NCBI GenBank assembly: GCA_964564675.1
Contig: CAZMBI010000007.1
Span: forward strand, 9,171-73,170
DNA from: an uncultured Azospirillaceae bacterium
GTDB taxonomy: Bacteria > Pseudomonadota > Alphaproteobacteria > Rickettsiales > UBA3002
DNA: 64,000 bases
Reading direction: 5' to 3'
A model generated the notes under the pieces. That model was given only the letters and a program-made list of their open reading frames with translations. It was not told where the DNA came from and made no database searches. The position numbers and the translations under genes are program-made. Positions 1 through 64,000 of this stretch are shown here, piece by piece (the stretch's first letter is position 1; each line of letters opens with the position of its first letter).

Positions 1-254
1 TGGGCGCTTATGTGCTGACCGCCTGCGTGCTGCTATTCGTCGGCTGGCGCTGGGCGATGGCGCCTATCGGGGAACGGCGGCGACTGATCATGCTTACCAG
101 TGCTATTTTTGCACAAATGATTCTGGGTATTGCCACCGTACTGTATATCGTGCCTATCGGACTGGCCTCCGCGCATCAGCTACTGGCGCTGGTTTTGTGG
201 GTGTTGATGTTGCGCGAGTGCTTTTTGCGGCAACGATTAATATTCAGTAAATAA
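1..254 (+). CDS. ctaA: heme A synthase (CtaA/COX15 family), C-terminal fragment; 5' end outside window
   Basis: The frame is open from the window edge to a stop at 252-254. The product is hydrophobic, and the segment LGIATVLYIVPIGLASAHQLLALVLW resembles the last His-bearing helices of COX15/CtaA. Confidence 0.5.
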   Translation, partial: GAYVLTACVLLFVGWRWAMAPIGERRRLIMLTSAIFAQMILGIATVLYIVPIGLASAHQLLALVLWVLMLRECFLRQRLIFSK

Positions 255-360
255 TGAGAAATCAATTCATTAGCCTGGCATTTTTTTAACTGAATCGGTT
301 GCAATCCTGGCTATGAAGTGGCATAGTAACAAACTACAAAATGATAATTTTTAAGACACC

Positions 361-1599
361 GTGATCGATTACCATTCGCATTTTACCGACGCGATAACAC
401 GCCTGCACGCCGAAGGGCGCTACCGCCAGTTTAATGATCTGGAACGTATTGTCGGGCGCTTTCCCGTCGCCGTCAGTCATCGCACCAACAGGGAAGTCGT
501 TGTCTGGTGCGCCAATGATTATCTGGGCATGGGCCAGCATCCAGACGTTATCGCCGCCATGACCGGCACGATTGAAGCCATGGGCGCCGGCTCCGGCGGT
601 ACGCGCAACATCTCGGGCACCCACCACAAGCTAGTCGAGCTGGAAAACACCCTGGCCGAATTACACGGCAAGGAATCGGCGCTGGTGTTTACCTCTGGCT
701 ACATCGCTAATGAGGCATCGCTGAGCACGATCGGTTCGATCTTAAAGGACTGTGTGATTTTTTCAGATTCGCTGAATCATGCCTCAATGATTAACGGCAT
801 CCGCCACAGCCCGGCGGAAAAGAAAATCTTCCGGCATAATGATGTCGCGCATCTGGAAACCCTGTTGGCGAATACGCCGCATCGCTGCCCGAAAATCATC
901 GCGTTTGAATCGGTCTATTCGATGGATGGCGATATCGGCCCGATTGCCGAGATATGCGCTCTGGCACGCAAATATAACGCGATGACCTATCTTGACGAAG
1001 TCCATGCCGTAGGTATGTATGGTCCGCGCGGCGCAGGCGTCGCCGAACGCGACGGATTGATGGACGAAGTGGATATCATACAGGGCACGCTGGCCAAGGC
1101 ATTCGGCCTGATGGGCGGATATATCGCTGCCTCCGCTGCGATTATCGATACCATTCGCTCCTATGCGCCCGGCTTTATTTTCACCACCTCGCTGCCGCCG
1201 GCGCTGGCCGCCGGCGCCAATGCAAGCATCCGCTATTTGATGGAAAGCAACAGCGAACGCGCGGCGCATCAGGAAAGGGCCCAGACCTTCAAGGCCATGC
1301 TGGCGCAGGCCGGTATCCCGCAGATTGATAACAACACGCACATCGTGCCGGTGCTCATCGGTGATCCGGTATTGTGCAAACAAGCTTCCGATCTGCTGAT
1401 CGAGGAGCACGGCATTTATGTGCAGCCGATCAATTATCCGACCGTGCCCAAAGGTACCGAGCGGCTGCGCTTTACCCCGACACCGTTCCACAGCCATGCG
1501 ATGATGGAACAGGCCACCGAAGCGCTGGTCGCCGTTTTTGAAACGCTGGGTATTCAGCGGCGCTCCAGCGCTGTTGCCCAATGCCGCCGCCACGCTTAA
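361..1599 (+). CDS. hemA: 5-aminolevulinate synthase
   Basis: 412-aa ORF with a GTG start. The N-terminus [24 protein letters not shown] and the PLP-lysine motif GTLAKAFG are typical of ALAS (alpha-oxoamine synthase family). Confidence 0.95.
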
Positions 1600-1852
1600 G
1601 CGCGACCTCGCCCGCAAAGACGGATGGGGTGCGATGATGATACATCTCCTCCCCCATCGCTAGCCCTGTTGTGCAAACACGGGGTTAATAAAAAACGCGC
1701 CAACGACGATCATTATGCATAAAATACACCTAGAATTTTTTCTGACGAAAAATTCGGGGAATGACATGTAAGAAGAGCTTTTGCGAAAGGTTTCTATATG
1801 AGCATGCATGGTGCTGGCCATTGTCACTGTCCGAATCAATCGGGCAATGACA

Positions 1853-2779
1853 TTAAGGGCGTGCAGCTGCCACTGATAAGTGCGACGCGACACGTCCATC
1901 ATTTTCGCGGTCACTGATCTGTAACTCCGGCTCATTATATGCATCAATAAACGGCTCAATCATTTCTTTTGTGTCGCGCTCTGCCCATTCTTTTATCCCG
2001 CTGGCATTATAAACATGACGTAACACCGGCACATTTTCAATCTGCTGGATGGTATCTTTATTCTTCTCCAGCAAGCCAAAAAAGCTATGAACCATATGCA
2101 TACATAAATAAGCCACACCAATTGAGACCATGGCACCAAGCGGGTGAAGCAAACCCATCACCGTTAGCATCGTGCCACGTGCAGCCAGCGTATGCCACAT
2201 TTCCGGATGGGTGGCAATTTTGCCGGTGCGTTTGGCATAAGCCATTGCCTGCCCCAGTGGCGTATCATCTTCGGCCTGCGCATGTTCGGCCAGCTCCTGC
2301 CATAAATCCTGAAATGTGCGCCCCGTATCATAAAGCGCCATTCCCATATGCGCGAAATGTGCCAGCTCACCGTAAGGCAAATCCGGCAGACCTATTTTTT
2401 CCCCCACAGTGTGCGCATCATAGATCGGACTGTGATGTATTGATTCAGCGCCTTGCAACTGATTCCAGAAATCTACGAAGTCTAATCCGAACAACGTGAA
2501 ATTTTCAGCCGATAAATCAAACAGCGGATGATTATCCAGCCCCCAGCTTCCGGGATTCAGATAATCCAGATTATTTGAGGCGATTGCCGCAGCATCCGCT
2601 GGCAGATGGCCTTCTGCACTGGGCACGCCCATTTCTAGCGCCGCCAGACCCACCGAGCTATTGAGAATGGTTTTGTTACTGCGGCCACGTAGAAGCTCAT
2701 CAGCAAACTGGCTGAATCCTTTGGCCATATCTGTTGTCATACCATCATGATTAACTTTCATCATGTCGTCGTGCTTCAT
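1853..2779 (-). CDS. hypothetical protein (308 aa) with one long hydrophobic segment
   Basis: Long ORF whose ATG overlaps the stop of the upstream 219-aa ORF (ATGA at 2776-2779). I recognise no family. It has a hydrophobic stretch of about 35 aa, GTMLTVMGLLHPLGAMVSIGVAYLCMHMVHSFFGLL. Confidence 0.6.
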   Translation of the reverse strand: MKHDDMMKVNHDGMTTDMAKGFSQFADELLRGRSNKTILNSSVGLAALEMGVPSAEGHLPADAAAIASNNLDYLNPGSWGLDNHPLFDLSAENFTLFGLDFVDFWNQLQGAESIHHSPIYDAHTVGEKIGLPDLPYGELAHFAHMGMALYDTGRTFQDLWQELAEHAQAEDDTPLGQAMAYAKRTGKIATHPEMWHTLAARGTMLTVMGLLHPLGAMVSIGVAYLCMHMVHSFFGLLEKNKDTIQQIENVPVLRHVYNASGIKEWAERDTKEMIEPFIDAYNEPELQISDRENDGRVASHLSVAAARP

Positions 2780-3435
2780 CGACTTGCAGCTTTCCTGCAG
2801 CTCAATTCTTTTTCAGTTGGAGTATAGCTGGCACAAAAATTTTCCATCAACTCTATGCTACCTTCGATAATGTCATCTGCTAAAAAAGGTGCCATCGTAT
2901 TTAGATTCACCTGCTCTACCACATCGCGTGCACGATTAGGATACATACCCTGCAATTCTGTAACCTGATAACGATCGACAATGCCATTGGCTTGCTCGCC
3001 TTCGTAATCAACCAGCCCAGCCAGGACCCCTCCTGCTACCTGATCCCACTGTTGCGCGAGTTCTTCGCCCATATTCTGCTTTAAGTCTGAAAACGTCTGT
3101 GCATTACCATTTGGTGACAGTAACAATGAAAAACTTTGAATATGGCTAAGTTCGCCACTGTCTAACAAACCATCTGCTGCAGCACGGGCAAAACGATATA
3201 GCACAAGTTGATCTGATGAATCAGGCACGGCTGTTGCGTTAAGAAAGCTGATCATCAACCCGTCATACGCATCAATAAAGGCCTGTTGTTGCGAAGTCAG
3301 TTCGTTACGGCTGATCTGTCCATCCAGATAATTGCCAAGCCACTTTTCACCATCTGCGCCCATTATATCACGTAGGCGCTGTGTGCGGTTGTCATTGTCG
3401 ATGGGTTCGAAATAATGCGGGCAATCCTGATTCAT
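2776..3435 (-). CDS. hypothetical protein (219 aa), acidic, no recognised family
   Basis: Long ORF translationally coupled to the 308-aa ORF. An AT-rich 385-bp intergenic region lies upstream, and the coding sequence itself looks AT-richer than its neighbours. Confidence 0.6.
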   Translation of the reverse strand: MNQDCPHYFEPIDNDNRTQRLRDIMGADGEKWLGNYLDGQISRNELTSQQQAFIDAYDGLMISFLNATAVPDSSDQLVLYRFARAAADGLLDSGELSHIQSFSLLLSPNGNAQTFSDLKQNMGEELAQQWDQVAGGVLAGLVDYEGEQANGIVDRYQVTELQGMYPNRARDVVEQVNLNTMAPFLADDIIEGSIELMENFCASYTPTEKELSCRKAASR

Positions 3436-3559
3436 ATGCGTATCCTGTTAAAAAAGTATTTTACACAGCTATTTTTTATATAACAATGCATCATGACAAT
3501 TTGATTACAATGACGCCTATTTTTCTGATATTTTATATTGGAAAATATTGCTAACTGAC

Positions 3560-3753
3560 TTTATCCTCCGCACAAAGACGCTCGCTGCGCGGCGGAATCC
3601 CGCCTCACGGGTGGCTTCATTGTCGATTAACAACATTAATCGACAATATCTGTGGTTTACGTCCGGCGAACATTCGAACGCGGTTGGGGTGTTATGAGCA
3701 ATGATCCTGAACCGTGCTCAGGATGACGGGGCTTGCATCGCGTGAGCTTTTTT
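3560..3753 (+). ncRNA. candidate structured RNA (sRNA or 5' leader of the citE-like gene)
   Basis: A GC-richer island lies inside an AT-rich intergenic region and contains four consecutive hairpins. They are GGCGG-AATC-CCGCC near 3591-3605, a perfect 12-bp stem at 3619-3647, ATCCTGA-N7-TCAGGAT at 3704-3724, and GCTTGC-AUCGC-GTGAGC followed by T6 at 3731-3753. I found no promoter, and the strand is inferred only from the T-run. Confidence 0.25.
3619..3647. repeat. perfect 12-bp inverted repeat ATTGTCGATTAA-N5-TTAATCGACAAT
   Basis: Read directly from the sequence. It lies between the divergent 219-aa gene and the citE-like gene and could be an RNA hairpin or a dimeric operator. Confidence 0.9.
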
Positions 3754-3820
3754 ATAAAAATTCTTATAATACTCACAATGTAACCAAATTTGCGCTAATT
3801 TGCTTTTCGCCAGCCTATAA

Positions 3821-4693
3821 ATGGTAATGAGTGTGATGCCTCCGCCTTTGTATCGTTCCGGCTTGTATGTGCCCTGCGACCATGCGCGCGCCATGGCGAA
3901 AGCGGTCAGCCTGCACGCCGATCTCATCATCTTCGATCTGGAAGACGGCGTCGCACCGGAGCAAAAAGCAACCGGCCGCCACCACCTGGCTGAATGGTTT
4001 AATACCTATGCCGGTCAGCGCCGGCAGCATGTGCATTATCTGTTGCGCGTGAATCATCACAACACCCTAGATTATGAGCAGGATCTGGCCCTGGCGCAAG
4101 ATTTACCGCTTGATGGGCTGATGCTTTCCAAAACCGGCGGCAAGAATGATATTGACCGGATAATCGCCGCCCTGAGTCAGGCTAATCGCGGCGATCTGCC
4201 GATCTGGTGCAATATTGAAACGCCGCGCGGCGTCTGTCACGCGCAGGCTATCGCCGCGCATCCACATGTGAGCGGTATGGTCGTGGGCACCAATGACCTG
4301 GCCAATGATCTGCGTGTTCGGCGTACGCCTGAACGTACGGAGCTGATGTATTGCCTGCAGGCCGTGCTGACAGCCGCCCGCGCCTTTCGGCGCCCGGTGC
4401 TGGACGGCACCTATGTCGCACTTGAGGACGAAGCCGGGCTGCGAGCAGAGGCCGAACAGGGCCGCATGCTCGGCTTTGACGGGAAAACGCTGATCCACCC
4501 CAAACAGATCCCGGTGGCGAATGCGGTGTTCGGACCGACGCCGGCGGATATTGCTGAAGCCGAGGCAATCATTGCTGCCTATGAGCAGGCCATGCAGGAG
4601 GGCAAGGCAGTCACACTGTTAAACGGACGGATGATCGAACGGTTGCATTATGAGCGGGCGCAGGAGACGCTGGCGATTGCCGAAGCGGCATAA
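3821..4693 (+). CDS. HpcH/HpaI aldolase / citrate lyase beta subunit-like (CitE, malyl-CoA lyase-like) protein
   Basis: RSGLYVPCDH followed by ADLIIFDLEDGVAPEQK, and later GFDGKTLIHPKQI, match the CitE-family pattern. The start could be 3821 or 3833. Confidence 0.85.
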   Translation: MVMSVMPPPLYRSGLYVPCDHARAMAKAVSLHADLIIFDLEDGVAPEQKATGRHHLAEWFNTYAGQRRQHVHYLLRVNHHNTLDYEQDLALAQDLPLDGLMLSKTGGKNDIDRIIAALSQANRGDLPIWCNIETPRGVCHAQAIAAHPHVSGMVVGTNDLANDLRVRRTPERTELMYCLQAVLTAARAFRRPVLDGTYVALEDEAGLRAEAEQGRMLGFDGKTLIHPKQIPVANAVFGPTPADIAEAEAIIAAYEQAMQEGKAVTLLNGRMIERLHYERAQETLAIAEAA

Positions 4694-4701
4694 TCGGCCG
4701 A

Positions 4702-5883
4702 TCAGTCAACCGAGCGGCCGCCTGCACCTCTTTCGATTTCCGGCCTGATTGTCGGCCAGTCAATTATCGCGTCGCGCACCGTGTGATACGGATATTTGCT
4801 TTCCGCTTCAGGCGTTAGCGGTTTGCGCTCCTCCAGCGCTTTTTGTACTTGCTTGAGAATATCCATTTTGGATTCGCCGTCCTTTTCCATGCCGTTTACC
4901 AGATCAATATAGCCACGGTCATACATGGCCGTTTCATATAACGGATGCTGGTTAGCAATTTCGGCAATACGCACCATATATTCCCTGAAAGGCAGCACCT
5001 CCGCGCCTTCGGTAAAGCGCCGCAACCAGCGCAGCTTATCATCCAGTTTGGGGCCTTTCTCATCATTGATGATGCCTGTTTCTTCAAAATAGTTTCGAAT
5101 GCGACGCACCTGGGCGATTAAGGGGCTTAGCGCCGACTCGCTGAAAAACTCCTGAAATATCTTATCCAGATCCTCGCGGGTGCTGGCTTTTTCCATCTTT
5201 TTATCTTCATATGCCGCAAAAACCCTATCGTATATGGGATTGCCCCGTTCGTTATGATTGGCCGGATCAGACAAGGCATAGTCAAGCTGACGCCAGTTAT
5301 ACGCCTCTACAAAGACAGGAAGCAGCGGGTCTTTGATGATGCGCTTATCCTCATTACCGGTGATGCTGGCGGGCACAATGCCGGTTTGCAAAATGGCCAG
5401 TCGGTCTTTAAATGCCGGGAGCTGATCCAGTCTGGCTTGCTCCGCTTCACTCAGCTGCTTCTTCTGTTTGAAATGCGGCTTCAGCTTCTCAAGCCCTTTC
5501 ACTTCAATGACAAACATGGTCAGGGAAGTGGGCTGGCTTTGATGTGACGATTGGACGGAGTGCGTAAACGGTTCCGGGGGGAATTGCGTAGGTTCAACGA
5601 GTGTAACCCCTTCATATTCATCCCGCTGCAACGCGTTCAGGTCAATGCCTGTTTCTTCGCGCAGTTCATCGCAGGCCGTTTTCCAGTGTCGGTCCGGATC
5701 TTCTTTATATTTTTTTTCAACCGTGCCCTTGGCGATATTATACCCTTTGACGTTTTCCCCGTAACGCCCGAGCGAATACGGGGCAAGGACATACCATTCG
5801 CCGTTTGTATGCTCGGCAAGCACGACTCCTGCCTTCTCGCTTTTGTATCTAGTGGGTGAGGTGTCTAGCGCTGATGCCCTCAT
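4702..5883 (-). CDS. Nudix-domain protein with an uncharacterised C-terminal domain of about 250 aa (paralog 1)
   Basis: The N-terminal region contains a Nudix catalytic-helix-like motif, ACDELREETGI. The C-terminal region is clearly paralogous to the upstream gene (LRWLRRFTEGAEVLPFREYM...NQHPLYETAMYDRGYID). Confidence 0.75.
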   Translation of the reverse strand: MRASALDTSPTRYKSEKAGVVLAEHTNGEWYVLAPYSLGRYGENVKGYNIAKGTVEKKYKEDPDRHWKTACDELREETGIDLNALQRDEYEGVTLVEPTQFPPEPFTHSVQSSHQSQPTSLTMFVIEVKGLEKLKPHFKQKKQLSEAEQARLDQLPAFKDRLAILQTGIVPASITGNEDKRIIKDPLLPVFVEAYNWRQLDYALSDPANHNERGNPIYDRVFAAYEDKKMEKASTREDLDKIFQEFFSESALSPLIAQVRRIRNYFEETGIINDEKGPKLDDKLRWLRRFTEGAEVLPFREYMVRIAEIANQHPLYETAMYDRGYIDLVNGMEKDGESKMDILKQVQKALEERKPLTPEAESKYPYHTVRDAIIDWPTIRPEIERGAGGRSVD

Positions 5884-5888
5884 AGGGA

Positions 5889-7124
5889 TTATCGCGTCAC
5901 TTCAGCCGGCGTCTGCGACTGATGATGACCTTGTTTGCGTCGCTGCGGATAAAAATGCGGCGAGTTCTGGTTGTGAGGACCGGCAAGCTTCTCAATCGAG
6001 CCCAAATGATAGGAAGTGTCAAACTGAATATCCGCGATTTCCGTACCGGGCTTGTCGACCGTCTGTTCGCGCATTTTTTCTTTTTCACGGTTGACGATGC
6101 TCATCCCCACTTTTGCCACCACGTCGGCCGTTGAATCACACACCTGCAACTGCTGGTTTTCTTTATCGATATAGCGCTGATCAAACGTCGCCAGGGAATA
6201 AAGCGGATTTTTCTGGGCCAGCGCATACATGCGATAGAGGTATTCGTCCAGCGGCAGGATATCGGCGCTTTCCTGAAAATAACGTAGGGGTCGGTTCTTG
6301 GTGTCCAGATTAATCCCGTCTTTGCGCGTAATGATGCCTTCCTTGAGCAAATGTCTCTTGATCTGATCCATTTGCACTTTCAGCTCGCCCAGGATTTTTT
6401 TACCAGAAAAATCTTGCCACAGCATATCGAGTTCTTCCGGCGTATCGATCACATCTTTTTTAGCCGTGGGTCGGTAATAAGCAAACAGAGCATCGTAAAT
6501 GGTGCTGAGCAACGGATATTGAAATAGTTCGACATCCTGCGGGAACTGACTGTATTCATCCATCTGTAACGGCACAATGCCGTTGCGCGCAATCTCTATG
6601 AGACGCTGGGTTGAGGGATATTTAAACTTTTCGGCGAGCGTATTAGCCCATATTTCCTTGGGAATGCTCTGATCATCATCCGTGACCTTATGCTGCTTTT
6701 GCAGATCACGGCGCTGGATATAAGGCGCCAGGCCGTGGATATTATCGACTTTAACAGCAAACAAATGCAATTGTTGCGGGTTGCGCCCGTTGGATTGCAC
6801 GAGCGTAGAAATCAGCGGCGCTTCAAAGTCGCATTCGAGCATGCGCACGCCCGGATAATTATTGGTTAGCAGCCGCGTCAGATTGAGGCCGACTTCTTCT
6901 TCAAATTCGCGGGTGGCCGCTTTGAAGGCGTCGCCGCGGTCGAGCCGATCAACATCCCCCTTACCGATGCCATACGCCTTATCACCGTCCGAAAACCGTC
7001 CTTCGGACCAGGGCGCAACGACCATGATCTGATTTTTGCCGTTTTCATCCTTTTCCACACTGTAAATGATCAGCCCGGCTTTTTGCGGGTAGCGCGTGTT
7101 CATATATCCATCGTGCGATATCAT
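5889..7124 (-). CDS. Nudix-domain protein with an uncharacterised C-terminal domain of about 250 aa (paralog 2)
   Basis: REFEEEVGL matches the REUxEExGU part of the Nudix box. The C-terminal segment LRYFQESADILPLDEYL...KNPLYSLATFDQRYID aligns with paralog 1. The gap to paralog 1 is 5 nt. Confidence 0.75.
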   Translation of the reverse strand: MISHDGYMNTRYPQKAGLIIYSVEKDENGKNQIMVVAPWSEGRFSDGDKAYGIGKGDVDRLDRGDAFKAATREFEEEVGLNLTRLLTNNYPGVRMLECDFEAPLISTLVQSNGRNPQQLHLFAVKVDNIHGLAPYIQRRDLQKQHKVTDDDQSIPKEIWANTLAEKFKYPSTQRLIEIARNGIVPLQMDEYSQFPQDVELFQYPLLSTIYDALFAYYRPTAKKDVIDTPEELDMLWQDFSGKKILGELKVQMDQIKRHLLKEGIITRKDGINLDTKNRPLRYFQESADILPLDEYLYRMYALAQKNPLYSLATFDQRYIDKENQQLQVCDSTADVVAKVGMSIVNREKEKMREQTVDKPGTEIADIQFDTSYHLGSIEKLAGPHNQNSPHFYPQRRKQGHHQSQTPAEVTR

Positions 7125-7327
7125 ATATGCTTCCTTACTTATTAAGACATTAGCAGATGCGAAACGACCTGTTCGTGAACCTTTTGTTAAAGTTGCAAAG
7201 AAATCAGCGGCCTTCGTCGAAATTGTATTTTGGACGCCAGGCGCCCTGAATAATCGCTGGATTCCTACTTGAATTTAGCTATAATTCCGATTAACTTATA
7301 ATTATTCCAAAGTAGAAAGGAAGAAGC

Positions 7328-7729
7328 ATGCCTGCGGCGAAACATCAACGTCCCCTATCCCCGCATTTACAGATTTATAAGCCCCAGATATCTTCTGTTT
7401 TATCGATTTTTCATCGCATTACCGGTGCCGCCTTGGCGGCAGGTACGCTAGTACTCGTCGCCTGGCTTTGGGCAGCGGCGTATGACGGTGAATATTTTGC
7501 CGACTGGCAGTCTTTTTTCGGGCACTGGCTCGGTCAGGTGCTGCTTATTGGCTGGACATTCGCCCTGAGCTATCATTTCGCTAACGGCATTCGCCATCTG
7601 TTCTGGGATATGGGCAAAGGCTTTGAGTTGCAGAATATGGCGCGCAGCGGTATCGCCGTGGTACTGTTTGCCGGCGCGGCCACCGCCGGCATCTGGGTTG
7701 CCGTATTTAATCACATCAGTGGAGCGTAA
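7328..7729 (+). CDS. sdhC: succinate dehydrogenase cytochrome b556 subunit
   Basis: RPLSPHLQIYKPQISSVLSIFHRITG signature, three TM helices, and first position in the sdh operon. Confidence 0.9.
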   Translation: MPAAKHQRPLSPHLQIYKPQISSVLSIFHRITGAALAAGTLVLVAWLWAAAYDGEYFADWQSFFGHWLGQVLLIGWTFALSYHFANGIRHLFWDMGKGFELQNMARSGIAVVLFAGAATAGIWVAVFNHISGA

Positions 7730-7735
7730 CCGGTT

Positions 7736-8137
7736 ATGGCACAGAAATCCTCTTCCATTCGTTCCCCGCTGGCTAAAGCCCGCCATCTGGGCTCGGCGAA
7801 AGACGGCGTCGGCCACTGGTGGTGGCAGCGCATCACGGCGATTATCATGGCGCCGCTGATGGTGTGGTTTGTGTATTCCCTGCTGGCGCAGGTGATGGGC
7901 CAAAGCCGTGAGGGCGTGGCGGACTGGTTCGCCTCGCCGCTGGTGGCGGTGGCCAGCCTGGTATTGCTCAGCGCCATGTTTTTTCACGCGCGCCTAGGCG
8001 TGCAGGTGATCGTTGAGGATTATGTTCACCAGCCGGTAGCGAAATATATCCTGTTAATCGGGAGTATTATCGGTTTTGCGCTGCTGGCTGTCATCAGCTG
8101 GATCGCCATTTTAAAGCTGCATATTTTAGGCATATAA
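7736..8137 (+). CDS. sdhD: succinate dehydrogenase hydrophobic membrane anchor subunit
   Basis: HWWWQRITAI motif, a 133-aa membrane protein located between sdhC and sdhA. Confidence 0.9.
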   Translation: MAQKSSSIRSPLAKARHLGSAKDGVGHWWWQRITAIIMAPLMVWFVYSLLAQVMGQSREGVADWFASPLVAVASLVLLSAMFFHARLGVQVIVEDYVHQPVAKYILLIGSIIGFALLAVISWIAILKLHILGI

Positions 8138-8164
8138 CAACCAAAACACGATTGGAGACACGCT

Positions 8165-9976
8165 ATGGCAACCAACGGACATCATGCCGCCCCCACCTAT
8201 CCGATTCAGGACCATTATTACGATGTGGTGGTCGTCGGCGCCGGCGGCGCCGGTTTGCGCGCGACATTCGGCATGGCGATTGAAGGATTGTCCACCGCCT
8301 GTATCACCAAAGTATTCCCCACGCGCTCGCATACCGTGGCGGCACAGGGCGGTATTTCCGCCGCACTGGGCAATATGAGCGAGGATGACTGGCGCTGGCA
8401 TATGTATGATACCGTGAAAGGATCGGACTGGCTGGGTGATCAGGATGCAATCGAGTATATGTGCAAAAACGCGATGGAGTCAGTCATCGAGCTGGAACAT
8501 TACGGCGTGCCGTTCTCGCGCACGACGGAAGGTAAAATCTATCAGCGGCCCTTCGGCGGGATGACCACGCGCTATGGTGAGGGCACTGCCGTGCGCACCT
8601 GCGCCGCCGCCGATCGCACCGGACATGCCATCTTACACACGCTGTATACTCAGGCCCTGCGCCATGATGCGGCGTTTTTTATCGAATATTTCGCACTCGA
8701 TCTGCTGATGGACGATGAAGGAGCCTGCCGCGGCATCATCGCCTTAAATTTGGAAGACGGCTCCCTGCACCGCTTTTATGGGCAGCAGACGGTGTTGGCT
8801 ACCGGCGGTTATGGCCGGGCTTATTTCTCCTGCACCTCGGCGCACACCTGCACCGGCGATGGGGGTGGCATGGCCGTACGCGCCGGCATTCCCCTGCAGG
8901 ATATGGAATTTGTGCAGTTTCATCCCACCGGCGTGTATGGCGCGGGCTGCCTGATTACCGAAGGGGTGCGCGGCGAAGGCGGCTATCTCGTGAACTCCGA
9001 GGGTGAACGCTTTATGGAGCGTTATGCGCCATCGGCCAAGGATCTTGCCTCGCGTGACGTGGTCAGCCGTTCGATGACGATGGAAATCCGTGAAGGTCGC
9101 GGCGTCGGCCCGAATAAGGATCATATCTATCTGCATCTGGATCACCTGGATGCCGGCGTCATTCATGAACGCCTGCCAGGCATCGCCGAGACGGCCAAGA
9201 TTTTCGCCGGGGTAGATGTTACGCGCGAGCCTATTCCGGTATTGCCGACGGTGCATTACAATATGGGCGGTATTCCCACCAATTATCACGGCGAGGTGGT
9301 CACGCTTAATAACGGTAATCCGGATGCGATCGTGCCGGGGTTGATGGCCATTGGCGAGGCCGGCTGCGTATCGGTCCACGGGGCCAATCGCCTGGGCTCC
9401 AATTCGCTGCTGGATCTGGTGGTATTTGGCCGGGCAGCCGCACACCGTGCGCGCGAGACGGTCAAGCCCGGCGCCTCGCATGCCCCCTGCCCGCAGGCCG
9501 CCACCGACAAGGCGCTTGCCCGATTTGACAGGATTCGTCATGCCGACGGCGGTTCGCCCACCTCCCAGATTCGCCTGAATATGCAAAAGGCCATGCAGGA
9601 GCATGCCGCCGTGTTCCGTACCGAAGCGTTGCTAGAGGAAGGCGTGCAGAAAATGGATACGATTTATCATGCCTATGACGATTTACGGATTAATGATCGC
9701 GGCTTGATCTGGAACAGCGATCTGGTGGAAGCGCTGGAGCTGGATAATCTACGCTCGCAATCGATGGCAACTATCGTCTCGGCGGCCAATCGCAAGGAAA
9801 CGCGCGGCGCACATGCGCATGAGGATCATCCCGACCGTAATGACGAGGAATGGATGAAACATACGCTGTGCTGGGTGGATGAGGATGGCCGCTCGATGAT
9901 TGATTACCGGCCGGTGCATCTGAACACGCTGACCAATGAAGTGCAGGCGTTCCCACCGAAAAAAAGGGTATATTAG
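8165..9976 (+). CDS. sdhA: succinate dehydrogenase flavoprotein subunit
   Basis: 603 aa. Contains the FAD-binding motif [13 protein letters not shown], the covalent-FAD His region [10 protein letters not shown], and the HPTG and RLGSNSLLD motifs. Confidence 0.97.
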
Positions 9977-10854
9977 TGAAAGCACAGCGTTCAGCGTTCA
10001 ACGTTCAGAAAAGGAAGCGACCGAGGCGCATTCTTTCTGCGCTTTATATTCTGAACACCGTATTCTTCCTGGCCGCCTGCGCCCAGCCGGTAACGCAAAT
10101 ACCGGCGATTCATCCGGATGAGGTGGCCCACGAGCGCGTGCAACAGCGCCAGCTGGCGCATGCCACGGTACGTCAGCCGTATGAAGAGCTCAGCTACAGT
10201 AAGCGCGAACGCGTGGCAATGCAGGAAAAACTGCAAAAGCTGGTGGACCGGCTGGCTCCGGAGGCGACCACGCTGTGTCGCGAACTCAACGGACCGGGCG
10301 CTAACTGTGATATGCATATTGAGCTTGCCAACAAGATAAAAGGTGTCAACGCCGCCGCTGACGGCGAAAAAGTCCTGATTTCGCCGGCCATGGTGGATTT
10401 TGCCAAAAGCGATACCCACCTGGCGATGGTGCTGGCGCACGAATATACCCATCATATGATGGGGCATGTCGGCGCCACGCGCACCAATATGCTGGGCGGC
10501 GCGCTGATGGGTACGGTGGTAGACGTACTGGCGGCGCATGGCGGCACCAGCACCGGCGGGCAATTCGGCAAACTCGGTGCCAGCGCGGCGCTGTTAACTT
10601 ATTCACCCGATTTTGAATATGAGGCGGATTATATCGGGCTGTATATGCTGGCGCGGGCCGGGTTTTCGATCGAAGAGGCTTCGGAGTTCTGGCGGCAGAT
10701 GGCGCGCTATAACCCGCAAGGGATTTATAACCGCACCACGCATCCCACCACGCCCGAGCGCTTCGTGATGCTGGAAAAAACCGTGGAGGAAATTAAACAA
10801 AAACAGGCAGCCGGGCAGAAGCTATTGCCCAATTTATTGCCGCAAGACGGATGA
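9976..10854 (+). CDS. M48-family zinc metallopeptidase lipoprotein
   Basis: Has a lipobox (FFLAAC), the HExxH motif ([10 protein letters not shown]), and a downstream [17 protein letters not shown] segment typical of M48 lipoproteins of the LoiP/YcaL/BepA type. Its GTG start overlaps the sdhA stop by 1 nt. Confidence 0.8.
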
Positions 10855-10891
10855 AAACGCCAGATTATTGCATCATCGAAGAGAGGGACAC

Positions 10892-11692
10892 ATGGTCGAA
10901 TTTACCTTGCCGAAACATTCAAAAATTCAACCGGGGCAACACTTCCCCGCGCCTGAAGGGGCGACAAGCACCAAGCGGTTTCATGTTTATCGCTGGAACC
11001 CGGAAGCGCTGGATGCGCAAGGCGAACCTGAAAACCCGCGCCTCGACAGCTATGACGTGGACCTGGGCAACTGCGGGCCGATGGTGCTGGATGCCATCAT
11101 CAAGATTAAGGATCAGATGGACTCCACCCTCACTTTCCGCCGTTCGTGCCGCGAAGGGATTTGCGGCAGTTGCGCCATGAATATCGACGGCACCAACACG
11201 CTGGCCTGCACCAAGGGGATTGACGAGGTGAAAGGCGATATCAAGATTTACCCGCTGCCGCATATGCCGGTGGTTAAAGACCTGGTGCCGGATCTGAGTA
11301 ATTTTTATGCGCAGTACGAATCCATCATGCCGTGGATGCAGACGCAAAGCGTGGCACCGCAGGGCAAGGAGCGGCTGCAGTCACCGGAGGACCGCGAACA
11401 ACTCGACGGGCTGTATGAATGTATTTTATGCGCCTGCTGCTCCACCTCATGCCCGAGTTACTGGTGGAATTCCGACCGTTTTCTGGGACCGGCGATTTTG
11501 CTGCAGGCCTATCGCTGGATTGCCGACAGCCGCGATGAAATGACTGGCGAGCGGCTCGATCAGCTGGAAGATCCTTTCCGGCTGTATCGCTGCCATACCA
11601 TTATGAATTGCGCCAAAAGCTGCCCCAAGGGGCTGAACCCGGCCAAGGCGATTGCCGAGATCAAAAAGCTGATGGTTGAGCGGCGCTACTAA
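10892..11692 (+). CDS. sdhB: succinate dehydrogenase iron-sulfur subunit
   Basis: [13 protein letters not shown] (2Fe-2S), [12 protein letters not shown] and [12 protein letters not shown] (4Fe-4S/3Fe-4S). I prefer the MVEFTLP start at 10892 over 10868 because of the upstream AGAGAGGGA. Confidence 0.95.
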
Positions 11693-12107
11693 GGGCGCGC
11701 AAAAGCACTACAGCCGCGGCAATCAGCCCGATAGCCAGCATAGTTTGATAGCAGTAATTGTGACGGGCCAGATCGGTATAGCCATCGCCCAGCAGCGAGA
11801 CGGCAAATCTCAGATGGCCCATACCGCCAATGAGGGCGGTGATTGCCAGCCAGTCAGGCACCGGACGGGCCAGAATCGCCGCGCCGAACAAAGCCAGGCC
11901 GCTGCTCCAGTAACAATGATCGTGCGAATAGGGATGGTGGTAACGGTATTGCGCTGCCGGCATCTGCGCATGCTGACCGGCCGCAATGGTTTCCACCCCC
12001 TGGGGCCATAAGCCGAAACAGGACTGGATGCGGCGGAAATCGCCGTTATTACCGTAGCCCATCAAAGGGTCGGCAAAGACCACCGCGCCCATGCGCAGCG
12101 CCCCCAA
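11661..12107 (-). CDS. hypothetical membrane protein (uncertain)
   Basis: 148-aa ORF with a TTG start and TM-like segments ([26 protein letters not shown]). It begins only about 17 nt after a strong terminator and overlaps the sdhB 3' end by 32 nt, so it may not be a real gene. Confidence 0.35.
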
Positions 12108-12123
12108 CAGCAGGATAAGCCAT

Positions 12124-12163
12124 AAAAAAAACGGCCATGCGGGAGACCCGATGACCGTTTTTC
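12124..12163 (-). terminator. intrinsic terminator downstream of carD (sequence is bidirectional)
   Basis: On the minus strand, ACGGTCATCGGG-TCT-CCCGCATGGCCGT forms a 12-bp stem with one bulge and one G-U pair, followed by T8. On the plus strand the same hairpin is followed by TTTTTCTT. Confidence 0.75.
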
Positions 12164-12187
12164 TTACTAAGGGAGGTTACCAAACCG

Positions 12188-12703
12188 TTATGCCGCAGCG
12201 GCGGCTTCTTCTTGCTTTTTCAGGGCCCGCAGCAATTTCTCGTGCGCTTTGTCGCTGTCGATCTTCTCCGAGGCCGCTACTTCGCCAATCAGGCGGTTCA
12301 TCGCGGTTTCGTAAATCATGCGCTCAGAATAGGAACGTTCGGACTGATCGACATTTTTATGCAGATCGCGCACTACTTCAGCCACAGAAACGATGCAGCC
12401 GGAGTTGATCTTGGCTTCATATTCCTGCGCCCGGCGGCTCCACATGCCGCGGGAGATACGGGCGCGGCCCTTGAGGGTGCTTAATGCCTTTTTGACATCG
12501 CCCTCACCGGATACGGAACGCAGCCCGGCCGCTTCCGCGCGGTGAACCGGTACGCGCAAGGTCATTTTATCTTTCTGGAAATTAATGACAAATACTTCCA
12601 GCTGGTATTCACCAATGGTTTCCACTTCCTTGCCGGTAATTTTACCAACCCCGTGGGTCGGATACACAACATACTCACCTACTTTGAACAGAGCATTAGC
12701 CAT
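12188..12703 (-). CDS. carD: CarD-family (CdnL) transcriptional regulator
   Basis: N-terminus FKVGEYVVYPTHGVGKITGKEVETIG is the RNAP-interacting (TRCF-RID-like) domain typical of CarD/CdnL. The protein is 171 aa. Confidence 0.9.
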   Translation of the reverse strand: MANALFKVGEYVVYPTHGVGKITGKEVETIGEYQLEVFVINFQKDKMTLRVPVHRAEAAGLRSVSGEGDVKKALSTLKGRARISRGMWSRRAQEYEAKINSGCIVSVAEVVRDLHKNVDQSERSYSERMIYETAMNRLIGEVAASEKIDSDKAHEKLLRALKKQEEAAAAA

Positions 12704-13044
12704 AGCTTACCCTTTTTACGTTACATGCCTGCAGCGGCTTGCCGTTACAGAGGCAACATTAAACACACTGCGCCCCAGTACAGAAGCGCGTTAAACTCAC
12801 ATCACATGGTAGGATGATTCACTTCGCTTAAAACGAAAGGTTTTATAACATAAAATTCAGATAAAAAAAACAGGAAAATGTAGGAAGCAAAGCAGTATAT
12901 GGATAAATATTTAAATTTCCGTTAATGGGTCGATTGTTTTAAGTCAGCCGGTTGGCTTGATTTTCTTATGCATAACCGTGTACGCCACCTTCATGACTTG
13001 GTGAGCGCGCTGCATCAGTCGCCCCCTCCTACCCGGTTCCGCCA

Positions 13045-13380
13045 CTAATCGCCCTGGCCGGGATTAGGGCTGAAAAAACGCTCAAACTTACCCTGCTCGC
13101 CCTTGTATTGATCAGCGTCCGCCGGCGGGTCTTTCTTCTGGGTGATGTTCGGCCACTGCATGGCATATTCCCGGTTGACCTCCACCCACTTCAAATCCTC
13201 TTCCGATTCCGGCTTAATGGCTTCCACCGGGCATTCGGGCTCGCACACCCCGCAATCGATGCATTCATCGGGATGGATCGCGAGCATATTCTCCCCTTCG
13301 TAAAAGCAATCTACCGGGCAGACTTCCACACAGTCCGTGTATTTGCATTTTACGCAGGCATCCGTCACAATAAAAGTCAT
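13045..13380 (-). CDS. fdxA: 7Fe ferredoxin (FdxA type)
   Basis: [26 protein letters not shown] plus [12 protein letters not shown] cluster motifs. I prefer the ATG at 13380 to the TTG at 13386. Confidence 0.9.
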
Positions 13381-13395
13381 ATCCAAATAACTAAT

Positions 13396-14130
13396 CTATC
13401 GGCGCATCGTTTGCAAGAGTAGCCGACGCCATTTTTGCCGGTTGAGCGCGGCTTGCACGCGCAGAATCAGGCAGATCAGAAACAAGCCAACAAAGCCCGC
13501 GCACATGACCATTAAAGGGGTGAGCATTGCCGGGTCGATGGTGGGGCCATCCAGGCGTAGCACGCTGGCCGGCTGATGCAATGTGTTCCACCATTCCACC
13601 GAAAATTTGATAATGGGCAGATTGATCGCGCCGATCAGCGAAAGAATCGCCGCCGCGGTGCGGTTTTTGTCATCGATATAATCCACGGTGGTCAGCGATA
13701 TATAGCCGACATATAGAAAAAACAATATTAGCACCGACGTCAGCCGGGCATCCCACACCCACCATGCCCCCCAGGTGGGTTTGCCCCAGAGCGCGCCGGT
13801 AATCAGTACGATCAGCGTAAACGCCGCGCCGACAGGCGCCGCGCAGCGGGCGATCAGATCCGCCAGCGGGTGTTTATATATCAGCCAGAATATCGAACAC
13901 AGCGCCATCAGGCCATAAATCGCTATACTCAGCCAGGCCGACGGTACATGCACATACATAATGCGTACCGTTTCGCCCTGCTGATAATCCGGCGGTGAGG
14001 CAAACAAACCCAGATACAGACCGTAAGCCAGCAACGCCACGGTCAACGGCACCAGCCAGGGCAGTATGCGCGCGGCCAAGCGGCCAAACGCAGCCGGACG
14101 AGCAAGCATGTGAAATGATGCAGCCATCAC
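13396..14130 (-). CDS. ccmC: heme exporter protein C (cytochrome c maturation)
   Basis: Tryptophan-rich WWD motif WGKPTWGAWWVWDARLTS in a multi-TM protein of 244 aa. Confidence 0.9.
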   Translation of the reverse strand: MMAASFHMLARPAAFGRLAARILPWLVPLTVALLAYGLYLGLFASPPDYQQGETVRIMYVHVPSAWLSIAIYGLMALCSIFWLIYKHPLADLIARCAAPVGAAFTLIVLITGALWGKPTWGAWWVWDARLTSVLILFFLYVGYISLTTVDYIDDKNRTAAAILSLIGAINLPIIKFSVEWWNTLHQPASVLRLDGPTIDPAMLTPLMVMCAGFVGLFLICLILRVQAALNRQKWRRLLLQTMRR

Positions 14131-14270
14131 CCGTTACCGACTAGCGCGATCAGCCGGCTTTGCAAAGCAAATTCTCAGGCGATGCGACAGCCACCGGTTT
14201 TTCTGGATTCCCTCAAAATTTGCGTTAGGCTAGCGTGTTATTCAAAAGCAGGAAATAATAAAGCAACGAC

Positions 14271-15029
14271 ATGTCTGATGCACTCACCGAACTGCTGGCC
14301 ATCATGGCCCGGCTGCGCGACCCGGAAATCGGCTGCCCGTGGGACGTTGAACAGGATTTTCATAGCATTGCGCCGTATACCATCGAAGAAGCTTACGAAG
14401 TGGCCGAGGCGATTCATCGCGCCGAACCGGAGGAGCTTAAGCAGGAGCTGGGCGATTTACTCTTCCAGGTCGTGTTTCATGCACAAATGGCCCGCGAAAA
14501 GGGCTGGTTTGACTTTGAGGCGGTGACACGCGCCATCGCGGAGAAGATGCTCCGCCGCCATCCGCACGTATTCGGTGAAGCGGAAATTGACTCGGCGGAA
14601 GCCCAAACTGCCAACTGGGAGGCGTTGAAAGCCGCAGAACGCGAGGCCAAAGGCTGCAGCGTGCTCGATGACGTGCCGCATGCCCTGCCCGCGCTGATGC
14701 GCGCGGAAAAGCTGCAAAAACGCGCCGCGCGCCTGGGATTTGACTGGCCGGAGGCCGACCCGGTTTATAACAAAGTGCTGGAGGAGCTGGAAGAGGTGCG
14801 CCAGGCAGACGCGAATAGCAAAGCGCGCGAGGAAGAAATCGGCGATCTGCTGTTTGCCTGCGCCAATCTCGCACGCCATTACGGGCTGGACCCGGAGGAG
14901 GCACTGCGTCAGGCCAACCGCAAATTCGAGCGACGTTTCCGTGCGATAGAGCCAAGCATTGGCGAGCGCACCACTTTAGAGGAAATGGAAGCCGAATGGA
15001 TGAAAGTGAAAACCGCACAGCGCGGATAG
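14271..15029 (+). CDS. mazG: nucleoside triphosphate pyrophosphohydrolase MazG
   Basis: The segment LRDPEIGCPWDVEQDFHSIAPYTIEEAYEVAEAI and the second EEIGDLLF repeat show the tandem MazG-domain architecture. Confidence 0.9.
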   Translation: MSDALTELLAIMARLRDPEIGCPWDVEQDFHSIAPYTIEEAYEVAEAIHRAEPEELKQELGDLLFQVVFHAQMAREKGWFDFEAVTRAIAEKMLRRHPHVFGEAEIDSAEAQTANWEALKAAEREAKGCSVLDDVPHALPALMRAEKLQKRAARLGFDWPEADPVYNKVLEELEEVRQADANSKAREEEIGDLLFACANLARHYGLDPEEALRQANRKFERRFRAIEPSIGERTTLEEMEAEWMKVKTAQRG

Positions 15030-15139
15030 CGTCCATTCGCGGCGTTATGATCACCGCCTATCTTGCCGCTTGCATCCCCTCTTTCGTTCTGGCATGTTCC
15101 TGATTTCGCATCGCAAGAATAATAATCACAGGAGAATTT

Positions 15140-17227
15140 ATGGACCAGGCCGACGTGCAGTATTTCATTCTGGGCTGCGGAATGCTCGCTCTGCTTTACG
15201 GGATTGTCACGATCCGCATGATTCTCAAGTCCGGACGCGGGTCCGAAAAAATGATTGATATTGCCGCAGCGATTCAGGAAGGGGCGACGGCTTATCTCAG
15301 CCGCCAGTACCAGACAATCACGGCGGTGGGGCTGGTGATTTTCCTGCTGCTGGGCTTCCAGCTAAACTGGTTCGTCGGCACCGGCTTTGGCATCGGGGCA
15401 ATTTTGTCCGGCCTGGCCGGTTATATCGGTATGAGCATTTCGGTGCGTGCCAATGTGCGTACGACGGAAGCCGCCAAGCACGGCGTGCAAAAGGCGCTTA
15501 ACATCGCATTTCGCTCCGGCGCGGTCACCGGTATGTTCGTCGTCGGCCTCGGCCTGCTGGGTACGGCCGGATATTACTTTGCCCTGCAACATTTGGGCAT
15601 TGCGCAGCGCGCCATCCTTGAATCGCTGGTAGCGCTGTCTTTCGGCGCCTCGCTGATTTCGATCTTTGCGCGGCTGGGCGGCGGGATTTTCACTAAAGGG
15701 GCCGATGTCGGCGCCGATCTGGTTGGTAAGGTGGAAGCCGGCATTCCCGAAGATGACCCGCGCAATCCAGCGGTGATTGCCGATAATGTCGGCGACAATG
15801 TCGGCGATTGCGCCGGCATGGCGGCGGATTTATTCGAAACCTACGTGGTGACGCTGGTGGCCACCATGCTGCTGGCGGCGATTTATTTCAGTGGGACAGC
15901 GCAGGAACTGTTCATGCTCTATCCGCTGGCGATCGGCGCGGTATGTATTGTCGGCAGCGTACTGAGCACCTTTGCCGTTAAGCTGGGACCGAAGCAGAAT
16001 ATTATGGGCGCGCTGTATAAAGGCTTCATCGCCTCGGCGATATTATCCGCCATCGGCATCTGGTTCCTAACCGATAAACTGCTGGGGCTTGAGACCGAAT
16101 TTTCGATCATCTCCACCGCATTTACCGGACAGGATGTATTCTTCTGCACGCTGATCGGCCTTGCCGTGACCGGCGCCATGGTGTGGATTACCGAATATTA
16201 CACCTCGACCAGCTATCGCCCGGTGAGAAGCGTGGCGCAGGCCTCCGTCACCGGCCACGGCACCAACGTGATTCAGGGACTGGCGGTTTCTATGGAAGCC
16301 ACGGTGATGCCAATTTTGGTGATTTGTGCCGGGATTATCGGGGCATATCTGCTGTGCGGCGTGATCGGTATCGGAATTGCCGCGACCACCATGCTGGCGC
16401 TGGCGGGTATGGTCGTTGCGCTGGATGCTTACGGTCCGGTGACCGACAATGCCGGGGGTATCGCCGAAATGGCCGAGCTGCCCGATGACGTCCGCGAGAC
16501 GACCGATGCGCTCGATGCGGTGGGTAATACTACCAAGGCCGTCACCAAAGGCTATGCCATCGGCTCGGCGGCACTGGCTGCGCTGGTTCTGTTTACGGCC
16601 TATACCGAGGATTTACGCTATTATTTCCCGGATGTGTATGTCGATTTCTCATTAAGTGATCCTTATGTACTGATCGGCCTGTTTATCGGCGGCCTGCTGC
16701 CTTATGCCTTCGGCGGCATGGCGATGATGGCTGTCGGTCGCGCCGCCGGCGCCGTGGTTGTTGAAGTGCGTCGGCAGTTTAAGGAAATCGCCGGGATTAT
16801 GGAGGGCAAGGCCAAACCGGAATACGGCAAGTGCGTCGATATGCTGACCAAAGCGGCAATCAGGGAAATGATTGTGCCCTCCTTATTGCCGGTTGCCGCG
16901 CCGGTTGCCTTGTATTTCGTAGTTGATGCCATCGGCGGTCAGGAAGCCGCTTTTGCCGCGCTGGGCGCACTGCTTCTGGGGATTATCGTCACCGGCTTGT
17001 TTGTGGCGATTTCCATGACCTCCGGCGGTGGGGCGTGGGATAATGCCAAGAAATACATTGAGGAAGGCCATCATGGCGGCAAAGGGTCGGAAGCCCACAA
17101 AGCCGCTGTCACCGGCGATACGGTCGGCGATCCGTATAAGGATACAGCCGGCCCGGCGGTCAACCCGCTAATCAAGATTGCCAATATCGTGGCCATCCTG
17201 CTGCTGGCCTTGCTGGCGGGACATTGA
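15140..17227 (+). CDS. hppA: membrane-bound proton-translocating pyrophosphatase
   Basis: 695-aa polytopic protein with [39 protein letters not shown] and [14 protein letters not shown] motifs. Confidence 0.95.
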
Positions 17228-17247
17228 TGCGAAGACGTGGCGAGTAG

Positions 17248-18006
17248 ATGCGCTTTTCCCTTAAACGACAGGCACAGGCTGAATGTGATGCATTTGTCTT
17301 TTCTGATGCGCAGTTACAAGACATAGCAGCCCGCTATCAGCCGGGCTATGGGGTTGCCGCGCCTTTCCCGCATTGCGTCATCGATGATTTTTTACCCGTC
17401 TGGGCGGCGGATGAACTGATCGCCCGCTTTCCCGGACCGGAGGCGCCCTTCTGGTTCGACTGGAGCACGGGTGATACCACCAACCAGCCGAAAAAACAGG
17501 GACTCGGCCATATCAGCCGGCTGGAGGGAGCGGATCCGTTTATCTTCAGCGTCCTGTTCGCCTTTAATTCCTACCCGTTTATTCATTTTCTCGAACGCTT
17601 AACCGGCATTGACGGACTGATTCCAGACCCGCATTATCACGGCGGCGGGCTGCATCAGATTTTACCGGGCGGGAAACTCAAGGTGCATGCTGATTTCAAT
17701 TACCTGGAGAAGCTGAAGCTTTATCGGCGTATCAACGTGCTGCTTTATCTGAATAAGCACTGGAAAGCTGAATATGGCGGCGATATTGAACTATGGAACC
17801 GTGACATGAGCGCCTGCGAACAAAAAATCGCCCCGCTGTTTAACCGCTGCGTGATTTTCAACACCGACAGCCATTCCTATCACGGCCATCCTGAACCGCT
17901 GAACTGTCCGCCGGGGATGACGCGTAAATCCATCGCCTTATATTACTACACGCGGGAAGCGCGGGCCGACGAATCCCCACCGCACTCCACGCTGTGGCAA
18001 GCATAA
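17248..18006 (+). CDS. 2OG-Fe(II) oxygenase superfamily protein (prolyl-hydroxylase-like)
   Basis: HxD...H facial triad candidates (KVHADFN ... HSYHGHPEP) followed by RKSIALYYY, as in the 2OG-Fe(II) oxygenase fold. Confidence 0.7.
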   Translation: MRFSLKRQAQAECDAFVFSDAQLQDIAARYQPGYGVAAPFPHCVIDDFLPVWAADELIARFPGPEAPFWFDWSTGDTTNQPKKQGLGHISRLEGADPFIFSVLFAFNSYPFIHFLERLTGIDGLIPDPHYHGGGLHQILPGGKLKVHADFNYLEKLKLYRRINVLLYLNKHWKAEYGGDIELWNRDMSACEQKIAPLFNRCVIFNTDSHSYHGHPEPLNCPPGMTRKSIALYYYTREARADESPPHSTLWQA

Positions 18007-18099
18007 TGAAAGGGATGACACAATGGATAGGGATGGAATATGGTCATTAGCTGGCCGCTTGCTTAAACCCGCTGCCCTACACCCGGAACCGTCGCGACG

Positions 18100-18957
18100 A
18101 TGTTTTTAGACCTAAGCGATAAATATCATGAGAAAGTACTCGCGGACCGCGGCCATGTGGCTGCCAGCGGCTCGTTCCGCGAACGCGTACGTTATGATCT
18201 GGTGGACCGCCCGCATTATGCGGCGGGCCTGCTGGCAGCCGCTGATATGGCGCGGTTTTGCGGTGAGCATACCATCACCGCGATTGAATTCGGCGTCGCC
18301 GAAGGCCACGGCCTGCATAATATGAGTCAGCTGGCCGCCCAGGTGACGGAAGAAACCGGTATTCACTTCGAGATTTTAGGATTCGATACGGGCAAGGGCC
18401 TGCCCGAGCTCGAGGATTATCGCGATCACCCGGAAATCTGGCGCGCCGGGGATTTCGGCAGTGGCGATCGCGCGGCATTAAAAATGGCCCTGAACGCCAA
18501 CACGCAGATTATCTGGGGGGATATCCGCGACACGCTGAGCGAGGCCATGACCCGACTCAATGCCCCGGTCGGCTTCCTTGCTAATGATCTGGATTTATAC
18601 AGCTCCACCAAAGCCAGCTTCGAATTACTGAAAGGTGACAGCGGCCACCTGATGCCGGTGGTGATCACGTATTTCGATGACACGCTGGGCAGTCCGACGC
18701 GAATCGGTTCGCTGTTTCGCAATCGCTGGTGCGGACAACTGGCGGCGATCGACGAATTTAACCGCGAGCATGATGAGCGCAAAATCGATCCGCTGCGGAC
18801 ATTGAAGGCGCGCCGCCCGCTCGATAAGGAGCTGTGGCTTGATCAAATGTATGGCGTGCATGTGCTGGACCATCCGCTGCGCCAGCCGGGCGCCACCCGC
18901 GAACCGCTGACCATGGACGCGCACGGTGACTATGACCCGATGGCCTGGCCCTTATAA
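18100..18957 (+). CDS. hypothetical protein, possibly with a class I methyltransferase-like fold
   Basis: 285-aa ORF. The segment ITAIEFGVAEGHGL resembles the glycine-rich SAM loop of TylF-like methyltransferases. This assignment is weak. Confidence 0.55.
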   Translation: MFLDLSDKYHEKVLADRGHVAASGSFRERVRYDLVDRPHYAAGLLAAADMARFCGEHTITAIEFGVAEGHGLHNMSQLAAQVTEETGIHFEILGFDTGKGLPELEDYRDHPEIWRAGDFGSGDRAALKMALNANTQIIWGDIRDTLSEAMTRLNAPVGFLANDLDLYSSTKASFELLKGDSGHLMPVVITYFDDTLGSPTRIGSLFRNRWCGQLAAIDEFNREHDERKIDPLRTLKARRPLDKELWLDQMYGVHVLDHPLRQPGATREPLTMDAHGDYDPMAWPL

Positions 18958-19760
18958 AGATCATTAAGCACCACCGGAACAACAGCGGGAAGATCCTCCG
19001 CGATCAGTCCCGGACCGAAACGGCGGGCCGCTTCGCCGTGTATCCATGCTCCGGCGCAAGCGGCGTGCAGCGGGGCAAGCCCCTGCGCCAGCAACCCACC
19101 GCATAAGCCGGCCAGCACATCGCCGGTGCCGGCGGTGGCCAGATAGGGCGAAGCGTGGCGATGGCTGATGCACGCACCGTCCGGCCCGGCGATAACGGTA
19201 TCCGCCCCTTTATGCAATACCACGGCTCCGCAGAGCGCAGCCGCCCGTTGGGTGATGGCCGGTTTATCACCTTCGGCAGGAAACAGCCGGGCAAACTCGC
19301 CGGCATGGGGCGTCAGAAGCGCGCGCGCGTGCAGTACGGCGAATAGTGCCGGCGGGTCGTCTGCGAAACTGTTCAGGGCATCGGCATCAAGCAGCACCGG
19401 CTTTTGCGAATCCAGCACGGATAAAACATGCCGGCGGGTGGCCTCCCCGACTCCCAGGCCCGGCCCGATGATGCAGGCGCTGATCCTTGCATCATCCAAC
19501 CAGTCATCCAGGGATGCATCGTCCCAGCGGCGCACCAGCACCGACGTCAACGCCGCCGCATAAATCGTAAACGCCGCCGGCGGGGCCAGCAACACCACCA
19601 TACCCGAGCCGATACGCAGGGCGGCTGTGGCCGCCAGCCGCGCCGCGCCGGTCATTTCCGCGCCGCCGATCACAAGCGTATAACCGCGACTGTATTTGTG
19701 GTCGTGCATACCCGGCGCACACCACTGTTGCCGCCACAAGTCAGGATGATTGATCTGCAT
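18930..19760 (-). CDS. nnrD: ADP-dependent NAD(P)H-hydrate dehydratase (YjeF C-terminal domain family)
   Basis: KYSRGYTLVIGGAEMTGAARLAA and ATAGTGDVLAGLCGGLLAQG motifs of the ribokinase-like NnrD family. Confidence 0.85.
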   Translation of the reverse strand: MQINHPDLWRQQWCAPGMHDHKYSRGYTLVIGGAEMTGAARLAATAALRIGSGMVVLLAPPAAFTIYAAALTSVLVRRWDDASLDDWLDDARISACIIGPGLGVGEATRRHVLSVLDSQKPVLLDADALNSFADDPPALFAVLHARALLTPHAGEFARLFPAEGDKPAITQRAAALCGAVVLHKGADTVIAGPDGACISHRHASPYLATAGTGDVLAGLCGGLLAQGLAPLHAACAGAWIHGEAARRFGPGLIAEDLPAVVPVVLNDLYKGQAIGS

Positions 19761-19827
19761 CGCAGGTACCTATTGTTTCCATTATTCTTATTGCATCGCA
19801 GGCAGGCTTGCCAGTATCAATCTCGGC

Positions 19828-21720
19828 ATGGGGATGTTGTTACGGTTTTGGTGTGTGGTGGTACTCGTGGGAGTGGCTGGCCAAGCCGACGCATCCGAAT
19901 TCGCTGAAGCTGTTGAAAAACGGCAGTGGGCTGCTGCCGAACGGGCGGCGGCGGGTGATGTATACCTTCGCACCTACGCCCATTGGCGGCGGCTGAAAGA
20001 CCATTACAGCGATGTCTCGTTTGACGAGCTGGCGCGCTTTATCCGCGGCAATCCCGACTGGCCGGACCTGAATATCCTGCGTCAGCGGGCAGAGAAGCTG
20101 TTATTCGTGGAAAACCGGCGCGAAGAAAGTAAGGACTGGCTGATCGATTATCCGCCGATTTCCGGTTATGGCAAGCTGGCGCTGGCGCGGCTGGAAAAAG
20201 GCAATGTCGCCGCACTGGTGAAAGACGGCTGGATTGAGGGGGATTTCGACGCTCGGGACGAGCCCAGCATCCTCGATGATTTCGGGCATTACCTCAGCCG
20301 CGCCGACCACCTGGCACGCATCAAGCGCCTGTTGCGGGACGATCGCGCCAGTATCGCCGAGCGCCATTTACATCTGGTGGATAAGGCGCATCAAAAACTG
20401 TTCCGCGCCCGGATTGCGCTGATTCGTTTTGATGTCGGTGTCGATACCAAAATTGCCGCCGTCCCTGACTCGCTGAAGCAGGATCACGGGCTGGTGGCCG
20501 ACCGTATCCGCTGGCGCGCCAAGAAAGGGCTGGAGCAACGCACCCTGGCGCTGCTACGGCAGATGGACCCGCAAAGCCCGTATACGCAGAAGGTCTGGCA
20601 TGTGCGCGCCTGGCATGTGCGTGAATTTCTGGAATCCAGACAGTACGACAACGCGCTGGAACTGCTGGAGCGCGCCGGCACGCTTGACCCCGGCGCCAAT
20701 GCCGAGCGGTTGTGGCTGAAAGGCTGGATTTATCTGGAATATCGCAAGGCACCGCGTACGGCCTATGAAGCGTTCGCCCATATGTTTCAGGACGTGAATT
20801 TTCCGGTCAGCAAGGCGCGCGCAGCTTATTGGGCGGCGCGCTCGGCGCAGGTGGCCGGGCAGAATGCCCTCGCCGATCGCTGGTATGATCAGGCGGCGCG
20901 CTACCCCACCGTGTTTTACGGTCAGCTGGCCTATGCCCGGCAGTTTCACGGTCAGCCGCTGCGTTTTCCCGATCCGCCGCGGGTGAATGATAATCAGGTG
21001 GAGCGGTATATGCGCCACCCGGTGTTTATCACGGCGCAGCGCCTTACCGACCGGCAGGAGCCCAATCTTGCGGTCAAGCTGATCAGCCACCTGGCCGAAA
21101 TTGCCGCCACACCGGGCGATATCGTGTCGCTGGTGCGGGCCTGCGCGCGCTCGGACATGCCGCTGGCACAGGTGCGCGCCATTAAAGCCGCCATCAAGCA
21201 GAATATTATTATGGCGGCGGAAGGCTGGCCGATAATTGAGCTCGGTGTCGGCATACCGATCGAGCCGGCGCTGGCCTTCGCCATTGCCCGGCAGGAAAGC
21301 GAATTTAATCCGCAGGCAGTCAGCCCCGCCGGCGCGCGCGGGCTAATGCAGATTATGCCGGCGACCGGCCGCCGGCTGGCACGCAAGATGAATTTGCGCT
21401 ATTCGCCGGAGCGGCTGTTCAACCCGGCCTATAACCTGCGCATGGGTGGCTGGTATCTGGGCAGCCTGATCGACCGCTTTGCCGGGTCGTATATTCTGGC
21501 GATTGCCGGATATAATGCCGGTCCGGGCCGCTCCGAGCAGTGGGTGCGGCGCTTTGCCCAACCGGGACGCGATCTGCGAGCGACGCTGAACTGGATGGAG
21601 ACGATTCCGTTTAAGGAAACGCGCAATTACGTGCAGCGTGTGCTGGAAAATCTGCAGGTATACCGGGCACGGCTAAACCCCGATGCGCCACTGATGATCG
21701 AAAGCGATTTATTGCGCTGA
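19828..21720 (+). CDS. soluble lytic murein transglycosylase (Slt family)
   Basis: C-terminal catalytic motif ARQESEFNPQAVSPAGARGLMQIMPATG...AGYNAGPG, preceded by a long helical repeat region. The signal peptide MGMLLRFWCVVVLVGVAGQADA supports a start at 19828. Confidence 0.85.
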   Translation: MGMLLRFWCVVVLVGVAGQADASEFAEAVEKRQWAAAERAAAGDVYLRTYAHWRRLKDHYSDVSFDELARFIRGNPDWPDLNILRQRAEKLLFVENRREESKDWLIDYPPISGYGKLALARLEKGNVAALVKDGWIEGDFDARDEPSILDDFGHYLSRADHLARIKRLLRDDRASIAERHLHLVDKAHQKLFRARIALIRFDVGVDTKIAAVPDSLKQDHGLVADRIRWRAKKGLEQRTLALLRQMDPQSPYTQKVWHVRAWHVREFLESRQYDNALELLERAGTLDPGANAERLWLKGWIYLEYRKAPRTAYEAFAHMFQDVNFPVSKARAAYWAARSAQVAGQNALADRWYDQAARYPTVFYGQLAYARQFHGQPLRFPDPPRVNDNQVERYMRHPVFITAQRLTDRQEPNLAVKLISHLAEIAATPGDIVSLVRACARSDMPLAQVRAIKAAIKQNIIMAAEGWPIIELGVGIPIEPALAFAIARQESEFNPQAVSPAGARGLMQIMPATGRRLARKMNLRYSPERLFNPAYNLRMGGWYLGSLIDRFAGSYILAIAGYNAGPGRSEQWVRRFAQPGRDLRATLNWMETIPFKETRNYVQRVLENLQVYRARLNPDAPLMIESDLLR

Positions 21721-21763
21721 ATTGCAACAATCTGGCTATGAAAAAGCAGCACTAATTGATTGC

Positions 21764-22663
21764 TTAAGCCTGAATATCCATACACCACAGCAAAATCGCC
21801 TTTTGCACATGCAGGCGGTTTTCTGCTTCGTCAAATACCACCGATTGCGGCCCGTCCAGCACCTCGTCGGTAACCTCCTCACCGCGATGCGCCGGCAGGC
21901 AATGCATGAATATGGCCGTGTCTTTGGCCAGCGCCATCAATTCGGCATTGATCTGATAGTCAATAAAGCTCTGGCGGCGCGACAGCGTGTCATCATCGCC
22001 CATCGACACCCAGGTATCGGTTACGACCACATCGGCATCACGCACGGCCTCGCGCGGGTTAGTGCAATACACCAGGGCGTCGGGATCGCCGAAATCCAGT
22101 CGCGGCGGGAAATTCTCCGGCGTCGCGATGCGCAGCGTAAAGCCCAGCATAATAGCCGCTTCCATCCAGCTATGGCAGACATTATTGCCGTCACCGCACC
22201 AAGCGACGACCTTGCCGGCGATTTCGCCGAACTGCTCGCGGATGGTGAACAGGTCCGCCATCAATTGACAAGGGTGATGCAGGTCCGTCAGGCCGTTGAT
22301 CACCGGGATACTGGCATATTCGGCCAGCTCCTCCAGCGTGGCGTGATAATTTGAGCGCAGCATGAGGGCGTGCACATAGCGCGAGAGCACTTGCGCCGTA
22401 TCGGCCACCGTTTCCCCGCGACCCAGCTGTAAATCCTGCTTTTGTAAAACGATCGCCTGCCCGCCAAGCTCCTGTATTGCCACTTCGAACGATACCCGCG
22501 TGCGGGTGGAGGGTTTTTCAAAGATCATCGCCAGCGTCCTGCCGGTTAGTTCACGGCGTAAAACGCCCTGCCGACGCTCGGCCTTCAGTGTTGCGGCAAG
22601 CGCGAACATCGCTTCCAGCTCATCGGCCGACTGGCCCATCAAATGGATAAAATCACGACTCAT
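21764..22663 (-). CDS. argF: ornithine carbamoyltransferase
   Basis: STRTR, HPCQ and HCLPAHRGEE motifs; 299 aa. Its start overlaps the argD stop. Confidence 0.95.
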   Translation of the reverse strand: MSRDFIHLMGQSADELEAMFALAATLKAERRQGVLRRELTGRTLAMIFEKPSTRTRVSFEVAIQELGGQAIVLQKQDLQLGRGETVADTAQVLSRYVHALMLRSNYHATLEELAEYASIPVINGLTDLHHPCQLMADLFTIREQFGEIAGKVVAWCGDGNNVCHSWMEAAIMLGFTLRIATPENFPPRLDFGDPDALVYCTNPREAVRDADVVVTDTWVSMGDDDTLSRRQSFIDYQINAELMALAKDTAIFMHCLPAHRGEEVTDEVLDGPQSVVFDEAENRLHVQKAILLWCMDIQA

Positions 22664-23838
22664 CGGGCTTCCTCCTGTAATACACGGTGCAGGATGTCCA
22701 TCGCCTGATCGATGTGCTCGGATGCCACAATCAACGGCGGCACGAAGCGCAGCACATCGCCGTAAGCCGGCGCCACCAGCAGGCCGTGCGGGCGCAGCCT
22801 GTCAGCAACCGTGCGCGCCGGCACGTGCAGGGCCAGCCCCTGCATCAAGCCCCAACCACGCACCTCGGCCACCAGCGCCGGATGCTCGGCGGCGCAGGCG
22901 CGCAGGCGCGCGTGCAGATATTCGCCCATGGCGCGTACATGATCAAAAAACCCTTCGGCCAGCATGACATCAAGCACGGCGTTGGCAACCGCCATCGCCA
23001 GCGGGTTGCTGCCATAGGTAGAGCCGTGACAGCCCGGTGTAAGACTTTCGGCAACGGCCGCAGACACCAGACACGCCCCGAGCGGAAATCCGTTTCCGAT
23101 GCCTTTAGCGCAGGTGATGATATCCGGGTGCACGCCCGATTGCTCGCTGGTGAACAGCGCACCAGTCCGACCATAACCGCACTGTACTTCGTCAAAACAA
23201 AGCAGCAGCCCGTGCGCATCACACAGTGCTCGCAGACCAGCAAGAAATTCCGGCGCGGCCACATGCACCCCACCCTCGCCCTGGACCGGTTCAAGCAATA
23301 TGCCGGCGGTCTCCCCGGTAACAGCCGCCTTGACCGCTTCCAGATCGTTCAGCGGTACTTGGTCAAAACCTTCCAGCAGCGGGGCAAAGCCCTCGCGGGC
23401 AATGGCGTTGCCGCCGGCGGAAATGCACGCCATCGAGCGCCCGTGAAAGCCGTTTTCAAAGGTGATGAGGCGATAGCGTTTCGCATCACCCGTGGCATAG
23501 TGGTAGCGGCGGCTGAATTTGATCGCCGCTTCCAGCGCTTCCGCCCCGGAGGAACAGAAAAACGCCGATTCCAACGGGCTGTTGGCGATCAGGCGCGCGG
23601 CAAAGTCTGCGAGTGGCTGGTTAAGATAATTATTGGAGCAATGCCACAGAAGCTCTGCCTGATCCTTTAATGCCGCCACCACATGCGGGTGGCCATGCCC
23701 CAGCGCGTTCACCGCGATACCGGCGGCGAAATCGAGATAGGGTGTCTCGTCGGTATCATACAGATACATCCCTTCGCCGCGCGCCATGGTAATCTCGGCA
23801 CGCCGGTAAACCGGCAGATAGGGCGTCAGGCGGTGCAT
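22660..23838 (-). CDS. argD: acetylornithine aminotransferase (class III PLP aminotransferase)
   Basis: DEVQCGYGRTG and the PLP-lysine context ITCAKGIGNGFPLGA. It lies immediately upstream of argF. Confidence 0.92.
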   Translation of the reverse strand: MHRLTPYLPVYRRAEITMARGEGMYLYDTDETPYLDFAAGIAVNALGHGHPHVVAALKDQAELLWHCSNNYLNQPLADFAARLIANSPLESAFFCSSGAEALEAAIKFSRRYHYATGDAKRYRLITFENGFHGRSMACISAGGNAIAREGFAPLLEGFDQVPLNDLEAVKAAVTGETAGILLEPVQGEGGVHVAAPEFLAGLRALCDAHGLLLCFDEVQCGYGRTGALFTSEQSGVHPDIITCAKGIGNGFPLGACLVSAAVAESLTPGCHGSTYGSNPLAMAVANAVLDVMLAEGFFDHVRAMGEYLHARLRACAAEHPALVAEVRGWGLMQGLALHVPARTVADRLRPHGLLVAPAYGDVLRFVPPLIVASEHIDQAMDILHRVLQEEAR

Positions 23839-24027
23839 AAAAGACGTTTAGGAGGACGACGGGGGAAAATCAATCATTATCCCGGAAAGCGGGCAACAAA
23901 AAGCCCCCGGCGACGGTTACCTTGGATGGAGAGGCTACGTGCTGGTCGGGGGCTCTTGTCAATGGGGCAAGGTATTGCCCCTCTCGTATGCCGGGACTAT
24001 GTTGCCGCCGGCACATTCACATAATCC

Positions 24028-24231
24028 TTACGCGATGTCACCGCCGCTCTGGCTCTGGCGATGATGATGCGGCAGGATGCGTTCCAGTTCTTCCTTTATC
24101 AGCAGCTTTTGCTTTTTCAACGTTTGAATGACCGTAAAATCCGGCAGCGGTCGGTGCGATTCTTCATCCACCATAGCGCTTAATTTGGCATGCTTGTTTT
24201 CTAACGCCGAAATATGAGCTGCGAGCGACAT
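24028..24231 (-). CDS. DUF465 (YdcH-like) small protein
   Basis: 67 aa. The coiled pattern LENKHAKLSAMVDEE...LKKQKLLIKEELERI is typical of DUF465. Confidence 0.7.
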   Translation of the reverse strand: MSLAAHISALENKHAKLSAMVDEESHRPLPDFTVIQTLKKQKLLIKEELERILPHHHRQSQSGGDIA

Positions 24232-24551
24232 AAACTCTCCATTCTTTATCTAATTAAACAACGACATAAATTGCGGAAATGTGGCGGTGCCGGATGTGCT
24301 TCCGACATGAACTGAAGCCAACTAACTAACCTCTTATATAAAAGCAAATCGGTCTTTGTATTTCAAGCAAAAAAAACGTCAAGTTTTAATTATATTTTTT
24401 CAACGGGTATTGACATATCCGCTATCCCTTTGTGGCATTTAGGTTCTGCTCATAGAATGAACGCTCGTTAAAAATCCATTAGATGGACCGGCGCGTTTCT
24501 GCTATAATCTGGTGTTGCAATGCAATATCACCTTAAGCGCTAACCAAATGG

Positions 24552-24764
24552 ATGAATCAGACTATGGACGACGAAGTAGTTCTCGTGCGGGAGCTTGACG
24601 ACCTGCGTACACAACATCGGCAAATTGACCATGCCATACATGACCTGCTTGAAGCACCTTACGCCGACCAATTGCAACTGGCGCGGCTGAAGCGCGAGAA
24701 ATTACGACTCAAAGACGCCATCTGCCAGCTGGAAGAGCAGATTTATCCGGACATTATCGCGTAA
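24552..24764 (+). CDS. DUF465 (YdcH-like) small protein
   Basis: 70 aa. The pattern LRTQHRQIDHAIHDL...LARLKREKLRLKDAICQLE matches DUF465. A TGcTATAAT extended -10-like element lies at 24500-24508. Confidence 0.7.
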   Translation: MNQTMDDEVVLVRELDDLRTQHRQIDHAIHDLLEAPYADQLQLARLKREKLRLKDAICQLEEQIYPDIIA

Positions 24765-24776
24765 ATCGCAGGCAGC

Positions 24777-26672
24777 TCAGGCCAGCAATGCATTCATCCG
24801 CTGCGCAAAAGCGGCGGGGTCCGCCGGCGGTTCGCCTTCCAGCAGTTTGGCCTGATCAAGCAACAGCCAGCCCATCCGCTCAAAATCCGCGCCGTCGCTG
24901 GTTGCCTCGAGCTTTTTGATCACGGCATGTTCCGGATTGATTTCCAGAATCTTGGGCATCGCTTGCGGCAGCTGCTTGTTTTCCAGCAGGAAGCGCTCAA
25001 GACGCAATTCCATATCACCGGCGCCGATGCCAAGACACACCGGGCTTTCGGAGAGTTTATCCGTGACCCGCACTTCGCGCACAGCCTCGCCATATAGCTG
25101 CTTCAGGCGCTCAATAAGCGAAGACACGTCTGGCTTGTCGGTTGCGGTTTCAGCCGTCTCCGAGGTGTCTTGTGCCTCCTCCTCAGGCGCAAATTGCTTG
25201 AGGTCTTCTCCGGCTCGGGTCACCGATTTGAAATCCTTGCCCTGATATTTGGGGTGCACGCTGAGCCAGAAATCATCGACATGATCGGCCAGCAGCAATA
25301 CCTCCACACCGTATTTACGGAAACCCTCCAGCTGCGGGCTGCGCCGCAAAGACGCCACGTCATCGCCGGTGATCACATAAATCGCTTCCTGCCCCTCCTT
25401 CATGCGGGCGATATAGTCTTCCAGACTGACCATTTGGCTGTCGCTGTGGGTGCTCCAGAAACGGCAGGTTTCTAAAATCTTGTCTTTGGGTACATCGCTT
25501 TCGCACAGCCCTTCCTTGATGACCGGGCCGAAATTGTTCCAAAAGCCGATATAGTCGACCGGCTCCTTCTTCGCTTTTTTGATCAGCTCGTTGAGCACCT
25601 TGTTGACGATCCCGTCACGGATTTTGCGCACGACCGGATTGGCCTGCAGGGTTTCTCGGCTGATATTCAGCGGCAGGTCTTCCGAATCGATAATCCCGCG
25701 CAGAAAACGCAGATATTGCGGGATCAGTTCGATACCCTCATCGGTGATGAATACGCGTTTAACGTATAATTTCACACGCCGGCGGCGTTCGGGATGATAC
25801 AGATCAAACGGCTTCATCGACGGGATGAACAGCAGGCTGGTATATTCAATCACCCCTTCCGCCTTGTTATGTAGCGTCAGCCAGGGCTCATCAGGCATAT
25901 GGCTGACATGGTGATAAAACTCCTTATATTGCTCGGGCGTGATCTCGGATTTCGAGCGTGCCCACAGGGCCGAGCCGGTATTGACGATTTCTTCCGTGCC
26001 GTCTTCCTGTATCAGCGCGATGGGAAAGGAAATATGGTCGGAGTAGGTCTGCGCGATATGGCGCAGCTTGAAGCGGTCGAGATAGGTGGCGCGCTCGTCT
26101 TCTTTAATGTGCAAGATGATGCTGGTGCCGCGCGGGCGGTCTGCAGCCGGTTCCACCGTAAAGCTGCCGCTGCCATCTGATAGCCAGTGCCAGGCCTGCT
26201 CCTCGCCGGCTTTGCGGCTTAAGACTTCTACTTTTTCCGCCACCATAAAGCTGGAATAAAACCCGACGCCGAACTGTCCGATCAGGCTCATATCCTTCTG
26301 ATTGTCGCCGGTCATTTGCGAGACGAATTCCTGCGTGCCGGATTTGGCGATGGTACCCAAATCGGTGATGAGGTTATCGCGGTTCATGCCGATGCCGTTA
26401 TCGGTCACAGTGATGGTATTGGCCTCGCTATCGATCGACAGCGTGATTTTAAGCTCCTTATCGTCGCCGTACAGGCTGTCATCCTGCAGTGCTTCGTAAC
26501 GCAGCTTGTCGCAGGCATCGGAGGCGTTGGAGATTAATTCGCGAAGGAAAATGTCCTTATTGGTGTATAAGGAATGGATCATCAACTGCAACACTTTGGC
26601 GATTTCAGCTGAAAACTGAACGGATTCGGCGGCCGGTTGATCTTCCGGTTTGGATTTAGTCGCGGTTGCCAT
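24777..26672 (-). CDS. htpG: molecular chaperone HtpG (Hsp90)
   Basis: 631 aa with Hsp90 N-terminal signatures FLRELISNASDACDKLR and GQFGVGFYS. Confidence 0.97.
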   Translation of the reverse strand: MATATKSKPEDQPAAESVQFSAEIAKVLQLMIHSLYTNKDIFLRELISNASDACDKLRYEALQDDSLYGDDKELKITLSIDSEANTITVTDNGIGMNRDNLITDLGTIAKSGTQEFVSQMTGDNQKDMSLIGQFGVGFYSSFMVAEKVEVLSRKAGEEQAWHWLSDGSGSFTVEPAADRPRGTSIILHIKEDERATYLDRFKLRHIAQTYSDHISFPIALIQEDGTEEIVNTGSALWARSKSEITPEQYKEFYHHVSHMPDEPWLTLHNKAEGVIEYTSLLFIPSMKPFDLYHPERRRRVKLYVKRVFITDEGIELIPQYLRFLRGIIDSEDLPLNISRETLQANPVVRKIRDGIVNKVLNELIKKAKKEPVDYIGFWNNFGPVIKEGLCESDVPKDKILETCRFWSTHSDSQMVSLEDYIARMKEGQEAIYVITGDDVASLRRSPQLEGFRKYGVEVLLLADHVDDFWLSVHPKYQGKDFKSVTRAGEDLKQFAPEEEAQDTSETAETATDKPDVSSLIERLKQLYGEAVREVRVTDKLSESPVCLGIGAGDMELRLERFLLENKQLPQAMPKILEINPEHAVIKKLEATSDGADFERMGWLLLDQAKLLEGEPPADPAAFAQRMNALLA

Positions 26673-26787
26673 ACACTATGCTCCTGATTGCGGGTTGTTT
26701 TATACAACCCAGATATGGGACGGCTTAACAAAAATGCAAGTTGCTGCTACAATGGGAATTAATAAAACAGAAAGATTTCCTGTTATC

Positions 26788-27675
26788 ATGCCTTTACGCA
26801 TCTGCATGGCACTATGCGCCGCGTTGTTAATGACTATGCCAGCGCATGGCGGCCAGCCCTCCAAGCCAATGCACAAAACCCTCAAAGATGAAGTGGTCTA
26901 TCGGGTCTCGCTTGGTAAGCCTGAAGACGTCAAAATGCTGGTGGAGCGCCTGGGCAACCCCAATGCAGTGGATAATATGGGCTGGCCGTTGCTGGCGATT
27001 GCCGCCTCACGCACGGATGAAGCGGCGCTGGATGTGGTCAAAGCGCTTGTCGAGTTAGGAGCGGACGTGAATTATCACGGCGGGCGGATGAATTATCCGC
27101 TGATGTTTGCCGTGCAAAGCGGGCAACCGGAAGTTGTCAAATACCTGCTGGAACAGGGCGCCAACTACCGCGTCACCGACCCGTATGGGGTGAAAGTCGT
27201 AGATTTCGCCCGACAAAGCGGTAATGAGGAAGTCATCGACCTGATCGAAACCGCCATCAACGAAGATGTGATGAATCTGGCGCGTGTGCGTAGCCAGAAA
27301 TATTTAGACAAAATCACCCGTGAGCTCGCATTTCATGCCTGCGCCATGCAATATTACACGTATTATTATGCCTCGGAACAAGATCCCATTCCCAAGGGAG
27401 AGCAGAAAGCAACCCTAGAAAAACACAAACATAAAATAGGCCGCAGTATCGGCGATTTGACCACGCTGTTCCGGGTACCTAAACCGGAAACCGATGAGAT
27501 TTTTCATGAAGCGCGCAGCCGCATATTTAATGAGCTGGAAAACCTGATTTCCAACCGCTGGCGGCGGATTAAAGGAGTCGGCAAGCCCGGCGATATGGAA
27601 GAACGCTGCAACCGCCTGACCGAAGAATGGCACGAAGGCATCTTCGATAAGGAACAGCTGGATAAAGAGCTGTAA
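26788..27675 (+). CDS. secreted ankyrin-repeat protein
   Basis: Signal peptide MPLRICMALCAALLMTMPAHG, then ankyrin repeats (GWPLLAIAASR...VVKALVELGADVNYHGGRMNYPLMFAVQSGQPEVVKYLLEQGANYRVTDPYG). I chose the start at 26788 because the longer ORF from 26650 overlaps htpG. Confidence 0.8.
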   Translation: MPLRICMALCAALLMTMPAHGGQPSKPMHKTLKDEVVYRVSLGKPEDVKMLVERLGNPNAVDNMGWPLLAIAASRTDEAALDVVKALVELGADVNYHGGRMNYPLMFAVQSGQPEVVKYLLEQGANYRVTDPYGVKVVDFARQSGNEEVIDLIETAINEDVMNLARVRSQKYLDKITRELAFHACAMQYYTYYYASEQDPIPKGEQKATLEKHKHKIGRSIGDLTTLFRVPKPETDEIFHEARSRIFNELENLISNRWRRIKGVGKPGDMEERCNRLTEEWHEGIFDKEQLDKEL

Positions 27676-27686
27676 TCACAAGAGTG

Positions 27687-28247
27687 TTATTGTTTTTTCG
27701 CTATCAGCTTAATCTCTAACGGAATTTTCAGCGAGACCCATTCGCCGGTGGGATCGGACGCTTTCCCGATATGAAAATCCATACGGTTCAGCATGGTGGC
27801 GGCATTCACCTCGGCGCGCTCGCCTTCTATGGCGATGCTGGCATCAAGCGTTACCGGCACCGAGTGGCCGCGCATGGATAACATTCCCTCCACACGATAG
27901 CGATCATCACCTTTTTCCAGCGGCACAAAAGTTTCCGCCAGATAGGTCGCCCTGGGATTGTTTTTACTGTTCAGCCAGTCCGATTGCGGCAGGGTTTTAT
28001 CGTAGGTGGTATCACCGGTGACGGCTGAGGTCAGATCGACCGTGATCATAACCCGCGATTCATCCAGCTGGTGCGGGTTAAACCGGATATCACCGCTGAA
28101 TTGGCTGAACCGGCCGGTAAACTCACTACCGGCATGGGTGCCGCTAAAACGGATATGGCTTTGCTCCGGCTTGATTTGCCACTGCGCTGCCATAGCCGCT
28201 ACCGGCAGCAGCATCGCCATCAACCAGAAAGTCAGCAAGTATTTCAT
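27687..28247 (-). CDS. YceI-family periplasmic protein
   Basis: A signal peptide plus the pattern W.IKPEQSHIRFSGTHAGSEFTGRF...MRGHSVPVTL is typical of the YceI lipocalin-like family. Confidence 0.85.
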   Translation of the reverse strand: MKYLLTFWLMAMLLPVAAMAAQWQIKPEQSHIRFSGTHAGSEFTGRFSQFSGDIRFNPHQLDESRVMITVDLTSAVTGDTTYDKTLPQSDWLNSKNNPRATYLAETFVPLEKGDDRYRVEGMLSMRGHSVPVTLDASIAIEGERAEVNAATMLNRMDFHIGKASDPTGEWVSLKIPLEIKLIAKKQ

Positions 28248-28825
28248 GACGGCCTCCGTGGCGTGATGAACGGCACCATTCGCGCAAGCACGGCATCGCG
28301 GTCAATAAAATGATGTTTCAGCGCCGCGCCGATATGGATGCACAATAAACCCAGCGTCGCCAGTGCCATATATTCATGGCCCGCTTTAAACCAGCCTTCA
28401 TAAAGCTGTTTGTGCTGCGCTTCGGCCAGCCAGGGAATATGCGGCCACTCGAACAGGCCGAATACCACCGTCGGCAGGCCGAGCGGGCTTGAGGAGACCA
28501 TCGCCCAGCCCAGCAGCGGTATGGTAATCATAAACACATAAAAGGTGACATGCGACGTGTGAGCGGCCACACGCTCCCAACGCGGCATATGCGAGGGCAA
28601 GGCCGGGGCCGCATGGGTTAAGCGCCAACCCAGCCGGACCACGCTGAGCAGCAAAACCGTCAGGCCAAGCGATTTATGCCATTGATATATCTTATAGGCC
28701 AGCGCCTGAGTTTGTTTATCCTTGATGGCGTCTTCCATCCACAAACCGGAGGCCAGTTGCAGAATGATCGCCAGCGCAATTACCCAATGCAGCAATATGG
28801 CGATTCGCGTGTAGCGAGTGCTCAT
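28244..28825 (-). CDS. cytochrome b561 family protein
   Basis: YTRIAILLHWVIALAIILQLASG with four TM helices and conserved His residues. It sits between two yceI genes, which is a common arrangement. Confidence 0.85.
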   Translation of the reverse strand: MSTRYTRIAILLHWVIALAIILQLASGLWMEDAIKDKQTQALAYKIYQWHKSLGLTVLLLSVVRLGWRLTHAAPALPSHMPRWERVAAHTSHVTFYVFMITIPLLGWAMVSSSPLGLPTVVFGLFEWPHIPWLAEAQHKQLYEGWFKAGHEYMALATLGLLCIHIGAALKHHFIDRDAVLARMVPFITPRRPS

Positions 28826-28831
28826 AATCGG

Positions 28832-29449
28832 CTACTCTTGACGCAGAAATTCAGCTTCAATCAAGAGCTTGACTTCATCTCCTACATTAGGCACCAGGTA
28901 ATCCATCCCCCATTGCGACCGCCTGAGCGTGCCCTCCGCTGAAAACCCGAGCGCGGCGACATCGGCATACGGATGTTCTGCCATCGAGCCGTTGAACGTG
29001 ACATCCAGTGTCACCGGCTGAGTCTCACCCAGCATGGTGAGTTCACCATGCACTTTGCCGGAACGCTCGCCCGTTTTCTCGATTTTCGTCGAAGTGAACA
29101 TGATCTGCGGATATTGACCGGCATTAAAGAAATTCTCGCTGGTTTGCAGTTTCTTATCAAAATCTTTTTCTTTCGGTTTGGGATAGTCGGTTTCAACTGA
29201 CATCGGGTCAACCGTCACATCAAGCCGGCTGTCCGTGATATTGCCCGGATCGAAAGCAAGCGTCGCATCAAATGCGGTAAACCGCGCCGTATAATCCGAC
29301 AACCCCAGATGATTCACTTTCCAGATCAGGCTGGCATGGGTTGGATCCAGCTTATAAGTACCGGCGGGCGCTTCAATTTCCACTTCGGCGCGCGCCGTAA
29401 ACGCCACCAAAGCAGCAGACAACAAACTGACTAAAACTGTTTTCATCAC
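28832..29449 (-). CDS. YceI-family periplasmic protein
   Basis: A signal peptide and YKLDPTHASLIWKVNHLGLSDYTARF...HGELTMLGETQPVTLDV match the YceI pattern. Confidence 0.85.
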   Translation of the reverse strand: MMKTVLVSLLSAALVAFTARAEVEIEAPAGTYKLDPTHASLIWKVNHLGLSDYTARFTAFDATLAFDPGNITDSRLDVTVDPMSVETDYPKPKEKDFDKKLQTSENFFNAGQYPQIMFTSTKIEKTGERSGKVHGELTMLGETQPVTLDVTFNGSMAEHPYADVAALGFSAEGTLRRSQWGMDYLVPNVGDEVKLLIEAEFLRQE

Positions 29450-29464
29450 AAACCTCCCTTGATG

Positions 29465-30070
29465 TTAAGCAGCAAATAAACCATACGGTGTCGCCTCAGC
29501 CCGGCGCTTATCGGCCAGCGCCCCGGCGTACCATTTCAATTCTTTCAAAAAGCGATCCGTCGCCTTGCTCAGCCCGGCCGCCCCTTCACCCACCGGCGCA
29601 CCCTGCTCATCCAGCGCAGTCTGAACGGGCCCGATGCCTAAAATGCTGGGAATGCAGACCATGCCCAGTTCCGCCAATAGCACACGCAAATGCATGGCCA
29701 CACGCATCCCGGAAAAGCGACCGGCGGAATAGCTAGCGATACCCACCGGCCGCCATCCCCACTCTTCCAAATAGTGGTCTAGCATGTTTTTCAGTCCCGG
29801 CTGGATGGAGTGATTATATTCTCCGGCTAACACAATGAACGCATCGGCGGCTTTGATCTGCCGGGCGAGCCGCTCCATATTGTCGGGCGCCTCACCGGCT
29901 GGGTATTCTTTATACATGCGATCCAGCATCGGTAAATCCACCGCTTTGGCATTGGCCACTTCCACCTGAAAGCCGTGCCGGGCTGCCTCCTGCTGCAAAA
30001 ACGGGATAATACGCGCGCCGTTACTGTTGCGCCGGTAAGAGCCGAATAGAACCAACAATTTCATAGCCAC
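29465..30070 (-). CDS. NADPH-dependent FMN reductase family protein
   Basis: Flavodoxin-like N-terminus MKLLVLFGSYRRNSNG and an EYNHSIQPGLKNMLD motif. Confidence 0.8.
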   Translation of the reverse strand: MAMKLLVLFGSYRRNSNGARIIPFLQQEAARHGFQVEVANAKAVDLPMLDRMYKEYPAGEAPDNMERLARQIKAADAFIVLAGEYNHSIQPGLKNMLDHYLEEWGWRPVGIASYSAGRFSGMRVAMHLRVLLAELGMVCIPSILGIGPVQTALDEQGAPVGEGAAGLSKATDRFLKELKWYAGALADKRRAEATPYGLFAA

Positions 30071-30160
30071 TCCCTGATTGATAGATCTAGAACTTAATCA
30101 GATTTCAACCGTGCGGCAAGTGGCAATAGCGGACTCAGATTGATTCTGAACTGCGAACAA

Positions 30161-31231
30161 TCATGCCTGACGCGCGCGATGTTGTAAGAATGCGTCAGCC
30201 AGCACGCAGGCCATCATCGCCTCGCCCACCGGCACGGCGCGAATACCCACGCAGGGATCATGCCGGCCCTTGGTCTTAATGGTTGTATTATTGCCGTCGC
30301 AATCGATCGTTTGTACAGGCGTGAGAATCGAGCTTGTCGGCTTGACTGCAAAGCGCGCCACCAGTGGCTGGCCGGTGGTGATCCCGCCCATAACGCCGCC
30401 GGCATGGTTGGAATGAAAATGCACCCGGCCATCGCGCATTTCCATGGCATCGCTATTTGCTTCACCCGGAATGGCGGCGGCGCCAAATCCGTCGCCGATT
30501 TCCACCCCCTTAACGGCGTTTATACTCATCAACGCGCGGGCCAGTTCGGCATCAAGCTTGCCATAGACCGGCTCCCCCAGCCCGGGCGGCACGCCCTCGG
30601 CAATGACCTCTATCACCGCCCCCACGGAAGAGCCGGCCTTGCGTACACTGTCAATATATGCCCCCCATTCACTGGCCGCCTGTGCATCCGGGCAGAAAAA
30701 CGGGTTCTGGTTAAGCGCATCCCAGTCCCACCGGTCCCGGTTGATGAGTTGATCACCAAGCTGCACCAGTGCGCCGCGAATGCGCAGCCCCTCGCCTAAT
30801 ATCTTGCGGGCGATGGCGCCGGCGGCGACCCGCATTGCGGTTTCGCGAGCGGAGGAACGCCCGCCGCCACGATAATCGCGGATGCCGTATTTGACCTGAT
30901 AGGTATAGTCTGCATGACCGGGCCGGAAAGTGTCTTTGATCTCGCCGTAATCTTTCGACTTCTGGTCGGTGTTTTCGATGATCAGGCTGATCGGGTGCCC
31001 CGTTGACTGGCCTTCGAACACGCCGGAGAGGATACGCACCTCGTCGGTTTCTTTGCGTTGGGTGGTATAGCGCGACTGCGCCGGACGCCGCTTATCCAGC
31101 CACGGCTGAATATCGGCCTCGCTCAGCGGGATACCGGCCGGGCAGCCATCCACTACGCAGCCAATGGCCGTACCGTGGCTTTCGCCCCAGCTGGTAAAGG
31201 AAAACAGGATGCCAAATGTGTTATGCGGCAT
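30161..31231 (-). CDS. aroC: chorismate synthase
   Basis: [18 protein letters not shown] and [15 protein letters not shown] signatures; 356 aa. Confidence 0.96.
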
Positions 31232-31233
31232 GG

Positions 31234-31707
31234 CTAGACAATGGTTGGGTTGGGCGCGTCGCCGTATACCGCTTTCGGATCAAAGCGTTTATCCGATTCG
31301 CGGTATTCCAGCTTCAGTTCCGGGCTCAGGGTCTGACCGGTGGGTACAGCGCGGTAAAAACAGCTGCGATAGCCGACATGGCAGCTGGCATCACCCGGAA
31401 TATCCACCATCAGCCAGACGGCATCCTGATCGTCATCGATGCGCATTTCTACCACCTTTTGCACCAAACCGCTGGTTGCGCCCTTGTGCCATAGCACCTT
31501 ACGGCTACGGCTGTAATAATGCGCTTCGCCGGTTTCGATGGTCATGCTAAGCGCTTCCTGATTCATATAGCCGAGCATCAGCACTTCACCGGTGCCCGCT
31601 GCCGTCGTAATACACGGGATCAGCCCCTCGGCATCGAATTTGGGCGCGAGTTCGCTCCCTTCCTCGACCTGTTCGACCGATACCCGTTTGGCAAATTGAC
31701 TGTTCAT
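31234..31707 (-). CDS. hisI: phosphoribosyl-AMP cyclohydrolase
   Basis: [26 protein letters not shown]...[17 protein letters not shown]...[11 protein letters not shown] is the HisI pattern. Confidence 0.9.
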
Positions 31708-31811
31708 CTCCTTATCCTTTGAGTTGGCTTTAGTGTTTGTTAATAATTCACTGGCATATTCGGAAAATACAACTATAGCAAGTCTGAAGCCAATGAAAAG
31801 GGAGTATTGTT

Positions 31812-32255
31812 ATGGCCAAAGCTGCTGTTAAGCTGAACGATCCGTCGACTAGGAAACTCTGGCACGCCATTAACCGCATTCCTGACGAGGTGCTGGAAGC
31901 GTATTTGGCGGATAACATCATCGATGAACGGGAAATCGAGGATATTACCAATCGCCTCGCTTCCATATGCCGCGAACAGGGACTGGGTCTGGGCCACAGC
32001 GTGAAGGATCATAAGCTGATTCGCAGTCTGGTTCATCATGCGGTTCATCATATAAGGCACAACCGCAAACAGGGCCAGGTGATCGAGTCACAGCTGAACC
32101 AGGTAAGCCTGCGCGAGATTAAACAGGCGATGGGCGATCTGCTCAATAGCGGGCAGATCAAGCTGGGCACGCAGCATTTGAGCCGTGATACGCATGAGTT
32201 CGATTATGGTAATATCCCCGAACCGCCGGAAGAAGAGGAAGGTGAAAAAGAATAG
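31812..32255 (+). CDS. hypothetical protein (147 aa) with a His-rich centre and acidic tail
   Basis: ORF preceded by a GGGAG ribosome-binding site. I recognise no family. It converges on the virB9-like gene. Confidence 0.5.
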   Translation: MAKAAVKLNDPSTRKLWHAINRIPDEVLEAYLADNIIDEREIEDITNRLASICREQGLGLGHSVKDHKLIRSLVHHAVHHIRHNRKQGQVIESQLNQVSLREIKQAMGDLLNSGQIKLGTQHLSRDTHEFDYGNIPEPPEEEEGEKE

Positions 32256-32258
32256 CCG

Positions 32259-33065
32259 CTACATCCGGAACGCGTCGCCGCTGCTTACCTTATCCCAAAA
32301 GCCCGGCGCCGGCGGTAATGCTTCATGTGTCATGGCCTCATTGTAAACACACAGAATATACGCCCCGCGCCGCAGGGTGAACATTGGCGCTACCCGCTCC
32401 ACCACGATGTAGTTACCGCGCGTGCGGAAATTGACCAGCTCTTCGTTACCGGCGGCATCGACATAAAAGAAGGCCGGAATATCAGCATTTTTGTCGCGGA
32501 ATTCAAAGTAGGTAAATTCGCCGTCATCAAAGATGCGAATGGGCGCAATGGTATCCGACCCCTGAATGGAATAATTGAAATTATGTTTATCGGGGTTACT
32601 CTCAAAATCGGGAATATCGTCACCCCCACCATAATTGATGGCCGCCATATCTTCTTCAGGATAGGAAAAACGCATAACAAACAGCATATTGCCGTCGCGG
32701 ATATCCTCCGTTTCGCGAGCATGCAGCTCAAAATGGTACGTCCGCTTATCGGTAATCACCGTCATATTGGTCAGGGCGTCCTGCTCCACCGGTTTGATAA
32801 ACAACCGGTTTTGCAATGGGTTCACCAGCCAGGCGATGGAATCGCCGACGGAAACCGTCTCAATGGTTTCATCGGGATGAAACTCAATACTGGACTGATA
32901 GCCATAATGCCCGGTGAACTTAAACACTTCGTTGGAACTGTAACGCACTTTCTGCAGGCGGAAATCCGTCGGCAGCGCGCGCGGTTCCTGCAGCGCGTGT
33001 ACCTGCCCCGCCGAAAGAACGCACAGTGACAGCAGCAGACATGGTATCAGGGCGCCCCTTATCAT
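32259..33065 (-). CDS. virB9: VirB9/TrbG/CagX-family type IV secretion outer-membrane core protein homolog
   Basis: Signal peptide ending QVHA. The N-terminal domain (VFKFTGHYGYQSSIEFHPDETIETVSVGDSIAW...TNMTVITDKRTYHFEL) and the C-terminal domain (FDDGEFTYFEF...PAFFYVDAAGNEELVNFRTRGNYIVVERVAPMFTLRRG) follow the VirB9 pattern. Confidence 0.8.
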   Translation of the reverse strand: MIRGALIPCLLLSLCVLSAGQVHALQEPRALPTDFRLQKVRYSSNEVFKFTGHYGYQSSIEFHPDETIETVSVGDSIAWLVNPLQNRLFIKPVEQDALTNMTVITDKRTYHFELHARETEDIRDGNMLFVMRFSYPEEDMAAINYGGGDDIPDFESNPDKHNFNYSIQGSDTIAPIRIFDDGEFTYFEFRDKNADIPAFFYVDAAGNEELVNFRTRGNYIVVERVAPMFTLRRGAYILCVYNEAMTHEALPPAPGFWDKVSSGDAFRM

Positions 33066-33069
33066 TCAC

Positions 33070-33831
33070 CTACTCCCTTTCAAACACCAGGCGTTCACGA
33101 ACGTCATAGGATACGACGCGGAAAGTGGGCTCTTCATATTCCAGCACGTAGTCCCCGTATTTTTCACTGTAGTAAGACGTTTCCTTCAAATCTGTATACT
33201 CAAAGCTGATCGTTGCCGTCCAGTTTGTTTTGTTTTTTTGGTTGTTTCCGATCACTTCTGTGGAAAAGTTGACCGTTCCGCGATAGGGCGTGACGCTTTT
33301 GTCATAGGTCACAGACTGAATCGCCACCTCGACATCGGCATATTTGCCATACTGACGGATGGGGCTGCGCGGATTGTTAGGGTTGGTCAGGCGATCATAT
33401 TCCTGAAAGGTTTTGGCATCGTTATAATGCTGCATAAACGCCCATTGCATAAGAAAACGGTCTTCATTGTAGGACTCGCGCATCCGGACATAGGTTTTGA
33501 GATAATATTTGATTAATGCCGGATTGGACTCTTCATTGGCGGCCTTCAAACGAATCATATGCGGGATTTCTCCGATAAAATCCTTCGCCCGGTAGACAAA
33601 CGGAATACGTGGCTTGATCGGCAGCAGGTTGATTACCGACATGGTAGCGAAAATCGTAATCAACACCGCAATAAAGGTAATGATAATAAAGAAAATCCGC
33701 TCCGAAATGGGGCCGATATACAATATGTCATACCATTTACGGGCTTCATCAAAATAGGAGCCGTCAGCAATTTTCGCAGCCACTTCATCTTGTTCTTCGG
33801 TCGGATCAGCCTGGTGCGATTTAGCATTCAT
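33070..33831 (-). CDS. virB8: VirB8-family type IV secretion protein homolog
   Basis: Bitopic topology with a cytoplasmic N-terminus (YFDEARKWYD), one TM helix (IFFIIITFIAVLITIFATMSVI), and a periplasmic domain of about 170 aa containing YVRMRESYN and NPNNPRSPIRQYG, resembling the VirB8 NTF2-like domain. It lies 4 nt upstream of virB9. Confidence 0.65.
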   Translation of the reverse strand: MNAKSHQADPTEEQDEVAAKIADGSYFDEARKWYDILYIGPISERIFFIIITFIAVLITIFATMSVINLLPIKPRIPFVYRAKDFIGEIPHMIRLKAANEESNPALIKYYLKTYVRMRESYNEDRFLMQWAFMQHYNDAKTFQEYDRLTNPNNPRSPIRQYGKYADVEVAIQSVTYDKSVTPYRGTVNFSTEVIGNNQKNKTNWTATISFEYTDLKETSYYSEKYGDYVLEYEEPTFRVVSYDVRERLVFERE

Positions 33832-33979
33832 AGCGCGCGTTACTTTTAATTTTTAAAAAATTTCCACAACTGTCATCAAATTGAAACAAAAATATGCTAA
33901 ACTGGTTGTTCAGTTAAAATTCGGCTTTATGCTGATGCGAATATAAAACATATCATTGTGATTTAGGGGTCTTAAGGCT

Positions 33980-36900
33980 ATGCGTGCTTTCTTGCCGGCT
34001 TTATCTTTGTTGGCCATATCCGCTTGTTTTTCGCTTTTTTTTATTGCTCCCGCTCAGGCGCAAAACCCAAGCCAGGTCTATATTGAAACTGAACAGAGCG
34101 GCTCGGATTCGAATTGTACCTATATTGACTCAAAAGGTCAGAAGCAGCAAGCGGATCCTGCCGTTTGCAAAATGATTTATGGCTGTAATATCGAAGGCAA
34201 AATGCTGCCTTATGGCACCAAATGCAAAAGCGTGATCGACGGGCAAACCTATGACGCCGATACCGTCTGGGCGCCGGTCCCGCATCCAAAGAATAAAAAA
34301 GTCCCGGTAGAATGCCTGCGCGGTGACGAGCCGATCACCGCCGGCATTAACAAGGCGGTGCTCGATGAAACCGATTCGGCGGCCTATTGCCGGCAGATCA
34401 TGGTGTCTGACCTGGAAAATTCCGCCGGTTGCCAGCCCTCGCAAAGCGGCGACCCCTGGCGCTGCCGCGGGTTTGAAAAGGTTTTGGAAAAGAAAAAGGA
34501 CCCCCAGAAATACTGGGTGGAAGCACGCGAAGGCGCAGCGCTGGATGTGGCTTCCGCCGCACCGATGGCGGGGCAAACAACTGGGTATACCTGCAAAACC
34601 TTCGCCAGTGAAGATAAAATCTGCGTCCAGCAGACCCAGCTCAAACCGACGCCGAGCCCTAAGGGTAGCTATCATGAAGACCCCACCTCGCCCGCCAATT
34701 ATCCCATGGCAGAACATCATGAGAGTGAAGGGCAGCGCATGGCAAAAGTCATCAAAAATCGCCAAGCGGGGATGCCAAAGTATACCGGAGGAACCACAGG
34801 CGCAGCCGGGGAAAAGCCCGATACGCCCTATCCGGAAAACGACAATGCCCGCCCCAGTGGCCAGCGCACGCTTGCCACGTTTAAAAGCGGGCGTGATTGT
34901 CAGCGGCCCGGCCAGAAATGCGATGAATTTGATGCCATCCGGCCCATTCAGTTCGATGCCGCTTATTTAAACACGCCTGCTTACGCCACCTATGACCCAA
35001 ATGCCTACCCGCCCGGCTATGAAATGAAACTGGCCGACCAACTGCGCGGTAAAACGGTCGATGAAGTGGCGGCGGAAAAGGCCTTCGGTAACCGCCTGAT
35101 CAGTGAAAGTGTGGCCGCCGCCATCCCCGGCGGCAGCCAGATGCAGGGCATTTTCAAGCGACTGAATGCCATGTCGAAATATTACAGCAATACTGACAAA
35201 ACCCTGAGCCGTACCGCCGGTGAAGTGCTGAAAAGCGAAGACGGACTGGACTACCTGACCGCCTACGGTCCCGGCGCTAACGGACTGACCAGTTTTCTAA
35301 ACGGCGGCGGTGGTACCGGCAAGGCAAATTTTAACAGCGTCATCCAGGGCATATTCCAGCAGTTCGGCGGTGGTGGTGGTGGTGCCGGTGGTGGTGGTGG
35401 TGGCGGTGGCGGTAACAACTGCACCCCCGGTATGTTCGGAAATTTCGACCAGTGCCTGAATAACCTTATGTTGCCGCCGCAAGGCGGCGTCGCCGCCAGC
35501 ACGGCCGGCTGCCCGCCACAGGTGCTCACGTGCGCCTCACAGGCTAGCGGTGGAGTCACCCCGAGCGTATTGCAGCAGTGCTTTAACCAGCTCATTAATC
35601 AGAACTGCAGCAGTAGCGGCGGCGGCGGCGGCGGCAATAATCAACTGCTTAACGCTCTGCAGGGTCTGTTGCAAAATATCGGCAGCTTTGGCTCCATGCA
35701 GCAGATGAAAAGCGCCCTGGCCGAACCGGTCAAGATGGACAAGCTGCACAGCCCTTCCAGTAACAGCACCCAGATGTTCAGCGGTAATGGGTTTTTTGCC
35801 AATTTTCATGAGCAGGATATTTATCCCATACGTCCCGAATATTCTGAATGCGCCAACTATAACCGCAGCAAGTGCACAATCTCTCGAATGAATGCTTCAT
35901 ATAACAGGAATCACAGCACGTGGGGCCCGACCTCGCCGCCGCTGAGCGCCGTGCGCCTTGCCGGCCAGCTAGATAAGAATATCCGCGTGCGTCTCAAACA
36001 GTCGCGCTATGACTTTGTTAACACGCAACTGGCCATGCGCATCGCCTATTGCCGCTGGTGCGACCATGACCGCGATGAAGGCAAGCAACGCTGTACGCCG
36101 GGACATGAATGCGCCAATAAAGACTGCCCGTGTCCAGTCAATTGCTGGAGCTCCAAATGCTGGGGCGTCGCTATCGACGATAACTCGAATTACCCGTCCG
36201 CATTAGTCTGGAACGCCAGCAACAATGATCCGGCGCGCCGCCCGAATATCGGATGCCCCGGCTCCAACAAACCGATGGGCCCGGATGGCGGCAGATATTT
36301 TAACAGTGGCAAAGTGACTGGCATGTTGTTAGATGAAGGCGTGCAGGCGGTCTTTACCGCTTATAACATGCAGCCGTTCCACATCCATACCGTGGCTCAG
36401 CATGCGGCCAAGCCGATGCGCTCGACCAATAAAACCTGCCTGGCGGATGCGCGGCATTTAGACCAAAAAAAACAGCCGATGGGGGAAGGCTATGCGTTCT
36501 GGAATTATCACGGGCCGGACTTCCCGCATCCCGAACTATCGACGACTGCGGATGAACTAGGCGGCCAGGGAAACGGCCGGGTCAACCTCGATTCGTATGA
36601 AGGCGCGCTGGCCGTGGTTGATACCAGCTGTTTAAACTCGTATGGCAATAAGCATGACTGGGGATATGGCGTACAGGCGATGCATCAGCCCAACCCGATT
36701 ATGGACCGCATGATCGATTTCGGCTTCAATGACCGTGAGCTTGGGTTTGTCAAAGACGTGCTGGCAGGTGTGGCTGGCGCTGGCGGCGGCGGCCAGCACA
36801 GTGACAGCCAGATGTGCTGCCTGGGCGGGCCCGGCGAGGCCACCGGCGGCTCGCTCGGCGAAGGCAACAACGCCATAAACGTGATGACCGAAGTCAATCT

Positions 36901-37624
36901 GGCGCAAAGCAATACCAAGCGCCATGATTGTCATGCCTGCCTGCCGAATTTTTATCGCACGGCCAGTGCACGCGGGCCCATGTCGTTTGCAGCCAATGCG
37001 GGCGGCGGTGTGGTTAATGTGTTGCTGGAGGATACCGAATTTTCCAGCGGCGCGGCTGATTCCGGCGGCGGCGGCAGCGGCGAGCAGGCGATGTTACGCT
37101 CAGCCGTCTGGCCGCTGGCCTGTGCCGGCTGGCCCAACGACCCGAAATCGGCCAATCAATTCGGGTTTGACTATCCGATGGAAAGCGGCCTGGAAAAGGT
37201 TGCGGATATGCGGCGCAATGCCGCCGGGTGCTTCATCTATATGGAAGAAGGCAAATCTGCGCTCAAGCAGCCAGGCGGATTCGGTAACGTGGCGGTCGTG
37301 CGTAATGCCGGGGAAGATGATCACGGTCCCTATCTTGATGTGGATGTGACCAACTATGGCCGTAATGCGGATATGTGCGGCACAACCGATAAAAACGGTA
37401 TGGTGAGCAAGCTGACCTTCCGGCTGAAGGAAATTCCTCCAGACGAGAAACAGGCCATGGAAAAAGCGGGCGTTAAGCGGTTTGATTTTGTGAACGGTAA
37501 TCCGGCGGGAACCATCAAGGTTCCCAAGCAACTCTCGTTTTTCTGTCCGCATAAAGATGAGGATCTGGGCATTCAGGCTTCGGCTGAACCAAACGACAAC
37601 ACGGAGGTGGCGCGAAACGAATGA
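33980..37624 (+). CDS. large secreted Cys-rich, poly-Gly-containing protein (1214 aa), unknown family
   Basis: Uninterrupted 3.6-kb ORF with signal peptide MRAFLPALSLLAISACFSLFFIAPAQA. It has many Cys residues (CRWC, CHAC, CPCPVNC) and glycine runs (G6AG8, G6, G4). I recognise no catalytic motif. Confidence 0.8.
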   Translation: MRAFLPALSLLAISACFSLFFIAPAQAQNPSQVYIETEQSGSDSNCTYIDSKGQKQQADPAVCKMIYGCNIEGKMLPYGTKCKSVIDGQTYDADTVWAPVPHPKNKKVPVECLRGDEPITAGINKAVLDETDSAAYCRQIMVSDLENSAGCQPSQSGDPWRCRGFEKVLEKKKDPQKYWVEAREGAALDVASAAPMAGQTTGYTCKTFASEDKICVQQTQLKPTPSPKGSYHEDPTSPANYPMAEHHESEGQRMAKVIKNRQAGMPKYTGGTTGAAGEKPDTPYPENDNARPSGQRTLATFKSGRDCQRPGQKCDEFDAIRPIQFDAAYLNTPAYATYDPNAYPPGYEMKLADQLRGKTVDEVAAEKAFGNRLISESVAAAIPGGSQMQGIFKRLNAMSKYYSNTDKTLSRTAGEVLKSEDGLDYLTAYGPGANGLTSFLNGGGGTGKANFNSVIQGIFQQFGGGGGGAGGGGGGGGGNNCTPGMFGNFDQCLNNLMLPPQGGVAASTAGCPPQVLTCASQASGGVTPSVLQQCFNQLINQNCSSSGGGGGGNNQLLNALQGLLQNIGSFGSMQQMKSALAEPVKMDKLHSPSSNSTQMFSGNGFFANFHEQDIYPIRPEYSECANYNRSKCTISRMNASYNRNHSTWGPTSPPLSAVRLAGQLDKNIRVRLKQSRYDFVNTQLAMRIAYCRWCDHDRDEGKQRCTPGHECANKDCPCPVNCWSSKCWGVAIDDNSNYPSALVWNASNNDPARRPNIGCPGSNKPMGPDGGRYFNSGKVTGMLLDEGVQAVFTAYNMQPFHIHTVAQHAAKPMRSTNKTCLADARHLDQKKQPMGEGYAFWNYHGPDFPHPELSTTADELGGQGNGRVNLDSYEGALAVVDTSCLNSYGNKHDWGYGVQAMHQPNPIMDRMIDFGFNDRELGFVKDVLAGVAGAGGGGQHSDSQMCCLGGPGEATGGSLGEGNNAINVMTEVNLAQSNTKRHDCHACLPNFYRTASARGPMSFAANAGGGVVNVLLEDTEFSSGAADSGGGGSGEQAMLRSAVWPLACAGWPNDPKSANQFGFDYPMESGLEKVADMRRNAAGCFIYMEEGKSALKQPGGFGNVAVVRNAGEDDHGPYLDVDVTNYGRNADMCGTTDKNGMVSKLTFRLKEIPPDEKQAMEKAGVKRFDFVNGNPAGTIKVPKQLSFFCPHKDEDLGIQASAEPNDNTEVARNE
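35366..35413 (+). repeat. GGN trinucleotide tract encoding G6-A-G8
   Basis: Read directly: ggc(ggt)5 gcc (ggt)5 ggc ggt ggc ggt. A second, perfect (GGC)6 tract lies at 35618-35635. Confidence 0.95.
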
Positions 37625-38337
37625 AACAGCGGGGCTTCATAGCATTATTGGCAGCAGCCGGCCTGTTATGGTCGACCGATCAGGCTATGGCCGCCCAGTG
37701 TCCGCAGAATCCTAGTTACAGCGACCTGAAAAACTGTAAATTTGCCCCGATTGACTTTGCAAAATTCAAACAATGGACGCGCGAGGGCAAACAACCGCCG
37801 CGCGCTTTGACCATTTGCGGCATTAACGGCGAAGACGAAGCCAAGGGCTGTTATAACAGCGGCGGTATGGGCAGTATCGTCAAAGGCGGTATCCGCCAAC
37901 CCGGCACCGTCCCTGCGCAAAGCCCGCCTGGCAGCGGCGGCGGCGGAGGAGGAGGGGGGTTTCCCGGCGGACTGCCCGGCCTCCCCGGCGGCGGGGGTGG
38001 TGGCGGCGGCGGTGGTGGCGGCGGCGGCTCAGCACCCAGCCCTGCCTGCGTTGCCGCACAGTCGAGTGCGCTGGCCCCTTGCTCCAATTCCCTTAATGCC
38101 GCTGCCGGCTCGATCGTACCGCTGAATCCGACCTATTTTCCCAGTTGTTCCGGTGCGATGCTCGGCTGCATGTCCGCCTCAACGGGCGGTACCGCCATTA
38201 CTTCCACGCTGGTGAATAATTGCGTGACGCAAGTGGCAACGGGTGCTTGCAGTTCGGGCGCCGCCGGCGCCGGCGGCGTTGTTTTACCAGGCGCCCCGGG
38301 AGGGGCCGGTTCCGGTGGTGGTGGCGCTGTGCCATAA
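37621..38337 (+). CDS. secreted Gly-rich, Cys-containing protein (238 aa), unknown family
   Basis: ATGA overlap with the 1214-aa ORF. Signal peptide MKQRGFIALLAAAGLLWSTDQAMA. It has G8 and G14 runs and a six-Cys module shared with the 1214-aa protein. Confidence 0.7.
   Translation: MKQRGFIALLAAAGLLWSTDQAMAAQCPQNPSYSDLKNCKFAPIDFAKFKQWTREGKQPPRALTICGINGEDEAKGCYNSGGMGSIVKGGIRQPGTVPAQSPPGSGGGGGGGGFPGGLPGLPGGGGGGGGGGGGGGSAPSPACVAAQSSALAPCSNSLNAAAGSIVPLNPTYFPSCSGAMLGCMSASTGGTAITSTLVNNCVTQVATGACSSGAAGAGGVVLPGAPGGAGSGGGGAVP
37987..38028 (+). repeat. GGN trinucleotide tract encoding 14 consecutive glycines
   Basis: Read directly: ggc ggc ggg ggt ggt ggc ggc ggc ggt ggt ggc ggc ggc ggc. A shorter GGN tract lies at 37931-37957. 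Confidence 0.95.
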
Positions 38338-38415
38338 ACAACAAATATTTTTAAAATTTAATCAGTTAACGCCAGAAATTTATGATATAATAATGTGTGT
38401 TAGGGGGTTGGTATC

Positions 38416-39876
38416 ATGACTGTACCGGTATTCGCGTGGGCTGTGCTTTTTAGTTTATCGCTGGCCATTGCATCATCTCATGCGCAAAATGTGAATTGCC
38501 CGACACCGCATATCACCGACGATGGCTGTATAATGAAGGGCCAGCGCGATGCTATTACGCCGGGCAGTTACAGCGATCAGTGCGGCGTATCGGTAGAAGT
38601 GGCGGGAAACTGGGTGACACTGACCGAAGGCGCCAATGTCGGCCTGGTGGTGAATGAAGACGACAGCACATTATACGCCTATCAGATCGTCGGCGATAAT
38701 ATGCAATTCCGCAAGGCGAATCCGTTCCCCGAGTTTTATTGTGAAGTGCAGGGGAATAACCTCGCCATGATTCCGGTGCCGCCGGTGCATGAGTTCATCG
38801 CGGCCTCAAACGGTAATAGCAAGGCCGCCGTTGGTGTTGATATCCCGATGGCGCAAGGGGAGTTTATCGTCTTGGAGCGGGCCAGCCCGCCGCTTCCCAA
38901 TCAAAAAACCTTAACCATCGATAACTTCATTTATGAAGCGCCGGAGCCAAACCCGGGCGCGTTTCCCTGCCAAAACACCCCGCCGGAATGTATTACCAAA
39001 GACAAGCTGTTATCTTCTTTGCCGGTGGATTTCGGCGATATGCGTTTTCGTAATGACTCCGCACCCGCCTGTATGATTTTTTCGATCGCTCCTGGCACCC
39101 AGGATGTGGAAAACTGCCAGCGTCGGCAGCATTATTATAACCTGCAACATACCAACGTATATGCCGGCGTCGGCGAGTCGTTTTCGGTGGGCCGGGTCAG
39201 TGGCGGCGGCAGCCAGGTGACGCATACCGTGCGCCCCAATGGCGGCTCATTCACCGCCGGGCCGACCGGACTGGAGTTTAGCGGGGCGAAAGCGTTGATC
39301 GGCGGCGGCAATCGCATTTATTTAAGCACCGCAGCCGGTACGCGCAGCCATAGTTTTTTAAACGGCGCGCGTTTTGAAATTAACGACAATTACAGCCTGC
39401 ATCTGAATCCGCCGGGACGTATCCGCCTGAACCGTAGCGGTGATATGCAATTGCTGGATGGCGGCACAGTGCAGGACAGCCGGGGGCGAACTATGCGCGT
39501 GATTTCGCCGATGGCCTATGTGCGCTTTGGCTCCAACCGGATTATTGAAGGCACCACATTCGGTGATCTGGCGCTCTCGGACGGCATATTATTACCCGCC
39601 TTAGCGGACGGCGCCATTCAATACGCCGCGTACACGGATTATGATATGTATTGCCCAACACCCGAGCCGCCGGAAGAGGAAATACTCAATGATCAGTTTG
39701 ACCCAAGACCGCAGAATTTTCCATGGATCAAGTCCGGCGGTACGGGCGTCCCCACCCGCTACATGAAAGCCAGCCAGGCACCCAAGGTCATGCCCTGTAT
39801 CCGCAAAAAATCTGCTGGCGGAAGCGGAAGTTCAGGCGGCAGCGGCAGGTCAGGCGGCAGCGGCGGTGGGCCTTAA
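38416..39876 (+). CDS. secreted protein (486 aa) with a Gly/Ser-rich C-terminal tail, unknown family
   Basis: Preceded by a GGGGG ribosome-binding site. Signal peptide MTVPVFAWAVLFSLSLAIASSHA, tail SAGGSGSSGGSGRSGGSGGGP. I recognise no family. Confidence 0.75.
   Translation: MTVPVFAWAVLFSLSLAIASSHAQNVNCPTPHITDDGCIMKGQRDAITPGSYSDQCGVSVEVAGNWVTLTEGANVGLVVNEDDSTLYAYQIVGDNMQFRKANPFPEFYCEVQGNNLAMIPVPPVHEFIAASNGNSKAAVGVDIPMAQGEFIVLERASPPLPNQKTLTIDNFIYEAPEPNPGAFPCQNTPPECITKDKLLSSLPVDFGDMRFRNDSAPACMIFSIAPGTQDVENCQRRQHYYNLQHTNVYAGVGESFSVGRVSGGGSQVTHTVRPNGGSFTAGPTGLEFSGAKALIGGGNRIYLSTAAGTRSHSFLNGARFEINDNYSLHLNPPGRIRLNRSGDMQLLDGGTVQDSRGRTMRVISPMAYVRFGSNRIIEGTTFGDLALSDGILLPALADGAIQYAAYTDYDMYCPTPEPPEEEILNDQFDPRPQNFPWIKSGGTGVPTRYMKASQAPKVMPCIRKKSAGGSGSSGGSGRSGGSGGGP
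39832..39864 (+). repeat. 18-bp tandem duplication (TCAGGCGGCAGCGGC core) in the Gly/Ser tail
   Basis: The core TCAGGCGGCAGCGGC occurs at 39832-39846 and again at 39850-39864, a period of 18 bp (6 codons). Confidence 0.9.
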
Positions 39877-40607
39877 GCTTCCTCTTCGCCCGTATTTAAT
39901 ATCGCCTCGGCCTGCGCCAGCCCTTGCGGGTCGCCGACATGCAACCAGTCGCCTGCATGAATCAGATATCCCAGACGGTTAAAATAACCTTCCTCCGCCA
40001 GCAACCGATCATATAAGACGTTCATCGAAAACGGCCCGTCGGGACATGCGGCAAACAGGCGGGGATGCAGCAGCTGGATACCCGTGAACACATAAGGCGC
40101 CAGCTCGCCCGCTCGGCGCCGACGCATCCTGCCCTGCTCAATGACAAAATCCCCCTGCCCGTCATATCCCACCGCCCGGTCAACCGGATGCAACAGTAAC
40201 AGCCCATCCATGCTTTCAGGCTGCCAGGTGGCTTGCAGGCGCGCCAGCGCCGGGGGCTGGTCGGTCGAATCAAGGCAGATCGTGTCGCTGTTCAAGACAA
40301 AAAAAGCGTCCTCGCCCAACAGGGGCAGGGCATTGGTGATGCCGCCTCCGGTTTCCAACGCCCGCTCTTCGCGTATCACATGCACGGCAGGTTGCCGGCG
40401 GTTACTGACATGCGCCATAATCAACTCGGCCTTATAACAGACATTGACCACCACCTCCGCCAATCCGTGGCGTTGCAGCTGGTCCAGCGCGCGATCCAGC
40501 AAGGTGCGCCCGGCAACCGGTACTAACGGTTTGGGAATCTGATCGGTCAGCGGGCGTAAGCGTTTACCGCGACCGGCGGCCAGTATCATCGCCCGCGCAG
40601 CTGTCAT
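39873..40607 (-). CDS. murU: nucleotidyltransferase (MurU-like N-acetylmuramate-1-phosphate uridylyltransferase)
   Basis: AMILAAGRGKRLRPLTDQIPKPLVPVAGRTLLD is the sugar-nucleotidyltransferase N-terminus. The gene lies downstream of the amgK-like kinase, which is conserved alphaproteobacterial synteny. Confidence 0.8.
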   Translation of the reverse strand: MTAARAMILAAGRGKRLRPLTDQIPKPLVPVAGRTLLDRALDQLQRHGLAEVVVNVCYKAELIMAHVSNRRQPAVHVIREERALETGGGITNALPLLGEDAFFVLNSDTICLDSTDQPPALARLQATWQPESMDGLLLLHPVDRAVGYDGQGDFVIEQGRMRRRRAGELAPYVFTGIQLLHPRLFAACPDGPFSMNVLYDRLLAEEGYFNRLGYLIHAGDWLHVGDPQGLAQAEAILNTGEEEA

Positions 40608-41617
40608 GCCACGGCCTGGGGACTGAAATTGGTGGTTTCGCGCGCCGCCGGCGGCACATGCGCGTCCAGCCAGAGTTTAACCGGCTCCAGCGCATCATGG
40701 TTTAGATTCTTACTCAGCAGGCGCCAGACACGCGGCAGGTAATGCAGATAGTCCGCCTTACCATCGCGCACGCACAGACGGATAAAAATGCCAATAATCT
40801 TAAGGTTGCGCTGGGCTCCGAGGATGGCGTAGCGGCGCCTGAATTCCTTCCAGTCCTCGCCGGTGTGCCGCACGTAATGCTCCATACACATGGCAACGGT
40901 TTCCGGAGCCACATCTCGCCTTGCATCCTGCAGGACAGACATCATATCATATGCCCCGTCCCCCCACAGAGCATCCTGATAATCCAGCAACCCAACACGT
41001 GCTTTGTCCCGGCGATCATCCAGCCACATCAAATTGTCGGCATGAAAGTCGCGCAATACCAGCACATTTTGATTTAAACCGGCCGAACCCAGCAGGTTTT
41101 GCCATAGCTGAAGAAACTCCGGCGCCGCCTGTTCCAGGCGCTCCGCCTCCATGATCTGCGGTAAAAACCAGTCGCTGAATATTGCTATCTCTTTGAGCAG
41201 TGTCGCCGTACCATACGGGCTGATTTTTTCCGCAATTTGCGGTGTGCTTTGCTGTTTCAGTGTCAGCAATACGTCAGTAGCCGCCAGATAGAGCCGGGCC
41301 TCATCATCTGGCTGGGCCTGCAGATATTGGGTATAGAGCATCTCTCCGAAATCCTCCAGCAGCAGCAAGCCATTGGCCTCGTCCTCGGCATAAATCTCCG
41401 GCGCTGAAAGGCCGAATTCACGCAATAAGCCGGTAATTTTGACAAAGGGCTGAATGTGCTCATCGGGCGGCGGAGCATCCATCAGAATCAATGAGCGCGC
41501 ACCGTCCTGGATACGCTCGTACCGGCGGAAGGACGCATCCGCCTTGATGGGTGTACGCTGCACGTGCGCCAGATCATGTGCCGTTAAAAACTGATCGATG
41601 ATGTCGGAACGCGCCAT
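40604..41617 (-). CDS. amgK: aminoglycoside-phosphotransferase-fold kinase (AmgK-like anomeric MurNAc/GlcNAc kinase)
   Basis: Brenner motif LRDFHADNLMWL and DYQDA; it sits between tsaE and murU. Confidence 0.8.
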   Translation of the reverse strand: MARSDIIDQFLTAHDLAHVQRTPIKADASFRRYERIQDGARSLILMDAPPPDEHIQPFVKITGLLREFGLSAPEIYAEDEANGLLLLEDFGEMLYTQYLQAQPDDEARLYLAATDVLLTLKQQSTPQIAEKISPYGTATLLKEIAIFSDWFLPQIMEAERLEQAAPEFLQLWQNLLGSAGLNQNVLVLRDFHADNLMWLDDRRDKARVGLLDYQDALWGDGAYDMMSVLQDARRDVAPETVAMCMEHYVRHTGEDWKEFRRRYAILGAQRNLKIIGIFIRLCVRDGKADYLHYLPRVWRLLSKNLNHDALEPVKLWLDAHVPPAARETTNFSPQAVA

Positions 41618-41662
41618 ATGCCCTCTTAATAATTATTAAATCGGGATTATCTCACAAAGCGT

Positions 41663-42133
41663 TCAGGAACTCAATCCGGCCGATTGCAGGCGTTGTTTCG
41701 CCTCGCGTTCTGCCATAAACGTTACTTCGCGGTTATGCTCGCCCTCTCCGAAATCGATCGTCAGGCTGATGCGGTTTTGCGGTAATTGATGCAGCACGAT
41801 TTCCGGCCATTCGATCAGCGCGATATCGCCATCCAGCGCATCTTCCAGGCCGAGTTCCTGCATATCCGTTATATCTTCCATCCGGTACAGATCATAGTGC
41901 CAGATTGTCACCGGCACGCCATCGCTTAGTGTGACATCATAGGTCTGCAACAAGGTAAAGGTAGGGCTGGTGACCCCTATTATGGCATCGCTGAGATGAT
42001 GAATAAAAGCCTGAATAAACGTGGTTTTACCCGACCCTAAATCGCCTGAAAGCGTGATACAGTCACCGGGGCGCACGATATCGGCCAGGTGAACCGCCAG
42101 CGCTTGCATCTCTTCCACACTAAAAATCAGCAT
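41663..42133 (-). CDS. tsaE: tRNA t6A37 biosynthesis ATPase TsaE
   Basis: Walker A motif LSGDLGSGKTTF plus SPTFTL and WHYDLYR motifs. Confidence 0.9.
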   Translation of the reverse strand: MLIFSVEEMQALAVHLADIVRPGDCITLSGDLGSGKTTFIQAFIHHLSDAIIGVTSPTFTLLQTYDVTLSDGVPVTIWHYDLYRMEDITDMQELGLEDALDGDIALIEWPEIVLHQLPQNRISLTIDFGEGEHNREVTFMAEREAKQRLQSAGLSS

Positions 42134-42384
42134 CGAGCAAACCGCTCCGTAAAATCAGGCAGGTGCACGAGATGCGCCCGGTTTATCAACATCCAGAAGG
42201 TTTATTGCGTGCCAATATACAATATCTTGTATAGGCCGGCCATTCATTGTAGGATCGCACCTGATGCGTCGCCACAAGATTAGCCGTAATTTTTAACCAT
42301 GTATTAAAGCATTTATCGTACTTTAGTGACATTGCGCTGAAAAACAAGATATAAGGAACACGTAACACAGGGAATGAGGTTCGT

Positions 42385-42774
42385 ATGGCTCTGAACAAAA
42401 ATATGCCGGTTCTAATCGTCGACGACTATAAAACCATGCTGCGCATCATTAAGAACCTACTGAAACAGCTTGGTTTTGAGAATGTCGATGAAGCCACAGA
42501 CGGCACCATGGCATATGAGAAAATTAAGGAAAAGGCCTATGGTCTGGTGATTTCCGACTGGAATATGGAACCTATGTCCGGCTACGAACTGCTGCAAAAA
42601 ATCCGCGCCGATGACGCGCATAAGCAATTGCCTTTTATCATGATTACCGCGGAAAGCAAAACTGAGAACGTGGTGGCGGCCAAACAAGCGGGCGTCAGTA
42701 ATTATATTGTCAAACCCTTTAATGCGGGCACATTAAAACAAAAAATTGAAGCCGTGTTCGGAGAGGCGATGTAA
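42385..42774 (+). CDS. cheY: chemotaxis response regulator CheY
   Basis: 129-aa single REC domain with VLIVDD, ISDWNMEPMSG, ITAE and VKPF positions as in CheY. Confidence 0.9.
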   Translation: MALNKNMPVLIVDDYKTMLRIIKNLLKQLGFENVDEATDGTMAYEKIKEKAYGLVISDWNMEPMSGYELLQKIRADDAHKQLPFIMITAESKTENVVAAKQAGVSNYIVKPFNAGTLKQKIEAVFGEAM

Positions 42775-42796
42775 AAAACAATGCTCAGGAGGCATC

Positions 42797-43459
42797 GTGT
42801 TGGATACACAGCAAAAACTCGGAAATTCCCTGCTTAAGAACCTGATTGGACTGCGCGAAACCAAAGGGGAAATCCGCATTGAGGATGTCGGCGCCATTCT
42901 TCAGGGCATGGCCTCCAGCCTGCAAAGTGAAACCCAAGCCGACCAGTTTTTGCGTGAGGAAATCGAGCGGATGGCAGAGTATATTGTCAGCGCGCGTAAT
43001 GAAATCATCGCCATGGTTCCCACCCCAGAGACAGGAGCGCCGGAAAATATCAATGCCGCCAGTGAGGAGCTGGAAGAAGTCGTCAAAGCCACTGAGCAGG
43101 CGACCAATACAATTATGGATGCAGCGGATAAAATCCAGGATTCGGCAAGCGGCCTGAATGATACGGACGCCAGCGCTAAGATTATGGATGAAACCATGAA
43201 AATCTATGATGCCTGTTCGTTCCAAGACATTACCGGCCAGCGGATTACGAAAGTTGTAAAAACCCTTGAGCAGGTGGAAGAGCGCGTCGTCACGCTGGTG
43301 CAGCTGTTTGGCGGCAAATTACCGGACGAGTATCAGGCCCCGGATGCGAATAAAAACCGGCGGAGCCGCCCGGACGAGGGATTAATGAGCGGTCCTCAGC
43401 GCGCCAATGAAGCGCCCAGCCAGGAAGAAATCGACAAGCTGTTCGACAGCATCCGCTGA
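42797..43459 (+). CDS. cheZ: CheZ-like CheY-P phosphatase
   Basis: FQDITGQRI active-site motif and a C-terminal CheY-binding-like peptide QEEIDKLFDSI. A GTG start at 42797 lies 4 nt after AGGAGG, while the longer ORF from 42746 overlaps cheY. Confidence 0.75.
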   Translation: MLDTQQKLGNSLLKNLIGLRETKGEIRIEDVGAILQGMASSLQSETQADQFLREEIERMAEYIVSARNEIIAMVPTPETGAPENINAASEELEEVVKATEQATNTIMDAADKIQDSASGLNDTDASAKIMDETMKIYDACSFQDITGQRITKVVKTLEQVEERVVTLVQLFGGKLPDEYQAPDANKNRRSRPDEGLMSGPQRANEAPSQEEIDKLFDSIR

Positions 43460-43566
43460 GCGTGCGCTGAGAAATAGGCTGCGAATTTAGCAAAATGTTA
43501 ACCTGGGTCGCCCTATGCTTGCAGCATATCCTAACGCAGATGGTCCGGACGTGATATAGTATTGCC

Positions 43567-45312
43567 ATGAACGCACCCAACAACAGCGCCGGCAGCGGCG
43601 GCATCGATACCGACAGCGTTACCAAGGAACTGGCGCTTATCTGGGCCGGGCATCAGGCCGTCGGCCTTAAGGGTAAAATGGCGCTTTATACCTTAAAAGG
43701 TCAGGACCCCTGGCGAACGCAACACGAGAATGTCTGCTTCTGGTTTGGCCCGGATGAAACCGATAAAGCCATCATCAAACTCAAAGAATATTATAATGAC
43801 GGCGAATTGCCGAATACTCCCTTACTGCTTAATCCCATTGTGCATGAGGTCAGTGAGGACGGTAAGGAGGCCACCCCGCTGGGTACGGGCATTATGTGGA
43901 GCACGACTTTTGCGCTTGGTATTTATCGCCTGGATGATGAGGCAATTGACCGTATCGATGAGCTCGGCGTGTACTATTCCCCCTTCCAGCGCGTTGATAA
44001 CCAGCGCGCCGGCTTAAAAATCCTGGCTTTCTCGAAGAAAAAAATAGAGCCGCTGGAAGATGGCCGCTCGCTGGAAACCAACAAGGCCTTTTACGATCTG
44101 GTCGGCATGGATGCCCCGCTTTATTACCCGTATTACCTGCTTTCCGGAGTCAAATACCTATCCCTACACGGCCTGTTTAATCACTCACATGTGGATTTGC
44201 TGGTTCCACCCGAAGACCAGCAGGATCTGACAAAACTGGTCAAGCAAAAGTGGATGGACCCGCAACTGATTCTCGACGCCCGCTATTGCTGGGATTCTTA
44301 TGACCGGATTCATTCGCTGTACAAGAAATGGGGGCGCGATCCGAATGATGTCAAACACAACAACCGTTTTTTCAATCTGTGCGCCCGTGATGTCATGCTG
44401 TTTGACGCCACCGGACCCATGCGCCAAGGCTCGGATGAAAGCTTTGAATTCCTGGTGCCGGGGCTGATTCCACGCGGGGCGATTACCGTAATCGCCGCCT
44501 CCGGAGGGTGCGGGAAAAGCTCGGTGGCCCACGAGCTGTGCGTGGACTGTGCGATAGATTACACGCCTGAGGATACCAAACCCTTTTGGCTGGGCCAGCC
44601 GGTGAATGTGAACGTTGCCAAAGGGATTTGCGTATATTTCTCCGGGGAAGACGGGCCGGCCATTATTAACGCACGGGGTGAATTGTTCGACCCAGAACGC
44701 CGGGCGCTGCGCCTGCAGTTCCACCGCGCCGAGTTCGGCAGCGACGATACCACCTTCGCCGAATTCGTTACCTCCCGCCTGCGCAAGATGCCCGATATTC
44801 CGGTGATGGTGGTTGACCCGGCGCGGAAATATCTCTCCGGAGACGAAGAAGACTCACAGGTCGTCAGTGAATTTTTCTTTGCGCTGGAAGAGCTTGCCAT
44901 GACGAAAAACTGCGCGGTCATCGTCGTGCACCACCTGAAAAAAGGAGCCAAGCCGCAATCGATCCCGGAAGTGCTGGATGAATTGCGCGGCAGCCAGGTC
45001 TTTATTGACCGCGCGCGGGTGGTGCTGGGCATGTTCCGCAACGGCATTCACACCCATGTCGGGCTGGCGAAAAATAATATCCCACCCTCGCTGGGCATGG
45101 TCACCGAAGAACGGGTGTTCGTGCGTAACCCGAAAACGCTACGTCTGATGTGGCTGCCGGGTGAAGACGGTGTGCGCCGCGATACGATGTCGCAGGAAGA
45201 GCTCGACCGTATTGAGTATGAATCCTTTATGCAGCAGGTGGAGCGGGCCAAAAGCGGTGGCGCAATCGCCGCCGACGAGGTGGATGATTATATCCCGCCG
45301 AGCCAGCGGTGA
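43567..45312 (+). CDS. RecA-fold ATPase of the AAA_25/RepA-like type with an uncharacterised N-terminal domain of about 280 aa
   Basis: Walker A (AASGGCGKSS), Walker B (PVMVVDPARKY) and AVIVVHHLKKG resemble plasmid/phage RepA-like (AAA_25) helicase-loader proteins. I do not recognise the N-terminal half. Confidence 0.7.
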   Translation: MNAPNNSAGSGGIDTDSVTKELALIWAGHQAVGLKGKMALYTLKGQDPWRTQHENVCFWFGPDETDKAIIKLKEYYNDGELPNTPLLLNPIVHEVSEDGKEATPLGTGIMWSTTFALGIYRLDDEAIDRIDELGVYYSPFQRVDNQRAGLKILAFSKKKIEPLEDGRSLETNKAFYDLVGMDAPLYYPYYLLSGVKYLSLHGLFNHSHVDLLVPPEDQQDLTKLVKQKWMDPQLILDARYCWDSYDRIHSLYKKWGRDPNDVKHNNRFFNLCARDVMLFDATGPMRQGSDESFEFLVPGLIPRGAITVIAASGGCGKSSVAHELCVDCAIDYTPEDTKPFWLGQPVNVNVAKGICVYFSGEDGPAIINARGELFDPERRALRLQFHRAEFGSDDTTFAEFVTSRLRKMPDIPVMVVDPARKYLSGDEEDSQVVSEFFFALEELAMTKNCAVIVVHHLKKGAKPQSIPEVLDELRGSQVFIDRARVVLGMFRNGIHTHVGLAKNNIPPSLGMVTEERVFVRNPKTLRLMWLPGEDGVRRDTMSQEELDRIEYESFMQQVERAKSGGAIAADEVDDYIPPSQR

Positions 45313-45315
45313 TTA

Positions 45316-45873
45316 TTATTTCGCAGGGCTTTTTTCTACCTGCCTTCCATCGCTTGCAGTACCAGGCGTTAGCTCGCACAATTCCTCGATCGGCCTGCCA
45401 TCAACTTTGAATTTCCCTTGCGTATCAATTCTTGAATATAAGGGGGCAGTAGGATCAGTCGTTGCCCTTTCCCCTGCTTCTAGTAAAGCCTTTATTGTCT
45501 GGTTTTCTTCGGGATTAAAAATAGCAGTTTTCCCATCCGGCGTTTTCATTATATCTCTATCAATGTTTTTCTCTTCCTTTAATTCTTGCATCGAATATTC
45601 AGGAATCGATTCTTCAGTGTTGCCTTTAGTACAATCTGCCACGGCATAACCCAATTTACTTACCGGGTATCTAAGATTATCGTCCAACCACTTTAAACCG
45701 GTTTTAACCGATGGTTCAGCCCACTCGGTTTCATTATATATCTCTAACATATTACCAGCGTCATCTGTAAAAGAGTGTCGCGCAACACCACCCAATTTGC
45801 CTGCAATTTCACTTTCATAATCTATAGTCGATTGCCCTTGCTCTGATTGCCCATCAGTCATGGCGTCCTCCAT
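45316..45873 (-). CDS. hypothetical protein (185 aa), acidic, AT-rich gene
   Basis: ORF with an ATG start. It looks clearly AT-richer than the surrounding sequence. I recognise no family. Confidence 0.55.
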   Translation of the reverse strand: MEDAMTDGQSEQGQSTIDYESEIAGKLGGVARHSFTDDAGNMLEIYNETEWAEPSVKTGLKWLDDNLRYPVSKLGYAVADCTKGNTEESIPEYSMQELKEEKNIDRDIMKTPDGKTAIFNPEENQTIKALLEAGERATTDPTAPLYSRIDTQGKFKVDGRPIEELCELTPGTASDGRQVEKSPAK

Positions 45874-45990
45874 TAATTAAGATTGTTTAATTAAGGATTA
45901 TTTTATTGTGTGATGATGTCAGTTTGATGACCGCAGCATGACATTTTGATGACGTTACCGGCAAATCCATTGCTCATGGGCGCTTATTGC

Positions 45991-48006
45991 CTAGTGAATC
46001 GACGCGCCAGGGGGGACTTCGAGGTTTTTAGAGAACTCCTCACGCAACGAGCGATCTTGCCAGTTAATCGGTGTCTGGGAATATTCAATGGGTGGATAGT
46101 GGCGGGTTTCCGTGTCTTTGTCGGCCTGTTTGCCATCCTGCAGTTGCACATCCGCCACCTTCGGCCGCGGCGTCTGGGGCAATTGCCGGGCAGACTCACG
46201 GATTTCTTCCTTTTGCGCTTTCAGTGCTTTGGCTTCCGCTCTTTCCTGTTCGCGTTCTTGCTGCTCTTCTCTTACCACGCTTGCCACCTTGCGGGGACTG
46301 GCAGGCTCCAGAACCTGTTCCCGGATATCGCTCAGCGCACCCTTAACCTCACCGGCCTTCAAAGCGGCGGCGCCGTCAATCAGGCGATAGATCGCCTTAT
46401 CCATGGTCGGTTTATCCCAGCGCAGCGCCGTTTCGGCTTTGGCGATCATATACGGGGTATAGCTGATCGATGCATTGACCCAGTCATGAACATATTCCTG
46501 TTGCGCTTTCGAAGTGGCCAGTCCCAGCCGTTGCAAGTTCTTAATTGTGCGGCGGCCGGCCTCATAACATTGCTTACCGTTCCAGTCGAGCATCTTATCC
46601 AGCACGCCGGCGCTAGCCTTGGGGCCATGCGGATAGAAATCTTTATTGAAGCTGGTGTTAGGCAGTACACGTCCGTTTAACGTAACCTGGCCGCCTTTAC
46701 GCACCTGCTCATGGTGATCGAAATAATTATAATGAACACCGTCCGGCCCCATCACCAGGCCGCTGTTACGACGCTGCGCGAGATCGGAATAATCAGGCGC
46801 CAAGTGATATCCTACCCCTTTATATTTCGCCTGAGGCACCCGGAACATCCAGAAAAACGGGACGGCCGGCGTCATATAGATAGTTGCTTTGATAGCGCTT
46901 TTGGTAATGTAGCGGAAACTGTAAGCGGCGGCATCGAGAACGGCATGGAACGGATCGCCCGGAATATGTGGAGACGGTAACGCTCCTTCTTTGCGGAAAT
47001 CGTCAATAGTATCCGCCACCTCTTCATACATATCACGATACATTAGTGTATACCAGTTATAGCCCGTAAAGCGCAGCTGAAAGTCAAGCGCCAGGGACGG
47101 AGTGAAGCTACCGATGATCTGCCCTTCTTTATTGACCTGCCAGCCGGCGCGCACCCGGTCGGATAAAAATTTAAAGCCCGGCGTAAAACGGTTGATCGCC
47201 TGACGTTGCCAGCGCATCTGATATACATAAGGTAATGCGGCGGCCCAGTCCTCACCCTGGTTTTTGGTCAGAATTTTCCAGGCCTGTTTGCCTACCGCCT
47301 TAGCGAATTGCCGGGTGTCGAAATAACCGTCTTTATACCAGCTGTTGGTGATATTGGGATCGAGGCTGTTCGCAATCTGACGACCCCAGGCATCCCCCGT
47401 GCTGCCCATGGCGAAATCAAATGTTATGGCAACGATTTCATGGCCCAGACTCCGACCCGAACCTGACGGATTGGTCAATGTTTTCTGATAGCCTTCGTAA
47501 AAACTTTTTGGCCGAAAGCGCACTACATCGTTGGCCAGCAGGTTTTTATTGATATGCGGGTTAGCGATCGGCATCGCGCGCACAAAGCTTTTTATCGGCG
47601 GAGCGGCTATCCGATCAAACGCACGCGCGACATAGCGCAGCGGATAATGGGTGAGGTCTTTCGTGGTCAGCGCCAGCTCTGGATGATAACCCGGTAACTG
47701 CTTACGGATCGCCGCCTGCCCCATCGCATAAAATGTGGCCCCCATGATACCGCGCGAGAACAGGCGAACCAGAATCCGGTTAGCAGTGTAACTGGTCCAG
47801 TTCGGCTTTTTGACGATATCGTCGCTAATATCCTCATAGCCTGAGCCGAAGAGAAATTCACCGTAGGATTCCCGGTTCTCGCGTTCAGCCTCCGGACTGC
47901 GCGAACCCTTCTCATATCGTAAAAACGCCGAAAACGGATTCCGGTCTTCTTCACGTGTTATGTCGTCATCATCTGCCATGTCATATAGCTCGGTTGGCAG
48001 GCGCAC
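45991..48006 (-). CDS. hypothetical large protein (671 aa)
   Basis: Uninterrupted 2-kb ORF with an acidic N-terminus (MADDDDITREEDRN), a few hydrophobic segments, and a charged Glu/Lys/Gln C-terminal region (EEQQEREQERAEAKALKAQKEEIRE). The start could be GTG at 48006 or ATG at 47979. Confidence 0.7.
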   Translation of the reverse strand: MRLPTELYDMADDDDITREEDRNPFSAFLRYEKGSRSPEAERENRESYGEFLFGSGYEDISDDIVKKPNWTSYTANRILVRLFSRGIMGATFYAMGQAAIRKQLPGYHPELALTTKDLTHYPLRYVARAFDRIAAPPIKSFVRAMPIANPHINKNLLANDVVRFRPKSFYEGYQKTLTNPSGSGRSLGHEIVAITFDFAMGSTGDAWGRQIANSLDPNITNSWYKDGYFDTRQFAKAVGKQAWKILTKNQGEDWAAALPYVYQMRWQRQAINRFTPGFKFLSDRVRAGWQVNKEGQIIGSFTPSLALDFQLRFTGYNWYTLMYRDMYEEVADTIDDFRKEGALPSPHIPGDPFHAVLDAAAYSFRYITKSAIKATIYMTPAVPFFWMFRVPQAKYKGVGYHLAPDYSDLAQRRNSGLVMGPDGVHYNYFDHHEQVRKGGQVTLNGRVLPNTSFNKDFYPHGPKASAGVLDKMLDWNGKQCYEAGRRTIKNLQRLGLATSKAQQEYVHDWVNASISYTPYMIAKAETALRWDKPTMDKAIYRLIDGAAALKAGEVKGALSDIREQVLEPASPRKVASVVREEQQEREQERAEAKALKAQKEEIRESARQLPQTPRPKVADVQLQDGKQADKDTETRHYPPIEYSQTPINWQDRSLREEFSKNLEVPPGASIH

Positions 48007-48108
48007 GCCATCATGCGCACACTTTTCGCCTTACATACTGTTATATCACGATATTGAGAGGCGAATTGTGAAGCTTTTATGACAAGCTTTTGCAGAAAAA
48101 CCGAACGG

Positions 48109-48768
48109 TTAGAAGGGAATACGGATAAAGGCTTCCAGATTATGGCCGTCATAGCTGTACTCCATCGACTGGCCGGCGGTGGTGGAAAAATTAGGATCAG
48201 CGGTGCCAAAATAACGGTAACCCACACCAATCAATGCGTTTTTTAGGCGCTCAGACGACAGTTTATAAGCCACGCCAGCCATGCCCTGATAGGCCAGCGC
48301 AGTATCCTCATCGGCGACATTAATGGTGAGGCTGTCAAATTTGTGTTGTGCAACACCCAACCCTGCGCCCAGATACGGCAGCCACTCGGAACCCGTATCA
48401 AAGTCATAATAGCCGTTGACCATGCCAACATATGATTCAATGCTGCCGCCGACGCCCTCAGGAGCGATTGTACCGCCATCGAGCTCATCGAAATCGCTTT
48501 CACGGTACATTATTTCCAGCTCCAGGCGCGTCTGACTGAGCCGACCTTCCATCTGCGGCGAATAACCCACAGATAACCCGACGGCGTATTCCAGATCATG
48601 CTCCAGATCGCCAACATCGGTGCCGCCGATGTCAAGCTGCGTATCCTGCATAAAACTGAGTTCGCCATGTGCCCCGATATAAAACGGTGACTGAGTGTTT
48701 GCCGAAGCACTCGCTGCGTGAGCCATATATACTAAAACGGCCGTTATGACCAACACTGATTGATACAC
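48109..48768 (-). CDS. outer-membrane beta-barrel protein (Omp25/OMP_b-brl-like)
   Basis: Has alternating beta-strand pattern, aromatic girdle residues, and the terminal signature FIRIPF. A GTG start at 48768 gives the signal peptide (M)YQSVLVITAVLVYMAHAASASA and avoids overlap with the upstream paralog. The maximal ORF extends to 48855. Confidence 0.75.
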   Translation of the reverse strand: MYQSVLVITAVLVYMAHAASASANTQSPFYIGAHGELSFMQDTQLDIGGTDVGDLEHDLEYAVGLSVGYSPQMEGRLSQTRLELEIMYRESDFDELDGGTIAPEGVGGSIESYVGMVNGYYDFDTGSEWLPYLGAGLGVAQHKFDSLTINVADEDTALAYQGMAGVAYKLSSERLKNALIGVGYRYFGTADPNFSTTAGQSMEYSYDGHNLEAFIRIPF

Positions 48769-48805
48769 GAATATACCCTGATGCCGTAGTGTGAAGCGTA
48801 TGTGA

Positions 48806-49480
48806 TTAGAAGCGGAAACGGGCGTTAAGCTCGAGATTATGGGAATCATAATCATGCTCCAGCGAACCGCCAGCCTGGGTATCGAATTCCGGATCTAATG
48901 TGGCGAAGTAGCGATAGCCAATGCCCCAATCGGTGTTGGGAATGCTTTGCGGTGAATAATACAACCCCAGCATACCCTGGTAGGAAAAGACGGTATCATC
49001 ATTATCCACACCAACCGCCGCACTGTCGAAATCCCAGAATGTGGCACCAAGCCCCGCCCCAACATAGGGCGTCAGCTGGCTGTTATTATGAAAGTCATAA
49101 AACGCGTTGGCCATGAGCGAACTGCCAGATAGGTCGCCATTGAGGCTGATACTGGCCGGCACGCCACCGACCGAGCCGTTGAGCGAATCAAAATCTTGCG
49201 AGCGGTAGGTATATTCCAACTCGAAGCGCGCGTTATCGAGTGCGGAACCCGAGCGATAGGGACGGTATCCGATGGAGCCGCCGACGCCATAACCTTCCTT
49301 AAACCCGACTTCAACACCGCTTAAGCCATCGCCCTCAACATCAACATCGGGGATATAAGCCAGCTGACCGTGCAGCCCGACATACCAATTGGGCCAATTG
49401 TCCTGGTACTGGTTGGCCAAGGCGGTGGCAGGAAGGACAAGAGAAATAGCATAAATCAGAACATATTTGATCGTAGACAT
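48806..49480 (-). CDS. outer-membrane beta-barrel protein (Omp25/OMP_b-brl-like), paralog
   Basis: AAGGAG ribosome-binding site 7 nt upstream of the ATG at 49480. Signal peptide MSTIKYVLIYAISLVLPATALA and C-terminal NARFRF. It is clearly similar to the downstream barrel (YYDF/FYDF, PYxGAGLG, YQGMxG, GxGYRYF). Confidence 0.8.
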   Translation of the reverse strand: MSTIKYVLIYAISLVLPATALANQYQDNWPNWYVGLHGQLAYIPDVDVEGDGLSGVEVGFKEGYGVGGSIGYRPYRSGSALDNARFELEYTYRSQDFDSLNGSVGGVPASISLNGDLSGSSLMANAFYDFHNNSQLTPYVGAGLGATFWDFDSAAVGVDNDDTVFSYQGMLGLYYSPQSIPNTDWGIGYRYFATLDPEFDTQAGGSLEHDYDSHNLELNARFRF

Positions 49481-49622
49481 CGGATCGCTCCTTATTTTTT
49501 GTGCTTTTCTCATTTATGCGGATTCGGGCCGGCTTTTGCAATTGCTATTGGTGCCGGCTATCGCTTATAACCCTTTTTATCCCCAACTGTGGGATTTTGA
49601 CCATGGAAATATCAGGATATGA

Positions 49623-49710
49623 GCCCTCGTGGCGGAATTTGGTAGACGCTGCGGACTTAAAATCCGTTTCCCGTAAGGGAGTGCCGGTTCGAGTCCGGCC
49701 GAGGGCACCA
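49623..49710 (+). tRNA. tRNA-Leu (anticodon UAA), CCA encoded
   Basis: Folded by hand. Acceptor stem GCCCTCG/CGAGGGC, D arm GCGG..CGC, anticodon stem GCGGA/TCCGT with loop CT-TAA-AA. It also has a long variable arm TCCC-GTAA-GGGA, T arm GCCGG-TTCGAGT-CCGGC, discriminator A, and CCA. Confidence 0.93.
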
Positions 49711-49781
49711 CGCCTCGCTCTTCACGCTACGCCCAGCGCAGCCCGTGTGGGCGAAAGCGGGCGCTGCGGCGTCATCTGTTT

Positions 49782-51359
49782 TTATTGCTCGAATAGGGCG
49801 CGCAGTGTATGCGACAGATCATGTTGGCGGAACGGTTTGCGCAGCAGCCGCACATGCTGGGCCAGTGTGCCCTCTTCCAGCACATCCTGATCGGCATAAC
49901 CGGTATTCAACACGATTTTTAAGTCCGGATATAACGCGAGGGCTTTTTCCGCCAGTTTGGGGCCATTCAGCCCGCCAGCCAGCATGACATCCGACAGCAG
50001 CGCATCCACCGTGTGCGCCTGCAGCATATCCAGCGCCCGTTCTCCCGATTCACAGGACAGCACCTGATAGCCGAGCTGTTCCACCATTTGCGTGGTCATA
50101 TGCCGCACCTCTGCCTCGTCCTCGACTACCAGCACCGTTTTAAGGCGAGGATTCATCTCCAGCCGTCGATATTCCTCATGCGACCTGTAGACCTTGTCGG
50201 CTTCCAGCTCGCCATGGGTGCGCGGAAAATACAGCCGGACCGTTGTGCCCTTGCCGACTTCGCTGTCGAGATGAATATAGCCCTGGCTTTGCTTGATAAA
50301 GCCATAAACCATGCTCAAGCCCATACCGGTGCCTTTGCCAAGCCCTTTGGTGGAAAAAAACGGCTCGAACACCTTGTCGATATGTTCCTGCGCTATCCCC
50401 TGACCGGTATCGATAATCGACAGCATCACATAATCGCCGGGCACTATGGTTTTCACCGGTTGTTCGTGCAACGAATCCTGTTTAATATTTAGCGTGCGTA
50501 ACACCAGCGAACCGCCCTCTGGCATGGCATCGCGCGCATTGACCGACAAATTCAGAATCGCATTTTGCAATTGCAACGAATCGGCCTCAATCGGCCATAA
50601 ATCGGAAGAAAAATCTGTTATAATCTCAATATTCGGGCCAAGCGTACGCTTCATCAGCGCTGAGAGATAAAACACCATGTCGTTAAGCTGCAGCACCTCC
50701 ACCTTGAAGGTCTGCTTACGCGCAAACCCGAGCAATTGATCGATGAGGGAGGCGCCCTGCTCCGCCGCGTGGATACAGGGCTGCACACGCGCGCGGAGTG
50801 GATCGTCAGTGGGCAGATGTTCCATCAACAAATCCAGATTGCCCAGCATGACAGCCAGAAGATTATTAAAATCATGGGCGATGCCGGAAGTCAGGTGGCC
50901 GATGGCCTCCATTTTCTGAAGCTGGCGCAACTGTCTGCGCTCCTCTTCCGCCCGCTTTTGTTCTGTAGAGTCCTGAATAATAATGACAAAAGCGTGCTCA
51001 CCTGCTTCGCCGGTGGCCCCGACGGCCAGATCCATCGGAAACATCGACCCGTCTTTGCGCCGACCCGATACTTCGCGGCCAATCCCGGTAATTTTGGGTT
51101 CTTCAGAACGCAAATAATTGTCGATATAGCAATCATGCGCGCTATGATAAAGCTCTGGCATCAGCATGCTAACATTGCAGCCGACCACCTCATCTGCACG
51201 ATATCCGAACAAATATTGGCAGGCACGGTTATAGGACTGCACAATTCCATTATGATTGATCGTGATGACTCCGTCGACAATCGTATCCAGCAACGTGTTG
51301 AGCAGATCCTGCAAGCCCTCACACCGCTGAATGCTCTGCGTTTGAGAAGAGCCCTCCAT
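49782..51359 (-). CDS. cytoplasmic hybrid sensor histidine kinase (PAS-HisKA-HATPase-REC)
   Basis: PAS domain (IVDGVITINHNGIVQSYN), H-box SGIAHDFNNLL, N-box NLSVNARDAM, and G-boxes DTGQGI and GKGTGMGL. A C-terminal REC domain follows (VLVVEDE...LLSDVMLAGG). The ATG at 51359 lies 1 nt after the upstream RR stop codon. Confidence 0.9.
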   Translation of the reverse strand: MEGSSQTQSIQRCEGLQDLLNTLLDTIVDGVITINHNGIVQSYNRACQYLFGYRADEVVGCNVSMLMPELYHSAHDCYIDNYLRSEEPKITGIGREVSGRRKDGSMFPMDLAVGATGEAGEHAFVIIIQDSTEQKRAEEERRQLRQLQKMEAIGHLTSGIAHDFNNLLAVMLGNLDLLMEHLPTDDPLRARVQPCIHAAEQGASLIDQLLGFARKQTFKVEVLQLNDMVFYLSALMKRTLGPNIEIITDFSSDLWPIEADSLQLQNAILNLSVNARDAMPEGGSLVLRTLNIKQDSLHEQPVKTIVPGDYVMLSIIDTGQGIAQEHIDKVFEPFFSTKGLGKGTGMGLSMVYGFIKQSQGYIHLDSEVGKGTTVRLYFPRTHGELEADKVYRSHEEYRRLEMNPRLKTVLVVEDEAEVRHMTTQMVEQLGYQVLSCESGERALDMLQAHTVDALLSDVMLAGGLNGPKLAEKALALYPDLKIVLNTGYADQDVLEEGTLAQHVRLLRKPFRQHDLSHTLRALFEQ

Positions 51360-51360
51360 A

Positions 51361-51759
51361 TCAGGCCAATTGCCGCGCGCCGCCCGAGGCCTGGTTTTTG
51401 ACTTGTGTAAACAGTTCACGCAGTTGCTTGACCCGCATCGGCTTGGCAAAATTGGCAATCACATGCAGCCCCAAGGCCTTACCCATGCGTTCGGCCATCT
51501 CGCGGCTTTCAGCGTAGCTGCCGCTGAGAATGGCGATTTGCGCCGCTGAATAGGTCTGAGATAAATATTGCATCACCTCCAGGCCGTCTATATCGGGCAT
51601 CAATAAATCCATGATGATGAGATCGGGTTGGAATTCGCTGTGGTGAGATTCGATTTCTCGCGGCGTGGACGCATGCCTTGTATCAAAACCTTCCAACTCC
51701 GCCACTTCCTTTACCATATTCGCGAGATGGGCTTCATCTTCGATAATCAAAGCCTTCAT
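51361..51759 (-). CDS. single-domain response regulator (receiver only)
   Basis: 132 aa with MKALIIEDE and LIIMDLLMPDIDG receiver motifs. It lies immediately upstream of the hybrid kinase. Confidence 0.85.
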   Translation of the reverse strand: MKALIIEDEAHLANMVKEVAELEGFDTRHASTPREIESHHSEFQPDLIIMDLLMPDIDGLEVMQYLSQTYSAAQIAILSGSYAESREMAERMGKALGLHVIANFAKPMRVKQLRELFTQVKNQASGGARQLA

Positions 51760-52005
51760 GCACCCCCCCTTATATTTATATATATATTGTATAATTCATA
51801 TTAATAATAGATCGTGTGCTGTCAAGAAAGATAAGGAAAGGCTTTACTAACAATTTTATTAACTTAGATTGCTAACTCCTAATAAACTGATTTATTTTCT
51901 TTTATTTTTATTATGTATCATATCGGAACATGTGCGCGTACTAGACAGTCCCGCAGGCTTCTGCTATGGCCTAGCATTTACAAAACTGCAGGAGTATTGT
52001 CAGCC

Positions 52006-52698
52006 ATGCCCAGTCCTTACTATGAAAATAATCTAAAAGAACGGGTTAGCTCAGGTAGTCATCGCGATGTGGTCGGTGGCTTCTGGGATGAACTCGGCAA
52101 AATGCAACTTGATTTTCTCACCGGTCAGGGACTTCAACCGCACCATTATCTGCTGGATATCGGCTGCGGCGCGCTGCGGCTTGGTACGATGGCCGTGGAT
52201 TATCTGGAACCGCGCCATTATTTCGGCACCGATATCAGCGAAGAACTGCTCGATGCCGGTTACAATAAAGAGTTAACCGACCGCCAGCGCGAGCGGTTGC
52301 CGCGTAGCAATCTGGTGGTCAACAGCGATTTTGACTTCAGTTTTCTGGCGGATCAGAAAGTCGATGTCGCCATCGCCCAGTCTGTCTTTACACATCTGCC
52401 AATGAACCATATCCGCCACTGCCTGCATATGCTACACCCATATATGAAGCCAAGCAGCGCATTTTACGCCTCGTTTTCGCTGTGCCCGGATCATCACCCG
52501 ATTGTCGAGAAGCTGGTGCACCCGACCGCGGAGGAACTGGTTACGGAAGTGGCCACCTATGACATCAAGGATCCGTATCACTATACGCTGGAAGACCTGG
52601 AATATTGCGCCAAAAATACGCCGTGGAAATTCCAGTTTCTGGGAGACTGGGGCCATCCGCGCAACCTGCAGATGGCGGCCTTCATATTAGAGGGATAA
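52006..52698 (+). CDS. class I SAM-dependent methyltransferase
   Basis: Motif I LLDIGCGALRLG. I prefer the start at 52006 (MPSPYYENN, with AGGAG upstream) over 51913. Confidence 0.7.
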   Translation: MPSPYYENNLKERVSSGSHRDVVGGFWDELGKMQLDFLTGQGLQPHHYLLDIGCGALRLGTMAVDYLEPRHYFGTDISEELLDAGYNKELTDRQRERLPRSNLVVNSDFDFSFLADQKVDVAIAQSVFTHLPMNHIRHCLHMLHPYMKPSSAFYASFSLCPDHHPIVEKLVHPTAEELVTEVATYDIKDPYHYTLEDLEYCAKNTPWKFQFLGDWGHPRNLQMAAFILEG

Positions 52699-53742
52699 AC
52701 GGGCTTTGGCGGCGAGCAGTCGCTCCCGCAGACGCCACCAACGTGTTTGCCTGATGGCCTTGCATTCATGCGCCAGAGGCTCCAGCGTGCTGACATAGCG
52801 TTTCAGCTCGTCCAGCTCATGACTGATTAAATGCGTTTGCTCCAGAAGTTCGCTGATGCGGGCCTCCTGCTCTTCGACGGTGGTCATCGCCCGGTCCATC
52901 GCCTCCTTTTGTGTATGCAATTCCATGCGGGTCGCATATTCCGCGGCGAAACCCCCCATAATTTCCTGTGCATGCCGGCTGAATGTTAGCGGCGCCGTGC
53001 ACGTAATCCGCTCATGCGCCAGATCATCGGCAAGCCGGGCCTGATAACCGGTCATCAGTTCCGTCGGACTAAACGCCTCCGCCCGTGAGCGATACAAAGC
53101 CGGCTCAATAAAATCGGTGACCGTTTCCGCTTCAAGTGCGTGCAGTGGGCTCACCCCGGCTTCGGCCAGTCCATCATACAGACGACCGGCCGTAGACACG
53201 GGCCGCTCGATAATATCACGGTAATGGGTGACAATCGTGCGCGCCGGATCAATGGCATTGAGCACGCCGACAATGGCGTACTCCCATAAAGCCAGGCCGT
53301 AGAACAGCGGCATCTGATTGCGTGTTTGCAGGGAACGGGCAACCTCGAGCGGATCGCGGTGTACGACGACAAAGACTGGATGATTCAGATGTGGTAGCCA
53401 GTACGGTAGGGTATGGCACAGGCGCGGGTCTTTGATAACTGCCGGTTCATCAAGCCGTGCGAGGATGGTTTGCATCGTCTCTTGTAACGATTCCGGCGGC
53501 GCCGCATCCGTTTCATCCCCGTGCAGCGGCCACCCGCTCAAATCATGCCAATGGCAGCCGTGATGCGCCAACAGGGCGTCATTACAGTCAATCACGTCTT
53601 GACGCTCCCAGAATCCTTTGGGGTTTTCATCATTGGCGGCAATCAGGTCATCTTCGTGGCCGGCATGCGCACCCATCAGATTGATCAGCCGCGTCACCGT
53701 GGAGGTGCCGGAGCGGTGCATGCCAAGGACAATAATATGCAT
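52687..53742 (-). CDS. sulfotransferase-family protein with a C-terminal coiled coil
   Basis: MHIIVLGMHRSGTSTVTRLINLMG resembles the PAPS 5'-phosphosulfate-binding loop of bacterial sulfotransferases. The heptad-like tail is EEQEARISELLEQTHLISHELDELKRY. I prefer the start at 53742. Confidence 0.65.
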   Translation of the reverse strand: MHIIVLGMHRSGTSTVTRLINLMGAHAGHEDDLIAANDENPKGFWERQDVIDCNDALLAHHGCHWHDLSGWPLHGDETDAAPPESLQETMQTILARLDEPAVIKDPRLCHTLPYWLPHLNHPVFVVVHRDPLEVARSLQTRNQMPLFYGLALWEYAIVGVLNAIDPARTIVTHYRDIIERPVSTAGRLYDGLAEAGVSPLHALEAETVTDFIEPALYRSRAEAFSPTELMTGYQARLADDLAHERITCTAPLTFSRHAQEIMGGFAAEYATRMELHTQKEAMDRAMTTVEEQEARISELLEQTHLISHELDELKRYVSTLEPLAHECKAIRQTRWWRLRERLLAAKARLSL

Positions 53743-53806
53743 ACGCGTGACGCCGTAAGTGATTTGAGGCCAGCGTAACGCAGATTCGGATGCCGGCAAG
53801 TGCTTT

Positions 53807-54697
53807 TTAAAGCGTAGTATGCTGCTGGAAATGCAAACGCTTGAGCTCACGGCGCACATGCGACTGGCTATGCAGCAACAGTCCCGACAAGGCGCCGGCA
53901 AAGGCCATCAGGCCAAAACTGGCCACGCCGATAATGCTGACTGACTCGCTCACCCATGAACTGAAGCCAAAATAATGCATCAGGAAAAACAGTTTATAAA
54001 TAAGCGCGATGCCCAGACAGATCGCCGTCAGCAAACCGAACCATTTGAGCGGCCGCGCCTGCAGGTTCAGAATCAGCCGGGTCAACGAATAATGAAAGGC
54101 TTCGGGCCCGCTTGGCTCCGCCTGAGCGGAAAAGCCGGCCGGATGATCAAAGGTAAATTCACGATAGGGAATATCCAGTTCGAGCGCGTGGATGCTCCAT
54201 TCCAAAGCGATGGGAAAGCCGCGCTCAAACGCAGCGAACGATTTGACAAACCGGCGCGAGAACACACGGTATTCCGAAAGTGGGGCGATGAGACGGCGGC
54301 CATATAGCCCCTCACACATGCGGCGCATATTGGCTTCTTCGCCGGTGGCTTCACTATCGATCACCGCCGAGGCCATATCCAGCCGGGTCTCGACCAATTG
54401 ATGCACCATGGTGGCCGCAGCTGCCGGCGGATAAGCCGGATCGCCGGCATATACGAAAATATCGGCATCAACTTCGGTAAACATCCGGCGCACCACTTCA
54501 AAGCGGTTGCCGCTATCGTCTTGACGGATGGTCACATCCAGCTTCTGCAGCGCCAAGCGGATACCGTCGCTGGGCGTTTGCCCATAAAAATAAATCGTAG
54601 CAAACGGTAAATGCTGGCGAAAGCCCTGCACTTGCTCTAGCAGGCTGGACGCTTCCGAGTCAGCATGTAACAACAACGCAATGGAATATGACGGCAT
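53807..54697 (-). CDS. putative family-2-like glycosyltransferase with C-terminal TM helices
   Basis: N-terminal Rossmann-like strand YSIALLLHADSE, an acidic DADIFVYAGD motif, and two C-terminal TM helices. The assignment is moderate. The ATG at 54697 is preceded by GGAAAGAG. Confidence 0.55.
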   Translation of the reverse strand: MPSYSIALLLHADSEASSLLEQVQGFRQHLPFATIYFYGQTPSDGIRLALQKLDVTIRQDDSGNRFEVVRRMFTEVDADIFVYAGDPAYPPAAAATMVHQLVETRLDMASAVIDSEATGEEANMRRMCEGLYGRRLIAPLSEYRVFSRRFVKSFAAFERGFPIALEWSIHALELDIPYREFTFDHPAGFSAQAEPSGPEAFHYSLTRLILNLQARPLKWFGLLTAICLGIALIYKLFFLMHYFGFSSWVSESVSIIGVASFGLMAFAGALSGLLLHSQSHVRRELKRLHFQQHTTL

Positions 54698-54813
54698 AAT
54701 GCATGCTCTTTCCAATTTTTCGCCAGCATTAACCCAGCTGCGGACGAAACGCCACCATTAAATATGGTGCGCCGTACTTGAACTTATAGGCGGTGGCGGT
54801 TACATAAGAAGCC

Positions 54814-55851
54814 ATGTTAACAAGCCGGCTGGGACATACCGACATTGAAGTGAGCCTCATCTGCCTGGGCACCATGACCTGGGGTGAGCAAAACAGCGAG
54901 GCGGACGCGCACGAACAGCTTGATTATGCCGTGGCCAACGGTGTCAACTTCATCGATCTGGCGGAGATGTATCCCGTGCCGCCACACGCAGAAACGCAGG
55001 GCCTGACCGAAACCTACACCGGTAACTGGCTGAAACATCAGGCGCGTGATAAGCTGGTGATCGCCACCAAGATAACCGGTCGCTCCCGGGGTTTTGATTA
55101 TCTCGGGCGCGGCGAGACACGGCTGAATAAGGCGCAAATCGGTCAGGCGCTTGATGCCAGCCTGAAACGGCTGCAAACGGATTACATCGATTTATATCAG
55201 CTGCACTGGCCCGAACGCAGCACAAATTTTTTCGGCCAGCTGGGCTATACCCATCGGCCGGAACAGGACGGCATCGCGCTGGAGGAAACCTTAAGCGCGC
55301 TACAGGATTTTATCAAAGAAGGAAAAATCCGCTATGTCGGCCTGTCCAATGAAACACCCTGGGGCATTATGCGCTGTATGCATCTGGCCGAAACCAAAGG
55401 CCTGCCGCGTATGGTCAGCGTGCAAAACCCTTATAACCTGCTGAACCGGACGTTTGAGATCGGCTCGGCCGAATGCGCCATTCGCGAGCAATGCGGGCTG
55501 CTTGCCTATTCGCCGCTGGGATTCGGCGTCTTATCCGGCAAATACCTCAACAACCAAAAACCGGAAGGCGCGCGGCTGACCCTGTTTGAACGATTCCAGC
55601 GCTATACCACGCTTAAGGCGCAGGAAGCCACCACGCGATATGTCGCACTGGCGCGAGAATATGGCATTGCTCCGGCGCAGATGGCGCTGGCCTACGTCAA
55701 TCAGCGGCCGTTTGTGACAAGCAATATCATCGGCGCCACCAAGATCCGTCAAATAAAGGAAAATATCGCCAGCGCCGAACTCCAGCTGTCGGATGAATTA
55801 CTCGCCGCCATTGAGCGTATCCATCAGGATATCCCAAACCCCTGTCCGTAA
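54814..55851 (+). CDS. NADP-dependent aldo/keto reductase (Tas-like)
   Basis: LGHTDIEVSLICLGTMTWG, FIDLAEMYP and YIDLYQLHWP motifs; 345 aa. Confidence 0.9.
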   Translation: MLTSRLGHTDIEVSLICLGTMTWGEQNSEADAHEQLDYAVANGVNFIDLAEMYPVPPHAETQGLTETYTGNWLKHQARDKLVIATKITGRSRGFDYLGRGETRLNKAQIGQALDASLKRLQTDYIDLYQLHWPERSTNFFGQLGYTHRPEQDGIALEETLSALQDFIKEGKIRYVGLSNETPWGIMRCMHLAETKGLPRMVSVQNPYNLLNRTFEIGSAECAIREQCGLLAYSPLGFGVLSGKYLNNQKPEGARLTLFERFQRYTTLKAQEATTRYVALAREYGIAPAQMALAYVNQRPFVTSNIIGATKIRQIKENIASAELQLSDELLAAIERIHQDIPNPCP

Positions 55852-55951
55852 TGATCGGCGTCGCCACCATAGCGGGGGACGACCATCCAGAATAATAATA
55901 AAAGCCATTTAAACCATAGGCAAATACCCCACGCTTCATTATACCTAAGGT

Positions 55952-56488
55952 ATGTCCGGACTGCTTATTCTGCTTGCCCATCCCCGTTTGCAGCATTCGC
56001 GCGTCAGCCGCGCCATGGCCGAAGCAGCCAAGACGGTCGATCGCGTGGTGGTGCACGACCTGTATGAGCTGTATCCCGATTGTCATATTTATGTGAAACG
56101 CGAGCAGGAACTGGCCGCCAGCGTCAATCACCTGGTGCTGCAATTTCCGCTGCAATGGTATAGCTGCCCTTCCCTGCTCAAAGAATGGCTGGATGTCGTG
56201 CTGGAATGGGGCTGGGCCTACGGCGAATCGGAAAAGGCGCTGGCCGGCAAAACTCTCACCTGCGCCATTACTATCGGCGGCTCAGCGAGGGGCTACCAGC
56301 CTGACGGGCCGCACCGCTATCCGCTGGAAGATTTTCTAAGACCCTTTGAACAAAGTGCCGAAATATGCGGTATGATTTATAAGCCGCCGTTCGTGTTTTA
56401 TCACTCGCGCAAGGCGGATGAGGATGCGGTACGCCGTCATGCGCAGGCGTATCAACACGTATTATCCGATCTGTTGGAAGGCACCTGA
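55952..56488 (+). CDS. kefF: KefF/KefG-like flavodoxin-fold NAD(P)H quinone oxidoreductase (K+ efflux ancillary protein)
   Basis: LLILLAHPRLQHSRVSRAM and LVLQFPLQWYSCPSLLKEWLD motifs. Its stop overlaps the start of kefC. Confidence 0.8.
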   Translation: MSGLLILLAHPRLQHSRVSRAMAEAAKTVDRVVVHDLYELYPDCHIYVKREQELAASVNHLVLQFPLQWYSCPSLLKEWLDVVLEWGWAYGESEKALAGKTLTCAITIGGSARGYQPDGPHRYPLEDFLRPFEQSAEICGMIYKPPFVFYHSRKADEDAVRRHAQAYQHVLSDLLEGT

Positions 56489-58350
56489 TGGACAGCGATA
56501 TCCTGTTCAGTACATTCGTATTTTTAGCGGCTACCTGCCTGGTGGTGCCGCTGGCGGATAGGCTGCGCCTGGGTTCGGTGCTTGGTTATTTAATCGCCGG
56601 CGTCGTGATCGGGCCCTTTGGCTTCGCGCTGATTCGTAACCCGCAAGAAATACTGCATTTTGCCGAATTCGGCGTGGTCATGATGCTGTTTATCATCGGC
56701 CTCGAGCTGGAACCGATGCGCCTGTGGCGTCTGCGGCGGGCGATTATCGGGCTGGGCGGCCTGCAGGTGCTAATCACCTCGGCTGCATTCACCGCACTGG
56801 GGCTGGCATTTGGCTATGACTGGCGGACCAGTCTTGCGGTAAGCATGGCGCTTTCACTGTCTTCCACGGCGCTGGTGCTACAAATGCTCGAGGAAAAAGG
56901 CCTGCGCCAGACTTCGGCGGGTCAGGCCGGGTTTTCGGTGCTGCTGTTTCAGGATATCGCCGTCATCCTGATTCTTATCATCATGCCGCTGCTGGCCACG
57001 GACTCCGCCACGGAGGCGATGCCGCACAACGGGGACTGGGTCTCCCACATGCCCGGCTGGGCGCATGCGCTGACCATTGCCGGCGTGGTCGGCGGCATTA
57101 TTCTTATCGGACGCTATCTGGCGCGCTATATCTTCCGCTTTATCGCCAACACCAACCTGCGCGAAGTGTTTACCGCCATTTCACTGGCGCTGGTGGTGGG
57201 TATCACCCTGCTGATGCAACAAGTCGGGGTTTCGCCGGCGCTTGGCGCATTCGTGGCGGGAGTGGTGCTTGCCAACTCCGAATACCGCCACACCATCATC
57301 ACCGATATCGAGCCGTTTAAAGGGTTGCTGCTGGGCCTGTTTTTTATCTCTATCGGTATGGGCATCGATTTCAACATGCTCAGCCAAGATACGGCACGCA
57401 TCGCAATTACCGTGTTTTTGATTATGGCCACCAAACTGACGATTTTATGTGTGCTCGGTAAACAGTTCGAGCTGAACGGCGGCCAGCATATTCTGTTTGC
57501 CATTGCGCTGGCTCAAGGCGGCGAATTTGCATTCGTCCTGTTTCAGTTCGCCGGCGTGCTTAATATCCTCTCGCCTGATCAGATGAGCTTTTTAACCTTA
57601 AGCGTGGTGCTTTCGATGGCGGCCACGCCGTTTTTGATGATTCTGGATGATCGCTTCGTCGTGCCCCGATTTATGAGCCGCCTGCCTGAGAAAAGCGAGC
57701 AGGCGGTCGAACCCGCCGACAATCCTGTGGTTATTGTCGGCTATGGGCGCTTTGGCCAGATTATCGGCCGCTTTATGAGCGCGCAGGGCATCAAGCTGAC
57801 GATACTGGAAAAAGACCCCGATCAGATCGAGTTGCTGCGGCGCTTCGGCTCAAAAGTCTATTTCGGTGACGCCAGCCGGTTCGAACTGCTGGAAAACGCC
57901 GGTGTCGGCAAAGCCAAACTATTGATTATCACCATTGATGATGCCGATAAAATACTTGATATTGTGCGTATCGCGCGTGAGCATTTCCCACAGGTGAAAA
58001 TTCTGGCACGCGCACGCAATCGCCGCCACGCCTATGAGTTATACAAGGCCGGGGTTGATTATTTCCGGCGGGAGACGTTTGATTCCGCATTGCTCGTCGG
58101 TCGCCATGCCATGGAGCTGTTGGGTCGGCGCGCCTATGATATGCGTTACAAAGCGATGGAATTCGCCCGCCATGATGAAGAAATCATGAGCAAATCATTC
58201 GGCTTTTTCGAACGCGAGCCGGAACTTATCAACTTTGCGCGGCAGGCGCATTCCGAGCTTGAGCATATTCTAGCCGACGATCAGCGCGCCGACGGCGGTT
58301 ATAAGGATGACGGCTGGGGCAGTGACGGCGAAGATCAGAAAAAAACGTGA
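56488..58350 (+). CDS. kefC: glutathione-regulated potassium-efflux system protein (KefB/KefC family)
   Basis: CPA2 antiporter membrane domain plus a KTN/RCK NAD-binding domain (VVIVGYGRFGQIIGRF); 620 aa. Confidence 0.9.
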   Translation: MDSDILFSTFVFLAATCLVVPLADRLRLGSVLGYLIAGVVIGPFGFALIRNPQEILHFAEFGVVMMLFIIGLELEPMRLWRLRRAIIGLGGLQVLITSAAFTALGLAFGYDWRTSLAVSMALSLSSTALVLQMLEEKGLRQTSAGQAGFSVLLFQDIAVILILIIMPLLATDSATEAMPHNGDWVSHMPGWAHALTIAGVVGGIILIGRYLARYIFRFIANTNLREVFTAISLALVVGITLLMQQVGVSPALGAFVAGVVLANSEYRHTIITDIEPFKGLLLGLFFISIGMGIDFNMLSQDTARIAITVFLIMATKLTILCVLGKQFELNGGQHILFAIALAQGGEFAFVLFQFAGVLNILSPDQMSFLTLSVVLSMAATPFLMILDDRFVVPRFMSRLPEKSEQAVEPADNPVVIVGYGRFGQIIGRFMSAQGIKLTILEKDPDQIELLRRFGSKVYFGDASRFELLENAGVGKAKLLIITIDDADKILDIVRIAREHFPQVKILARARNRRHAYELYKAGVDYFRRETFDSALLVGRHAMELLGRRAYDMRYKAMEFARHDEEIMSKSFGFFEREPELINFARQAHSELEHILADDQRADGGYKDDGWGSDGEDQKKT

Positions 58351-58363
58351 CCGGATGCACGCT

Positions 58364-59125
58364 TCATCCATCACCTTGTGACATAAGCTCGCTTACAAAT
58401 GCCGGCACGATCTGCGTTGCCGGGCCGTAGCGCTGCTCATGAAACGAGCCGGCACCCATTGAAGGCTCCAGATTCAGCTCCACCGTGTGCGCACCGAAAT
58501 GCCTGGCTTCGTCAACGAACCCGGCCGCCGGATAGACGTGACCGGACGTACCGATAGCGATAAACAGGTCGCAATCGCGCAGCGCGCGGTAGATCACCTC
58601 CATTTCAAGCGGCATTTCACCGAACCATACGATATGGGGCCGGAAACCGCACGCCGGATCCATATCCCCTTCCCAGTCAACCACTCGCCCGGTATTGAGG
58701 CACCGCCCCTTTTTCAACTCGCCATGCATGTGGATTAGGCAATCGTGGGCTTTATCGCGCCCCTCGCCAGGGGAAAGCGGGTTGGCGTACGGGACAGGTT
58801 TCGTATCGGCAGCACTCACCTGCCCGTATGCTCGCTCATGCAGATCGTCAACATTCTGGGTAACCAGCAGCACCTCGCCCGGCCATTGCATCGCCAGTTC
58901 GGCCAGCGCCAGATGCGCTGCATTGGGCTGCACTTCGGGGAGTTGCCGGCGGCGGGCATTATAAAACGCGTGCACTTGCTGCGGATCGGCGGCAAACGCC
59001 TCCAGTGTGGCCACTTCCTCCGGCCGGTGGCCGAACCACAATCCATCCGCCGTACGGAACGTGGGCACGCCCGATTCCGCCGAAATACCGGAACCGGTTA
59101 AAATCACGATTGATTCATAGGCCAT
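58364..59125 (-). CDS. cobB: NAD-dependent protein deacylase (Sir2/CobB family)
   Basis: [29 protein letters not shown] and IVWFGE motifs. Confidence 0.85.
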
Positions 59126-59192
59126 ATTGATTGCATAGTTTTAGAGATTATCTAAGGTATCACACGTGTATTATGCAACAGAGGCAAAACCG

Positions 59193-60440
59193 ATGCACAT
59201 ACTGATTTTAGGTTCCGGCGCGCTTGGCGTGCTGTCTGCGTATTTTCTCGGCCGCGCCGGCCATAAGGTAACCGTTGTTGACCGCCAGCCCGAAGCCGCG
59301 CGCGAAACGTCGTTTGCCAATGGCGGGCAGCTTTCTTATTCACATGCTGAGCCATGGGCCAATCCGTATGTGTTTCCCAAACTGTTCAAATGGATGTGGA
59401 TGGATGATGCTCCGCTGGTGCTACGCTTTAGGGCCGATCCGCATATGATCGGCTGGGGGCTGCGTTTTTTGTGGAACTGCCGGAAATCGACCGCCGACCA
59501 AAACAGTCTGACCATGCTGCGCCTCGGCCTGCACAGCAAGCAGAAAATGCAGGAAGTGATGCAGGACACGCAGATTGATTTTGATCATATCGACAAAGGC
59601 ATTTTGCATGTGTTCAGTCACGAAAAGGAATTTGAGCACGCTCAGAAACAGGCGGAATTTCAACGACAGCACGGCTGCGATGAAAAAGTGCTGAATTGGC
59701 AGGAATGCCTGGCCATGGAGCCGGCACTGCAACATACCACCAAAACCATCTATGGCGGCATTCATGCACCGCTGGATGAAAGCGGCGATATCTGTGTATT
59801 CACGCAAAAACTGGCGGCGTATTGCCAACAGCACTTCGGCACCGAATTTAGCTACGATACGGAAATTCTCTCGCTTAATGATGAAAATACCGAAATCACC
59901 CATGTCTCCACCAACAAGGGTAATCTGCGCGCGGATGCCTATGTGATGGCGATGGGCTCATACAGCCCGGTATATCTGCGGCCGATCGGCGTTCCCGTAC
60001 CCATTTACCCGATGAAGGGCTACAGCGTCACCTTCCCGGCAAATGAACACACACCAACCCTCAGTGTAACCGACGATGCGCTGAAAATCGTCTATAGCCG
60101 GCTCGGTGATCGGATTCGGGTGGCGGGTACGGCAGAGTTTGCCGGCTATAACACCGATGTCCGGCAAAAGCGGATTGATCCGATTGTGCGCGGGATCAAA
60201 AGCCTGTTTCCCAACGCCGATCTCAGCGACCTATTTAAATGGGCGTGTCTACGGCCTTCCACACCCGACGGCCCGCCGATTATCGGTAAAACCAAATACC
60301 GCAACCTGTATCTCAATACCGGCCATGGCACGCTGGGGTGGACACAGGGTGCCGCCAGCGCTAGCCTGCTGGCTGATGTCATCAACAATAAACCCACCGA
60401 GATTGCCATGAATGGCCTGACCATTGAGCGCTACGCGTGA
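59193..60440 (+). CDS. dadA: D-amino acid dehydrogenase
   Basis: MHILILGSGALGVLSAYFLGRAGHKVTVVDRQ FAD-binding motif, with collinear similarity to DadA (ETSFANGGQLS, KWMW, LRFLWNC). Confidence 0.85.
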   Translation: MHILILGSGALGVLSAYFLGRAGHKVTVVDRQPEAARETSFANGGQLSYSHAEPWANPYVFPKLFKWMWMDDAPLVLRFRADPHMIGWGLRFLWNCRKSTADQNSLTMLRLGLHSKQKMQEVMQDTQIDFDHIDKGILHVFSHEKEFEHAQKQAEFQRQHGCDEKVLNWQECLAMEPALQHTTKTIYGGIHAPLDESGDICVFTQKLAAYCQQHFGTEFSYDTEILSLNDENTEITHVSTNKGNLRADAYVMAMGSYSPVYLRPIGVPVPIYPMKGYSVTFPANEHTPTLSVTDDALKIVYSRLGDRIRVAGTAEFAGYNTDVRQKRIDPIVRGIKSLFPNADLSDLFKWACLRPSTPDGPPIIGKTKYRNLYLNTGHGTLGWTQGAASASLLADVINNKPTEIAMNGLTIERYA

Positions 60441-61309
60441 GCTTGCAACCGCAACAGCACCATTTTCATGCGCCTAACCTCGAAGGGCCGGAGGACACGC
60501 ACCGCGTGGCCTGGCTGGAATGGGGCGATCCGAATAATCCCCGCACCATTGTCTGTGTCCATGGGCTGACGCGCAACGCCCACGATTTCGATTTTCTGGC
60601 GGCGGCGCTGGCGGCGGATTACCGTGTGATAGCGCCCGATATGCCCGGCCGCGGCGATAGCGATTATATGAGCAATACCGCCAATTACAGCTATGGCGCA
60701 TACATGGCGGATGCGCTGGCCTTGCTGGATTCGCTGGAACTGGAAACGGTCGATTGGATCGGCACCTCGATGGGCGGTATTCTCGGGATGATGATCGCCG
60801 CACTCCATCCGGAGCGTATCAGCCGGCTGGTGCTCAACGATATCGGGGCATTTATTCCCAAAGCCGGGCTGGAGCGGATTGTCGAGTATGTCGGGGCCAC
60901 GCCGGAGTCTTTCCCCACACGTGAAGCGGCGGAAGCGCGCTTGCGCGAGATTTTCACCGCCTTCGGCGTGCGCCATGAGGCGCATTGGCAGCACCTGTTC
61001 CGTTACTCAATCAAGCAAGATAACGGCACCTTTCACCTCAGCTTTGACCCGAATATCCTGGCGCCTTTTCAGGAAGCGGAAATCGACGATGTGGACTTAC
61101 ACGAATTATGGGACGCCGTTGCCGTGCCCACACTGATTCTGCGCGGCGCCAACTCAGATATTCTCACCCATGAAACAGCGCAATTAATGGTCCAAAATCG
61201 GACTGATGTTACACTCCACGCGTTTGCTGGCATCGGCCATGCGCCGACGCTGATGGAAGACGAGCAGATTCGCGTGGTGCGTGAGTGGCTGAACCGGCCT
61301 ACTGCATAA
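60437..61309 (+). CDS. alpha/beta-fold hydrolase
   Basis: HGLTRNAHDF and the nucleophile elbow GTSMGG, with a C-terminal GIGHAP catalytic His region. Confidence 0.8.
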   Translation: MSLQPQQHHFHAPNLEGPEDTHRVAWLEWGDPNNPRTIVCVHGLTRNAHDFDFLAAALAADYRVIAPDMPGRGDSDYMSNTANYSYGAYMADALALLDSLELETVDWIGTSMGGILGMMIAALHPERISRLVLNDIGAFIPKAGLERIVEYVGATPESFPTREAAEARLREIFTAFGVRHEAHWQHLFRYSIKQDNGTFHLSFDPNILAPFQEAEIDDVDLHELWDAVAVPTLILRGANSDILTHETAQLMVQNRTDVTLHAFAGIGHAPTLMEDEQIRVVREWLNRPTA

Positions 61310-61493
61310 CGCATGGACCGGCGCCGCTGCCGAGCTGGCCATAGACCTGAAGCAATACCAATGCAAGAAATGACAGGCTGATGCTGCGTTGCGCGCGCTC
61401 ATGCGTGCCATAGAGAAAATCGTTTACCTTGTGAGCGCTGGCTTTCAGGGTTTCAAGCGCATATTCAACGGGGGTGATAGATTTTGCATGCAT
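61299..61493 (-). CDS. possible small tail-anchored membrane protein (64 aa)
   Basis: A strong GGAGGAG ribosome-binding site lies 6 nt upstream of the ATG at 61493. It has a C-terminal hydrophobic segment ISLSFLALVLLQVYGQLG. I recognise no family. Confidence 0.3.
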   Translation of the reverse strand: MHAKSITPVEYALETLKASAHKVNDFLYGTHERAQRSISLSFLALVLLQVYGQLGSGAGPCVMQ

Positions 61494-61646
61494 GACAGAC
61501 TCCTCCAAAAACAATAATTAAGGCTAAACGTTAACATAAATTTACTAATATGACCAGAGCCAGATGCACCGCACCGCCATTTTATTTGTCTGGAAAACTG
61601 GACGCCGCACAGCCCCTTTGGTATGTTTATAAAAAGAGAGGCTCCC

Positions 61647-61886
61647 ATGAACGATATCAGCCGGCTTGGCATTAATCTGACACCGCCGCGGCTTGACGGC
61701 AAGCGCACGGACGATACCAAAAGACAGGAAGTCGAAGATAAATCAAAATATTACCCCAGCCGACGGGCGCGGGAAAACGTTATACCCGGCTCTGATGAAC
61801 TGGCCCGCCTGATCGATCGCGCGCTGAATGCGCTGTCGCAGGGCGTGTATTGGGACCGCGGCAGTATTGTCAACATCGTGCTGTAG
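61647..61886 (+). CDS. hypothetical small protein (79 aa)
   Basis: ORF with an AGAGAGG ribosome-binding site before the ATG at 61647. It ends 3 nt before the gcdH start. I recognise no family. Confidence 0.4.
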   Translation: MNDISRLGINLTPPRLDGKRTDDTKRQEVEDKSKYYPSRRARENVIPGSDELARLIDRALNALSQGVYWDRGSIVNIVL

Positions 61887-61889
61887 CCT

Positions 61890-63080
61890 ATGTCCTTTTC
61901 CTGGCACGATCCGCTCCATTTCGAATCACAACTTTCCGATGAAGAACGGATGATCTGGCATACCGCGCGCGATTTTGCGCAAGAAACCCTTTTGCCGGGC
62001 ATTATTGAAGCCAACCGCCACGAACGGTTCGATCCCCAGCTGATGGTGGAAATGGGCAAACTCGGGCTGCTCGGCGGCACTATTGAAGGCTATGGCTGCG
62101 CCGGGATCAACCATGTTGCCTATGGGCTGGTTAATCGCGCGGTGGAAGCCGTCGATAGCGGCTATCGTTCGGCGCTGTCGGTGCAATCGAGTCTGGTCAT
62201 GCACCCAATTGACCGCTTTGGCTCGGAAGCGTTGAAATCCGAATACGTGCCCCGGCTAGCCACGGCCGAGCTGATCGGCTGTTTCGGGCTGACCGAGCCC
62301 GATCACGGCTCGGATCCCGGCTCGATGAAAACACGTGCCGTCAAAGTGGACGGCGGCTATGAGCTGACCGGCTCGAAAACCTGGATTACCAATTCCCCGA
62401 TTGCACATCTGTGTGTGGTATGGGCGAAAGTATATGGCGATGAGGCGCTGGAAGACGGTACTATCAGCGGGTTTGTCGTCGAACGTGGCAAGGGGGTGGA
62501 AACTCCCAAGCTGGAAGGCAAGCTTTCCCTGCGCGCCTCCAGCACCGGGATGATCGTGCTCGATCAGGTGTTTGTGCCCGACTCGCACCGGCTGACCGTC
62601 ACCGGGCTTAAAGGTCCCTTCTCATGCCTAAACAAGGCGCGCTACGGTATCGGCTGGGGCACGATGGGCGCGGCGGAAACCTGCTATGGCATCGCTCGCG
62701 AATATGTGCTGGCGCGCGAACAGTTTGGCCGGCCGCTGGCCGCTAACCAGCTGATTCAGAAAAAACTCACCGATATGCTGACGTCCATTACGCTGGGTCT
62801 ACAGGCCTGCCTGCGGGTCGGCCGCCTGATCGATGCTGGCGAGTGGCAGCCGGAAATGATTTCGCTGATTAAGCGTAATTCCTGCGGCGTGGCGCTTGAT
62901 ATCGCCCGCACCGCGCGCGATATGCTAGGCGGCAACGGCATTTCCGACGAATACCACGTCATGCGCCATATGGTGAATCTGGAAGCCGTCAACACGTATG
63001 AAGGCACGCACGATATCCATGCCCTGATCCTCGGCCGTGCCATTACCGGCATCCAGGCGTTTATAGAACAGCCGACATAA
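61890..63080 (+). CDS. gcdH: glutaryl-CoA dehydrogenase (acyl-CoA dehydrogenase family)
   Basis: [21 protein letters not shown]-terminus, [14 protein letters not shown], and a C-terminal [18 protein letters not shown]. Confidence 0.9.
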
Positions 63081-63132
63081 TACTCATCTGCATAATACTC
63101 GAATTGTCAAAATTCTGTCATGATGATCCGCT

Positions 63133-63357
63133 ATGACAATGCTATTAACTCGCGAGAAAATGATGACCTCCAATCCCAACCTGTCCATCGAGCGCTTGCA
63201 GGAAATGCTTGAACGCGATTTTCAACCTGCGCCTGATCCCAAACATTGCACGCCACTGCCAAATAAACATTTCTCATCGCCTGATATCGAAGAAGATTTT
63301 TGTCCGATTCCCAATACTCCGAAAAAAACCAAGGATTCTAAAATTTTGTGCTGCTAA
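63133..63357 (+). CDS. possible small protein ending in a polybasic-CC tail
   Basis: 74-aa ORF (or 65 aa from the internal MM). The C-terminus is PKKTKDSKILCC. I recognise no family and have little evidence that it is coding. Confidence 0.3.
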   Translation: MTMLLTREKMMTSNPNLSIERLQEMLERDFQPAPDPKHCTPLPNKHFSSPDIEEDFCPIPNTPKKTKDSKILCC

Positions 63358-63413
63358 GGGCGGTGGGATGGGGTCATTTTACATCTGCAACAATTTCTGC
63401 CATAGTATCGAAC

Positions 63414-63665
63414 ATGCGTTATCTTTTTGTTATCACCATATTATTTTTCGCTTCCAGCTGCCTCTCTCCGGCCGAGCAGGCAAAGCGCGAGCAGATGCGG
63501 GCCCAAGCCGACCATGAAGAATGCCTGTCACTGGGATTCAAGCCGGATACGCCGGAATATGGCGACTGTCGACTACGCTTGAAAGAGATGCGCATCAATG
63601 CTAATCGACCCGTTTATTATCCCTATGTCGGGGTTGGTTATCATCACCGCTATCATCATTGGTAA
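63414..63665 (+). CDS. small lipoprotein
   Basis: MRYLFVITILFFASSC signal/lipobox-like N-terminus; 83 aa with a His/Tyr-rich C-terminus. Confidence 0.5.
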   Translation: MRYLFVITILFFASSCLSPAEQAKREQMRAQADHEECLSLGFKPDTPEYGDCRLRLKEMRINANRPVYYPYVGVGYHHRYHHW

Positions 63666-63668
63666 TTT

Positions 63669-64000
63669 GTGTTTCCGGATTTAGATAAAAACGAACTGGC
63701 GGGTCTGGCGTTGTTTTCGCTGCGCCTGGCCGATATGGCGCGCACCATCGGGCAGCATTTCTTCAGGGCACAGCTCGATATCTCCACTAAGGAAGATGAC
63801 AGCCCCGTTACTCAGGCCGATGAAACGATCGAGCAGGCACTGATTGCGCTGATCAGCGAACATTATCCACAGCACGGGATTTATGGCGAGGAAAGCGAGC
63901 GCATCAACGAAGACGCCGAATGGCAATGGGTAATCGACCCGATCGACGGCACCCGCGCCTTTATCGCCGGCCACCCTACCTTTGTCACGCTGATCGCGCT
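63669..64000 (+). CDS. inositol monophosphatase-family protein (HisN/SuhB-like), 3' end outside window
   Basis: Translating by hand from the GTG at 63669 gives ...TQADETIEQALIALISEHYPQHGIYGEESE...WVIDPIDGTRAFIAG, the IMPase metal-binding motifs. It is absent from the ORF track because it runs off the window. Confidence 0.8.
   Translation, partial: MFPDLDKNELAGLALFSLRLADMARTIGQHFFRAQLDISTKEDDSPVTQADETIEQALIALISEHYPQHGIYGEESERINEDAEWQWVIDPIDGTRAFIAGHPTFVTLIA

Follow-up and report, generated by a model that had tools for sequence, protein, structure and literature searches.

A conserved VirB8/VirB9 islet, probably of a scattered Rickettsiales type IV secretion system, faces an operon for a rare giant protein family

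Why should genes for VirB8 and VirB9, two components of type IV secretion systems (T4SS), stand on their own between core genes, and what relation do they bear to the operon of secreted, cysteine- and glycine-rich proteins that faces them? The question arose for a stretch of 64,000 nucleotides, here called the window, from a bacterium assigned to the Rickettsiales. As a first-pass annotation stated, the block lies between aroC-hisI and murU-amgK-tsaE, and all six open reading frames checked lie where it had placed them.

Profile searches agree with the proposed identity of the pair and, on that evidence, VirB8 and VirB9 of the window are genuine. VirB9 (positions 32259–33065, minus strand) carries a signal peptide and complete N- and C-terminal domains. 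It matches PF03524 with E=6.6e-64 and scores 242.5 bits against TIGR02781 (cutoff 217.7), covering model positions 3–247 of 248; its residues 10–250 match TrwF (7o3j) and it also matches the CagX C-terminal domain. The closest annotated records are plasmid VirB9 proteins, at 45–48% identity. VirB8 (33070–33831, minus strand) is a bitopic protein that matches PF04335 with E=6e-24 but, at 45.9 bits, stays well below the cutoff (188) of the NCBIfam VirB8 equivalog. Its alignments to VirB8 proteins in the PDB, with 33.9 bits for Bartonella VirB8 and 26.8 bits for R. typhi RvhB8-II, end ahead of the NPXG region. This motif is degenerate, being replaced by EPTF in the window, while the clade as a whole shows E/Q-P-T/S-F ahead of a conserved β4 Tyr, with EAAF in one lineage (L018). 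The two genes are separated by 4 nt, as claimed earlier. When the complete VirB2-B11/D4/MobF set of a Xanthomonas plasmid was compared with the 64 kb by tblastn, VirB9 and, weakly, VirB8 were detected and nothing else, in line with the earlier remark that no further T4SS genes lie nearby.

The facing operon was described as encoding three unknown proteins; the comparisons resolve these into two families, which we call the giant and the partner. The gene order hisI-(p147)-virB9-virB8 <> giant-partner-murU, where p147 is a small facultative neighbour, is syntenic in at least nine further lineages (L003, L004, L006, L007/L011, L010/L012, L013, L017, L018 and, in part, L014), and the adjacency of pair and operon is kept across relatives. 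In every relative the block lies between hisI and murU, and synteny extends over most of the wider neighbourhood; housekeeping proteins are only 50–80% identical between the window and these lineages. Moreover, the four-gene core persists where flanks have altered: L018 carries an inserted SASA/RTX gene, and in both L017 and L018 a TPR gene stands in place of amgK-tsaE. VirB9 is 70–73% identical to its counterparts in all relatives, a conservation at the level of housekeeping genes, and both its domains are canonical; VirB8 evolves faster, with 36–63% identity as against about 72% for VirB9.

Two of the relatives are named metagenome-assembled genomes, UBA6178 (L007/L011), which belongs to the Mitibacteraceae, and 'Rickettsiales bacterium CC_bin32' (L010/L012). 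The Mitibacteraceae constitute a basal, flagellated and free-living branch of the Rickettsiales, predicted to form biofilms, with GC contents of 52–58% and a reported rvh T4SS with duplicated components. The GC content of the window, about 54%, fits this range and was counted in favour of such an origin; the source lineage probably belongs to the Mitibacteraceae or is closely related to them. In UBA6178, RvhB4-I and RvhB4-II (virB4-I and virB4-II) are encoded on other contigs, and published tables list virB10, virB11, virD4, multiple virB6, two virB8 families and two virB9. Both VirB9 copies of the Mitibacteraceae fall in one gene family, and family 0256E is missing in two of five Mitibacteraceae in the table of Schön et al. 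In Rickettsia, an isolated and distinct rvhB9-I/rvhB8-II operon is already known; NPXG is absent from RvhB8-II, and RvhB9-II is missing a conserved C-terminal domain.

Judged by these motif and domain criteria, the window encodes a complete, RvhB9-I-like VirB9 and a fast-evolving, RvhB8-II-like VirB8 without NPXG, and the pair most likely corresponds to the rvhB8-II/rvhB9-I operon of Rickettsia and Neorickettsia. It resembles the R. typhi operon in being a two-gene VirB8 plus VirB9 unit of a Rickettsiales lineage, set apart from the other genes of a scattered T4SS, with a full-length VirB9 architecture and a fast-evolving VirB8 that has lost two residues, Asn and Gly, from NPXG, a dimerisation motif. 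The order differs, B9-I preceding B8-II in R. typhi and B8 preceding B9 in the window, and the PDB scores give no preference to RvhB8-II of R. typhi over Bartonella VirB8. Moreover, no facing giant-partner operon has been reported for classical Rickettsiales, whereas the window pair faces a conserved one. The earlier suggestion that the pair belongs to a scattered, Rickettsiales-style T4SS is thus well supported; this dispersal is seen in the relatives, and we infer that the remaining genes lie elsewhere in this genome also, because the relatives carry them.

The giant (33980–37624, plus strand) is a 1214-aa protein with a Sec signal and glycine linkers. It is disulfide-rich and contains 40 Cys, including the CRWC, CHAC and CPCPVNC motifs remarked on earlier. 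Searches of Pfam, NCBIfam and PDB gave no match. An exhaustive HMMER search yielded 12 representatives among 1.84 billion proteins, and the giant is the founding member of a rare, clade-restricted and previously undescribed family. Its members, 1000–1960 aa in length with poly-Gly or coiled-coil spacers, share a core RYDxFN..RITYNRWC..PCWSxKCW and a conserved C-terminal block. Ten of the 12 adjoin virB8/virB9 and the contigs of the other two end at or before the gene start; accordingly, among all 10 whose contig extends upstream the family was never found away from the pair. The first-pass annotation had held that a second VirB8/VirB9 set, combined with operon homologues detached from the pair, would count against its reading: relatives do have a second VirB8/VirB9 elsewhere, but the detached homologues did not appear.

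The same annotation had proposed that the giant is TraN-like. Homology to TraN found no support, since Pfam TraN matched none of the 12 family members and hhalign gave a probability of 0.2% against F TraN; nor was any resemblance to VirB10 or another T4SS component found for the giant or the partner. As an analogue for surface contact, the F-type TraN, an outer-membrane protein of mating-pair stabilisation, is plausible: it too is large, Sec-exported, Cys-rich and encoded among T4SS genes. It differs in that the giant is 1.6–3 times longer and has poly-Gly/coiled-coil spacers, and in that the system beside the giant is P-type, not F-type.

The partner is encoded in most relatives by one gene of 530–582 aa, which spans both smaller genes of the window. 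The first, p238 (37621–38337, plus strand), overlaps the giant gene by ATGA, as noted earlier, and comprises a signal peptide, a conserved Cys-containing N-domain (residues ~25–100), a poly-Gly linker and a unique Cys-containing tail. Its residues 25–100 match the N-terminus of the relatives' partner genes, and they also match a 251-aa partner in L018 and truncated genes in L004 and L020. The second, p486 (38416–39876, plus strand), carries a separate signal peptide and an additional tail rich in Gly and Ser; its residues 36–413 match partner residues ~135–545 with 23–30% identity and E values down to 7e-44. From these alignments, p238 and p486 of the window are the two products of a fission of the partner gene. 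Promoter-like sites occur within the 78-nt gap upstream of p486, and a single-sequence AF2 model of p486 gave a pLDDT of 33, too low for use. Glycine runs of up to 14 residues, earlier ascribed to all three proteins, hold for p238; the longest run in the giant is 9 and p486 has none of four or more. For the partner also, no resemblance was found in Pfam, NCBIfam or PDB. Giant and partner are 23–30% identical between relatives, compared with about 80% for hisI, and evolve 2–3 times faster than their neighbours. Taken together, the predicted Sec export, disulfides, glycine linkers and fast evolution are what proteins exposed in the envelope or at the surface typically show.

Between virB8 and the giant gene lies a divergent AT-rich control region (33832–33979), measured at 148 bp and 32% GC, in agreement with its first description. 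Alignments define a spacer core, CCACAACTGTCATCAAATTGAAACA (33864–33888), that is unique within the window and that, in nine lineages, occurs once per locus, always in the virB8<>giant spacer and in constant orientation. Promoter-like elements are an extended -10-like sequence, TGCTAAACT (33895–33903), facing the giant and a -35 sequence, ATGACA (33876–33871, minus strand), facing virB8. The divergent start sites are 94–158 bp apart across relatives. As a control, the cheY upstream spacer is about as conserved.

We consider it fairly probable, as a whole, that a Mitibacteraceae-type rvh islet faces a clade-specific operon for the giant and its partner. VirB8, at the inner membrane, and VirB9, in the outer-membrane core, would join VirB3, B4, B6, B10, B11 and D4 encoded elsewhere. 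The operon would supply the two clade-specific families, Sec-exported, disulfide-rich and with flexible glycine linkers, and the shared conserved control region suggests co-expression with the islet. They may then serve, in the periplasm or on the cell surface, as a lineage-specific T4SS accessory, for instance by helping a contact-dependent machine to touch or adhere to its target. This functional link we regard as tentative, falling a little short of an even chance; it is plausible because the conserved control region is shared, but synteny of the entire neighbourhood leaves it unproven.

Giant and partner could equally be fast-evolving secreted surface or extracellular proteins (adhesin, matrix/biofilm protein or toxin) that play no part in the T4SS and have merely been neighbours of the rvh islet since the family ancestor, a reading that has a substantial, though less than even, probability. 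Since the block lies between hisI and murU in all relatives, adjacency is expected by descent alone and could be simple inherited synteny. The equally conserved control spacer, the lack of any detected similarity to T4SS components, the Sec signal peptides, which remove the need for a T4SS to leave the cytoplasm, and the predicted biofilm formation of Mitibacteraceae point the same way. Against it stand the 10 family members adjoining virB8/virB9 with none seen elsewhere, a four-gene core that outlasts flank changes (L017, L018 and gain or loss of p147), and closely spaced divergent starts sharing one conserved core with promoter elements in both directions.

In Bordetella, pertussis toxin leaves the cell via Ptl and the substrate genes adjoin the T4SS genes. 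Like ptx-ptl of B. pertussis, the window encodes signal-peptide, disulfide-containing proteins directly beside T4SS genes, and a similar two-step route can be envisaged, with Sec export to the periplasm, folding and disulfide formation, and outer-membrane crossing via the rvh T4SS. The signal peptides, the many Cys, the position beside virB9 (outer-membrane core) and virB8, and the absence, by inspection, of a beta-barrel, lipobox or other obvious outer-membrane export signal are consistent with this. We nevertheless judge it unlikely: only VirB8/VirB9 are adjacent here, the rest of the machine being elsewhere, giant and partner matched neither pertussis toxin subunits nor any known T4SS substrate, and a multi-disulfide protein of 1000–1960 aa would be a very large cargo.

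The second possibility raised initially, a reduced envelope scaffold of VirB8 and VirB9 that works independently of any complete T4SS and exports or displays giant and partner, is very unlikely. In its favour, the pair is isolated within the 64 kb and always coupled to the giant operon, and the role of duplicated rvh paralogues is acknowledged in the literature as unknown. Against it, relatives that share the locus have the full rvh set, including ATPase, coupling protein and VirB10; moreover, VirB9 is canonical and conserved like a housekeeping protein, as expected if it still docks VirB10 and VirB7. We know of no system that works with VirB8 and VirB9 alone. The Helicobacter proteins Cag3, CagM, CagT and CagY around CagX, a VirB9 homologue, which are lineage-specific additions to the outer-membrane core of an expanded T4SS, are likewise clade-restricted, homologue-less and encoded beside it; they differ in lying within one contiguous island, and neither sequence nor structure points to contact between giant or partner and VirB9.

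The impression that the block looks inserted, as a remnant of a recent conjugative or mobile element, is effectively refuted and retains almost no probability: a GC content of 0.45 at 33–34 kb (virB8 and spacer) and the plasmid VirB9 as nearest annotated match favour it, but GC is otherwise ordinary across the block and equal to the flanks in the giant operon, the giant has no plasmid match, no tRNA, integrase, relaxase or flanking repeats were found, and the hisI/murU position is identical in at least nine lineages with such divergent housekeeping proteins.

The facultative neighbour p147 (31812–32255, plus strand; reading frame confirmed) encodes a small acidic cytoplasmic protein without a signal peptide that gave no match in Pfam or NCBIfam. 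Homologues with 49–51% identity occur in L004, L010 and L013 in unchanged position and orientation; the gene is missing from L003 and UBA6178 (L007), and L018 keeps a 56-aa remnant.

All six open reading frames proposed in the first-pass annotation were borne out at their coordinates: virB8 (33070–33831) and virB9 (32259–33065) on the minus strand and, on the plus strand, p147, encoding a 147-aa protein (31812–32255), followed across the divergent spacer by the gene for a 1214-aa secreted protein, here called the giant (33980–37624), p238 (37621–38337) and p486 (38416–39876). The 253-aa VirB8 is genuine, matching PF04335 at 85.5 bits (E = 6e-24; cutoff 23.2 bits) over model positions 2–186 of 213, and PDB VirB8 chains match it at E = 2.7e-7 to 3.8e-5. 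By inspection it is bitopic, with one hydrophobic stretch, ERIFFIIITFIAVLITIFATMSVINLL, at about residues 44–69, followed by a domain that aligns to periplasmic VirB8 structures. When it is aligned by HMMER with VirB8 proteins of solved structure, the alignments do not reach the region of the NPXG motif, which lies between helix α5 and strand β4, and the motif itself is absent from the window protein, where EEPTFRVVSY is found instead. Across the clade this site reads E/Q-P-T/S-F before the β4 Tyr, and EAAF in locus L018, the most divergent lineage.

The 268-aa protein encoded 4 nt downstream of virB8 likewise proved to be a genuine, full-length VirB9. It matches TIGR02781 at 242.5 bits (cutoff 217.7) over positions 3–247 of 248, encompassing both N- and C-terminal domains, PF03524 at 215.8 bits, and TrwF (7o3j) over 10–250 of 266, nearly the whole chain. 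Structures of the C-terminal domains of TraO, CagX and VirB9 align with the corresponding part of the protein, it is 45–48% identical to plasmid VirB9 proteins, and a cleavable signal peptide, MIRGALIPCLLLSLCVLSAGQVHA, ending before LQ, is apparent by inspection. A tblastn search of the 64-kb window with the VirB2–B11, VirD4 and MobF proteins of a Xanthomonas plasmid detected VirB9 and, weakly, VirB8 only, in agreement with the earlier claim that no other T4SS genes occur here. The pattern is that of T4SS genes dispersed in islets and not gathered in one operon: virB8 and virB9 stand alone within the window, and no further ones were found in flanks of up to 10 kb at nine related loci. The closest VirB8 outside the clade (26% identical), the outlier P0042, was set aside: it belongs to an ordinary, complete VirB1–B11/VirD4 island with an integrase (L015, 3906–16243), which adjoins rplU-rpmA-obg on a contig of 1.48 Mb from an unrelated organism.

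Relatives of the locus are few. An exhaustive HMMER search of 1.84 billion representatives yielded 11 relatives of the giant, of 412–1964 aa and about 30% identical, while word-indexed homologue searches with the giant alone or with a 12-sequence profile returned only the query itself, and an alignment of the giant core found no match among GTDB genomes. In a 15-billion-protein collection VirB8, p486 and the giant each occur as a singleton, and each of the other two exact matches has just two members. The homologous loci L007/L011 (giant P0012), L010/L012 (P0015), L013 (P0016), L017 (P0013) and L018 (P0014) share the order hisI, sometimes a p147 homologue, virB9 and virB8, facing the giant, a gene here termed the partner, which corresponds to p238 plus p486, and murU. 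The same order is seen in L003 (P0010) and L004 (P0008), where the downstream end is cut by the contig end. L006 (P0011) has the same core, its contig stopping inside the gene after virB8, the contig of L014 (P0017) starts in the spacer, and L020 (P0009) is a fragment that stops before the gene start. Identities to the window are graded, from about 80% for hisI through 70–73% for VirB9, 52–58% for murU, 36–63% for VirB8 and about 50% for p147 to 24–28% for the giant and 23–30% for the partner.

This shared arrangement and the graded identities argue that the block is ancestral to the clade, and the earlier impression that it looks inserted was mistaken. A mobile element was also rejected, as tRNA, integrase, relaxase and flanking repeats are all absent from the block, and the GC content is ordinary except in virB8 and the spacer. 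The flanks are less constant. p147 may be present, absent or a remnant, and a TPR gene occupies the place of amgK-tsaE in L017 and L018. In L018 p147 has shrunk to a 56-aa remnant (1605–1775) and hisI and virB9 are separated by an inserted 504-aa SASA and HemolysinCabind (RTX) gene (1865–3379). Synteny also breaks after cheZ, where the window encodes a 581-aa AAA_25 protein (43567–45312, plus strand) and relatives carry an orphan of 1109–1254 aa followed by fliP/fliO (L007 18484–21813, L010 19978–23742, L013 20099–23752).

Two named metagenome-assembled genomes carry the locus, ‘Alphaproteobacteria bacterium UBA6178’ and ‘Rickettsiales bacterium CC_bin32’. The window is syntenic with both, its VirB8 being 52–58% and its VirB9 71–73% identical to theirs, and on these grounds the host lineage can be assigned to the Rickettsiales. 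UBA6178 belongs to the Mitibacteraceae, a basal, flagellated, free-living family of that order, and the Mitibacteraceae GC content of 52–58% is consistent with that of the window. In the gene-family table of Schön et al., one of the two virB8 genes of UBA6178 falls into the canonical family 01XPY and the other into the divergent 0256E, a family also common to Rickettsiaceae, Midichloriaceae and Athabascaceae; the table further lists two virB9, eight virB6, single copies of virB10, virB11 and virD4, and no virB5. Its RvhB4-I and RvhB4-II lie on contigs 11560 and 203329 (Lehman et al.), and its virB8/virB9 locus is on contig 36259. Thus a genome that carries precisely this locus encodes the remaining machinery at other sites, a further VirB8 and VirB9 among it, and shows the duplicated VirB4, VirB8 and VirB9, the multicopy VirB6 and the lack of VirB5 that mark the Rickettsiales vir homologue system. 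Since relatives carry the full machine, the proposal that a reduced VirB8/VirB9 scaffold was co-opted to export or display Gly-rich proteins is disfavoured; the alternative proposal, that the pair belongs to a scattered, Rickettsiales-style T4SS, is upheld.

[quoted passage not shown] The window VirB9 retains the conserved C-terminal domain, as does RvhB9-I and unlike RvhB9-II, and VirB8 diverges much faster than VirB9 across the relatives. Given the complete VirB9, the EEPTF sequence in VirB8, the VirB8 alignments that stop early and the faster divergence of VirB8, the pair may be read, on motif and domain features, as the equivalent in Mitibacteraceae of the rvhB8-II/rvhB9-I islet. Among PDB matches to the window VirB8, Rickettsia typhi RvhB8-II (4o3v) scores 26.8 bits, not above Bartonella VirB8 at 33.9 bits, and the gene order, virB8 then virB9, is the reverse of that in the rvhB9-I/rvhB8-II operon. 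The islet itself is one more example of an already known type; it is the giant and partner module that sets the locus apart, and we found no description of this conserved module in the literature.

The giant is Cys-rich, as first noted, with 40 Cys including CRWC, CHAC and CPCPVNC. Members of its family share an N-terminal motif, TPAYAxYDPxxYxPGQE, a Cys-rich core, RYDxFN..RITYNRWC..(CCIxCxCPPKPC)..PCWSxKCW, and a conserved C-terminal block. They range from 962 to 1964 aa in length, varying in a central region that is poly-Gly in the window and coiled-coil-like in P0011 and P0013, where it gives weak Laminin_II, DUF1664 and Tropomyosin matches. The strictly conserved positions are nearly all Gly, Cys, Pro or Trp and include no invariant His, which points to a structural, probably disulfide-stabilised protein rather than an enzyme. 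The giant, p238 and p486 all carry type-I signal peptides by inspection; a lipoprotein reading of the giant, based on ISAC at residue 16, was rejected because its homologues lack a lipobox. The Gly runs of up to 14 residues ascribed to all three proteins hold for p238 (14); the longest run in the giant is 9, and p486 has no run of at least four, only a Gly/Ser tail. These tracts are imperfect, in-frame GGY/GGC arrays and so would act as length-variable linkers; phase variation was dismissed, since in-frame triplets alter length and not frame.

The initial failure to recognise a family for these proteins was confirmed against Pfam, NCBIfam, PDB sequences and profiles, plasmids, TraN and VirB10; for the giant and p486 the PDB sequence and profile searches gave nothing besides Gly-linker noise. 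The suggestion that the giant is TraN-like found no support: Pfam TraN (PF06986) gave no match at E ≤ 1 in 12 of 12 family members, and hhalign of the giant family profile against F TraN returned a probability of 0.2%. An assignment to VirB10/TrbI (PF03743) came from a weak tblastn match (E = 0.002, giant residues 62–160) and was rejected; the match is not repeated in other family members, hhalign against VirB10 gave a probability of 2.4% in a different region, and Pfam TrbI did not match. An AF2 model of the C-terminal 634 aa of the giant, built with eight sequences, reached a pLDDT of only 41, and Foldseek correspondingly found nothing in the PDB at E ≤ 1e-3. Scattered papain-like Foldseek matches (E about 0.3–1) are not meaningful in a family with no invariant His.

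What had been described as three secreted proteins represents two families. The reading frames are real, as is the ATGA overlap between the giant and p238, yet p238 and p486 together constitute one split partner. In most relatives the giant is followed by a single protein of 530–582 aa, of which the N-terminal 100 or so residues match p238 and the remainder matches p486 residues 36–413, and in the window the partner gene has undergone fission (37621–39876). p238 keeps the signal peptide, N-domain and poly-Gly linker and ends in a Cys-containing tail that is novel; p486 has acquired a signal peptide of its own, a Gly/Ser-rich C-terminal extension and possible promoters in the 78-nt gap upstream. 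In L018 the partner, of 251 aa, is a p238-type N-domain alone, and this domain is therefore the constant part. A single-sequence AF2 model of p486 reached a pLDDT of only 33, and a module common to the p238 tail and the giant centre was not significant. A 20-nt stretch encoding PEPPEEE is 90% identical between the p147 tail (32217–32236) and p486 (39661–39680), possibly by chance.

The divergent spacer (33832–33979) is, as first described, 148 bp long, with 32% GC, and the starts of the two units are 94–158 bp apart across the relatives. It contains a core of about 45 nt, TTTCCACAATTGTCAYAAAAYTGAAACA, with the consensus TTTCCACAATTGTCAyAAAAyTGAAACA...TGnTAnnnT. This core has no second copy in the window, and in nine lineages each locus carries it a single time, always in the same orientation. 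Within it, an extended -10-like element points towards the giant and a -35-like ATGACA towards virB8; no riboswitch or sRNA was matched in Rfam. As proof of coupling, this conservation is weakened by a control spacer upstream of cheY (42134–42384), which is about equally conserved (mean identity over the best 25-nt window 0.83 vs 0.87). The cheY spacer itself carries a block, TTAACCnTGnGTTAAA, conserved in L007, L010 and L013, and its fit to the CtrA-box pattern TTAA-N7-TTAA suggests that CtrA controls the cheY-cheZ unit in the family.

A functional link between the giant and the T4SS is a real possibility, which we rate as somewhat short of probable. virB8 and virB9 adjoin the giant in 10 of the 12 family members, the other two contigs ending at or before the gene start, and no giant was seen elsewhere. 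hisI and murU likewise keep their place beside the block in every relative, and common descent by itself could account for this adjacency; the four-gene core of virB9, virB8, giant and partner is kept where the flanks differ, and such persistence may be counted as evidence for a link. The closely spaced starts of the two units and the conserved spacer core, with promoter-like elements facing both ways, count on the same side. Searches for a sequence or structural tie of the giant or partner to T4SS components found none. That they diverge fast, are Sec-exported and combine disulfides with flexible spacers fits exposed surface or envelope proteins, and the most economical mechanism would make them a contact or adhesion accessory of a contact-dependent T4SS, Ptl-like two-step export of the giant being a less likely variant.

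Two questions bear on this module: why the rvh T4SS keeps duplicate VirB8, VirB9 and VirB4 paralogues, and what T4SSs do in the free-living basal families, for which the killing of competing bacteria has merely been proposed. Clade-wide, strictly adjacent and probably co-regulated secreted proteins beside a VirB8/VirB9 islet provide a testable candidate for both. In its fullest form, which we consider unlikely, the second VirB8/VirB9 pair would be not a redundant spare but half of a module with the giant and partner, forming an apparatus at the surface or in the outer membrane that serves target contact or the two-step export of the giant itself, and that free-living Mitibacteraceae would have kept and host-restricted Rickettsiales would have lost. 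If true, it would provide a first functional clue both to the rvh duplication and to the role of the T4SS in non-parasitic Rickettsiales. Should the giant have no connection with the T4SS, the locus reduces to an ordinary rvh islet and a new orphan surface-protein family in a little-studied lineage.

Elsewhere in the window, 26650–27675 (plus strand) encodes a 341-aa ankyrin-repeat protein (Ank_2, 2.4e-19), a eukaryote-like repeat type that has been considered a possible source of T4SS effectors in Rickettsiales. Seven sizeable open reading frames (185–671 aa) have no Pfam match (within 1853–3435, 4702–7124, 45316–48006 and 53807–54715), and two of them, at 4702–5883 and 5889–7124, are neighbours of similar size. 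On the minus strand at 48109–49513, two genes for outer-membrane beta-barrels, weakly similar to Surface_Ag_2 and Opacity, lie in tandem, and tRNA-Leu(taa) is located just downstream of this pair, at 49623–49710.
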